Source: Schmidtea polychroa
Lineage: Eukaryota
Direction: 5' to 3'
DNA: 64,000 nucleotides
Assembly: GCA_044892525.1 (NCBI GenBank)
Contig: CM097888.1
Span: 37,448,001-37,512,000 of the forward strand
Shown here: positions 1 to 64,000 of the stretch, piece by piece
How positions within the stretch are numbered: position 1 is the first letter of the stretch
How the letters are laid out: the number at the start of each line of letters is the position of its first letter
Program-made: the position numbers and the translations under genes
Notes under the pieces: generated by a model
Told to the model about the DNA's origin: nothing
Databases searched by the model: none
The model's input: the letters and a program-made list of their open reading frames with translations, nothing else

Positions 1-114
1 ATTCAAGACCTACGACAAATTAGCCATTTATAACATTGGGTCAACCAATGTTATAACCTATCTTTTCGACTTCTTATCAGCAACCAATTAGGTCGTAATT
101 GCGGGGGTTTACTG
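1..114. mobile_element. Right end of a Tigger/pogo-like element
   Basis: Ends GCGGGGGTTTACTG|TA (reverse complement CAGTAAACCCCCGC, Tigger-type TIR plus TA). Internal 12-bp hairpin TTATAACATTGG-gtcaa-CCAATGTTATAA. The left end is outside the window. Confidence 0.5.
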
Positions 115-3100
115 TATTTTTATAATTAAAAAGTTCCGTAATAAATGATTGATGTCCGTAAGTTTTGCACCTGTGCATTTTTTATTATATGGTTATTTTT
201 CTGCTTTTCTATAGTATGTGCCCATAATTTATTGCCAGTGTCCTTATTTCAAGTAAGAATGGATAATTTTTCAATATATAAATTAATTATATCTTATATT
301 AACACAATTCATAACTAAACATACCATAAAATATGCATTTTGGTGTATTTTACAAGAAAAGAAGTCCCCACGCTTGACACACACTCACAACACGCAAATA
401 CAACCCCAGTGACTACTCACAAAGTTGATTTCCGCCAAAACAGTCAGTAAAATATATATAATATTAAATAAATAAAATCATTCTTAGAATGAAATTTATA
501 TGGAATTATATTAAATTATATTTTCAGTAATTAGAAAAGTCGTTAACAACAATCGATAATGACATTATTTAAATTATTAACTATTTTATATTAAATATAA
601 AGAATTATACTGATTTAAACACTGAAGAAAAAGGAAGAGAAAGGTTGTTAAATTGTAGATTTTTTTATGACAGGAAAGTTATTTTTATGTAAAACATTGA
701 TTAACTGTCAAATCATAAAATTTCAATAAAACAAAATTTAATTATTTAAGTGATTTTTCTTAGGTAAATGGAATTTTATTATTATTTTGTTTTTTATCGT
801 ACTTGCTGATGTTAGAAATGACCACAATATTCGAAACATGTTAAAATTCCAAATTCTAATTGGGAAACGCACATTTATAAACAGCGTACTTAGCAAAGTG
901 GGACTGAGTGATAGATTTGTGGTACATAATTTTTTATAATTTGGTATTTTATTTCCAAAAGTTCTAAATTTTGATTTTATATATTTAACCCCTTTACGGT
1001 CAACTTCTTTTTCTGAAATCGACCCTTAATTGGCGACTTTATTTGCGGCTATAAAAAAATTAATCTTTTAATTATTTTTCAAACATCTTTATCAACAATA
1101 ACGAATAACAGTTAACTAATTAATAACAAATAAATCAGTTTTTAGTATTGTTGTAAAGTAATGAGTAGTGGATAACAAGGTACCGAATAAGATGAACAAT
1201 TGTTTTGCAAGTTTTTGTGTCTTAATTTTCCAACCTTTTGTAAGAATTTTTTTGTATTGTCTTCAATTTTATTTATCTGACACACTAGAACAGCATAATA
1301 ATAGTTGTTGTGATGATTTAGCCTATAGCGATGGGGTAATACAGCTACATTGAGGTTTGAAACGTTTTCTGAGATTTTATGGGAAATGTTTTTTGTATAA
1401 TTTTTTATTTTGTTTAGCCCTGCCATACATTCTTGCCCTCAGCAGGGCTAGAGTTGTAGTAGAGTGCATGGTTATTATGGTTTGATGTCTCTATATGACC
1501 TAGAACGACGTATTTACGTTTAGCCGAGAGTATACTCGGGTCTACCGTGCTGCAGTACGCTTTCAAATATATAAAAGGAGTATCCTCGGGTCTACCGGTA
1601 AAGAGGTTAAATGTTAGGAAATAATTTAATACAAACAATAAAAAATAATCATTCAGCTTTGTTTTCATGTTGATTCCTAGAAAATTTTAAGTAAAAATAT
1701 TTAGTTTTTTCAAATATTTTTTGAAATTAAATATTTTAATAATTTTTATATTTCTCAGCAGAGATAAGTGTGAATATATTATTCACTGAATAGGTACCAT
1801 TTCTTATCGTATTTTCTAATAACTCCTTAACCCGGGAACTGAAGTTTGTGAAGAAATCGGAGTCACATGAAGGGTCTTTGGTTAAAATCTGACACACTCG
1901 ACCTTCTAGTTTTGTTGTGGTTTTTGGTGTGAAAATTTTTTATTGGAGGTGCTTTATTCAATCAGAAGACATTCTATAAACTATTTGGATTGATAAAGGA
2001 ATTGAAACACCATATATATCTCCAATGTTAACTTTCATTCGGGATAGTCATCAGTACAAAATGTTCCAATTCAGAATTTTAAAATGAACATTTTTATCAA
2101 GTCTCTGTTTAAATTCTTTTATTGCTGAATTATTATTTTAAATAATTACCATGATTTGGAAAAAAGAAGTTTAATGTAAATTTGACAGTTACTGGGTTCA
2201 ACTCTCTCCTATGTACAAAATGTTTATTAGTACAGTAGTGCGTCAGATTCAATGTGACAATGTAAACTAAAGACAGCAGCATACGTTGAAGTATAGTAAT
2301 AATTTGCATGCTGCATTCATCTCGGTTATCCATAAAATAAAAAAAGTAGCCAGGGTGTTATCAATAGAAATTTATATAAATGATTGATTCTGACGTTTAT
2401 GGCCAATATAACTTGATGGTCACACTTTAGAAGAAGTAAAAAATTCTCTATACATATGTAGGTAGCAAGTCAACAGAAAGTTAAGTAACCGTTCTTTTAA
2501 AATTATTTTTAAAGGAAAATATTTAAGTTTTTTGTTGTTTTGTAATTTTGGTTTGATGTTGCTCTCTTAACAAAATAAAATTTATTTATTTTTATTTAAT
2601 ATTTCACCATTTACCAAAAATAAGAGTTAATTGTTGTATGAGGATAACAGAACATCGAAATTTGTGGTTATCCTTGAGAATGTTATTGACCTAATGCCAT
2701 TTAACAATATACCGTAGATACTTGAAAATATTTGTGTGTTGCGTTATATTCGAGACACTGTAGATATAAAATTGTAAGTTTTATGTGCCGAAATGGTTTT
2801 TGTCCTTCACATTATATTCGTGTCTTGAGCTTTTCGTCCGTTTCTGATATAAATTTCTATCTCGCGGTATACTAGGGTGGCGTTACACTCGAGTATCTAC
2901 GGTAGTGAAATTGGATTAATTTCCTATTCTCAGATTGTTGTTTTTGTTATCGAATCTCGGTGAATTAGTTTGAAATTTTTCTCTTAATTTAGTTTTGACC
3001 GTTCAGAAAATTCAATTTTCCCATTGATTTAAATGTGAGACAAATTAAATTTACTATCTGATCACGCGGTTTGATTCACTTATCACTTGTAAAATTTTTG

Positions 3101-3473
3101 ATATTTTTGATTGAATAACTTTTTTTTTAATTTTATGTTTGATATTAGAATCGTACGTTGATGATATATGATCCTTCCGATATATTTTTATCGTGTACAA
3201 ATTAGCACTAAATATCATAAAAAATTTATTCAATAAATTTGAATCATTTTAAATAAATTACAAAGGACTTTCCAAAGATTTACGATTAAAGCGTAACAAA
3301 ATTTTGATAATAAGATTGTGCACTGCAGCACTATATATTGATTTTTAATAAACAACTTTTTTGTTTTTCAATTAAAAGTTATAAATTGATTTTACAGTCA
3401 AATCAACACTTTAGACTAACTAAATGCTGATTTTAGGTTCTGTATCAAAATATAATTATTATATTTACTTCAG

Positions 3474-4100
3474 ACTGAATGCCCAGAATGGCAGTATAAA
3501 CAACGATGTTTATGTCCAAGTGAAGGAGACTTGAAATATAGATTATTAAGAATCCTTTTCGATGGATTACATATCAATATTGTTGAAGATAGCACATGTT
3601 TGGCGCTTAGTGTTGTTGGACCAGTGCATTTGGTGAATTGTAATTTGCATGGACCAACCACTGAAAAGGGGATTTCTGCCATTCTTCCTGAGTTTTCTGT
3701 AAAACAATTTATAAAACCATTGGGTTTGGATTATTATGTTGTTGATTATTATATATTTGTTAATTTTTGACAAAACAGACATAACTGATTCAGATATCTG
3801 GCTTGAAGGTGGCTCTCTATCTTTAGGAAATGTAGTTCTTAATGCCGGTATTGCCTTACCAATGCTGGATTATCGATCTTGGCAGGATAAATTTTTGAAA
3901 TATCATGATAGTAAATCTAAGCGACTATGGTTTCTTTGGAATGATTTAGATACAAATGAAAAAGATATGTCTTATGTTTGTGGATGTGTCGGAGGTTGTG
4001 CATTTTTTGGGGAAAATTTCCTCAATAACAGATATTCCAGATCATCTAAAGATATTCGTAATATCAATGACAAGGCTGCTTCTTTTGTTAATCGTGAATT
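3474..4100 (+). CDS. BLTP1: BLTP1 exons 3474-3723 and 3779-4100 (55-nt intron)
   Basis: ttcag|ACT acceptor. Reads TECPEWQYKQRCLCPSEGDLKYRLLRI..VNCNLHG, then D-ITDSDIWLEGGS..HDSKSKRLWFLW..CGCVGGCAFFG. Phases 1 and 2 join correctly. Confidence 0.88.
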
Positions 4101-7100
4101 GTAAGTTTTTTCTTAATAATTTAAATATTCTATAATATAACTATACTTTTTCTGGTATTATCAAATGTTAGTAGCCTATTGCATTTATTTATTTTATAGT
4201 TTTCTGATATTATAAAGTATTATTATAAGATCCTGGGTTTCGAGTCGTAGAAAATTATAATTAGTCAAATAAAAGGTTTTTAATTTAATAGTATTAAAAA
4301 AAAGAGTATTAATTGCAAAACTTATCAATAGCATCATGGTCGGTAGCTTTTATGACTGAATTATGAGTGTATAATTTGATGGACATATAATATTGTTGCT
4401 TTACAACAGGAACATTCAATCTGGACTATATTTCCCACTTGTTGGCACTAGGATGTTAAATGAAGCATAAAAAGAAAGTTTAATATTTTACTTAAAATTT
4501 GTCAGTAACATAAATACAGTATTAAATGAATAAAATTATTATTTTAACAAAGATCACAATGTGTTGTCGCTAAAATTATGTGTTATAATCTGTTTTTAAA
4601 AGTGTTAAAGCTCTGTGTTGATTTGACTATATTGATATTCAGTGAGGATCCCAGAAATATATATTACTCATTTGATAAACACTACATAACCTAAACCATA
4701 GATATATCGCAATTATGTAATTCCATGGCAGTCATTTTGAATTCGACATTTTTTATTTTGCATATAAAAACATTTATTCTTGATGTTCTTATTGCAATGT
4801 TCTTATTGCAATGTTCTTATTGCCGTATATTTCAGCGTATAAGGCGACCGTCAGATAAGACGAGGTACAAAATTAGCGCAAATTTTTATGATTTATCATA
4901 TATCGGTTGTAGTAGTATAAATACAACTAGTATAAATACAACTAACTGTACTGTAATACTTTCTTTTATATCGGTTGTATAAGACGACCCACAATTTTCA
5001 AGGGTGATTTTTTGACTTTAAGGGTCGTCTTATACGCCGAAATATACGGTAGTCTTGATGAGATTCTTTTGGTAATGTGTCTTGTACTCTGTCTCTTGCG
5101 AAGTCGAAAATTACATGGGAAAATAAATACGTATTGTTAGAAGCTATAACATTTAATTCTTCTGTCATCAAAATAAATTACTAAGACTATTAAATCCAAA
5201 AATTATATTTCATTAAATCTGATTATATAAACAAATATTCTTGGGACATTTTCTAAATTTTAATTTCAACCAAATATCAACATACCATCGCATTCATACT
5301 TGAATTTCAATTTTATTAAAGATTATTTTATTTTAAAATTTCAATTATCATTTCAATTTTAATATCTTAAAATAATTTAAGTTTCAATTAAAATTTTACA
5401 AATTTTAATCATGAACTAATTTAATTTAGTATTTTAATTTTAACACCTCACACGTATAATTAAACTTTTTAGTAATTTAACGGTCGTTAATGACAATCGA
5501 TAATAACAATATTTAAATTATTAATCTAGCTCGTGATAAAATGATGTGATAAACCTTTGCTGTAAGTTTCAAGTTTATCAAAAACTCGCAGCAAAAATTT
5601 ATCATATCATTTTTTAATTATTTTTTTGTGAATTGATGCTGTTACTAGGAAACCATTTTTTCATGTTATTAGTAATATATAAAAACTTTGTAGCTGAATT
5701 ATTTTAAAAGAAATATTTTTGATATTTAGGTAAGGTCTTTCTGTAATTTTCACCTTGAAATATCTCTTGTTCGCTTAATTACGAAATTTAATCAATCTCT
5801 CCTATTAAATCTGTAGTGCCTTTGACTTTCATTTAATAAATTCAGTAGCAAATACACTTAAATTAATTAAATTAATATACGTTTTTAAATCAAGAAAATT
5901 AAAATACATTATTTTAATATACAAATATACACTTCCTCCATCTTTTTAATCAATAAAATATGTTCTCAAAACTCTTTAATTGAAACAATTTGCGGATCAT
6001 CGAAATACTTGACCTATATTTCGAATTCGCATTACAAATGATAAATCTCGTAAAGCTGATACTGCTACTCGTCGTCAGATCACAGGACATGCAATCAATG
6101 GGTATGTCAAGTTCAAATCAACAATTACGCTCGGATCGCAATTGAATATCCAACCAACCTGAAATCAGGAATCGTATTCAATGAAATGCCATTCCTAAAT
6201 TCGAAAATATCAAATACACTCTGTAAAAAGATGTGGAATTCAATTAATAGATATGACCGTTTAGTATTATGTTCCTACAGAATCTTTATTTGTTTTTCTT
6301 ATTGTATTTCTAGTTGGATTCGGGGAAATATCATTTTTTAAATTAATTAAAATATATTTTAAAAATCACTTCAAAATTTGTTAATATTTCAAATTGATTC
6401 TAAATATCTCATATAGTTTTTATTGTTATTTAATATGATATTCATCTCGTTGAAATGACACCAGGTGATTAAAATACACAGCTGAAAATAAAATATTTCT
6501 CATCAAACCTAATAATCATTAATTGGCATATCAAAATTATATATATTTGGGAATTTCATTTTCAATAGATTAAATCGTTTCTTATTATTTATATATTTTG
6601 AAAATGTTTTATTTATAATAAATACAATGTCAATTGAAAAAAAAATTGAAGATGAAAATTGTATAACATTTGACAAATTCAACTTTATTAATGGAAAACA
6701 AATTATTAAATCCAAGTTTAATGAAATCCAATTTAATTATGGGTAAATATATTAAATTCATATGCTTTCACTAAATTTCATATGTTTATTTTTTTACTTT
6801 TAAAACTTATTTTGATAAATAAAATTTTGTAGACTTGGAAAAACTAAACTTCTAACTTTTGGTGAAAGTCTTTTTGAAAAAGGAAAATGGATATTTGAAA
6901 GGCACTCTGGTGATAATTGTTGTGAAATCACTTCCGGTTGGTTTTTATTGAGGGAAAAACAGGAAAGAGACAAAATAATCAATTTACATGTTTGTTTTTG
7001 TGGATTTCCAGTTACTATTTTGAACAATTTCCAGAACTCAACATCACTTTCTAATTCTAATTTGGAAGTGGAAATGGGAATGCCCGAAGACGAAGAACCG

Positions 7101-10100
7101 ATTTTAAACAACAGTCAAACGTTTAGTGAAACTCAATCAACAGATGATGATGCAAGATTACCTGCTTTCAATAATGAGCCTAATAAATTGAGGAGAAAGT
7201 TCTCCCTGAAAAGTCTTATTTCATGTGCTTCTAGTAAATCGACTAGCAAATCCGTTCACAGTAATAGGAGTGTCGGAGATTCTGATGATGAGAAAAAAAT
7301 CATAAATAATGCTTATCAGTATTGCAATGATGGAGAAAATGAAGAAAGTTCTGGTGAGATTAGGGCAAAATATGTTGGTTAGTTTCGCAATATATTAAGA
7401 TTCGACTTTATTGATTGTATATTTAGACCTTCGTGGACAATTGCACAAAAGTATTACAGAAAGCAATTTGCTGTACTCAGCATACAGGCGTCATCTTGCT
7501 ATTTACAGTTGCAGTCACTGGGCAGTTCCGGTCAACACGCGACATTATTGGACAAAATATCATACAAATCGATTGGCAGTGTTTCAATGTACTCAAGATG
7601 GATTTACACCGAAGCTAATTGTTATGAGATCCCATGCTAAACGCAGCCATCGCGTGAAACAGAAAGTCGAGATGGACTACACGTCATATTCAAAAAGATT
7701 CACAGACCATGGTTACCAATCAATTTAATTTTAAATTATATAAATTATATTATTTCTAGAATCATTGGATAGTGGCTCCTCAGATTTGACAGCAAAAACA
7801 ACAGTTTCGATTAAATTTAACAATGCCATCGATATTCTATTAACTCCTTTGTTTGTGGAATGTATGACAAGGTATGTTCATTGCATTTGGTTTATTATGA
7901 TGAAATCCCTTCTAATTTGCAATGAATTATAATGTAGCACAGTTCATTTTTCAGATAGAATTTTACCTATTACCGTGATGAAAGAAACTACAGAGATTTT
8001 TGAAGTCCATCAATATTTTTATCGCTTTCCTTTTTTAGACCATTAGTTCCGATCCGTCCAATTTCTCGTATTGATTTGAAGAAATGATACTCATATATGT
8101 AGAAAGGTTAATTTACCGCACTAGTGATAACTCATAAAAGTTTTCTATCAAAATAGTGATGATAACTCTCTGAATCACAACAAGAACAGGAAAAATTATG
8201 ATCGTAACTAAGGAATCTTGTAAAGATCATAACTGTAACTAAGGAGTCTAAAACATTTGCACTTAAATTTTGTTACTTATATGCATAGGAAGGTTAATAA
8301 TAAGTTTCCTATCGAAATAGTGACCGTAACTATCTTAATCGTAATTAAGTAGTTTTGTAATGGTTGTGACCGAAACTAAGTGGTCTATAACATATACGGA
8401 GCTAAATACATAAGAAAAGTTTGTAATCTGTCGACCTTAAGCATTAAAGTACACATGTAGGCAATTATATTAAAAAAAAAAAAAACACCTTTATTTTTTG
8501 TGTAACTTCTACATGTTCTGTATGCCTCTTGTTTCTACCTTCCCTTTAATGTTTATCCACTGATTTTCAAGTCGGGGCTGTTATCTAACTAGTAAAGCGC
8601 CTGGATTTTCTGGTCTCGAAATCACTGCATTTAACATTTAGCAGGGCATTATAGCACTAAATAACACATGGGTGTACTTTAATTTGTTATCTACTATCAG
8701 AAAGTTTATTTTATATTCCATAACTTTTGTAAAAAACTATTTTAAAGTGTTCTATTTGTCGATTGTATAGTCCTTTTAATATGTAATTGTAATTATAATG
8801 GCTAAGAAATATACAAAATAAGAAGTCAGGAAATGCACCAATTAGTTGACCTAAATATTTATAATGAAGATAATGTGAATATTTCGTAAATATTTCGTAA
8901 TGTATTATTTATGATTTTCCATTATTTAAAATTTCCATTGAAAATGAGAAATAATGCAAATATAAATGTTTTCCCAGTGTGGCATTATTTTCAGAAAGGA
9001 CCGGTTTTATTCTTATTATAAATATCATTATCGTAATATATTCTTCAAAAGGTTTTGAGGTTATTTTGATCTAATAAACAGAAGCAGTTTGGTAAATCTC
9101 TGCATTCGTAGTTAAAAAATACCATTTTATCCCAGATTTTTTTTTAAATAATTAAATCATTATTTATTTAGAAGTACTAACAATTTAAGTTTTCATTTAT
9201 GGAAGGACTTTTATTTCAAATACCTTCACTTTCAAAGTTTCCGCTCCTCAAACTCTTTATTCACAAATCTAACATTTTTCATTACTCACGTGTATCTGTT
9301 TTTGTAAATGATTCTGTATTTTGTTTCACTATCATCTTGAATTTTTAGAATAGCTTCTGTTTCTCTTCCAGATCAAGAGTTTTATATTTTGTTTTTAATA
9401 GGGAAAAAAATTCTTTATACAAAATTTCGAAATGCCCAACAAAAAACGAATTAGTGAAGTAGTTTTACCCGAAATAATGATCGTTAAGGAAAGTAGTTCG
9501 ATCTGTATCAATATTTCATTAATTTTAAATTTTAAATATATGTTCTGAAAAAAAGCAAAAAGTACCTAATAACTTTTTGAAATATTTAAAAAAAATTTAA
9601 TTTTATGTTTATCAATAATAGGAAAAAAATTATGATGTACTGTTATTATAGATACGTTACAATTTTGACACCTGAATTGTCACATTCTTTTACCAGCACT
9701 GTAGTGAACAGATTACATTTTCAAAGTGTTCAGTTAACTCAAGATAGGTGTAAGCCAATGAAAGGAACTACTTCTGATCCAGATAGTAGGTTATCTACAA
9801 AATGTGCATCATTGAGAAATAATAAAAGCAAAGACGAGCTAAACAAGGAACATGAGCCTCATACAAATTCGTCAGAAAACGTGTTTGAAACTGCAAGCCA
9901 TTGGGTCCAAAGAAAGGTTACTTCAGTTCTAGTTCCTAATATTTCCGGATTAACACCGCTTATGGAAGAAAATGCATTGATTGATTGTAAAAGATTTTAA
10001 TAATATTAATATTTTAAAAGAAATTTAGCAAAAAAACCTGATTACACTGTAATAAATATGGAGAATATACCAATGACTCCTTTGGATGCTAAAGACTATA

Positions 10101-12190
10101 CAGATGGCGCTACAGATCCTAATTTTGATTCTTTCGGACTGACTAGTCCTACATCAGGAGAATCAACACGTATTAGTAGAACTCAATTTTCAGTTACTAT
10201 AGATCGTATCAATGTATGTGTCATGCAATTATATGCTATAGAAGATATTGTCAACAGTGACACTCTTGTCTCAGGTCTCCATGATTTAACCTGTGTTTCT
10301 CTTTTGTCTTTATGTCTCGATACTGCATCTTTTCAGGTTTGGATTTATTTTGATCATGCTTTCATATTTCTATAATTATTAGTTGCTAATAAATACTCGC
10401 AGTGAAGCAATTCAAGGATCAGATACTCTCGTAAGAGCATTAAGAGAGTTAAAGAGATCGAGAACAAAACAAAACATAAAAACTAATGAGAACCCATCGC
10501 CACACTTAAATTCTGAAAAACTTGGTGCAGTTACTTTAGATAGTCTGTCGACCAATAACATTCAGGATAATGATGGATTTCGTAAGACTGAAGAAATAAT
10601 TGCTAATGTTGAAGTGAAGCGAGTTCATGGACAATTGCGACGACTGACTAGAGATAGTCAGTTTTCATCCGATGTCCTTTTGACTGCTATTCCGTTTAAT
10701 ACGTCTAAAGTAATTTTAATTATTTAATTGAATAATAATAATAAATATTATTATTATTATTACATAACCGTTTTATCACAGACTCACACTAGTAATAATA
10801 TATTTTTATCAAGAAAGAACGTATTAAAATAAACATTTTATTGATATAAGCACGGTAATGATTTATTAATTAAAATACGCCACTCAAACATCCGTTTTAC
10901 ATTATAATTAAATACTTATTAGCAATCTAAAAGCATTTACTCATTTTATAATGAAGAAAAAAAAGAATATTTAATATATATGAAATGAAACCAAATAAAA
11001 AGTAGCTTAGTATTACAAAATATGAAAGGAGTGACATGAATGTTTAGAAAAGCTATACATTACCTTTTGGACGAGAGTAGGTAGTTATGTGCACTCTAGA
11101 TCCATGTGCACNNNNNNNNNNNNNNNNNNNNNNNNNNNNNNNNNNNNNNNNNNNNNNNNNNNNNNNNNNNNNNNNNNNNNNNNNNNNNNNNNNNNNNNNN
11201 NNNNNNNNNNNNNNNNNNNNNNNNNNNNNNNNNNNNNNNNNNNNNNNNNNNNNNNNNNNNNNNNNNNNNNNNNNNNNNNNNNNNNNNNNNNNNNNNNNNN
11301 NNNNNNNNNNNNNNNNNNNNNNNNNNGTAATAATTTTATTTTTTGTTTTAATCATCGATTACGTAATAATTTAAAATTTTTTTTAAAACATCGATTACGT
11401 CATTGATTTTAATTTTTTATAAGAATTTTTTATGTCATTATACTTGAAATTTAATTCTCTGTTAAATGAGACTATGATGTAATCAAAATTCTGAAATTTC
11501 ATTTTTAGTACACGATTTTTAAATTTACACATCTTTTTAAACAAATTGAGATATTTTCACTCAAACAATATATAGATAGAATTTTAATCTCTATAAGATG
11601 ACATCAATATTTACTTCAAATTCATAATCATAACACCTTAAACAATGTATTTTTCAGCCAACTTTTACATACACACATATTTTCAACTTTTAAAAAATAC
11701 AAATTATTCATCTATACTTAACTCATAGTAAATAATTATATTAAAAGACATATTAAAAGATGTATTAAAAACTAAACATTTATTAAAATCCTAGAGAAAT
11801 TCGATCACTATCTAATTTCCAAATCGGTGATATGACATCTTTCTCATCTATTTTATATCCCTGTATTGACATATTTACAAACCATCTTTCCCCATCTTTA
11901 TATTCAATTTTATATAACAAAGACATATTGCATACAAAGACACACATGACTCATCATACTTTTTAATATATTACGTTGCGGTATTTTAAAATTTAAATTT
12001 ATTTTAAAAACTTATTTTGATGGTTAAGTAGACAAAATAAGATTATTGCACATACTTTGGATTATCATATATATAGTCTATCAGACAAGATATTCTGTTC
12101 CTCTACGGGTAATGGTCACAAAGATACTGCTAAAACTTTATTACACACAATGTATAAAAAATCTTATTAGTGTCCACACATGCGACAAGA

Positions 12191-12224
<34 letters not shown>

Positions 12225-12759
12225 TTCAAAGTATTATAATTATATATACTCCTAGTCTATCCGACAAGATATTCTGTCCCCCTATGGGTAATGGTCACAA
12301 AAGTAAAGGTCACAAAGGTAAAGGTCACAAATGTACTGCTAAAAATATTCAAGACAAAACTTTAATAAAGAAATTCTAAATATTATACTTTAAATATACA
12401 CTAAAATTTATTAACACATTGGGTAATGGTCGCAAAGGTAAAGGTTACTAATGTACTGCTCGCAAAGGTAATACTCACATTCAACATGTCGTAAATTATT
12501 TTCAAAGTATTATTATTATTCATTATTAAAATTAAAATTATTATTAAATTCTGACCAACTTAAATCAATGAAGGGATAGGACAAAAATATATTACGTTGC
12601 GGTATTTTAAAATTTAAATATATTTTAAAAAACTTATTTTGACACTAAAGTTGACTTATTTAACAAAGATATAATTATTGCACATGCTTTGCATAAATAT
12701 TATTATTATTTTTTTTGAATTTTCAATATTTTCTTTCAAAGTATTAACACGCGCGGGAG

Positions 12760-12791
<32 letters not shown>

Positions 12792-12901
12792 GAAAAAGTT
12801 AAAATATGGTTTACACATACACAACCTATTAACAATTATTATTGCAAATATTAGTGAAAAACCTAAAATATTTTTTACACACATATACAACCCATTAAAC
12901 T

Positions 12902-12932
<31 letters not shown>

Positions 12933-15900
12933 TATTATTAGTCAAAAACCTAAAATAATTTTTACACACTAAGTTATGGGGTAGAGAATTATTATATGTT
13001 TGCAATATTCTGTGTTTGCCTCTACAGGAAGTTGTCAATAAGGAGCGATAATTTACAATTTTACACATACCTTGTTTAACATGGGTGTATATATTCCTAG
13101 TCTATCCGACAAGATATTCTGTCCCCCTATGGGTATTGCTAGCAAGAGTACTACTCACATTCAACATGTCGCAAGGGTATATTAATTAAGGTTAGTAAAT
13201 AAAACTTATGACACATACTATTTTTAATAATATTTAAACGATAAAAATCAAGACAAGAGAGGACAAGGCAAAGTTTATGCATTTATTATTGCCAGGCCTA
13301 ATGAGCAGTGACCAAATATCTGTGCCTGAAAGACACGGTGGATATTTGTTCGCGTCCACAAGGGTCGTCTGTGCCTCCCCCAAGTGGGGTCAGAAGAACC
13401 TGGACATTATAGTTCTCCGTACGGAACATTACGCCTAGCATGGGTAGTCAACTACCAGCACATTTGAAACGTATTAAAAATATATTTCAAAATACATGCG
13501 TCATTGGCACTATAACCAAATTAATTAATGTTTTCACTAACACAAATATATATTTACAGAGGCCTCCCACTAGTTGGATTACAACCGCCCACCACGACGA
13601 TCAGCTTGCGAATATATATTAATTAAGGGATAAAGAGGGCCCCCCAACCCTATTATATTTAATTTACAAAATAATGTTTTTAAAGGGCTTCTCCGTCAGT
13701 TTTCTCACTCTTCTGATTTTTTTCTGGAATTTGTCGGTAATCTAGCATTATTATTATTATTTAAATTATTATTATAAATATTATAATTATTATTTATTAT
13801 TTTTAAGATTTTATTCTGAGAGCAAATTCTAATAATATCAACAAATTTGTATTTATTTTAATTACTATTATCAATTACTTAGTTGGCGAAGTCCTAAACA
13901 AAGAACTCTATTGAACCATCTAATAAAACAGAATATGATCATCTTTTAAATTAATTAATAAAATATTTTTATTATGATAAAGAAATAAACCTAGTTCTTT
14001 CCGAATTTCATTTATATATCCACAGGTAATGTCAGTAAGTTGGATTCATCTATAAATTTATATCACATTTATTATTTAAAGTTAAACTACTCACTGAGAA
14101 TGACTGAGATAAAGTTTCGCAAACAATAAACTGTAGTTCTCTGGATAGAAACGAAATAATTTTCAAAAAATCCACTAAAATTTTATCATAAATAGTATTG
14201 AATAAATAATTTTGAAATTCTGTTCTAAAATAGAGTTATAAAATTATTTAATATACAAATTAACTTTACTTTGAATTTAAAAAACTAACTATAAAATTTG
14301 CTTATTATTACCAAAAATTTAATATCTTTATAAAAATATTTTCAAGTAATAATATTTATTTTATAGTTCATCATCTTTAATTAATCATTTTTACGAAAAA
14401 TAATTTAATTATAACTTGTTTAAAACTTTGTTTAAATATAAAAATAAATTTTATAGTTAGTTTTTTAAATTCAAAGTTAATTTGTATATAAAATAATTTT
14501 ATAAATTTAATGAATTGATATAAATTAAAATTAAGATTAATTAATGTTATGCTTAAATATTTTTATAAAGATATTAAATTTTTGGTAATAATTTATGTAA
14601 GAAAAATAAATTTCCAATAAAAAGTAAAATTATTTTTAAGTAATAATATTTAATCTTTATATAATCATTTTTTACGAAAAATAATTTAATTATAACTTGT
14701 TTAAAACTTTGTTTAAATATAAAAGCAAATTTTATAGTTAGTTTTTTAAATTCAAAGTTAATTTGTATATAAAATAATTTTATAAATTTAATGAATTGAT
14801 ATAAATTAAAATTAAGATTAATTAATGTTATTTACTTATGCTTAAATATTTTTATAAAGATATTAAATTTTTGGTAATAATAAGCAAATTTTATAGTTAG
14901 TTTTTTAAATTCAAAGTAAAGTTAATTTGTATATTAAATAATTTTATAACTCTATTTTAGAACAGAATTTCAAAATTATTTATTCAATACTATTTATGAT
15001 AAAATTTTAGTGGATTTTTTGAAAATTATTTCGTTTCTATCCAGAGAACTACAGTTTATTGTTTGCGAAACTTTATCTCAGTCATTCTCAGTGAGTAGTT
15101 TAACTTTAAATAATAAATGTGATATAAATTTATAGATGAATCCAACTTACTGACATTACCTGTGGATATATAAATGAAATTCGGAAAGAACTAGGTTTAT
15201 TTCTTTATCATAATAAAAATATTTTATTAATTAATTTAAAAGATGATCATATTCTGTTTTATTAGATGGTTCAATAGAGTTCTTTGTTTAGGACTTCGCC
15301 AACTAAGTAATTGATAATAGTAATTAAAATAAATACAAATTTGTTGATATTATTAGAATTTGCTCTCAGAATAAAATCTTAAAAATAATAAATAATAATT
15401 ATAATATTTATAATAATAATTTAAATAATAATAATAATGCTAGATTACCGACAAATTCCAGAAAAAAATCAGAAGAGTGAGAAAACTGACGGAGAAGCCC
15501 TTTAAAAACATTATTTTGTAAATTAAATATAATAGGGTTGGGGGGCCCTCTTTATCCCTTAATTAATATATATTCGCAAGCTGATCGTCGTGGTGGGCGG
15601 TTGTAATCCAACTAGTGGGAGGCCTCTGTAAATATATATTTGTGTTAGTGAAAACATTAATTAATTTGGTTATAGTGCCAATGACGCATGTATTTTGAAA
15701 TATATTTTTAATACGTTTCAAATGTGCTGGTAGTTGACTACCCATGCTAGGCGTAATGTTCCGTACGGAGAACTATAATGTCCAGGTTCTTCTGACCCCA
15801 CTTGGGGGAGGCACAGACGACCCTTGTGGACGCGAACAAATATCCACCGTGTCTTTCAGGCACAGATATTTGGTCACTGCTCATTAGGCCTGGCAATAAT

Positions 15901-16252
15901 AAATGCATAAACTTTGCCTTGTCCTCTCTTGTCTTGATTTTTATCGTTTAAATATTATTAAAAATAGTATGTGTCATAAGTTTTATTTACTAACCTTAAT
16001 TAATATACCCTTGCGACATGTTGAATGTGAGTAGTACTCTTGCTAGCAATACCCATAGGGGGACAGAATATCTTGTCGGATAGACTAGGAATATATACAC
16101 CCATGTTAAACAAGGTATGTGTAAAATTGTAAATTATCGCTCCTTATTGACAACTTCCTGTAGAGGCAAACACAGAATATTGCAAACATATAATAATTCT
16201 CTACCCCATAACTTAGTGTGTAAAAATTATTTTAGGTTTTTGACTAATAATA

Positions 16253-16283
<31 letters not shown>

Positions 16284-16393
16284 AGTTTAATGGGTTGTAT
16301 ATGTGTGTAAAAAATATTTTAGGTTTTTCACTAATATTTGCAATAATAATTGTTAATAGGTTGTGTATGTGTAAACCATATTTTAACTTTTTC

Positions 16394-16425
<32 letters not shown>

Positions 16426-16960
16426 CTCCCGCGCGTGTTAATACTTTGAAAGAAAATATTGAAAATTCAAAAAAAATAATAATAATATTTATGCAAAGCA
16501 TGTGCAATAATTATATCTTTGTTAAATAAGTCAACTTTAGTGTCAAAATAAGTTTTTTAAAATATATTTAAATTTTAAAATACCGCAACGTAATATATTT
16601 TTGTCCTATCCCTTCATTGATTTAAGTTGGTCAGAATTTAATAATAATTTTAATTTTAATAATGAATAATAATAATACTTTGAAAATAATTTACGACATG
16701 TTGAATGTGAGTATTACCTTTGCGAGCAGTACATTAGTAACCTTTACCTTTGCGACCATTACCCAATGTGTTAATAAATTTTAGTGTATATTTAAAGTAT
16801 AATATTTAGAATTTCTTTATTAAAGTTTTGTCTTGAATATTTTTAGCAGTACATTTGTGACCTTTACCTTTGTGACCTTTACTTTTGTGACCATTACCCA
16901 TAGGGGGACAGAATATCTTGTCGGATAGACTAGGAGTATATATAATTATAATACTTTGAA

Positions 16961-16994
<34 letters not shown>

Positions 16995-19900
16995 TCTTGT
17001 CGCATGTGTGGACACTAATAAGATTTTTTATACATTGTGTGTAATAAAGTTTTAGCAGTATCTTTGTGACCATTACCCGTAGAGGAACAGAATATCTTGT
17101 CTGATAGACTATATATATGATAATCCAAAGTATGTGCAATAATCTTATTTTGTCTACTTAACCATCAAAATAAGTTTTTAAAATAAATTTAAATTTTAAA
17201 ATACCGCAACGTAATATATTAAAAAGTATGATGAGTCATGTGTGTCTTTGTATGCAATATGTCTTTGTTATATAAAATTGAATATAAAGATGGGGAAAGA
17301 TGGTTTGTAAATATGTCAATACAGGGATATAAAATAGATGAGAAAGATGTCATATCACCGATTTGGAAATTAGATAGTGATCGAATTTCTCTAGGATTTT
17401 AATAAATGTTTAGTTTTTAATACATCTTTTAATATGTCTTTTAATATAATTATTTACTATGAGTTAAGTATAGATGAATAATTTGTATTTTTTAAAAGTT
17501 GAAAATATGTGTGTATGTAAAAGTTGGCTGAAAAATACATTGTTTAAGGTGTTATGATTATGAATTTGAAGTAAATATTGATGTCATCTTATAGAGATTA
17601 AAATTCTATCTATATATTGTTTGAGTGAAAATATCTCAATTTGTTTAAAAAGATGTGTAAATTTAAAAATCGTGTACTAAAAATGAAATTTCAGAATTTT
17701 GATTACATCATAGTCTCATTTAACAGAGAATTAAATTTCAAGTATAATGACATAAAAAATTCTTATAAAAAATTAAAATCAATGACGTAATCGATGTTTT
17801 AAAAAAAATTTTAAATTATTACGTAATCGATGATTAAAACAAAAAATAAAATTATTACNNNNNNNNNNNNNNNNNNNNNNNNNNNNNNNNNNNNNNNNNN
17901 NNNNNNNNNNNNNNNNNNNNNNNNNNNNNNNNNNNNNNNNNNNNNNNNNNNNNNNNNNNNNNNNNNNNNNNNNNNNNNNNNNNNNNNNNNNNNNNNNNNN
18001 NNNNNNNNNNNNNNNNNNNNNNNNNNNNNNNNNNNNNNNNNNNNNNNNNNNNNNNNNNNNNNNNNNNNNNNNNNNNNNNNNNNNGTGCACATGGATCTAG
18101 AGTGCACATAACTACCTACTGACGAGCAATCTCTCGTTTTAGAATTTGTACCGATTGTAGATTTCTTCGATTCTTAAAGATTTCAGATGCTAGTAGAACA
18201 AGAATTACTGAATTTTTATCCTAATAATGTTTATTGATGTAATTAGTTTTAAATATTTCGTAGCTTCAGCAAGTAACACTATAAACGAAATATTATGTTA
18301 AAATCTTGACAATTCTTACAACCATTCCATTGTCTGTGTCTATGATATCAACATTTTGAAAGCTTTCTTTATAGATGAGGAAGATTAATGTCGCATAACT
18401 GATGATTAAATCTGACTTTTTCTTAGTAAAAAATGTTGAATAATTTACAGTACTAACTCAGATTAAAAACATCTTACTAAAGACTTTGAAGGTGTTATAT
18501 AATACCGAGAATTAAAATTTGTTTAGATTGACTTTCAAAATATTTGGATAAATGTACAGATTGTCGTTAATGTCATGCAGCAACCTTTATGAGTAACTCT
18601 GTATATTGAAATCAAAAAGGCGGACAATTGATTCTAAAATCGTAACATTTCATAAGAAAATAAATCTTTAGATATATACTTTCCATTATGAAATAAAATA
18701 CCTTTAAATATTTTTAGGTAACTAAATTATACATAATTATTTTTGATTATAGTTCTACACTTCTTAAATAACAACTATTAAAACCAAAGCACGCCGTTTT
18801 CTTAAAATTATATTGTGAGAGTATTATAGCATTCACAATTTACATTGAAGTGTGTTTCACTTTTCAGTCCATCTGCGAAAAATCCTTTTGGATATCATAT
18901 GATAACTCCTTTTTTTGGTGCTATATATTCATACTCATAGATTTCCCGTATTTTCAATAATTTACATGTATCAATTGTAATAGTGTTGGTTTTTTTATTT
19001 TTTAATTTATTTTACGAATTTTGTGAATTTTAATGAAATATAGCAACTTGAAATTTGAAATAACGAATTTATAATATTTTTTTAGCGGATTTTAATGTAG
19101 ATTAAAATTTTGAATGAATAATTTTTATTGGAATTTTAAAAAATTAATCTTCCGTTGGGCATTTTTTCGAGAAATATTAGAAAATTTCTCAATTGGTAAT
19201 TAATTATTCTTGGGTTGTTTGAATAATTTAATAAAATTGAGATTAAAATATAAATTTCCCAGCCATTTTATAAAATCGATAGATAATCTATAGAATGTGC
19301 ATTATTTTTCTTTTTTTTAGATGATGATAAATCAATACGTCTAATTTAATCAATGTATTAATGGTAAAAATATTTAATAAATGATATAATAAGCTTTTGC
19401 TGAAAGTTACAAGTATTATTAAAATATAAAAATTTTAAACAATGATATCTTTCCTCAAACAGATTTAGAAAATAACTACCTATAACTAGTTGTGTAATTG
19501 ACGAATTTGTTTTTTCAGCTACATTATCTGCCTTTTCAATAAATCTTAATTTTAAACTCAAGGCCATACAAAATATTTTCTTCAAAATTCTAAAGAATAA
19601 TCTTTAAATTTTGCCTTCCAATGTGATTTTCTCTATTTCTCATAAGTTGAACTCTGGGAAGTTTATTATTGTCGTTAAAGTTTTGGTACGAAAAATTTCT
19701 GACGAGAACTAATAGTTACTAAATTTGGAATGAGAAAAAGTTTGGTAATATATTTTAATTTTATTATAATGAACTAGCCCTTATGCTGCCTTTCGTTTTT
19801 GTTAATAAAAAAACTATTAAGAATGTACTTTAAATATTATTCTGATAGAAAATATATAATGTCTTCATTAAGTCATTTACATTTATTATTTTTTTAATTA

Positions 19901-22900
19901 TTGATTTTGGTAAATTCTGTCAACGGGAAATGTGTTTGTTAGATTTTGTCAAAACATCTTCGCTTAGTTCAAAATCATAAGCCATTTAGTAATCCAAATA
20001 TTTATTAAAATAAATATATCTCAGATATATCTAGGAATATATAAACAAATTAAAAACGACACTTTCTTTTTTATTTAATTTTACCTAATGTTCAATAAAG
20101 TTTTTTATTATTATTTTATTATTAAAACGTTTTTCTTAACTTGCTTTCTTGTATGTTTGGGTCAAATCTTTCGATCGAATTTTGAAGCACTTCCCATAAT
20201 CCAATTTCACTTAAATTTTGTATACATGCTTTCTTTCGATGACAACACAATATTTTAATACTTTCAGAACTTAATTATACTTAACCGATCTGTTTTAGGT
20301 GAAAAACGCACGTATGGCGCAACGCATTCATATTTTTATAAATTAATAAACATATTCTTCTTTTTAGTCCACAAGAAAAACGTTGTATTCTAAACAATTT
20401 TTTACATATATTACTATAAATTACAACATTCAAAATTTTAAAATATAAGTTAAAATACTTTAATTTATATAAAAATCTTTTTATCTAATTTATTTAGTTT
20501 AAAACTTAATTTTAATGCCCTTTGATGATTATGGTTTTTAATTAGATTTTTGTGCCACGTATAAAACATATATCTCTTTGTAACTTTCAATGGAAGTGCA
20601 TCTTATTTGCTACATATTCATATAATTAAATTTTTGAGCTACATTATTTGAATCATTTAATTGCATTTTGAATTATGTTGTAATTTAATAATAATCAAAT
20701 ATACAGGTATTTTTTGCATTTGAGTCAGATCCTGGAGGTCCATTATCAAATTGTGTAAGACTTGATGAAAGAAGCGCTGGTTGGATTATGTTTGAATGTG
20801 GGCTAGAAAATTTGACATTAAAAGGGGTCAGAAAAAGAGGATTTCCTGATAGTGTTGATGACTATTCGAAAGTGAGATTATATTATTTTATTCTTGTAAA
20901 TATTGTATCGTTTTTAAATAAAATTCGAATAATAATCTTGGAATAAATTATGTCATAGAAAATATATGTTTTAATACTTAGTTGCATTTAAATTAAAAGT
21001 ACATGGATCCCCTAATTTACATAATAAGTAGATTCCTTAGAGTATTATGTAAATTGGAACAACAAGTACGAAATAAAAAATGTGTACCGAATTTTTTTGG
21101 AATTATAGGACGCACTATTTCTATTTTATTTTAAATCTGCGATGCGTCTTATATATAGAGGGTAGAAATGGGATAAATAAATGGTAATTATTTTTTATGT
21201 TAAACATTATATATTCATATATACTAGTTGCATGAATATTCACGGAAGTAAAGTTATTTGCCTATTTATATAATAATTGCCATAATATATAGATCAATAA
21301 AAATATAATGGTATTGATTGATAATGAACAAACGGACGTTTTTTGTCTACCTACATACTGATTCGGTCCACCACCAAACGAAAAAATAATATGAGAATCT
21401 TGAAAACAAAAAGAAAACAAGAAAACTTTTCTTAGAAATTTACCAAAATTTTCTGAATTAAAATTATAGTTGAAAAATTGGGTCATAAATCGCAGAAGCA
21501 TCCATGTTTCTATTCAGGGATTGCATATTCGAAATTCGAGAATTCCGGAATTCGTTTTCATAAATATAATTTCGAAAATTTCCCAGCGAATTCCGAATTT
21601 AAAATTTATTTTTTCGTGTTATCTCCAACTTGTAAATTGTGTTTTCGTTCTGTACATATTAATATTCTACATTCTAAAAAAAGACAATGCAAAATTACAG
21701 TTATTCTTCATAATACAAGTAGACATAGAGTAAACATTTCTAAATTGCAGCTTAACATTTAAACGGTTTCATTTCTTCATTTCATATCCATATGTAATAA
21801 TAATAAATGTAAATTACATTATGTAAATCACATTTATTACATTATGTAATGTAGCATAAAGTTTCACACAACATTTTATATTTCGTATAACTTCGTGTTC
21901 GTGTCTTATATTTACGATTTGCAATAGTGTTGAGATTTGTTTAATCGAGTATAGTGTATATTGACATATTTGGACTTTGTTTTCTGTACAATCATCAATA
22001 TTTTTTAAATAGGTAAGTAAATAATAGCAGTTTTAATTTAATAATTAAATTATTTTTATTAGAATATCCCAAAATGTCATCAAAAGAAATTTATTCGGAA
22101 TACACAAAGCAATTTAAAATTCTGTTTGGATTCATTTTTTGAGAGGATCAAAAAAACTAACAGCAAAATGTAAAATATGTAATGAAATAGTAAAAACTTC
22201 TGGTTCAGCGACAACACCGCAGCACACGCATTTAAGAACAATACACAATATTAATGTATTAAAACGTGATTTCGTGCAAGATAAAGTTCCAGAAAGCAAC
22301 TCATCAAAAATGGTGATAACAAATTATTAAGTCAACAAAAAAGATGAACAACTTTCTGCAATTGTATCACGAATGTGTGCCTTGGATAATATGCCATTCA
22401 AAGTCTTTTGTACGTCTATCGATTTGAGAAATTTATTTTTGGCTAGAGGCGCTCAAGATTATGTACTACCAAAATCACCTAACTCATTTCGCAAAATGGT
22501 TTTAGAATACCCACAAAAATGCGTGCCAAAATGATGCAGGATTTAATTAATTTCAAAGAAGATGGAACACGATTTTGCTTAACTATAAATGAATGGACAT
22601 CATCAAGAAACCGATGTTATTTAAATGTGAATGTCCATGGCAAGAAACAGTTTTGGAATTTAGGTTTAGTTCGTGTTGAAGGACGTTTCCCTGCAGAGAA
22701 ATGCATTACGGCCCTGAAAACCACATTGCAAGACAACAATCTAAATATTACGTCCATAACAACTGATGGGGCATCTGTGATGCAAAAAGTTGGGCGGCTT
22801 TTACCATGTAATCAGCAGTTGTGCTTTGCACACGCGATACATTTAGCTGTAGTTAATGTTCTGTATAATAATTCGAATGCAACTGATAAATTGGTGGCTC

Positions 22901-25900
22901 ACACAGATACAGAAAATGTTAGTTTAGAAGAACAAGGAAGTGACTTCGAGAAATCAGAGGATGAGGAATACATTGATGATGAAAGTGTTGGCTTTATTGA
23001 ACAAATTTATATTGAAGCTGAGCATGTTGAGACTGAAGAATTTGGATTTAGTTTTCTCATCAAAAAAGTTCGTTCGATTGTAAAGAAATTTCGTTTTTCG
23101 AGAACATCGAATGATATTCTTCAAGTATATGTGAAACAAGAATTTGGTAAAGAGTTGAAACTTATTATGGACACTAGAACTAGATGGAATAGCTTAGTTG
23201 AAATGCTTGAAAGATTTAACCAACTAAAAAGCTGTGTTAGAAAGGCATTGATTGACATTGCGTCTGATATCGTTATTCTAGATGCTGAAATTTTCTCGAT
23301 TAACAACATGATCTCTGCACTTCTCCCAGTGAAGCTTACTGTTGACGCCCTTTGTCGAGAAGATGCAAATCTGCTTTCTGCTGATGCAGCATTGTCTTTT
23401 ATACTTGAGAATTTTGGATCTGATGAACTTTCACTAAAATTGAAGAACAAATTAGAAAACCGAATAACCCAAAGGCGAACAAATGTGTCTGGAACTCTTC
23501 AGTATTTACACAATGGCGAAAAAGTGAGATTCACGAATCTTTCACTAGACCATTGAAAAATACAATTGCCAAAGTTGAAAGCTTTGCACAAAGATTGATA
23601 TTTAACACTAACATGGAAACTTCCTCAGGCGAGCAGTCAGAAGCTGAAGATGTGGAAGAAGTGATGTCGGAAGAAAAACCAATCCCCAGTCGTTAATGTA
23701 AAAGTTGCAGAACAAAATTCAATTGAATTTATCGTCTAACATACCTTCCAGCAAAACTCAATAAATAACAAATCGGTGCTTAATTTCAAAAATTAAATCT
23801 GAAATGAAATTTTTTGAAGAAAACGGCGTTCGTGGCAAAATATTAGAGTCTGTCGACTCATTTTTGATTTTGATTCCGCCATCGAGCGTGGAGTCCGAGC
23901 GAGCCTTCTCAATTGCAGGTAACATTTGTACAAAAGTTCGATCGAGACTCGGAGATACATCTTTAAGTGATCTCTGCTTCCTTAAAGCATATTTTAGGCA
24001 AACACAAGAATAATTTTATATTTTTTATTATTAAATGATATGCCATATTAGAATGTTTCTGTACTAATTGAATTTGTGTACAATACATTTATGTTTATAT
24101 TTAATTTTGAATGATATAATTTTATGTTCCATTTTTATTTTAAAAAAAGTAATATTATGCAATAAATAACAATAAATTATCTCAAATAAGTTATTTTTAT
24201 TATTTGTATAGACTTTAAAAAATTAACAATATTTCGGAATTCAATCGAATTCCGAAATATTTAACTTGCGAATTTCGAATTCCGATTTTTTTATTTTCCT
24301 CGAAATTTGCAATCCCTATTTCTATTTCCATCAAAATCAGTGGTGGTCAACCTAAATGATCTTGCGGGCCACTTTGGAAATGCATCATAACTCGGTGGTC
24401 AACATATAAACATATTAATCCTCATATTAGATTTAGATACATAGGCATTTTTGGAGTGAAAAATTGAAACATGAGTTATTGTTATTGTGTTTACTATTAT
24501 TCTTATATGTTAACATAGATAATATAATAATAATGATACTAAACGTGCATTGTAAAGAAATATATAACACTAAAAATATAAATATAAATGAAATAAAAAA
24601 ATTAAATCATTAAAAAATATTTATTTTTCTAGTGCAATATTTGTTTCTCCACTCCTTCACTTAGCTTTTGCAAATCGATCTCAATTTTGGGTATTTGTAC
24701 ATACTAAACACGCACTTTAAAAAACTGTTACGACCACACGCACAAGAAAACCGAAACTTGCGAACACCAGTTCAATACTGTCCTGTTCAAGGATTCGCGC
24801 CAGTGCATTCACTGAAATGAACTAAACACAGAGCCTTATTTTGCTAGCATGTGATTGTCATACATACACTAAGTCCTGTGATCCAATCGGCATTGTTTGC
24901 TGTCGGCAGCTTTTCACAAGTGCATTATAACTTTTGTTTACTTCATTTTACGGACAATACAATGAAAAATGTTTGCTTATTGATATAATTAGAATGTTTA
25001 AATTATTCCGGCCATTATAAAATAAATATTTTTTGTAAAAGTGTGATGAATCTTGCAGGTTGAAAAAATATTCAAGGTGGGCCGCGGGTTGGCCGTCCCT
25101 TATCAAAACGATAATTATTGAACCGAAACGGTGGGAAGTTTCTAACGAAGTTGTGAATTTCAAAAGAACACTTTTCTAGTCATTTTGATTTATGAAAAGA
25201 AATTGACTTACCACTTTTTCCAAAAAATACTATCGTATTATGAAGCTAAAAATTGAATTCCATAAATTTACAAATAGAACTGCTAACAATCACAAGAGTT
25301 TGTATATGGATAACCAATTTCTGGAATATTATAAAATAAAGAAAATTATAAAATCATTTAAGAAATGTGATATAAATATAAGATCATTTGATTTTTGAAA
25401 AGGGTGACTATTCTGGCGTAACTGGTTACTTTCAAAGTAATGAGACGTGTGACTAGTTTCGTTAATAATTATTCATTTTTAAAATAATATTATCTTATAA
25501 ATTTTAGTGCGCCTTATATACGAAATAATGTAACGTAACCTGTTTTTTTATAAAATACCGATACAACATTTGTACATATTAATTTTTAAACTTTAACACC
25601 TTATAAATCGGAAAAAAGATGTAGTTTTTCCGAAGCAGGTCGTTTTGGCACAGGAAATATTTCTATAAATTAAAAACCGTTCAATAAATCCTGTACAATT
25701 TAGGAAAATGACAAAAAAAATAAAAGTTTGATAAATCCGTGTTTATTAATCCATCAAAAAATTATTCTGGTATCTGCTGCGATGTATTTTCTGCGCTTTA
25801 CAGGTGGCTAGTCTCCATGAACTAATTGCTCATATACAAGGTCACGCCCTTTTTGAACATCTCGAATTCCGTCTATAAATTTCTAAATGTTTGGGTGATC

Positions 25901-28900
25901 CATACCAAATTTGGCTTGCAATCTTCGATGTGTTGCTTCAACGTAGTTGTTGGTGCAATTCTCTCCATTCGCTGTTCTCTCGTAAACAGACCACATATGA
26001 TGAGGAAACAATGCACGACGTTGAGTTCGATTTTGACGTCCTATGTAGACATCATCAAACCAATTTAACCACTTAATGTACACATTTATTTTGAATTTTG
26101 TGTCAAAAACTTGTTTCTATACGAATATTAGAACTCCTAAGTAAATATGTATAATGTTCGCCCTTCTACGGCACGAGCATGTAAAATATCATAAGTAAAT
26201 ATAATGTTCGCCCGTCTATGTCACGGGCGCGTACAAAATTGCCAGTAAGATGCGCCCGTATATGTCACGGGCACGTACATTAAGTGGTTAAGATTGGAGT
26301 GAGGTCGTCCGAAATTTCATTTTCTAGTGCCTCAAAAGCCACATCATTTCGATTGGAACAAAGGAGAGCGCGATTTTCATTCTGGCGACCAAAGCGAAGT
26401 CAGGATCCGTGTTATATCTTCGAAGAAGACCTTCTCCTGCTAGCTTCTTACGCACATTCTTCGTCAAATGAAAGATGCATCCATGAATTGCACAATTCGG
26501 AAACGTTCAATAGTTACAATGGCAGCATGTTCAAAGTCAGTTGATATTGACGAAGGATTGAGATGTGGCCACAAATCTTTAATGGCTTCAAACAGTCGTT
26601 AGTAAGTTCTCCCTTCTTTATTTGGTATCAGAGCATACTAAACCAGTACCATGAATCCTCCTCTTGTCGCCATGATTAATTATATCTGTGAGAAAAGGGC
26701 TGAATGTTCCGTCAACATAAAGTTTTCCATCGGGTTACTCCACTCACCATTCGACTGTCGGCTAAAAAGAAGAATTCGATTTTCGTCCTTTTCTCTCGAA
26801 TCCCATAAAAGAAATTCTTCCATCTGATCTGGTGCGACTTCGTACATCCTATATGTCTCCGAAATGATAATTGAAGCACGATTGACAGGTTTTGGAGGAC
26901 TACTTGGTTGTCGTTTCTACTCCGCTGAATAACCTTGCGAATGGCGTCTTTGTTTGGCATCTTCGCTTGAACGGCAGTCGAGGTTCCTTGGAAAGCACTG
27001 TTGAGGATAACTGATGGGATTTCAGTTGTCTCTGTTGCTCTTCTTTTGATTCCACTCATTATCCTGGCAACTTCTGTGACTATGCTGGTTTATCTGCATC
27101 AGAACACGATCATTATCGATTCTTATGTGTAAACGGGCCTTGCACTCGTTCTTAAGCTCAGATCGCCAGAACTTCTTGGAATGATCTACACTGAGCTTAT
27201 CGAATACATAAAAATGATTCAGCTTTTCTTTGCCATACTTCGATGGTGCTTTTCCATTTTACGGGTTTAACAGAATTATAATAATATTATAATGATATAT
27301 TTATCTAACTCAACTTAATTTATGATTTAGTCGAGAACAATCTTACACTTTTATAGATGTGAAGCGCACGTATGATTGGGCAAGAGAGCGCCAAATGTCC
27401 TGCGCCAAAACATACCGTAGTTTTCCATAATTTAATTAATTATAATTGTTTATTCGGTTTTTTTATCCAAATATATTATTGAAATTATAAGAAAATTAAA
27501 ATTAAATTACCTTCAAAAAGTTTAGACTATACACATTTTGGGCATGTTTTTTTTAAATGAACAAATAATTGTGAACTAAATTTTGCGATATATATATATA
27601 TGAGATGATCTTTTCTTGGATTTGAAAAACATTGTAAATATTTTTAAGGAAATCAGCCACGAAATCTTGGAGCTTATGTCTTCATAAGACACTTTAAAAT
27701 AACCTTACTCGCACTGCCTTAAGTTTTATATAACTTCTCTATGTTTGCTATGTTTGCCGTCAAAAATGCAACAGTCATTTTGATTGGTATTGGTATAAGT
27801 ACCAATGATAATGAAAAACATTGTGATTTTAGATAAAAAAAAACAAAATTAAGAACCTAATGATATTTATTATATTATCAAAACAAATTTCATGACATTG
27901 TTGTTGGATAAAATAACCTGGAGTAGGGATTTTCAAACAAAATTATAAAACCAGTCATTTTGACTGTCGTGGCAAATCTAGTGTTAACAACATATCCAAC
28001 ATCTCCAAAACTATTATTAAATTTTGATTTTTAATTTATTTAACATTCAGAAAATGTCCGAGGATAACGATTCGAACGAAAATTCTTCAGAAAACGACGA
28101 AAACTATGATGGGACAAGATTAGGTGATTCTCAACTGAGATCCCGTTCATCTAGAAATGCCTTGATAACTCATTTGCAAGTTCGAACATTGTGGCTGAAT
28201 TTTCCTGCTCCAAAAAAATTACCAAATAAAAAGAGAATTAATATAACAAGGGATGATTGGAATCTGTTAAGTACAGCTACGCCGATGATAAAATCGTGGA
28301 TGGATCCATTTTATCGACTGATCCGTTCATGTGATAAGCTGAAACAGTTGACAGAGAGGCGGCAACTTGCAGTGTTAGCTTGCCTTATGACCCAAATTTC
28401 ACACGTGGAAATAAGTCATTTTAGTAATATAATGTTTGGTCATTGTGATAAAGTAATTTTATTTTATTGGTTTATTTTTTAATTCATATTAAAATTTTGT
28501 TTAAAAATATTTTATCGTTTTAAGTTTAACCATATATTTTTACACTTTCGAATCCTGTACGAGTTAGAAGCATTTCAATAACGTAGATTTTGATCATTAA
28601 CTTTATAATATAGATAAGAATTTATTTCATTAGTAAATATATAATTCCCGAAGCAAGTTTTCATCACCTTCACAGTTCAATAGACAAATCTCTAGTCTCA
28701 TGCGACCTCTGAAAATCGACATTGAACAAAAATTGGGTAATTGGCATATTTTGAGGTAGCTTTTAAGGAAAATCTCATGAGGCTGGTGACACTTAACAGG
28801 TTAATGTTCATTCGGATATTCTTACAAATCCAAAAGTAAAAACCTCGGAATTTAAGATGATGAAAAAACTGAACTAATGTTGGAAAAGAAATTACCTTCT

Positions 28901-31900
28901 ATTCTGTTACCTATGTTTGAAAAAGATTATTTCAAAAATTATAATGATCCGATGATCAAGGTAGAAAAGGAAATTATTAATCAAAGATAATTTCATATTT
29001 TAATAAATGTTACAATTTTACCAGGTTGAGTCAAAAGATATTTTACTTTTTATGTGAATATTTTGTGTACACAAATTGTTATAACTCTGATCATATTATT
29101 CATATTATGATCTGGTACAAAATATTCTTAAATAACTAAAAAACATGAATAACCTTTGACTCAACATGATATTAAATTTTTCTAATAATTAATATTTATT
29201 TGTTAAAATTTTGATGAAATAATTCAATTTCGTCTAATCCGGATAAAAATTTATAGGTCATTTATGAAAAAAAAATGTATTGAAATATTTAGATCCAACG
29301 AAACTTAGATGATTTTGTGGTTTTTCAAATTAAATTTTTACTTCTTTTTGCTCCTGGTAAATGTTCTTTCAAAATCTATATTTTTAAATAATTATAATGA
29401 AACGTTTTTTATAAATATTGAAATTTATATAAAAAACATTTCCTTTAACATTGAATAAATTTCGAGATTCAGTTTTTTGTCTTTCTCGCGATTTAAATAT
29501 ATATTGTCTGTAACAGAATATTTTTTTCCAATTTCACCACTGATTTTTTTCCAAGCTTCAAGACTATAAATCAGTAAATATATCAATGTTTTTGATTTCA
29601 ATGTCTTCAAGCTTTTTAATAAATGTAACAGAATAATTTAAAGATAGATAATTTCTACAAATTTTGGTTAATTGAAAATTTTTAATTTCTTTATCTAGGC
29701 TTTTAATTTTTATGACAAATGGAGAACAAGTCTTGCCAGAGCAATCCGATATGAACCCACTTGTCAAATTTTCACTTTAATCAGAATGTATCTTCAGTCA
29801 GACCCAAATTTAATTATGGAAATTGAGCGAAGTTTGAAAGATGATACTCTACCTCAAACAGTAACTTTACAAAGGGGAATTCTTGCTCTTACTCGACATT
29901 GGCAACACCTTGTTGAAGTAGACCCTCAATTGAAAATATCTCGTTTTCAAAATTTGAATGATATTAATGATTTCAACCATATAAATGTGGGCAGTATCCA
30001 AAGAATATGTACTCCTGGCGGATTAATCCATGTATCTACTGCTAACAGTCAACTATATCACTTCAATTCTGAAGAGCCATGTGTCAATAAATCACCCGTT
30101 TCGGATTATGCCCATGATATTTCCATTCAAAATAATGAAAATGTAAACGTCGAAAACCCGATTATGGAAAGATTTTTGCATGATGCCAATAAAGCCTCAA
30201 GCAGCAAATTTATGAAGGATCTAAATGAAAACAGTCCAGTATCAGTTGATTTCCAACTCGATCCTCAAGATGACGTTAGTTATTGCTTGTTGATTTTTGT
30301 AATTTGATTTCATCACTGCCTCGATACATACTTAAATTATGACAAAACATCTATTCTAAATCAACAAAATTTATCGCTATTTTATGAAAACAAACTTTAT
30401 ATTTTTTATAATTTTCTAAAATTAATTCATTTTAATATAAATTAAACTCTTTTTTTGGTTTTCACTATATCTTAGTGATATTATTAAAATGTCAGAAAAA
30501 AATTAATATTTACTTAATAAAAATAGAAATTGATCAAATATGATTTTGTGAATTTTCATATTTGGATCGTCAGTTTCACATGATTTTTAATTTGGTAACA
30601 AATTGACAAATATTTGTTTTATTAGCAACATGATTTGTCAAATGAAATGTTTGAAATATTTCTCTAGTGTAATTTTTACAGTTATTTTGAAGCACTTTCT
30701 TGACCTTTTGAAAATATTTGTGTTGAGGAGAATTGGTTTTGACATGGAATTCTATAAAAATTAGTCTTAAAATAATTTAAGAGTCGAAAATTGCATTTTT
30801 TTGCACTATAAAAATTAGTTATTCATGGACAAAAAAACTATTATTCTCGTATTGAATAACAATAACTACCTTAACTTGATTTATTAAATATAAACGCCAC
30901 TAGCCATTTGGTTTTCATCTTGAATCCCATTTGAAAAAATCCATTCCTATGAATTCAGGGTTTAGTAATAGACATACTCAAACATCGTGAATTCATGTTA
31001 AAAGTACTAAAAATTGGCCAGTTATTTGAGTAAGATAAAAATGCGCTATAATTGATGATGGGATATTTATATTTCAGCAATACCGTGATTATTGTGTTGC
31101 ATGACATTGGTACATCTAATAGTATCAAATTTATTTGACATGAACCAATTACACGTCAGTATTAACGCTAGGGGCGGAGATGTGTCAAAATAATTTATTT
31201 TTAAGCTTTTTTCAATTAAATCATAATTTTGATCTTTATGAAATAAATATCTTTCTTTCTACACTATCTTTCTTTCTCAGGCTGTTCAAAGATGCAATTT
31301 TGTCCGAGTATTTGGGAATGAGTCTACCAAAATAATTCTCTTTCTCTATCCATACTATGGGAGAACAATTCATTACTGGATCTTTGCATCGTGAGATGAC
31401 TCCCATTTCCTCAAGGCGTGATAATTCCTCGTTGATTCTTGTTTCCATTGCCAATGGTACGGTTCTATTTCTTTACAGAATACATTCCCGCCCTCTTTTA
31501 TTGGTATCATTGTGGCTTGAATTCCTTTGATTGTGGGAAGAAATGTACTCTTCATCGGGACATTGTGATTGCTGGTTTCTGCTTCTAAAAGATCTCTGCC
31601 TAAAAGACCATATGTTTTATCTGATTCAATAACAGTTAATGTTATGACCTGACGCTTGGTTTTAGTTTCTACATCAGAAAGAAACTGACCTCGGCACATC
31701 ATCGTATGACCATCGTATGCTGACAATCTAACTTGTGAATGGGTTAACTGAGGTTTACTTATATTCTCCCACATCCTGGACGATATTATTGACACATCTG
31801 CGCCCGTGTCAACCTGCATAAGCACCTCGTGCGAGTTTATTTGGCAATTTACTAGCTCTTTTCTACACGAATTAATTGCGATGATTGTTCCAATATCTGA

Positions 31901-34900
31901 GTTTATGCTTTCTTGATCCATAACGTGAATACTCGGTTTATTTGATCTACTTGATGACCTACATACTTCAGTAAAATGATTTAGTTTACCACATTTGGTG
32001 TAATTTTTCCCAAATTCAGGGCATTTGTCATGCCTATGTTCAGAACCACAATACTTACATTTCTCTCTTGGAATAAATTCTTTTCGTGAATAAAATGTAT
32101 TCATTTTTTGTTCATGTTCATTTGCTTTCTCGAAATTTGCAGTGAATATCTTAACCTGTTCCATGTCTTGTATGATCTCTTGAATATGTTCCACCGATAC
32201 TTCGCCGTGTCCTATTTTTTCAAGAAGGTATAATTTCGCTTTGTCGTCGTAAAGACCGGCTGTAACTGACATTCTTATCATATCTTCTACTGGATCTTTT
32301 GATTCTTTTAGTTTCTCGAACTCGCAGAATGGTGCGCCTTTCCGAAGTTGTACTATGAAATCTGAAATATTTTCGGATTTTTCTTGTTTTATCTTGAAAT
32401 ATCTGCTTCTTTCTGCTACAACCAACCTTGATTACGGATGTAAGTATTTCCTTATTGCTGATTCGATTTCTTCATATCTGCTCGTTTGAATTGTTCTTGG
32501 GGATAGAATTGATCGGATTTTGTTAAGTGCCTCGAACCCACATAAAGCCATGAAGTTGTCTGTAATTGATAATTTTGTTTCGGAAGCTGTCCATTGGTTT
32601 ATCCTAATTATCGCATTAAATGTGAGTAGCCACGTTTCGCATTGGTCTGCATTTGTGAGATTCATAGGTGGTCATGCTGCTCGTGACGCCATTGAAGTGA
32701 ATTGGGATAATACGTTTTAATTCAAAAATCTATTCTTTAAAAACATCTGTTTATTTAAACAATTTTAATAATATTAATTTCTTAATATTATTTCATGTCC
32801 TCCTCTAGAGCCCATTCTCCCAGTCTTTGCGGAGGTCTACGAATTCGATTGATCTTTCAAAGCTCGTTTTGAGAGGCAATGTGTATAACTTCTTCTGTCT
32901 GATCGTCGTTCATGTCTGGCGTTTCTTAATATTATTTCAAAAAGTAAAGAGGACCTGAAACAACTAGCCACAACATGAAAAAAACAAATCTCAGAAGTCC
33001 TAAATTACCAATATTTTTATTATAATATGTTTAGACTTGTTAAGCATAAAAAATTTTAACAAAATTAATCGAAAGAAAAATTTTTGAAATCAAGTTTTTT
33101 GATTAATTATAAAAACTTTTTTTCCAATTTCACCATTGATTTTTTTTCCATTGTATTTATTAAAAAGAGCTTGAAAACTGTAAATCAGTAAATATATCCA
33201 GAACATCGATATATTACTGATTTATAGTCTTCAAGCTCTTTATAATAAGTTTTTATTAATTCTTTTAATTTATTTAGTTTTGATTATTTGTGTTGCAAAT
33301 ACAAATGTATTTAGCTAGTGTTAATTAAAAAAATATTGATGGTTTTTGTTATAAGTATGTTGTAAATATAATATTGTAAGTAAATACTAAGTATTCGTTG
33401 TAAATTTAATTATTATATTATAATTCTCGGTTACGAGTGAACAAGTTGCGATAGCCGAAATTATCTTATGATAACAAAACTTGCTCTGTATTTTTCAGTA
33501 GTATATATTTGTTTTACAATTTTCCAATAAATGGAGTATCTAAACGCATTCGTTATTCTATGCAAAAAATATTGATCAATAATTTACCCAAATATTATTT
33601 TATTTCTAAGTGCAAAAATAAATATATAGGTATTCTTCGGCTTATTGTGAATAATTCACAGTGAAATCAGTCTTTTAATAAACAGCCAGCTTTCAAAACA
33701 TGGCAAATATTCTAGAAATGGAGTTATATTACTGTTAACCGTGGGTATTCTAAGAAAAATTGAAGCTCTTTGAAATCGAAATTTACATTGTTTTAAACAA
33801 TTAGAAAATAAGTATAATATATATAATATATAATAATAATATAATATTCACATTTTACATTCCCTTGTCATTAAATTAGGATTATTTTTCCGAAGGAAAC
33901 GCCTAAAAATAATTGTTTTCACCAAAGTTGTGAATGTATAATTCAAAATTGTATTCTATCTATCCATCTATTTAAGCTATGCTGTGACATCGGTAATATA
34001 TACTTTTTGTAACTTATAAGACAACCTACGGCACGCGGTGGAGTTTTCAATGGCATTTTATGTTTGTTTGTTTTTCAATTAAATATTTAAAAACTAATTT
34101 TGGGATCAAATTATTTTCATAAAGAACTGTATTATTTAATGTGGCAGGCATATACCATTACTTATTTGTAGAAAGAGATAAAAGTTGGATTAATTGACAG
34201 AGTGAATTGGTACACTACAGCTAAAAGGTTGTCGAACCCTGTTATTAAGCTTTCGAAATTTCTTAAGGATTTCATATTAACATTTTTAAATACTAATAAA
34301 TTTTTTAAGTGCATTTGTTATTTAGCTGGAAGAAAATTACCCAATCACAACGCCTCTTGTGCAGCAACCACTCAATCAAAATCAAATTCCAACAAACGAT
34401 AACAATGCTGCTTTCGTCACCAATCAATTTAAACAAGCAAACTTTCTCAGAGCTCATTTTCGATATATGGAAGAAGCACAAAAAGTATTTCGGCCATTAT
34501 TAGAAATTGTAGGATTGCATGTGAAAGTATGTTTATTGATATTTAGATACCTAAATATTAATTCTTTTATTATAGGGAGTTCGGAGAACAACTTTAATGA
34601 AAAAATTTGGTGGTTATTTTGGGGCCACTGGCCTACTGGATTCCTTTAGAATTGATATAATTCCATCTGAAAGTAATCCATTATCTCAGTACAATAAGCA
34701 ACCAAATGAAGTGGATGTTAATTCAAGGAATAGTGATCAATTAACATCTTTACCTAAGATGGTGGACTACAGCTTAAGATTTAAAACGCCAAAGCCTTTA
34801 ATTAACCGCTCTACATTTTTATGTGAACGTTTTTCTACCAAAATTACAATGAGAGATGTTATTGGATTTGNNNNNNNNNNNNNNNNNNNNNNNNNNNNNN

Positions 34901-37900
34901 NNNNNNNNNNNNNNNNNNNNNNNNNNNNNNNNNNNNNNNNNNNNNNNNNNNNNNNNNNNNNNNNNNNNNNNNNNNNNNNNNNNNNNNNNNNNNNNNNNNN
35001 NNNNAATTGTTTACTTAGTAATATTGGTATTATATAGGTTTGCAAATTATATTTTCATCATTCAGGGAAATACAACGGATTTAATAATCTGATTGATTTT
35101 TTATGGAGAAAAATCAAAAAATTAAGTAATATGGGATTTCCTATCACAGTGGTGTAATTTGGAAAATGATCGAATATTATCTACAATTTGGCATTTAAAA
35201 AATTTCGCTAACATTCAAAACAGTTTTAAAGTCTAAAAAATTGACAATCATACACAGATTTAAAAATAAGTATTTATGAAACATGAAAGGAAAATAAAAG
35301 ATTAAGCTTTAATTATTAAATTATTTGTGCTTAAAATCAATTAAAATCAATTTAGCGGAATTGTAAATATTTCAATAAATGTAATTTTTCAATAGAGAAA
35401 AGTCAATTTTCAGATAGCTTTGAAATAAAAATGCCATGTTGTCAATAAAAATAAAAGTTATGGTTTAATTTATTAATATATATAAATATATTTTTATAAT
35501 ATTTTTATTATTGTCATTATAAAGGTCTTGTAATAATAGTAAGTTATTTTTATAACATTCTTAGGAAACCATTAATGAATTAGATATTAAACCAACAACA
35601 ACACAAATTTTCGTCATTTTGCAAATTCAAGATATTCAGCAACACATCAACATGCCGCTTTTGAGATTAGTTCATCAATTCGTAACAATGGTTTATTGTG
35701 CTAATGATGCCCGTGAAGATATCGATAATCGTAGGCAAAATGATTGGACGGCCATGTATTCTAGGCGACATCAAAAGCAAAATTCTAAAGGTAGTTAAAA
35801 AACATTTATTATCTTTTTTTAAAAAATTCCTTGAAAATTTTGAAAAATGAGTTTATTCATAATCTTACTAGGATCTTCAAATGACACAGTAACAACTGGA
35901 GAAACCGGAAATTCCTCCAATGAAGTGAGAGCTCAAGATAATTATTATTCAACTTTACAAACAAATACTAAATCTGACAGTGTTAAAAATATTATTAAAG
36001 ACGAAGAATTCGGATTTCATTCCGATGTTTTGGTTGATGTTGATCAAGAAGATATTCCCATATGTTGGCGACAAATGTACAGTTTACTTGATCTCTATTC
36101 TCGTGTTCCGGAATTGAAAACCGTTAAACAACCTCCACCTAACAACAGTATTTTTCTCAGCCTGAATCGACGCTCATTTAGTTTACCTGTAAATACTTTT
36201 GCCGCCGCTACTCCTTTTGGCTTTCATATGCCTACTATTAAAGAGGAAATTGATGAAACATCAACTCGTAATGGTTCTCGAAATTCCTGTAAACAAAGCT
36301 CTTGTCGAACACCACAGGTGCACAGTGTCAAAAAGCATTTAGATAGCGATTCCAAAATAACTATGTCCATGACAAATGCACTTGAATCGTTGAAATCCTT
36401 TCCAACCGACACTTATCACTCAAAACATCAAGACACCACAGACAGAGGTCAAGTAGCCATTCAAAAATTCACCTTTCAGTGGGTTCACGGTGAAAGAATT
36501 CCTTTGGTCATTTTCTGTTCGGGCAAAGTGAAAAAAATGGGCCTCAGTGCAGTCTTAAGTGAATTGAATCTTGAAGGAAAGTTGTTGAATTTGCACTGCT
36601 CATATTCCCAGAAATCACGTGTTAAAGGTCGAGGAATGTTCACAGATAAATCATCTGATCACAGTTTAAGTCTCCATTGTGGGGAGCTTGAAACGATTCT
36701 TTTCGAAGAAATACCAACTCAAAAACTGGATGTAGTTCACATCAAAGGAAGCCCGTCGCATTTTGTGTATTCATCTAACAAGAAAAAGAAATCAGAAAAG
36801 AATTCCTGCTTTTTCGGATTGGGAAAGTTTGATATTGGATTGCCCCATCATCCAGTAAAACTGAAAGATATGATGCAACGTAGTGCCAAACGAATTAGTT
36901 CTACAATGACTGAATTCTTCCGGCCTTATAGTTCGATGTATAACTATCATGCTCATCCACAGTTTTGGGAAGGTGGAGGCTCTAGTGGAGCAGGCCCGGG
37001 AGACAAGTCAAATGATCCTAATCAAACACATTTTGAAACAGCCGCGTTTTTTTTGAATTCCTTAAATCCTACACAGTCAAGTGATTTTGTTGATTCCAAA
37101 GCTACCGGTCCAATAATTGAGCATCCTACTAAAGATCCAGTGGCAGTTAAACAGATAAATATGATAGTTACTGGTATGTCTAAAGGCCTTACAATTTCCG
37201 TAGCACTTCACCAAGCCTTAACTGCTCGTTATCAACTAGAACCGGTGTATATGAATGGCAAAATCGCTGCAGATGATAGCAAGTTAAATGTGTCTATTAA
37301 AAATCATTATTTAAGTTTCATCTCTGAAAATCCACCTCCTGGAGTTCCTAAAAGTGTTTCAATTCAATTGCCAAAAATCAGTACTCAAGTTTCTAAACGA
37401 ATTTCAAACGGTGGAAAATTTCTCCTTAATCAAGGCAAATTGACACAGGATTTAATTACCGAAGAAGGAAGTTATATTGATATTCTAGCATCGGTCTCAA
37501 CTCTTGAACATACTCTGGCTACATCGCTTTTAAGTTACATAGTCGTTACGGTGCAGTTGTTTGTAAAGGAAATCAATGAAGTCATTCAAAAAATGGCTGG
37601 AGAAGATCAAATTAAGCTTAATGCACAGACAAATGACGAGTTCAATAAATCTTTTTCCACGGACAATAAACTACTCAATCGAGCAGCGAGGGGAAATACG
37701 AAATTTTCATTTCGTGTTTCAATGGATGGCATTCGATTGATTGCTACAACAAAAAGCGGTGCTGTAAAATTTGAAACACAGCAAATCGATGTTGAACTAT
37801 CAAACCGAGTTCATTCCAGTCATGGAGAGGTCAAATGTAAAACTGCTAGCATGGATAATCGGTTTCGAAAATCATCGGACAAAAATAAGAAATCTGACAA

Positions 37901-40900
37901 CGTATTTCCAGATCCTGACGTCAATCTAAATGCTTTTGTCAGCGAAAGTAGCTTTTAATTTATATTTTGTTTAATCATTTATTGGTACTTAATATTTTAT
38001 ACCACATTGACTGCCAGTCTAGTGTGAGCTAAATTTACCACAAGATGAATATAAAATTATTTATTTTAATAGTTTCGTTAAAAGTTGCCATGTTATTACA
38101 AGTTTATATAGAAGCCAAATTGTTCAAGAAAAATTCCACTGATTGTCTGTTCATGTATGACGTGAAGCTGGATATATATATATATATATATATATATTTG
38201 GGCTTATAACTTTAAAATTTTTAATCTGAAAGCTATATATAAATGTGTTAGTTTTATATTGAAATATTTAAAACAAAAAAAAATTTAATTTTGCAATTTA
38301 AACATTCAAATACTTTTCTTGTTTTTTATTCGCCAAAATAACTGTAATTTAAACATTTAAATTAATATTTAAATTGATGCAGTTAGGAAATGAAAATTGC
38401 AATAACAATTAAAAATAATATTACAATTTATAAAAGTCAAAAGTTAATTGTATGTATTAATTATTTTTTATGGAGGCCTTTTTGTGGTTCTTTCCCATTG
38501 GAGGCCCAGCTGCCCCCTTCTGATTTTGTCTGTTTATATTATTTTTGCTGTTTGTTAAATATTTTGACAACCACGATGCTACCATATGAGAAATGAGTTA
38601 AAACCAAAATATATTTATTGGCTTTTTTGTAATAACCTAACCAACTGTTTGTGGTTTATTTAAAAATATTGTTTTCAAACTCAATATGAATCGTAAATTT
38701 AGAGCCTCAGGAGATTTTTGCAGTGCAAATGTAGTTGGTTCTTTCTTTACTTTAGATCGATGTAATTAAATGCATTTAGTCGTGGTGTGACCAACTTTTC
38801 CATCACTTATGATTTATTTTTCGTATTACTCCCTATCTTCCTTGTTAAGCCTCTCCAGAAGTACGGATAATGTCAAATATGCTGGAAGACTGTTCTTCTG
38901 CCTTTTCACCAGGACGCTTTAGAAAGCTGTCTTGTTCAGATATTAAATTTTGCACTTTTTGTATTACAGACTTTGCTATTATAACAAGGAAATTTAAATC
39001 TCGAACACACAGAGCTTCCAATTCTCTAGCAATCATTTTAGATCTGCTTTTGTGACATTTATACTACTTGCAAGGTAATTGAATCTTCCATAAGAATTTT
39101 GCAATTATTTTCTAATGAATATTTAATTGAAAGGTTTTTTTCTTTGTTTAACAGTCTTATCAAGTCTTACCAGGTTATCTGTCCATGTAGTAGAGTTTTC
39201 ATAAATATCATTACTTAATCGCTTGAAACCCGTAAAAATCCCAAAGTAATAAAAATGTGCAATTTACGTTTTACATATTTTACTGTGTAATTGTATATCT
39301 GCATTATTAATTATTATATTTTTGCACTGTATCAATTTTCCCAGCGTTAGTTTAGAAGATTCTCATCTCTGTTTAATTTTTTCTGCTTTTTTTCTATGCA
39401 TGGTCTTCGTTGTCTCAAAATGGCCTATATTCGGTAAACCTTTCCAATATTTAAAAACACAAATTGTTTCACGACAAAAACTAGCTATTTTTCTGAACCT
39501 TTGTTCTATTGGTAGGTTGAAATAGTGTTCTTTAACGTGTATGGTGCCTTGATGTCTGCACGTTTTTGGAAAATATGCATAAAATCGATTCATATATTTC
39601 AACTTTTCAAAAAAATATCTTAACAAGGATATTTTAATCAAATTTATCAGTATATTTAATTGTAATGCTATAATGTTTTTTTGTGTGATTTACTTTTTTA
39701 TTTTTTGCACAATTTTTTATTTTTAGTTATAAATTGTGTAAACACTGAAATGAAAGTTGGAACTAAATTTTTAGATTTAAAACAAAACAATAACTTTCGG
39801 GCATATCCTCCTCTAATGGAAAGATGGCTTATTTATGATTCTCCATGAAATATGTATTTATGTATTTNNNNNNNNNNNNNNNNNNNNNNNNNNNNNNNNN
39901 NNNNNNNNNNNNNNNNNNNNNNNNNNNNNNNNNNNNNNNNNNNNNNNNNNNNNNNNNNNNNNNNNNNNNNNNNNNNNNNNNNNNNNNNNNNNNNNNNNNN
40001 NNNNNNNNNNNNNNNNNNNNNNNNNNNNNNNNNNATACTGTCTGCGACACAGGAGAAAGGCTTGGGACCAGGGAACAAAAATAATAAACCTAATTGCATC
40101 TAGTGGCACAAAGTGCTTATTAGTGCAAGTACCCTAACGGACCCCGGATCAGAAATGGGTCTTTTAGGGTAGACTAAAAAAGCAAGAATAAATGTAGTCA
40201 GAGGCATAAAGAGCCAACTGACACATAACAAACATGTAAATGGTTTGATAACTCGCCAATATCAAATCATTGAGCGGTTTTATCTCTGATACTTCCGTGA
40301 AGCACTGCATAATAGTGCTCAAATCCTTGGCCCCCAGCGTAGTGATGACTGATGATCCCTCATGGGAACACAGAAGAAACTATTTCGTTTAAAAACTAAA
40401 CCCGTTATGCTATGACCGCTTTGAGGTTGAAGCTCATCCGCCAGGATCCGACCTTCTCTTTTGAGCGGTAGGTAAAACCAAGCTTTGCATCGAAATGTGC
40501 AGTGTAAGGTTAAGTATTGGTTTCTCTATTCAAAAAATATTTAAATTTTTTTTTTATTTGTGGCATAATAATCGAAAAATTGTACTTTTTGATCTGCTTC
40601 ATTGTAAAAATTGATTTCTTTGAGAATTACAACTGTAAATTCTTTCAAGATTTCCTAAACTTCAATGCAAAAAAATTGATTGCGAATTCTTTCAAATAGT
40701 TAATTTTTAATTTAATTCATTAATCTTATTTTTTTAGATAGTAAAGATTCTATATTCGTCTTTGCCATAATAGAAAATATTAGCGTAGAACTTGGGCAAT
40801 TGTGCAAAGATATTGTTTATGCGGAAAAACCTCCTGATTTTAAAACATTAGCTTTTTTTAAAACTGGAATATCTCTAAGGTCCTTACTGACTGAAGAAAC

Positions 40901-43900
40901 TGCTGTTCATTTATATAATGAAAATCGTGAAGCATATCTTATTTCTCTAATTCGTCCTATCTTTTGGATCAAGCCAGTTGCTTTCGATAGAGGTCTTTTA
41001 ATGTGGAAATTGTATAAAGAGGAATTCGAAAAATGGAAAAAAACTATGACTCTTCATTCACAAGCGTGCACACCAAATGGGTCTTTACCTGGTCATCATT
41101 CACGCAGTCATTCTACTTTACATCAAGAAACCACTCCAAGTAGTGGTAGTACAAGTCATGGAAACACAATATATCAAAACAATTCTAAGCAAGATGTCCT
41201 TTTTTTACAATTAATGATCGATGACCTTGGAATTTGCATACCATTATTCCCTGCATCTTATACATGTACAGACTATGATCCACGTACAAATATGGTTGTT
41301 ACTTTGAAAAATGCGAGATTATCTTCTTGTTTTAAACAAGATTTTGCTAGTGAAGGAGAATTTATAAATTTCTGCGTAAGATTTGATGAAGAGTTCAATG
41401 TTGGTGCTGATGATTGGAAACCAGATATACAACGATTTTTAGTGTCCCATAAGGGAAAAGATCAACTTGTTGTTATAAATGGCTGTGTCGTTCCAAATGG
41501 AACTTTTCAAGTGTGCTCGAAGCTAAAACACGGAGACATTACAAAAGGAATTCAATTAGATGTTATTTGGAAAATGTGCGGCCTGGAAACGCATCTCGAT
41601 TGGAATATTGGTCGACGATTAAAAACACTCTCAATTATTTTGACTTCAATGATTAATCTGAAAGACACTGATGAGGAAGAACAATCTCGAACTCAGACCA
41701 TGTCTCCTAGAGTGCATAATATCAAGTCGGATTGTATTTTACTTCGAGGTCAACCAACGCAGTTATTTGATAGCCCACATGAGCATATAAATTTGAACTC
41801 TCTAAATGAAACAATGGATGACGTCACAGATCACCCCAATTATAATTTGAATCATAGAAAATCATTGGATTCACATAAATTTAAACGTCCGAAATTGCCT
41901 CAATTCTTTCCTAAACCTAAGCATAGTTCTATTAAGCGTAGTGATTCGCTGAGCACTAATCGATTGTCCACCTCAAATCCTTCTCCGCCTATTCGAGTTA
42001 GTATGCGTGTAAATCCTGTGGATTCAATTGACAATCGAATCGGTTTACCTTCAAGTAATACTTCAACATTAAAACATACCAATGCAAGACAATCAATAAG
42101 TGAAGAGGAATTATCGAGGAAAGGTATTGATTTATTATCTCCAAAAGGGTATAAACACAGTCAAATAAATCGACCTTCGACTCTCAGCATAACTAAAAAA
42201 TTGACTCCACCAGAAGTACACCGAGCGGATTCTATGTATTTTGATGCTCCTGAGACTATTTCTATAGAATCAGGTTATCCCGAAGACATAGATGAATTTG
42301 TTGACGCTAATAGTAATACTCAAAGTAGTGTAGAAGATTTCACTGCAACTCCTGTAATTATGCGTGAGCCGAAAAAGAAACTTCATCAAGCTCTTACTGA
42401 AAAACAAAATCCAGAAGCAGTTATTGGAATTGAATTGAAATTAAACATTCATGTAGATTCGGGCCGATGTGTACTTCATCCAAAAATTAACCAAACAGAA
42501 GCAGCTCAAACTATAAATAAATTTATGAATCCTTTAGAAGCATTAACCGATATGAGGTACAATCGTAATGGAACGATGTCAATTTTGAATAATGAAGAAG
42601 AACAACTAAACGCCTTAATTAAACGATACAAAGATTCTTTGAATTATACTCCTATAGCATCTGAAATTTCAATTTTCTATATTCCAGCTGTCGGATTGAA
42701 ACTTTTCTACAACTCAAAATCAGAAGTAATAAACAAAAATGATGTCTCATCCTCTAATAAACAAATTAATCAAAAAAATAAACAGAAAAAATCGGATTTA
42801 TATGCGTTCATATTTTTGAAAAAACTTCCTAAAGATTTGCTTGTTCATCCATCATTGATAGATTTTGTCGAACAAGCTCTTGAGGCTCTGCCGGTTTTGA
42901 CTGAAGATATAGATTTCGAGAAAAATAGTGAAAATCAAAGTCGAGAAAGTGATGAGTCTTCGAGTTTACTCAATGAATCATTACCGGTTGATGTTATCGT
43001 CCATATTTACGTCGAGCCATCTACATTGAGATTTGTTTGCGTTCCTATTTCACCTGTTCAATGTTTAATGTCTTTACCGTCGGTTGATTTGATATTCACA
43101 ACAAAACGCAGCCAATTGGATATATCTTCTAATAAAATCTTTACTCCAATTAAAAACAATGTTTCGGCTAGTGATCTATTAGATCTCGGTCAAAAATTAC
43201 AAGTGCAATATTTACCGGACCATGCTCAATTGTTTGCAGAAGGTGGATTGAGTGTTACTTGTATAATGAAGGAATTCAAAATTTCTGTTTTGCATCCTTA
43301 TGGAAATGTAGCCGGTCCAATAGATGCTAATCATTCTTTAACATTGGCGGTTCAAAATGTACGCTTCAATTTATGCCGAATGCGTCAATTGACTATGTTA
43401 GCCGAACCCAACAATCCATGTGATAGTATGACCACAAACAACAATATAAAAATTTCATCAATCGTTGACATCGGTTCTGCTGAATTTAAATACGATATAC
43501 GAAGAACTCAGGAAATTCTGGCTATTCCAATAGCTTGGTATAGAAGTTCATTGGCTCGTCGATTGTTCCTTGGAGATGATCCAGGTTTAGCACCTCCGCA
43601 AACGGTTGATGTTTCAACAAACAATATCCCAGACTTTTCAATTAGTGAGAATGAAGATCGAGTATCACCAAGGCATCTTTCTGGTGTTCATCCAATCGGT
43701 GCATCTGGTGAAATGCCTGGAAGTGCTGATCTCAAAATCCATGACAAAAATCACCACAGGCGACTGAGTTCAGGTGATAAAAATAAATATTTAGCTCTTG
43801 ACACTTCTCTAACTCGAATGCGTCCGAAATTGATGAATACACCCGCGCCAAAAGACGATCACTCGAAAGTCGTTTTTAAATTCGATGAAAAATCTACTCT

Positions 43901-45842
43901 TCCTAAACCATCGGTTAAAGAATCCAGCAAATCTTGCAGTTTAACAACATCAACTTGGCAATCACTTCTTCTTTTTGCATTTAACTTGGATAAAGTGAAC
44001 TTTGAAATGTCAATGGGAAGTGCAATGGGAATAACAAACTTTAATTTGTCGGAAATATATAGCCGTGGCCATTTAATGATGGATAGTTTGAAAAGTCGAA
44101 ACAATCAAATCAAAATCGGTATTAAAGACGCAAGGTTTAATAGTCAAGGAGGAATCGTAGGCGGAGAAGTAGGATTGTATGGACTGGATATGGGTTTGCA
44201 TATCAAAGAGGATTGCAACTCTGAACCGGAGCATCGACTGGTTGGAACTGTTGGCCATTTCGAAATCCGAATCGAATATATGAATACCAATATATTATTG
44301 GGTCGGATATCGAGTGTGGAATTGTCATTGCATGATGAATGGCAAAATTCAGTTATTCGTCAATTGACAAAAAATGTCGTGAACACTCAGCAATCGAAAA
44401 TGTTGAATCTTGCATCGGCAAATAGTGATCAGGCTTGTGTGGTCATTCTCGTACAAGGAGAAATGAAATGGGATCAATGTCAATTTGCCATCGGCCGAAC
44501 AACTACTCCAGATCTGATTAAATCGGGAATTAAGTTAACTGAATATTTCACCGAACAAGTTCGTGAGAGTCGAAAATCTTTTTTGTCATCGGATAGATTC
44601 GGATTTAATTTGAGATCATATTCTGCTGCAAACGCTTCATCTAGAACAGAAGATACGATGGATTTCATTTGCAGAGTTTTTCAACGTCACTGGCAGTCTA
44701 CTTATAATTTGGCATTGAATTCATTTCTAAGACTACCTTGTTACTCGGAAGATAGTCCAGAAATCCATAGCATATTGCCTCCAGGCTGTCTGAATTTAGG
44801 AATTGTCGGTGGATCTCTTCAGTTGATTGGTCGGAGTTTAGGAGTCGCCTGTTTTGCCGGTAATTTCAAATCTGCGCCAGACTGGGCGGTGTTCAATATC
44901 CAATATCCGACTATTAGTTTCGAAACTGAAGCCCAAAAAATGACAGACGATAAAGGTTCAGAAAAAACCAAAAGTATGGAAACTCTGGTCTATAGCAATT
45001 TTGAAGATTTTATCAATATCCGACAGGTTTTGAGTTTAGAACTCGGGCGACAACCTCATTTTCGACCTCACATGGCTTATGTGGTTAAAGTAAAACGAGG
45101 AAAAGACAACCCAGCCAATAATAAATCCCACCCGAGAATCGATGAGTGGTTTTATTTCGCCTTTAAACCCGCTGATAATGCCATAACGGTTTTCTTGAAA
45201 TCGAATAATCCACAATCGGAAAAGCATAATGTGTTACTCACGAGTTTTTCAGTTCCAAATTCCAAACAGACCGATCGACATATTCCATTTAATATTTCCA
45301 GAGATGCCGATATACTGTTTGTCATTCCGTCCATTTCTTCTCGCCTGACCACTGATCATCGACAGTCAATGATTTGTCCACAGACCGCAGATGAAAGTAT
45401 TGATTCAAAAGTCGAATTGAGTTTCCACACAGATTTCCACGGAGTTCTCCAACTGGGGATTATCGATGTGCCCTGGTTGCCGACTCTTATCAATTCTTAC
45501 ATCCAAGAGAAAATTCAAGATTCTGTTGATTGTCCTGACAACAGAGCATCTACTGGATCTCCTATTGTTAAAGATATGCGAGAATATACCATAATACACT
45601 GGAATCTCAGTCCTGAATGTCGATGGTTACAAGCCAATCAAGTTTCGGTTCCAGCATTTGATCAAATTCTGAAAATGGTCGGATTTAGAAAAGCCAGAAC
45701 AACAATTCCGAAATGGTTACAGCGGGGAGTGCTAGATCATCTGGACAATGTTCTATCTATTTTAGTTTCTCGTGTAATAAAATTGATGCAAGAAGATGTA
45801 CAGTCTATTAAATCTCTTGATAACTCGCTTGAACATAATTGA
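3474..45842 (+). CDS. BLTP1: Bridge-like lipid transfer protein 1 (KIAA1109/Tweek/LPD-3 orthologue), 5'-partial multi-exon gene
   Basis: Phase-consistent GT-AG exons: 3474-3723, 3779-4100, 6833-7353, 7427-7711, 7760-7871, 9652-9986, 10029-10336, 10383-10709, 20707-20871, 28051-28452, 29699-30274, 34326-34526, 34576-(gap at 34871), 35565-35790, 35872-~37947, 40738-45842. Motifs are collinear with human KIAA1109 as recalled: CPSEGDLKY, KRLWFLW..CGCVGGCAFFG, RVHGQLR..TAIPF.SKV, GWIMFECGLENLT, NLLSTATP, QQHINMPLLRLVHQF, PVAFDR, IGSAEFKYD..ARRLFLGD and the C-terminal ARTTIPKWLQRG. The N-terminal part of the protein was not found in the window. Confidence 0.93.
4783..4823. repeat. Tandem 14-bp repeat (ATGTTCTTATTGCA) x~3 abutting the MITE
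   Basis: Read directly from the sequence. Confidence 0.8.
4823..5049. mobile_element. pogo/Tigger-type MITE (227 bp)
   Basis: 27-bp TIRs CCGTATATTTC(A/G)GCGTATAAG(G/A)CGACC with 2 mismatches. Right flank TA, left flank TG (mutated TA). Confidence 0.85.
6833..7871 (+). CDS. BLTP1: BLTP1 exons 6833-7353, 7427-7711 and 7760-7871
   Basis: FGESLFEKGKWIF (cf. YGQSLLQPGEWII), LYSAYRRHLAIYSCSHW, and KTTVSIKFNNAIDILLTPLFVECMTR (cf. TTAIVEVKGTVDIVLTPLVAEALDR). Splice phases agree. An extra small in-frame intron ending at ttccag 7011 cannot be excluded. Confidence 0.8.
9652..10709 (+). CDS. BLTP1: BLTP1 exons 9652-9986, 10029-10336 and 10383-10709 (42- and 46-nt introns)
   Basis: RYVTIL..VNRLH, IDRINVCVMQ..TCVSLLSLCLD (cf. 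IPKVNLCLLQ..THVSLVALCFD), VKRVHGQLRRL..TAIPFNTSK. GT-AG phases are consistent. Confidence 0.85.
11112..11326. other. Assembly gap (N run), mirrored by gap 17859-18084
   Basis: N characters at the equivalent position in both arms of the palindrome. Confidence 0.99.
17859..18084. other. Assembly gap (N run)
   Basis: N characters. Confidence 0.99.
20707..20871 (+). CDS. BLTP1: BLTP1 exon of 55 codons, absent from the ORF track
   Basis: atacag|GTA..AAA|gtgag. Encodes VFFAFESDPGGPLSNCVRLDERSAGWIMFECGLENLTLKGVRKRGFPDSVDDYSK, continuing SK|V from the previous exon. Confidence 0.9.
21515..24318 (+). mobile_element. hAT DNA transposon (2.8 kb) with a disrupted BED-finger transposase
   Basis: TIR (C/T)AGGGATTGCA, perfect 8-bp TSD TTTCTATT (21507-21514 and 24319-24326), and subterminal GAATTC/TTCGAA repeats. 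Confidence 0.92.
22074..24013 (+). pseudogene. hAT transposase pseudogene (zf-BED, RNase H-like core, C-terminal dimerisation domain)
   Basis: WIHF..AKCKICNEIVK..HLRTIH (BED), LTINEWTS (first catalytic D appears as N), ITTDGASVM, CFAHAIHL, TRWNS, PPSSVESERAFS. Broken by frameshifts (near 22130 and 22518) and stops (22328, 23554). Confidence 0.88.
24338..25101. mobile_element. Non-autonomous Charlie/MER30-like hAT element
   Basis: Left end CAGTGGTGGTCAACC..GCGGGCCAC and right end GGGCCGCGGGTTGGCCGTCCCTT. Flanks ATCAAAAT and ATCAAAAC give a 7/8 TSD match. A decayed minus-strand coding-like patch lies at about 24660-24930. Confidence 0.7.
25638..27416 (-). mobile_element. Decayed Mutator-like (FLYWCH-MULE) transposon
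   Basis: Minus-strand fragments: KYGKEKL..FWRSELKNECKARLH..HSH (FLYWCH-like) and LNWFDDVYIGR..TNNYVEATHRRLQAKFGMDHPNIWKFI (MULE C-terminus). Imperfect TIRs GTTTTGGC(A/G)CAGGA at about 25642 and 27399-27411. TSD-like GTAGTTTT(T)CC on both flanks. Confidence 0.8.
26069..26287. mobile_element. piggyBac-type MITE nested in the MULE transposase
   Basis: TTAA TSDs (26065-68 and 26288-91), perfect 13-bp TIR CCACTTAATGTAC, and three internal degenerate GC-richer repeats (..GCCC.T.TA.G.CACG.GC..GTA). Confidence 0.85.
28051..28452 (+). CDS. BLTP1: BLTP1 exon
   Basis: cattcag|AAA..AAA|gtaatt. LQVRTLWLNFPAP..NLLSTATPMIKSWMDP (cf. IKEIWFSFAAP..LNLLSTATPAVGAWLVP). Confidence 0.87.
29699..30274 (+). CDS. 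BLTP1: BLTP1 exon
   Basis: tctag|GCT..GAC|gttagt. Reads ARAIRYEPTCQIF..LPQTVTLQRGILALTRHW (cf. LPALVTLKKGLVALARQW). Confidence 0.85.
31236..32939 (-). mobile_element. Truncated Ty3/Gypsy LTR retrotransposon (LTR, PBS, gag, protease, deleted RT)
   Basis: LTR TGAA..TTCA at 32795-32693, followed by PBS TGGCGTCACGA. gag from 32665 has one in-frame stop at 32432. Two zinc knuckles (CKYCGSEH..C and a degenerate one), protease VDTGADVSII, and the RT start CSPIVWIEK fused to the RT end NYFGRLIP, indicating an internal deletion. Confidence 0.88.
33156..33248. repeat. ~40-bp-stem inverted repeat (hairpin)
   Basis: AAAGAGCTTGAAAACTGTAAATCAGTAAATATAT, an 11-nt loop, then ATATATTACTGATTTATAGTCTTCAAGCTCTTT. 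A related degenerate copy lies at about 29521-29620. Confidence 0.75.
34326..34870 (+). CDS. BLTP1: BLTP1 exons 34326-34526 and 34576-(runs into the gap at 34871)
   Basis: EEAQKVFRPLLEIVGL (cf. DAQVVFKPLLSHTGI) and FGGYFGATGLLDSFRIDII (cf. FGEHLSFSGTLDCLRADIV). The 3' end is hidden by the N run. Confidence 0.8.
34871..35004. other. Assembly gap interrupting a BLTP1 exon
   Basis: N characters. Confidence 0.99.
35565..37947 (+). CDS. BLTP1: BLTP1 exons 35565-35790 and 35872-~37947
   Basis: IQQHINMPLLRLVHQFVTM, CWRQMYSLLDLYS, LPHHPVKLKDMM, EHTLATSLL..FVKEINEVIQKMAG, AVKFETQQIDVELSNR. The donor must be phase 1. The candidate used is A|gtagct at 37948; an earlier t|gtaaaa in the EVKCK codons is an alternative. 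Confidence 0.82.
38166..38197. repeat. (TA)n microsatellite
   Basis: Direct read. Confidence 0.85.
39868..40034. other. Assembly gap (N run)
   Basis: N characters. Confidence 0.99.
40738..45842 (+). CDS. BLTP1: BLTP1 terminal exon (~1700 codons, includes the C-terminal conserved region)
   Basis: tttag|AT acceptor at 40737. Reads ISVELGQLCKDIVY..FFKTGISLR, KPVAFDRGLL, LFLQLMIDDLGICIP, DSGRCVLHP, GGIVGGE, TTPDLIK and ARTTIPKWLQRGVLD. Stop TGA at 45840-45842. Confidence 0.93.
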
Positions 45843-46112
45843 TTCATTTTCATTTGTTATTTTGATGCATTTTCTTAGAATAAATTTTTTACTTTTGTTA
45901 TTTTCATCATTTCTCAATTTCCCTTGTTTCATGGTGATTAAAATACAGAATTTACTAATATGTGAGCTTCTGATTGGGATTAATTATTATTTTCCTAAAT
46001 TTTTATTTTATCATAAATTTTATTTTTAATCGATAATATGACATTTTTATTAGATCTATAAATGAATTTTCTCTATCGAATGATGACATGATTTATTCAA
46101 ATTCTCCAGGTA

Positions 46113-47030
46113 CCGTTTTTCCTCGAATATAAGACGCGGTCTTATATTAATTCCATAGCCAAAAAATGAACTAAGTCTTATTTTCGATATAGATTTTATT
46201 TTTGTGAAAACAAAAAGTACATAACGCGTTACTTTATTAAATCTCAAGATATATATAATCAAAAATTTTTATTTGTTAAGCAAGACCAACGTACATTAAC
46301 AAAACATTTAAAAAATAGAAACATGAAACATTTATTCTAACACCATTTCATCCTCCTATGGAACCTCGTCATAACAAATCAAACTTCGACTACCAGACTG
46401 TATTACTTGCATATGGATCTCTTCTAGAATATGTGAACCAAATCTCTCGTATTTAGCGATATAACTTTATTCGAAGGAACGCAATTGTCGGTAATTGTAT
46501 TCCATGAATTTATTTACCCATTTTACGATTTCTGTCAGGTTTGGCTTAGTAAAGTTTCCACATCGGTTTGTCTCCATTCTATGTTCGATGTAATGATTAA
46601 CTTCAATCCGCAAATAATCCTTGAATGGTTTGTTTATGACAAGATCTAAAGATTGTAGGTATGAAGTCATTTCAATGGGAATCATTATCTGATCAATTCT
46701 TCTCTTGTCCAGAAATTGTTTCATGTCTTTGGCACGATGAGTGCTGGTCGAATCCCACACTAAAAGACCTCTTTGAGAACCTCGAAAAATAGTTGGCAGA
46801 ATTAAATCAACCCATTGTCTACTTTTTTCCATTTCAATAACAAAAATTCCTTAAATTCCTGAAACACGGTAGTTGTATTTATGCGGTTTCATGATGTTCT
46901 ATGGCCTTCTACGTTTGTTTGAAGAATCTTTTTGTATAATCTTCAATTTTGAATGTTTGTGGTGGCTTAATAAATTGAAGCACTAAGCGGGGTTTAATTT
47001 CTCATCTTTAATAGCTGTCAGTATAAAATA
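46113..47030 (-). mobile_element. Truncated pogo-family transposon with a DDE_1 transposase fragment
   Basis: TA|CCGTTTTTCCTCGAATATAAGACGC TIR at 46113. ORF 46467-46832 reads LLVWDSTSTH..MIP..TSYLQSLDLVINKPFKDYLR. No partner TIR found. Confidence 0.82.
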
Positions 47031-47743
47031 AAACGATTTTTCCAATAATTTTTATTAAAACAACTACCTAAAAGACCCGGATAATTCAATACATTTTCAT
47101 ATTTTGAGCGATGTCGACATATTTCAAACATTCACATTCTTTTTAATGTTATAAATTTAATAAACTTGCAACCCTCGATTACCGTTATACTTGATTTGCA
47201 TTTTTAATAATTTGTTGTTTTTCTTATAATAGTAAAATAAAATGGAAAATAACTTGTGAAAATTTAATTTTTCAAAAATTGCAAGTTTTTTATAACACTA
47301 ACTAAATTCGGATAAGAAATTTATTATTGATTCTTTATCTTCTATATAATTGTTGTTTTTTTTCTTCAGCAATTTTGTAAGGCATTTGGATTTATTTTGA
47401 AATTAAAAAGACAGATGATGTAAATTAATATATAAACAAATACACTCAATTCTGTTTTTATGAGATAGATACGTTCCACAGAGAAAAAACATAAAAAATC
47501 GCACAAAGAAAACATAACTATATTGAATATTTAGGGATAAGTTCCATAATTTTCGGAAACCGTATAAAACCAAAAATATAACCAAAATATCGCATAAAAA
47601 AATTGAGGAGAGGATTATGGTGGGCATCTAAAAGTGTTTGAAGAAAGGAGGCTTATAGTTTTAAAACAAATTGAAATCACGAAACCAAAATTAGTTTTTT
47701 ATTTCACTTTTCTTAGAAATTAAATGATAATTACACCTATTCA

Positions 47744-47989
47744 TTATCTGCTTGCTGAAAATTCTGTACCAGAATGAGGGGTAGAGGGAGACGGTTGTAA
47801 TTGCTCGTAGAAGCGTAGAACCTTTTTTCTTATTAAAACTTCATTCTTTTTAATGGCTCTCATAGTAGATTCACCGAAACCAAAATGCTTACCAACATCC
47901 GCAGATTTATATCCTTTCACCAAACGATCTACAATTGCAATTTTAATTTCCAAAGAAATTCCTGTTCGTTTGTGATTCTTTTTTACCAT
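47744..47989 (-). pseudogene. Tigger/CENP-B-like HTH_psq transposase N-terminal fragment
   Basis: KRTGISLEIKIAIVDRLVKG..DVGKHFGFGESTMRAIKKNE, followed by loss of similarity. Confidence 0.75.
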
Positions 47990-50267
47990 CGAATAAAATC
48001 AATTTTGAAATTACTAGAAAAGATTTTCATTTAAATTTGAAAAAATTCAAACAATAAATTTTAAAATAAAATAAGTTTTATTCAGTTAACATTTATAAAT
48101 AAATAATTTTTAAAATTTTTACCTTTTTCTAATAAAAACAAAACAGCTGACAATAATTTACACCAGGAAACAGTTAACAAAAAAGTTGTATAAAAAGTTG
48201 TATAAAAAGACCGCAAAAAAGAAAATCGATTAAAAATAGAATTTACTTTTATTTAATTTATTTTTAATTTAACTTTTAAATATTATAGTATAATAACAAA
48301 ATGATGTGATCACGACATACTTGAACATACTTGTTAGTATTTATATTAAATATAAATTCATAGTTATATTCATCTTACAGAGTGAATTATTTATTTTACC
48401 ACGTTACTTATGACAAATGGATAACTTTTTTCTTTATTCAAGAGACTGAATATGATATGAATAATTTTCATAGAAGTATACTCTTTGATTCAGTTTTCTT
48501 CTGTCCAAAAGTTTGTCTTCTTTGCTAAATTAACCGAAAGTGTTTTATGAAAAAATCAATACAAGTTGTAACTTTTATTTGTTCATTTACCTCAATTTTG
48601 AAACACCAAACGTATTGTGACATTGACCAATATTTGAATCAACTGCAAAGTGTTTAAATAGGTTTTTCGAATGAATTTTCGACAAGCAAATGAAAAAATG
48701 AGGAATTTCAGTGTCGGCGACTTATAATTTTGACAACTATAGGTGTAACTCCAGTAACTATATAAAATTATTATTGAGTACAAGTTCAATAAATTCTACA
48801 CGTTGTTGATTATAAGGTAAGATAATTTTAATTTCACGTGCTTATTCCAACCGTTCATGAAGAATAACAATACTCAATAAAACTTAAACTTATTGAGATT
48901 TGCAAAGACTAGGAAAACGATTTAATTGAAGGTGAAAATAGTTATAGGCTATTTTGAAAACAAACATTTAAGATAATAAACAGAAAGACCATTTACTTTT
49001 TATATGAGGATTTTTTATAGTGCACAAGATATAAAAATACTTCAGAACAAATATATTCCAACTGAATAAACTGAAAAAAAGATGCGCAAATCAAGTTAGA
49101 TAAATGGTTAAAACTGTTTTGCCATGAAATGGAAGCAACGTAGTTCAAGCCCATAGAAATTTGGCATCATATAACACGAACAATATAATCGAGATCAAAT
49201 AGGACAAAAGCCTACTAAATTGAAGGTCAGGCTGATGGAGTCAAGTTTGACACAGCTTTAGAATGAAGTATCAGAGAATATGATCCACTCAACTATATAC
49301 AATGACCACGAATTATTCTCACTGTAAGTGTAATTTGCTGAAGCCCCAACTAAGTGAATTTGCATCAATTTTAGTTTAAAAGATTTAAAAGATCACGTGA
49401 CCCCGCATGAGTTTGGCATATTTGAAAACTCCAACGTAAGGAAATCCTAATGTTGGGGCAAGCGCACAGAGCAACGAGTGGCGAGGAAGCAGCTCGTACA
49501 AATATATGTGTTATTTAATTAATTAATTCAATTTTCTTTGTATTAATTTATTTAAGATTAAATAGTCGTTTCAATTTACTTGATTTATTAAGGGATTGGA
49601 AGTTAAAATTGTTTGGAAAGCAGACCGTTAATGATAAAGTCGCATAGACAACTTCTATTTATAGTCTTACCTTTGTAGATAGTCACGAGTGACAAATAAT
49701 GAAAATAATGTTTCGGTGCAGTTGTGATGAGAACTAAGTAAGTCAGGTTAACTTACTAGCACAGCATAACCCACATAAATTTTGAGTTGAAATACTTCAT
49801 GAGATTTTATTGACTCCAACACTAAAAGTGTATTATCACATTAACGAGCCATCTTTTTTAATTAAAAAAATTAAATGGGCCAGGAAAGTTTTCATTTTAA
49901 ATACACTACACAATCACCATTTTAACAACGTTCTGAAAATAAATAAAAGATGAAATTGTAGTTATCCCAAAAATAACATTGATCTATTATCATCTAATAC
50001 ATTTCGGTAATTTTATTTTTTTACACGAACATTTTAATTAATTAATTTTTAATGTAACTTAAATTAAAACTTAACCTAACTTAATTGAAAATAATTTTAA
50101 TTTAATTAAAATTTTTATACATATCGTTATCAAATTAATAATACTGTGAACAAATTTCTCGTACTTTATCGTTCTATATCTGGAAATTTTATCAACCATT
50201 ATGATTTTCAGAATAAGTTATAAGTTGTTTAAATAAATATAAATTTGAATTTATTAAAATTCATTAA

Positions 50268-53200
50268 ATGAATCTTACTGAAAAAGGTATTTTTTGTAAT
50301 TTGTTGGTAACTTTATTATTTAATCATTTAGCTCGTGAATGGCAACAATTACGTTCAAAGAGATACTCGGAAAAACGAAAATTTGGATTTGTGGATACAC
50401 AAAAGGAGGATATGCCTCCTGAACATTTGCGTAAAATCGTTAGAGATCATGGTGATATGACAAATCGAAAATTTCGTCACGATAAGCGAGTTTATTTGGG
50501 TTCATTAAAGTATATGCCCCACTCTCTTATGAAATTACTTGAAAATATGCCTATGCCGTGGGAACAAATTAAAGAAGTTAAAGTTGTTTATCATATTACT
50601 GGTGCCATAACATTTGTTAATGAAATTCCCTGGGTTATTGAACCTGTTTATATAGCTCAATGGGCAACAATGTGGATTATGATGAGAAGAGAAAAGCGTG
50701 ATAGACGACATTTTAAACGGATGAGATTTCCAGCTTTTGATGACGACGAGCCGCCATTAGACTATGCAGACAATATCCTCGACGTAGAGCCATTAGAACC
50801 TATACAAATGGAACTTGATTCAGAGGAAGATAGGGGAATTTATGATTGGTTTTATGATCCAAAACCTTTGGTTAATACCGCTCACGTCAATGGAGAAACT
50901 TATAGAAGATGGAATTTATCTTTAAATCAAATGTCACATCTTTATCGGTTAGCGAACACATTATTAACTGATATATTAGACGAAAATTATTTTTATCTTT
51001 TCAACTTGAAGTCATTTTATACAGCAAAAGCTCTCAATGTTGCATTGCCCGGAGGTCCAAAATTTGAGCCACTTGTTAAAGATAGAAATTTAGAAGATGA
51101 AGATTGGAATGAGTTTAATGATATCAATAAAGTCATAATACGCCATCCAATAAGAACCGAGTACAGAATAGCATTTCCATATGTATATAATAGCTATCCA
51201 TTTCAAGTTCACGTTTCATGGTACCATACACCTAATGTCGTTTTTATAAAAACAGAAGATCCTGATCTACCAGCTTTTTATTTCGATCCTTTAATAAATC
51301 CAATAACCCAACGACACGCAGACACTGACGTCGTTATTGATGATGATATTTTTATGGAGGATTTAAAATTTCCTGTTGATTTTCGCCCATTAATGAATCA
51401 CAGTCCTTTATATACTGATAATACAGCAAATGGTATAGCACTTTTATGGGCACCTAGGCCTTTCAATACACGCTCTGGTAGATGTAGACGTGCTATAGAT
51501 GTGCCTTTGGTGAAGAGTTGGTATCTGGAGCATTGTCCAAGTAGTATGCCTGTAAAAGTGAGAGTTTCATATCAAAAACTATTAAAATACTACGTTTTAA
51601 ATGCTTTGAAGCATAAACGACCGAAAAACCAACGTCGTAAATATTTGTTTAGGACTTTTAAAGCAACAAAATTTTTCCAAACCACTACACTGGATTGGGT
51701 GGAAGCTGGCTTGCAGGTTTGTAAACAAGGTCATAACATGTTAAATTTGCTCATCCATCGAAAGAATTTGAATTATCTTCATTTGGATTACAATTTCAAT
51801 TTGAAGCCCGTCAAAACTTTAACTACTAAAGAAAGAAAAAAGTCTCGATTTGGAAATGCCTTTCATTTAATGAGAGAAATTTTGAGATTTACGAAATTGG
51901 TAGTAGATTGCCATGTACAATACCGATTGGGTAATATTGATGCTTTTCAATTGGCTGATGGTTTGCAGTATATATTTTCTCACGTCGGCCAATTGACAGG
52001 CATGTACAGATATAAATATAAACTGATGAGGCAAATAAGAATGTGCAAAGACTTGAAACATTTGATTTATTATCGATTCAATACCGGTAATGTTACCAAG
52101 GGTCCCGGTGTTGGTTTCTGGGCACCGATGTGGCGTGTTTGGTTGTTTTTCTTGCGAGGTGTAACTCCATTGCTGGAAAGATGGCTGGGTAATTTACTTT
52201 CTCGGCAGTTTGAAGGACGGCACAGCAAGGGTGTTGCTAAAACCGTTACCAAACAACGTGTCGAGTCTCATTATGATTTAGAGTTGAGAGCTTCTGTATT
52301 GCACGATATAATCGATATGATGCCGGAAGGAATTAAGCAGGCTAAAGCCAAATGTATTTTACAGCATTTAAGTGAGGCGTGGAGATGTTGGAAAGCAAAT
52401 ATTCCCTGGAAAGTTCCAAATTTGCCAGTACCGATTGAAAATATGATATTGAGATATGTGAAAAATAAGAGTGATTGGTGGACAAAGACTGCGCATTATA
52501 ATAGAGAACGAATTCGTCGGGGAGCAACTGTTGATAAAACTGTGTGCAAGAAAAATTTGGGCCAATTGACGAGATTGAATCTCAAATCAGAACAGGAGAG
52601 ACAGAATAATTATCTCAAAGATGGGCCTTATTTGTCCAACGAAGAAGGTGTTGCTATATATGTGTCAATAGTGCATTGGTTAGACAGTAGAAGCTACTCT
52701 CCTATTCCATTTCCCCCTTTGACTTATAAGCACGACACGAAATTATTGATTTTGGCCTTGGAACGACTCAAAGAAGCTTTCAGTGTGAAAAATCGATTAA
52801 ATCACAATCAACGAGAAGAGCTGGGTATGATTGAAAGGTCTTACGATAATCCACACGAAGCTCTCTCTAGAATTAAAAGACATTTATTGACATTGAGAAA
52901 TTTCGAAGAGGTGAATTATAGTTGTTGTGAAATCAATAAAATCAATATCTGTTAGGTTAAAATTGAATTCATGGATCTATACAGCCATATTGTTCCTGTG
53001 TATGAAATAGATGCTTTGGAGAAGATCACAGATGCTTATCTAGATCAATACTGCTGGTATGAGGCGGAGAAGAGAAATTTGTTTCCTTCGTGGATTAAGC
53101 CTAGTGATAAGGAACCGCCACCGCAATTGGTTTATAAATGGTGTCAGGGAATCAATAATCTAGAGGTACTTTTTGATTTGTACGTCTTTGAATTCATTAA

Positions 53201-56200
53201 TTAATTGTCATTAAATCGATCGATCGGATTCATTTTCGAGTTTATTAACATTATTAATATAATTGTTTTTAATATAATTGTCTTGTTTAAATTTCATCGA
53301 TGGAATTGGTAGGTTCTCATAATTTCACTTTTCATCGATTTTCTATAATTTTATTTGTAATATTGATTACACAATTAATGGTTTCTCCCAATTATCAATA
53401 ATTTGATCGATTTAATTAATTTTACCTTTACATTAAATTTTCAATAATTTTATTTGTAATATTGAATAATATTCGATTTATTTTTAATATTAATAAATTG
53501 TTTCAAAATTTCCATTAATTTGATTGATTTAATTAAATTTTAACTGCCAATATATTTCATAAATTCACTTTTCATCGATTTTTAATTTTATGATAAATAT
53601 TCCGATTTAATCTGAATTTTTAATAACATAATATTTTAAATACCCTAATGATTGATCCGAGACTCCGAGACGTATAGTCTTTCAATTTCATCATTTATCA
53701 CATCTTCTGATCCAATTTCATCTTTCATCACCTGATCTTTTATCACATCTGATCCACTTGATTAAATTTCATCAACCATACGATGGGATTGATAGGTTCT
53801 CATAATTTCACTTTTCTATAATTTTATTTGTAATATTGAATAATCGATTTTTTTAAAATATTAATAAATAGTTTCCCAATTTTCAATTTCAACATTTATC
53901 ACATCTTCTATTCCATTTTCATCATTTTCACACCTTCTGATCCACTTTCATCATTTTCACATTTTCTGATCCACTTTCATCATTTTTCACATCTCTGATA
54001 CACTTTAATACAAATTCTAAGAAAAAATATTGACCATAAAGAATTTCGAAATAATACATCAAACCGTAGGGTTTAATGAGAATATAAATTTCAAAGGTCT
54101 TTGCTAATCGAGAAATATCGAATTTTTCAAAATTTACTAAAATCAAAAATATATATTTCAAGGCTTTTTCTCCTAATCGATAAAATGCATCTCGGTGCTG
54201 CTGTATTTGTTGTATATAAATATAACATGATGAAATCGCAGGGGTCTGAATCAATGTCATGAAATTGAATAAGATGTTGTCAAAGATCTTATCAAGATTT
54301 TGACTGATTCTTAGACCTAGCTTGTAACTGATATTTATTGGCATTAAAATTCTTTTAAGATATGTAAAATTGAGTATAACCGTTTTTTGTCATTTAGAAT
54401 GTTTGGGTGACAGCTGATGGTGAATGCAACGTTTTGTTAGAAACCAGTTTTGAGAAGATTTTTGAGAAAATTGATTTAACATTCTTAAACAGATTGTTAA
54501 GATTAATAATGGATCATAATATTGCCGATTATATGACTGCGAAAAATAATGTAAGGATATCGTTTAAAGACATGCAGCATACTCACTCGTTCGGTATAAT
54601 CAGAGGATTGCAATTTGCATCCTTCATTACACAATATTATGGTCTAGTTCTTGATTTGCTTGTGTTGGGACTGTCCAGAGCTACAGATATGGCTGGACCG
54701 CCAGATGAACCGAACGCATTTTGTCAGTTTGAAGATGCCGAAGTACAAACCGCTCATCCTATTAGACTTTATACGAGATATGTCGATCGGTTTTGGATGT
54801 TTTTCCGCTTCTCTGCCGATGAAGCTCGAGAATTAATTCAAAGATTCTTGAATGAAAATCCTGATCCAAATAACGAAAATATTGTCGGTTACAACAACAA
54901 AAAATGTTGGCCTCGTGATTGTCGGATGCGTCTAATGAAACACGACGTAAATCTCGGTAGAGCGGTATTTTGGGATATTAAAAATCGATTCCCAAGAGCC
55001 ATGACAACGATATTGTGGGAAAATAGCTTCGTTTCGGTTTTCAGTAAAGATAATCCAAATCTTCTCTTCAGTATGTCGGGATTTGAATGTCGAATCGTTC
55101 CTACGAGTATATCCAATCTCACTGAAACCAGCAGCCAATCAAATGCTGCTAAATGGGAATTACAACATGAGGATACAAAAGAGAAAACAGCAATATGTTA
55201 CCTGAGAGTCGATGATGAACATATGCAGAAATTCCATAACAGAGTTCGACAAATATTAATGGCTTCTGGATCTACGACATTTACGAAAATAGTCAATAAA
55301 TGGAACACGGCTTTGATTGGTTTAATGGCTTATTTCAGAGATGCCGTTCTTGGAACACCAGAACTGTTGGATTTGCTGGTTAAGTGTGAGAACAAGATTC
55401 AAACACGTATTAAAATCGGTTTAAACTCAAAAATGCCAGCCAGATTTCCTCCTGTCGTTTTCTATACTCCCAAAGAACTGGGAGGTCTTGGAATGGTTTC
55501 AATGGGTCATGTATTGATTCCACAATCCGATTTGAGGTGGTCCAAACAAACTGATGCACTTATAACTCATTATCGATCTGGTATGTCGCACGATAATGAT
55601 CAGGCCATTCCAAATCTCTATTCGTATATAACACCATGGCAACAGGAGTTTAAAGAATCGTTGAGAGTTTGGGCGGAATTTGCTCAGAAACGTGAAGAAA
55701 GTGCCGCTCAACATCGAAGGCTAACTCTTGAAGATTTAGAAGACAGCTGGGATAAGGGTATCCCCCGGATCAATACGCTGTTCCAGAAAGATAGGCAAAC
55801 CCTACAATATGATAGAGGATGGAGAGTTCGAACCCATTTCAAAACGTACCAGGTGTTGAAACAAAACCCATTCTGGTGGACCAATCAAAGACACGATGGG
55901 AAGTTGTGGAATTTAAACAATTATCGAACCGATATGATCCAAGCTCTCGGTGGAGTTGAAGGAATTTTGGAACATACACTCTTTAGAGGAACATATTTCC
56001 CCACTTGGGAAGGTCTGTTTTGGGAAAAAGCCAGCGGTTTCGAAGAATCAATGAAATATAAAAAATTAACCAACGCCCAAAGATCCGGTCTCAATCAAAT
56101 CCCGAATCGTCGATTTACGCTCTGGTGGTCTCCGACAATCAACCGAGCCAATGTCTATGTCGGTTTTCAAGTTCAATTGGATTTAACGGGTATTTTTATG

Positions 56201-58516
56201 CACGGCAAAATCCCGACGTTGAAAATTTCACTGATTCAAATTTTCCGTGCTCATTTATGGCAAAAAATCCACGAAGCGGTCGTGATGGATCTCTGTCAGG
56301 TATTCGATCAACATTTGGACTCGCTGGAAATCGATGCAGTCCAAAAGGAAACGATTCATCCGAGAAAGTCCTACAAGATGAATTCAAGTTGTGCTGATAT
56401 TCTTCTGTTTGCCACTTACAAATGGAGCGTATCGACACCGTCGCTACTTGCCGACACTAACGAAAAATCAGTCGGAACGACTACTCAAAAGTTTTGGATC
56501 GATGTCCAACTCAGGTGGGGAGATTACGATTCTCACGACATTGAACGGTACGCCAGATCGAAATTCAGTGATTACGTCAATGATGCAATGTCGATTTACC
56601 CGTCTCCGACTGGTGCTATGATCGCAATCGATTTGGCCTACAATATCCAATCAGCGTACGGTAATTGGTTTCCGGGATTAAAAACCCTAATGCAACAAGC
56701 AATGACGAAAATTATGAAATCCAATCCAGCTCTCTATGTTTTACGGGAACGTATTAGAAAAGCGTTACAATTGTACTCCAGTGAACCAACGGAACCCTAT
56801 TTGAGTTCCCAAAACTATAACGAGTTGTTCTCCAATCAAATTATATGGTTTGTCGATGACACGAATGTGTACCGAGTTACTATTCACAAAACGTTCGAAG
56901 GCAACCTAACAACAAAGCCTATCAACGGTGCAATTTTCATTTTCAATCCAAGAACCGGACAATTGTTTTTGAAAATAATCCACACCTCGGTTTGGTCGGG
57001 TCAGAAACGATTGGGTCAATTAGCCAAATGGAAAACCGCTGAAGAAGTTGCTGCTCTGATTCGATCGGTTCCAGTCGAGGAACAACCGAAACAGATTATC
57101 GTTACAAGAAAAGGCATGCTCGATCCTCTCGAAGTCCATTTACTGGACTTTCCGAATATCATCATCAAAGGAAGTGAGCTACAGTTACCGTTCCAGGCCT
57201 GTTTGAAGGTGGAGAAGTTCGGGGATCAAATTTTGAAAGCCACTGAACCTCAAATGATCCTCTATAACCTGTACGATGATTGGTTGGATTCCGTCAGTTC
57301 CTATACGGCATTTTCGAGACTTATTTTGATTCTGCGCGCTCTCCATGTGAACAACGACCGAGCGAAAGTTATTTTGAAGCCCGACCAATCGGTGATCACG
57401 GAACAGCATCACATTTGGCCGACATTAACCCCTGATCAATGGAGCACTGTTGAAAACCAGCTGAAAGATCTGATACTGTTGGATTATGGAAAACGAAACA
57501 ATGTCAATATTGCCTCTTTGACGCAATCGGAAATCAGGGATATAATTCTCGGAATGGAGATTTCTGCTCCATCGCAACAACGACAACAAATCGCTGAAAT
57601 TGAGAAACAGAACAAAGAACAATCCCAATTGACCGCTACCACTACCAGGACCACCAATAAGCACGGCGATGAGATAATCACCACCACAACCAGCAATTAC
57701 GAGACCCAGCATTTCACCACGAAAACCGAATGGAGAATTCGAGCAATTTCCGCGACCAGCTTGTATTTGCGTACGAACAATATCTATATAAGCAATGACG
57801 AATCAAAAGAAGGCGCTTACACCTATGTGCTGCCACAGAATGTGCTGAAACAATTCATCATTATTGGAGATCTCAGAACGCAAATAGCGGGATTCTTGTA
57901 CGGAACGAGTCCACCTGATAAGCCGTTAATGAAAGAGATCCGATGTATTGTTGTACCGCCACAAACCGGAACGACACAGGACGTGGAATTTTCCCACGAG
58001 CTCCCCAATCATGAGATCCTCGATGATTTGGAACCTTTGGGCTGGATCCACACCCAACCGAATGAAACACCACAATTGTCACCGCAAGATATTTCCACTC
58101 ATGCAAAGGTGTTTGCTGAACGCGACGGTCAACGGACGATCGTTATGACGTGCTCGTTTACGCCGGGCTCTGTGACTCTGTGCGCTTATAAGCTGACTCC
58201 AGGTGGGTTTGAGTGGGGCAAAACTCTGAAGGATAAATCCGTCAATCCTAAAGGCTATCAGACCAGTCATTTTGAAAAAGTTCCAATGCTCCTGTCGGAC
58301 CGGTTTACCGGATTCTTTATGGTACCGACATTGGGTTCGTGGAATTATAATTTCAACGGTGTTCGGTTGTCATCCAATTCCATATATGATATTAAATTGG
58401 CACTGCCGTTGAAATATTATCATAAGCTCCACAGACCGACACATTATTTGAATTTCGATGTATTGGAAGGAGAATCGATGGATGTAGATGCTCCTGATTT
58501 TGATGTCATTAAATAA
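50268..58516 (+). CDS. PRPF8: Pre-mRNA-processing-splicing factor 8, 4 exons (50268-50286, 50332-52910, 52956-53165, 54398-58516), about 2308 aa
   Basis: Unmistakable PRP8 motifs: [85 protein letters not shown], RNaseH-like [19 protein letters not shown] and [15 protein letters not shown]. Introns of 45, 45 and 1232 nt are GT-AG and restore the frame: EK|AREW, EE|VKIEF, LE|NVWVT. Confidence 0.97.
53290..54010. repeat. Internally repetitive insert in PRPF8 intron 3
   Basis: Duplicated block GATGG.ATTG.TAGGTTCTCATAATTTCACTTTTC (about 53299 and 53782) and a ~27-bp tandem unit TTCTGATCCACTTTCATCATTTTCACA x~3-4 (about 53900-54000). Confidence 0.7.
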
Positions 58517-59404
58517 ACATTCTAATCATGAAGCTTTTTCATAATCATTTCCCGTTGTCAGTTAATTAGTGTATATTAAATATATTCTGTTTCATCTGTT
58601 TGCCATTTAGACATCATTTTAAAATTTGCTCTTTTATCAACATAATACAAGTTTGTTTATAATAAATGATCAATTTTTTTTTGTTATGAATTTTTACACA
58701 ATAAATTTATGACGTCATATGAACCAAGGTTTTCCGAAATCAGCTTTATTACTTACTATTCTTACAACATATTTCAGAAACTGATACCCTGAAAAAGTTG
58801 GTATCAAGTTCGGGTTAATCAAAATAGAAAGTACATTGTACAAACTACAAATGTTTTTTTGCGTTTGCTCTTTCTGATAATATAAATTTCAGTATATATT
58901 TGAAGTTTACTAGGTATATTGGTTCCAAAATCCTAATATATATTTTTCGTTTTAAACTTGATCAAAAATATTCTCATCTTCTGAAGAAATTGAAATTGCA
59001 GTTTTTCAGCATTGAAAATATCTTCGGCGCTTAACATTAATATAAATCTGCTATCTAGATATATTGCTCCAATCATAAATGGTTTGTTTTCTCTTAATAA
59101 TATTCGAATATAATTATTTGGATGTTTTTGTTTGATCATATTTTGTCAGATCTAATTTAAAACTTAGTCAGATTCAATAAAGATCACCTAAATTCATCTA
59201 TTATTCTTGTAGTTTAAGCGTTAATTTTTTCCGTCAAAAATATATTGAACATTCCTACAATATGTAGTGCATCTGACTTTTACATTAATAATGATATCAA
59301 TTTAATAATAAAACTTAAAATTAATTAAATAATAAACTATTGTTTAAATATTTTCATTCGATAGTGGAAAAATATGTAGCGTGAAAATATGTTTTTGATA
59401 AGAG

Positions 59405-59940
59405 GCATCGGGTAGGCGTCATATACTTTAACGTTGTTCAGTGCCCGGAAATCACAATGGCAGAAGTAGCCTTCTTTCTTTGTTACTACATGGATTGAGA
59501 AGTCCATGGAGAGGAGGTGCGTCGAATAATGCCATTGTCTTCGAGTTCGGAGAATTCGAGTTACACGGCCTGACGTTTGTTGATTGGAAGTGGCCGAGAG
59601 CTACCGTGTTGTGGTGTACAAGAAACGGTGGTGATGAAATGAACGGATTCTTAGCTAGGGGTATGTGTGATGAACTTGGTTATGAGATTCTTGAAATGTA
59701 TGGCGATGACGGACTTTACGTTGTCGACTGTTAACAAAATTATTGTTGGTTGTTGCAGTATTGTGGAAACTGGTTGAGGTGCTTGGTATATAAGTTTGGT
59801 TTTACAGTCGATATGCACTGCTTCGTTTGTTAGGAAGTCGAGCCCTAGTATGAGGAAGGTGGTATTGGCGATGTAAAAGCAGTGTGAGAAAAGTTTCTGG
59901 AAACCTGGAAGGTGAAATTGGTTTGTTTTTCTGTGCGTGT
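59405..59940 (-). pseudogene. Decayed Ty3/Gypsy pol fragment (protease C-half to RT N-terminus)
   Basis: Minus frame HLPGFQKLFSHCFYIANTTFLILGLDFL..ID, then EFSELEDNGIIRRTSSPW, a frameshift, and IHVVTKKEG..CDFRALNNVKVYDAYPMP. Two stops and one frameshift. Confidence 0.85.
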
Positions 59941-62930
59941 TGTCGGAATCTGTTGTGATAAAAGCAGATTAGTGTACTTCATTATTACATTACTTCTAAA
60001 GCGGGTAGGTGATGGAACTAGAAATAAATATGTTTACTTTTTGTTGGGTTATTTCGTTGGTGACAATATTTGTAAATTCAAACTTTTACACTGACTCCAA
60101 AGCGTGTTTATTAATTCACAATTCAACACTCTCCAACACAATAAGCTTTATTAATATCCACACTGAATTGTACAAATTTCAATTACAATCAATTAACTAT
60201 AAACCAATTTATCACACAGAGCTTATTTCGACACTACGTAAAGAATAGCTCTTTCTGTAGCCACAACAATAATCACTCGCCGTCAACTACTCAATTACAG
60301 GATACGTTGATCGATTGTTCTATTTGCATTGACCACACAATTTATTTACTCCACTTTTATTTTATATTCAATTTTATAAAAGATTCTCATCACTTCTCTT
60401 TTCACTCTGTTTTGATTCACCTTTTTAACTCTTTTCGTCTCTAATTTCGTTTCGTTTTGTTCTAAATTTGTTCTGATTTCTCGTCCACCAGTTTTCCTTG
60501 TTTTGTTTATGGCACTGGCGACAGATTTTGTTTTCCTATTTCTATTTTCTTCTGCGTTCCCCGCTATGTCAGCCTCATCTCTGACAGATATCGAGATATT
60601 TTCCCTTTTCCCTTTTTTGTTTGACCGCCTTCTTCCAGCAATTACGTTATCACTGGCAGGCTGTCAAGATAATAATATTGTTGTTTTCATTTTTTCCTGA
60701 TTTCAACATTCCTTTTCCTTTTTGTACTAATTAATTAGTACTGATCTTGGCTTTTATTTTCATGTTTGATTCCTTTTATTTCCTTTATCTTTCTCATTTT
60801 TAATTTCTTTTTACTTCCGTTTTCTTTTCTGAGTTCCCATAGATCGTCCCGTTTGTCATGACGATCTTGCCCCAGGTAATTTAATTTATTTATTTATAAA
60901 TTGTTTATTTAGGTATCCTCAACATTTTAATGAATGAATTTCAATCTGACTTGTATGTTATAATTAAATACAACTTACAAATCGAAAAAATGATTATTAT
61001 GTTACATAATGAATTTTAGTCTTCTAGGTTTGATCTTATTTTCTAATTTTAAGCAAAGATCAAGGAGGATAAAGATAAAAAAGACGGGTTAAGAGTTGTA
61101 AAATCAAAAGTGGTTGGAAATAAGAATATATGATAAAACAATAAATTGAACGAGTATGCTTTGGTCTTTTTTAATCTCATTCCTTGGATTTTAAAAATAT
61201 TGTTAGACGCAATTAAATTCAAATCTTTTTCAAGCATTTATTTTTATAACTACTTCAAAATTGTGTCGTTTACTAGCGTATTCAAACACCGAGGCGTGAT
61301 AATTATTAATATTAATGTAATTACTGGTCATACATTTAATTGATTTAATTTAATATAATTTAATATAATATGATATAATTTAATATAGAATTTAAATATA
61401 AAAATTTAACAGAAATAATTATTTCTACTAACTGATCTCACTTCTACCATTTAACCATAATAATTTTATATAGGGTTTTACTAACTCCTTACAAATATAA
61501 AAGATAAAAATGGTTAAATTCGATAAAATCAAAAATATGAGTGTTAGAAAATAATAAATTTAAATTGTATGGAATATATCTTAACTTTGAATGTTTATAT
61601 ATATAAAGATTGCAGAGAATTTAAGAAAAACAAATTAGAAATTGACTATTTAAACAAAAAGAACTTTTAACAATTGTATTTTGAATAAATCTAGGTTAGG
61701 GATAATCAAAACATAAATTCAAACGGTGAACATTTAAACAAATGTTAAATTCGTTGATTAGATTATGATTTCACTATCCAACCTTGAACCAATTAATAGA
61801 AAAGAAATGTTTGAAAAAAATTCGTAAAATTGAATATATATCCAACGTAAAATTTTTAAAACCAAAACAATTAAATCAACTAAATTCATCAAGTCAACCC
61901 TTCTTCAGGTCACATATTCGAATCATTATGTTTGGGCTGACCATTTGAACTGAAAAGAACTAAAGACTACAAACAATAAAAGTAAATGAATTCATAACTC
62001 AATCCTCTATTTGAACTGTAAAATTTAGGTGTCAGAATTGATCGGAGTAAATGAATCTGTAGACAATTTCAACTTTGAATTTTAGATGTTGGATTTGACA
62101 GTGGCTTTTTGTAAACGATGCGTCTAACGAGCACAAATGTCTACTATGAATGTCTATATGAAACATGGTCTTCAAAGAATGCAAATGGTAAATTTTTTTG
62201 AATAATTGTAGCGAAATTGAACTTTGAATTTGGCAAAATTTTAAATCTGGTTTCATGAACTTTAAGGAATAAATCTCAGCAGATAAGTAAAGGTTTTCAG
62301 GGAAAACATTTCAAGGTCATGCGCGTATTTTAACAAAATAAGCCTTAAGTTGAACTCAACGAACGAGCTCCTACTGTTGAATAAAGTCACGGTTATTCAA
62401 TACAGATTATCCATTATGCGGGAATTAATTCTTTTCATTTCAAGAGCAGTATTTATTTCAAATATCAAGATAGGCAGAAAGCTTTAAATGCCACTATTCA
62501 GTAAAATAGGCCCTAGGCACCTGCACCACATTTTACCGGACAAATAAAAAATATAAAATGTTTACATAAAAAGATAACATAGAATATATTTGAGTGATTT
62601 ATTAATTAAATTTAAAAAATTAAAAGCTTTATAGAAAGAAAATAGCTATTACGAAAATGGTAATGGCATAGATGAATACTTTAAAGGTAGTCCAAGATTT
62701 TGTCAATGTTATCACGATTTCCTGTTGCATATTGCGAATTTGTTTTATTTCTTGTATTGTGATCTTTAATATTACATATTTTGTATAAGTTTCCTGAAAT
62801 AGTATGTGTTTCAGTGGAAGGTGTATGAATTCTATTATTTGTGTCTAAATCATCATTTACGATTGATACGAGTAGTTTTGCGACATATGTTTCGTGGTTT
62901 TGGATATTTCAGTTTTCTATGCTAATTTAA

Positions 62931-63110
62931 CCACTTCATACATGATTTTTTTTAAAGAAAATGCAAAAAAACCGATTTTTTTGTGTGTGAAACCAGTCGC
63001 ATATATTCAGGTGCAAGCGCAAAAGCAAGTAAACGATCGTACTGGTTCTGGTGTGGGTATAACAAAAAGTTCAATTCACCCTCACTGGTGCAGGCGTAAG
63101 CGTGAAATGG
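62931..63110. mobile_element. Possible piggyBac-type MITE
   Basis: TTAA|CCACTTCAT ... GTGAAATGG|TTAA, with an imperfect 9-bp TIR (7/9). Confidence 0.45.
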
Positions 63111-64000
63111 TTAAAGAATTTATCAACTTTTGAAAATGTTTTAAACTGTTGTAGGTTTTATGGATTGCATGAGTTTAATGGCAATCGACCATGTAATTTA
63201 TATCCATCCTACAATCGTAACATAATTTACACTACCTGAATGACACCCATCACACAAACACAACTGAAGTAAATTTATTGTTCAGTAGGATAGAATTGGA
63301 AGTCTGTTTCCACACACTCTTGATCAAATAACACTAACTCAACACAAATGTCACACTTTACAATTATATTCTCAAATACTATCAATACAAGTTATTTGAT
63401 TATAAAACCAGGTAATAGGTCAAATAATCCGATTCACTTGATTACAACCTTTTCTCGCCTAAAGTACACTCTTTAGTTTTCGTTTTCTTTTAATAAGCTC
63501 TTATTCCTTCACTGTAAATTTTTCATCCAACATTTGCTACAATTTGAATAAATTTAGAACTCAGTTTACAGGGACCAAATTTCAAATCTAATGTTTTTTT
63601 CTTGATATGCTGACATCTCGCTTGTCAAGCTCGAAGTTTTCTCGTAATCTAATCAATTAATTTTTATTAAACTTAATTAATTAATTAGTTTGTATTCTTT
63701 CATTTGTTTTATGCATTAAATTTTGGATTTATTTCGATTTAAAGTTCGATATCTATTAAAAAAAAATCTCCAAAAATTTCTATTTTATAAAATAAATTTT
63801 ACAAATTTCATTTCTCGATAACTCAAAGTAAAGTAATACCGTAACAAGAAAGCATAAATTTAAAAATGTAATATTATAGAATTTAGGAAATTGGCTGAAA
63901 TAGGGCAATTTTTGAAAACAAATTATTCATGTTGATTTACGCAAACTTGTATCACTATATAGTTTACGATTTGAGATGTTTATTTATTTGCAGTCGGTAT

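Follow-up and report, generated by a model that had tools for sequence, protein, structure and literature searches.

A palindromic element within the BLTP1 gene

The window (the whole 64,000-nt stretch of Schmidtea polychroa DNA analysed here) contains a gene-less palindromic element of 7045 bp, extending from 11076 to 18120. It begins with AGTAG and ends with CTACT, its outermost 36 bp form an exact inverted pair, and it is flanked by two copies of GACGAG (11070-11075 and 18121-18126), the perfect 6-bp target-site duplication (TSD) that an earlier note on this DNA had described together with these ends. AG..CT ends are the rule for Polinton/Maverick termini. Polinton TSDs are given as 5-8 bp, usually 6 bp (10.1101/2023.08.22.554363); the element carries both such terminal inverted repeats and such a TSD. 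Matches to exons of the host gene BLTP1 (KIAA1109) lie upstream (10581..10712, plus strand) and, as the next one detected, downstream (20761..20877, plus strand), placing the element in a BLTP1 intron.

The left arm (11076..14341, plus strand, 3266 bp) corresponds to positions 1-3278 of the arm of a 10.8-kb palindrome, with 99.9% identity in the unmasked part. The right arm (14844..18120, minus strand, 3277 bp) is the exact inverse of the left arm throughout the unmasked sequence: no mismatch is found in 3015 bp between 11327-14341 and 14844-17858, with masked stretches of 215 and 226 nt outside the comparison. These masked parts are unequal in length between the two arms. The match stops at the centre, with no inward extension. 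Counting the masked parts, the arms make up 93% of the element and enclose a 502-bp centre. These figures agree with the earlier description, except that the spacer is not unique, being part of the parent's arm.

Leaving aside frames that run through N, a single stop-to-stop frame of at least 80 aa is present in the element, an AT-rich one of 85 aa. A tblastn search with 12 proteins of a gene-bearing relative revealed no intact Polinton gene; the only match was the C-terminal 26% of the relative's 157-aa terminal-repeat ORF. Protein-primed polymerase (pPolB) and retroviral-like integrase, present in the 15-kb relatives, are absent from the element by tblastn and by open frames, as are ATPase, protease and capsid genes, and the element falls outside the 13-25 kb size and 100-1500 bp terminal inverted repeat (TIR) ranges. 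The claim that no integrase, pPolB, capsid or other ORF is visible thus held, with an ORF remnant as the only trace.

Gene-bearing relatives, mosaic arms and a palindromic parent

The terminal 28 nt of the element have 181 exact matches genome-wide whereas a reversed control has none, so this recurrence is not due to chance. We examined 63 elements having both ends; outside this set are 40 unpaired termini, six termini beyond those listed, five pairings longer than 27 kb and two elements without a matched pair of ends. A perfect 6-bp TSD flanks 55 of the 63, and 24 are full-length copies of a gene-bearing 15-kb family (family A). The latter encode an integrase, an A32-like ATPase, a C5 protease and a protein with a predicted double-jelly-roll capsid fold (pLDDT 90, Foldseek E 2.6e-15). 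They also contain family-B polymerase motifs, which, from these motifs and the gene context, we take to mark pPolB, this protein giving no Pfam or PDB sequence match. The genome search proposed in the earlier note therefore yielded both further copies with 6-bp TSDs and a candidate autonomous Polinton, and the ends are Polinton ends as claimed. Sharing its ends with a gene-bearing family of the same genome, the window element has the make-up of a non-autonomous Polinton derivative.

Family A accounts for no more than about 835 bp of either arm. This segment (11076..11910, plus strand, mirrored at 17275-18120) includes the exact terminus and is 98.5% identical to family A over 11327-11910 (584 bp). 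It holds, at approximately 11783..11910 on the minus strand (mirror at about 17275-17402), the C-terminal ~41 codons of the 157-aa ORF that family A carries in each of its terminal repeats. Further inward, the arm resembles a family of gene-less palindromes ~14 kb long: identity to their arms is 87-90% in 12704..13670 (plus strand, mirror at 15515-16481), preceded by a patchier likeness (69-86%) from 12061. That family is far larger, with several hundred elements, and its ends differ from those of the window element. Arm positions 13670-14843 match none of the gene-bearing elements examined. Since the arm joins a family A end to a middle resembling a family with other ends, element ends have probably been swapped between families, at two breakpoints (family A positions 790 and 1196), each found on both sides of the element. 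A second polymerase family was ruled out as the direct source of the arm (76-87% identity over only 90-230 bp), and a family A segment apparently captured by many gene-less copies turned out to be an (AAT)n microsatellite. A 44-nt stretch (13562..13605, minus strand, mirror at 15580-15623) resembles the 5' head of SRP (7SL) RNA (E=4e-5). It covers the head alone and is not a full-length RF00017 match (29.8 bits against a gathering score of 70); its folding energy is no better than that of shuffles, and it is absent from the gene-bearing copies tested. The hammerhead-like appearance of 13290-13340 has no Rfam match.

The window element is a centre-shortened copy (99.9%) of the 10.8-kb gene-less palindrome, which occupies four other sites with four different TSDs. 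Dispersal with independent TSDs is thus a property of the parent, the 7-kb variant being single-copy. The 502-bp centre (14342..14843) contains ~281-290-bp tandem repeats and corresponds, in minus-strand orientation, to parent-arm positions 3279-3780. At the central junction (14330..14341), which is single-copy in the genome, lies a 12-bp sequence found in the parent arm at 3267-3278 and, inverted, at 3781-3792; of 4264 positions in the parent arm, only 22 have a 12-bp repeat of this kind. These alignments identify it as a Polinton derivative that lacks genes and is palindromic over nearly its whole length, shortened at its centre from the 10.8-kb palindromic family. The final step was either a fold-back with a 502-nt loop or a 3.8-kb deletion; the two are structurally indistinguishable and predict identical sequence. 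Because its direct parent was already palindromic, 10.8 kb long and gene-less, the 7-kb form can equally have arisen by a 3.8-kb deletion between direct repeats of 12 bp in that parent, before or after insertion. At every SNP, both window arms agree with one and the same arm of the parent, an observation compatible with either route. The proposal that the element is a single Polinton end copied back on itself is not supported. The TSD does indicate that a palindromic element integrated, but with a palindromic parent and a single-copy junction it does not place that event at the 7-kb stage.

Fold-back derivatives and the origin of the palindromes

Single-end fold-backs do exist elsewhere in the genome, so the earlier proposal finds support in family A derivatives, though not in the window copy. 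Ten loci, representing nine independent events, carry family A copies in which the polymerase end is doubled in place of the lost integrase side; a TSD is present for seven of the nine. Doubling of the integrase end was found in none (two-sided binomial 0.004 for nine out of nine), a rule without exception for family A only. Each junction is a single event and all differ, with 2-7 bp overlaps or small inserts; the eight fold-backs compared show 0-3 mismatches to the nearest full-length copy. Plain deletion cannot produce these gene-bearing fold-backs. A second Polinton family includes a 12.1-kb polymerase-end palindrome with a TSD, and in another family an outer element, interrupted by a nested copy, shows its integrase side to the left and right of that copy.

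Within an element, the arms are much closer to each other than to those of other elements. One 10.8-kb copy has nine private SNP columns, each present in both arms, and in the large palindrome family arm divergence has a median of 1.1/kb within and 22.6/kb between elements (n=10 of several hundred), suggesting that arms change together. Conversely, private SNPs in 23 integrated full-length copies are predominantly one-sided (50 in one repeat only, against 10); therefore, arms are not strongly homogenized in place.

Altogether, we consider template switching during protein-primed replication, followed by mobilization in trans, to be the best mechanism, with a probability of about 0.6. Polinton pPolB is described as bearing a terminal-protein domain (PMC11071308). 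The replication steps are our reading of the ends, TSD, parentage, mosaic arm and recurrent fold-backs in relatives. Excised linear DNA would replicate by protein-primed strand displacement; the growing strand would fold onto itself, or switch to the displaced strand, and copying back to the starting end would yield a molecule with one end present twice. In later rounds the arms could re-pair and so stay identical, spreading to both ends any change made at one, even the replacement of its terminus by that of another family through recombination. Such molecules would require their ends alone, and integration in trans would then generate the 6-bp TSD. Going by the ends and the TSD, the 15-kb family A probably mobilizes the element, supplying the polymerase that copies it and the integrase that inserts it. 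More tentatively, and with odds we place below even, snap-back genomes born of free protein-primed Polinton replication may persist as heritable palindromic satellites, only the half with the polymerase surviving among gene-bearing fold-backs. With both ends derived from one, a satellite would be able to acquire the ends of another family, and thereby a new helper, through a single recombination. The family pattern likely records Polinton copying and the way in which passengers can change helper.

The strongest competitor, which we regard as unlikely, is that chromosomal repair built the palindromes: an integrated element would be broken within one arm and mended by host synthesis-dependent repair, with the other arm or another copy as template. 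Overshooting synthesis would lengthen repeats and swap ends, Polinton enzymes only moving the finished product, and the window copy would have lost its centre in place, since long palindromes are unstable. Such a model has been published for repeat extension and end/interior chimeras in Galileo (PMC3573991), and the 12-bp direct repeat in the parent accounts for shortening by deletion. The single-event fold-back junctions and the unique junction in the window speak for it. Furthermore, five of the 63 elements have inverted flanks in place of a TSD, the inversion spanning only 221 bp in one of them. Inverted copying is thus also able to run past the ends of an element into the adjoining DNA, as expected of chromosomal repair; one such element may be a nested fold-back, because it lies inside another Polinton. 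Against repair stand the mostly one-sided mutations of integrated copies and the movement of the palindromic parent and the large family to many sites as palindromes. Repair also leaves the nine-out-of-nine doubling of the polymerase end unexplained, unless later replication filters the events.

There is little chance that the structure is an assembly or amplification artefact, arising when an ordinary 10.8-kb copy, or just one arm, was shortened or folded during sequencing or assembly. The 100% identity of the arms and the single-copy junction would agree with this, and no piece bridging 14330-14341 is found among those listed from four outside runs (425 further pieces lie outside the listing). 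However, these runs represent other strains, since their contigs over 13900-14620 show parent-type repeats with fixed differences from the window, and contigs of this sort are unable to show absence; parts of the stretch are present in 10 of the 12 outside runs listed. Moreover, the masked parts are unequal between arms, the flanks differ and carry the TSD, the left one being single-copy and hence without a paralogous empty site, four longer siblings are whole in the same assembly with their arm differences retained, and the junction falls on the rare kind of 12-bp repeat noted above. A Foldback/Galileo- or Mutator-like cut-and-paste element with an unrelated transposase and coincidental AG..CT ends is very improbable: the long, internally repetitive arms recall Foldback elements (PMC3573991), but the TSD is 6 bp rather than Galileo's 7 bp, no transposase was found in gene-less copies screened with Polinton proteins and for open frames, and the exact terminus and 98.5% identity over 584 bp shared with gene-bearing Polintons largely refute this view.

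Significance and comparison with known systems

Polinton replication is described as model-based, its cycle never having been watched in animals (10.64898/2026.07.28.741278). This genome combines very young full-length copies, family A polymerase-end fold-backs of many sizes and hundreds of gene-less palindromes. If the snap-back reading is true, it would be a fossil record of that unobserved cycle and a natural source of material for testing its predictions: free hairpin or protein-linked linear forms, arms identical at insertion, and simultaneous end swaps on both sides. Near-perfect multi-kilobase palindromes can evidently abound in an animal genome, even in an intron of a conserved gene. 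Surveys demanding five Polinton genes, as set out in 10.1101/2023.08.22.554363, would miss them.

The window element resembles Polintons/Mavericks (Polintoviricetes) in its AG..CT ends, 6-bp TSD and near-identity to the ends of a resident family with pPolB, integrase, ATPase, protease and double-jelly-roll capsid. Unlike Polintons as defined in 10.1101/2023.08.22.554363, it is gene-less, 7 kb rather than 13-25 kb long, and has arms of 3.3 kb (93% of its length) instead of TIRs of 100-1500 bp; its arm is, in addition, a mosaic of two families. For related elements, 10.64898/2026.07.28.741278 describes fragments in which TIR and TSD are retained, and PMC3573991, with reference to Jurka et al. 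2007, mentions Polinton repeat expansion.

Snap-back or copy-back defective genomes share with the fold-backs described here a doubled end enclosing a loop and junctions with short homologies; the fold-backs would, like them, depend on helper enzymes. Palindromic derivatives of phage phi29 and of the yeast pGKL1 linear plasmids belong here, as does adenovirus panhandle repair. Snap-back genomes are also described for AAV (PMC10924063). Unlike these, the elements studied here are integrated with TSDs and inherited, and the window copy descends from a gene-less parent that was already palindromic.

Galileo/Foldback two-TIR elements of Drosophila share with the present ones repeat extension, the occurrence of the longest repeats in non-autonomous copies, and chimeras joining the ends of one subfamily to the interior of another (PMC3573991). 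They differ in having a P-superfamily transposase, a 7-bp TSD, repeats of at most ~1.3 kb and no polymerase of their own. The elements analysed here combine a 6-bp TSD and Polinton ends with arms of 3-7 kb and a bias towards the polymerase end.

Structure and site of the window element

The element occupies positions 11076-18120 of the window (7045 bp), starts with AGTAG, ends with CTACT and is flanked on both sides by GACGAG. Its outermost 36 bp match each other exactly in inverted orientation, and the arms agree at 3015 of 3015 positions in unmasked sequence, two masked segments (215 nt and 226 nt) lying outside this comparison; a 502-bp centre separates the arms. The element and its palindromic structure are real, as the earlier note had described them from the ends, the 6-bp TSD, the inverted arms and the centre. 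The same note saw no ORF. Open frames and a relative's proteins revealed no Polinton genes, while the last quarter of a small terminal-repeat ORF of the parent (see below) does remain.

BLTP1 exon matches lie upstream (10581-10712) and downstream (20761-20877), so that the element is intronic; the best-matching named BLTP1 relatives are from flatworms. The host gene, with very long exons, spans 3465-45842 (+) and holds a retroviral-type protease frame within an intron (31373-32431, -). A PRP8 gene is found at 50268-58516 (+).

The element is 99.9% identical to a gene-less palindrome of 10.8 kb whose arms measure 5.1 kb and which is present at four sites, each with a different TSD. It corresponds to positions 261-3278 of this parent's arm read forward, then 3792-261 backward; the 502-bp centre is therefore parent-arm sequence. 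The junction falls on a 12-bp sequence of which the parent arm contains two copies, one forward and one inverted, and such a partner exists for only 22 of 4264 arm positions. Either of two events, a fold-back with a 502-nt loop or the loss of 3.8 kb between direct repeats in the palindromic parent, would yield this product.

Elements sharing the termini

Searching the 781-Mb assembly for a 28-nt terminus yielded 181 exact matches, against 0 for the control; 175 of them gave 68 pairings at most 45 kb apart and 40 unpaired ends. Among 63 two-ended elements examined, a perfect 6-bp TSD borders 55; another five are bordered by inverted flanks, and three show neither feature. By type, 24 are full-length, 14 bear a polymerase but have an integrase side that is partly or wholly missing, 22 are gene-less (counting the window element) and three are other. 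This genome-wide search, of the kind proposed in the earlier note, recovered both same-ended copies with a 6-bp TSD and a gene-bearing Polinton, here called family A. The copy used as its map, one full-length element of 15,031 bp with repeats of about 1.44 kb, encodes an integrase with a chromodomain, an A32-like ATPase, a C5 protease and a TBP-like protein. Its polymerase, for which Pfam and PDB gave no match, we take to be such from family-B motifs; another protein is predicted to adopt a double-jelly-roll capsid fold (pLDDT 90). Most full-length copies are more than 99% alike. The TBP-like protein (154 aa; stretch L051:2060-2524, -; Pfam PF00352, E 2.7e-15) is encoded head to head with the ATPase. 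Each terminal repeat wholly contains a 157-aa ORF belonging to no Pfam family (L051:763-1236, -; L052:4005-4478, +), whose homolog in a second Polinton family is 45% identical.

In ten family-A loci the polymerase end is doubled and the integrase side lost, with arms of 2.9-7.4 kb. As two loci have common flanks, these represent nine independent events, seven with a TSD; the integrase end is doubled in none of the nine (two-sided binomial 0.004, from an incomplete census). Mapped junctions show overlaps of 2-7 bp or small inserts. Eight fold-backs compared carry 0-3 mismatches to the nearest full-length copy, and all eight loci checked keep at least one uninterrupted polymerase frame. Polymerase-end palindromes are present in the second family as well. 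Counting against a universal polymerase-end rule, one outer element exposes its integrase side at either flank of a nested copy. The bias may reflect survival of the halves able to replicate themselves.

A family-A capsid gene is interrupted by an 11.5-kb palindrome (6718-18215 of joined stretch L168-L170, G000:C1:114.54 Mb) whose arms measure 4.65 kb; its AGTAG end is of a third kind, and its TSD is TTTGTC. A 19.6-kb element with family-A ends (L113-L114) carries two polymerase genes that belong to other families and share 57-59% identity with family A; the second has at least 40 near-identical copies. Two element pairs (L089-L090/L091-L092 and L064/L073) have 100-bp flanks identical within the pair, so that each pair represents either a single insertion that was duplicated or a duplication in the assembly.

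Probable exchange of ends and concerted arms

Only 11076-11910 of the window element's left arm is family-A sequence. Positions 13562-13605 (mirror, 15580-15623) hold a 44-nt SRP-RNA-like head (Rfam E 4e-5, below gathering), in which no folding signal was found. A 24-nt query taken from it matches the genome exactly at 1641 places (control, 0). Because 66 of the first 100 matches listed form 33 inverted pairs less than 15 kb apart, several hundred palindromes with this head are suggested. The head is carried by gene-less palindromes, with at least 1641 exact-motif copies, and is absent from four polymerase-bearing copies searched. Ten of these palindromes, which form a large gene-less family with other ends, were retrieved, and all have arms above 4 kb; eight, of 11.0-14.7 kb, have matching AGTAGTA ends and a 6-bp TSD. 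These ends also occur on a palindrome bearing the second polymerase (59% identical). Window positions 12704-13670 are 87-90% identical to the large family; for 13670-14843 no source beyond the gene-less lineage was found in the gene-bearing elements examined. Since another element has family-A ends on the same body with its breakpoint at 1196 instead of 790, on both sides, ends were likely exchanged at least twice and then copied to both sides.

In one 10.8-kb copy, nine private SNP columns are each present in both arms, and both termini carry an identical substitution. At every SNP, both arms of the window element carry the base found in the left arm of the closest sibling. Ten members of the large family, a small sample, show a median of 1.1 differences per kb between the arms of one element and of 22.6 per kb (minimum, 11.4) between elements. 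Private SNPs in 23 integrated full-length family-A copies are 50 one-sided versus 10 two-sided. This pattern is better matched by arms made equal during replication or insertion than by continual conversion in place; five elements with inverted flanks and no TSD (L067, L068, L101-L102, L161-L162 and L165-L166; 221 bp to >4.7 kb), where copying extended into the flanks, qualify it. One of the five sits within the integrase gene of another Polinton. One 10.8-kb-family copy (L061-L062) carries a segment of 718 bp in a single arm; the segment is present in most relatives and missing from both arms of three siblings. This copy is a possible intermediate of arm equalisation.

Origin of the palindromes and known systems

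Our preferred reading (probability about 0.6) is that the window element is a satellite mobilised in trans by Polinton enzymes. Template switching during protein-primed strand-displacement replication would have made the palindrome and would then maintain it. A terminal-protein domain in Polinton pPolB is supported by PMC11071308, and a paired-repeat replication model is restated in 10.64898/2026.07.28.741278. Host repair between the arms, which PMC3573991 proposes for Galileo, would be a less likely alternative. An artefact in the window copy is very improbable. Its junction occurs once in the genome. Among the pieces listed from outside contigs (four runs, three studies) none bridges it, but these contigs carry fixed differences and would not reveal absence.

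Polinton repeats are put at 100-1500 bp (10.1101/2023.08.22.554363). In the literature searched, including the accessible parts of PMC3014272, PMC6431247, PMC8502044, PMC5499653 and 10.1101/2024.01.15.575659, palindromic or snap-back Polintons were not described, but PMC3573991, citing a review, says that an expansion of Polinton repeats has been reported. These observations draw their value from how the family behaves (an end bias, an end swap and concerted arms) more than from the single window copy. Snap-backs of AAV are described in PMC10924063. Fold-back products are also known from phi29, pGKL1 and adenovirus.
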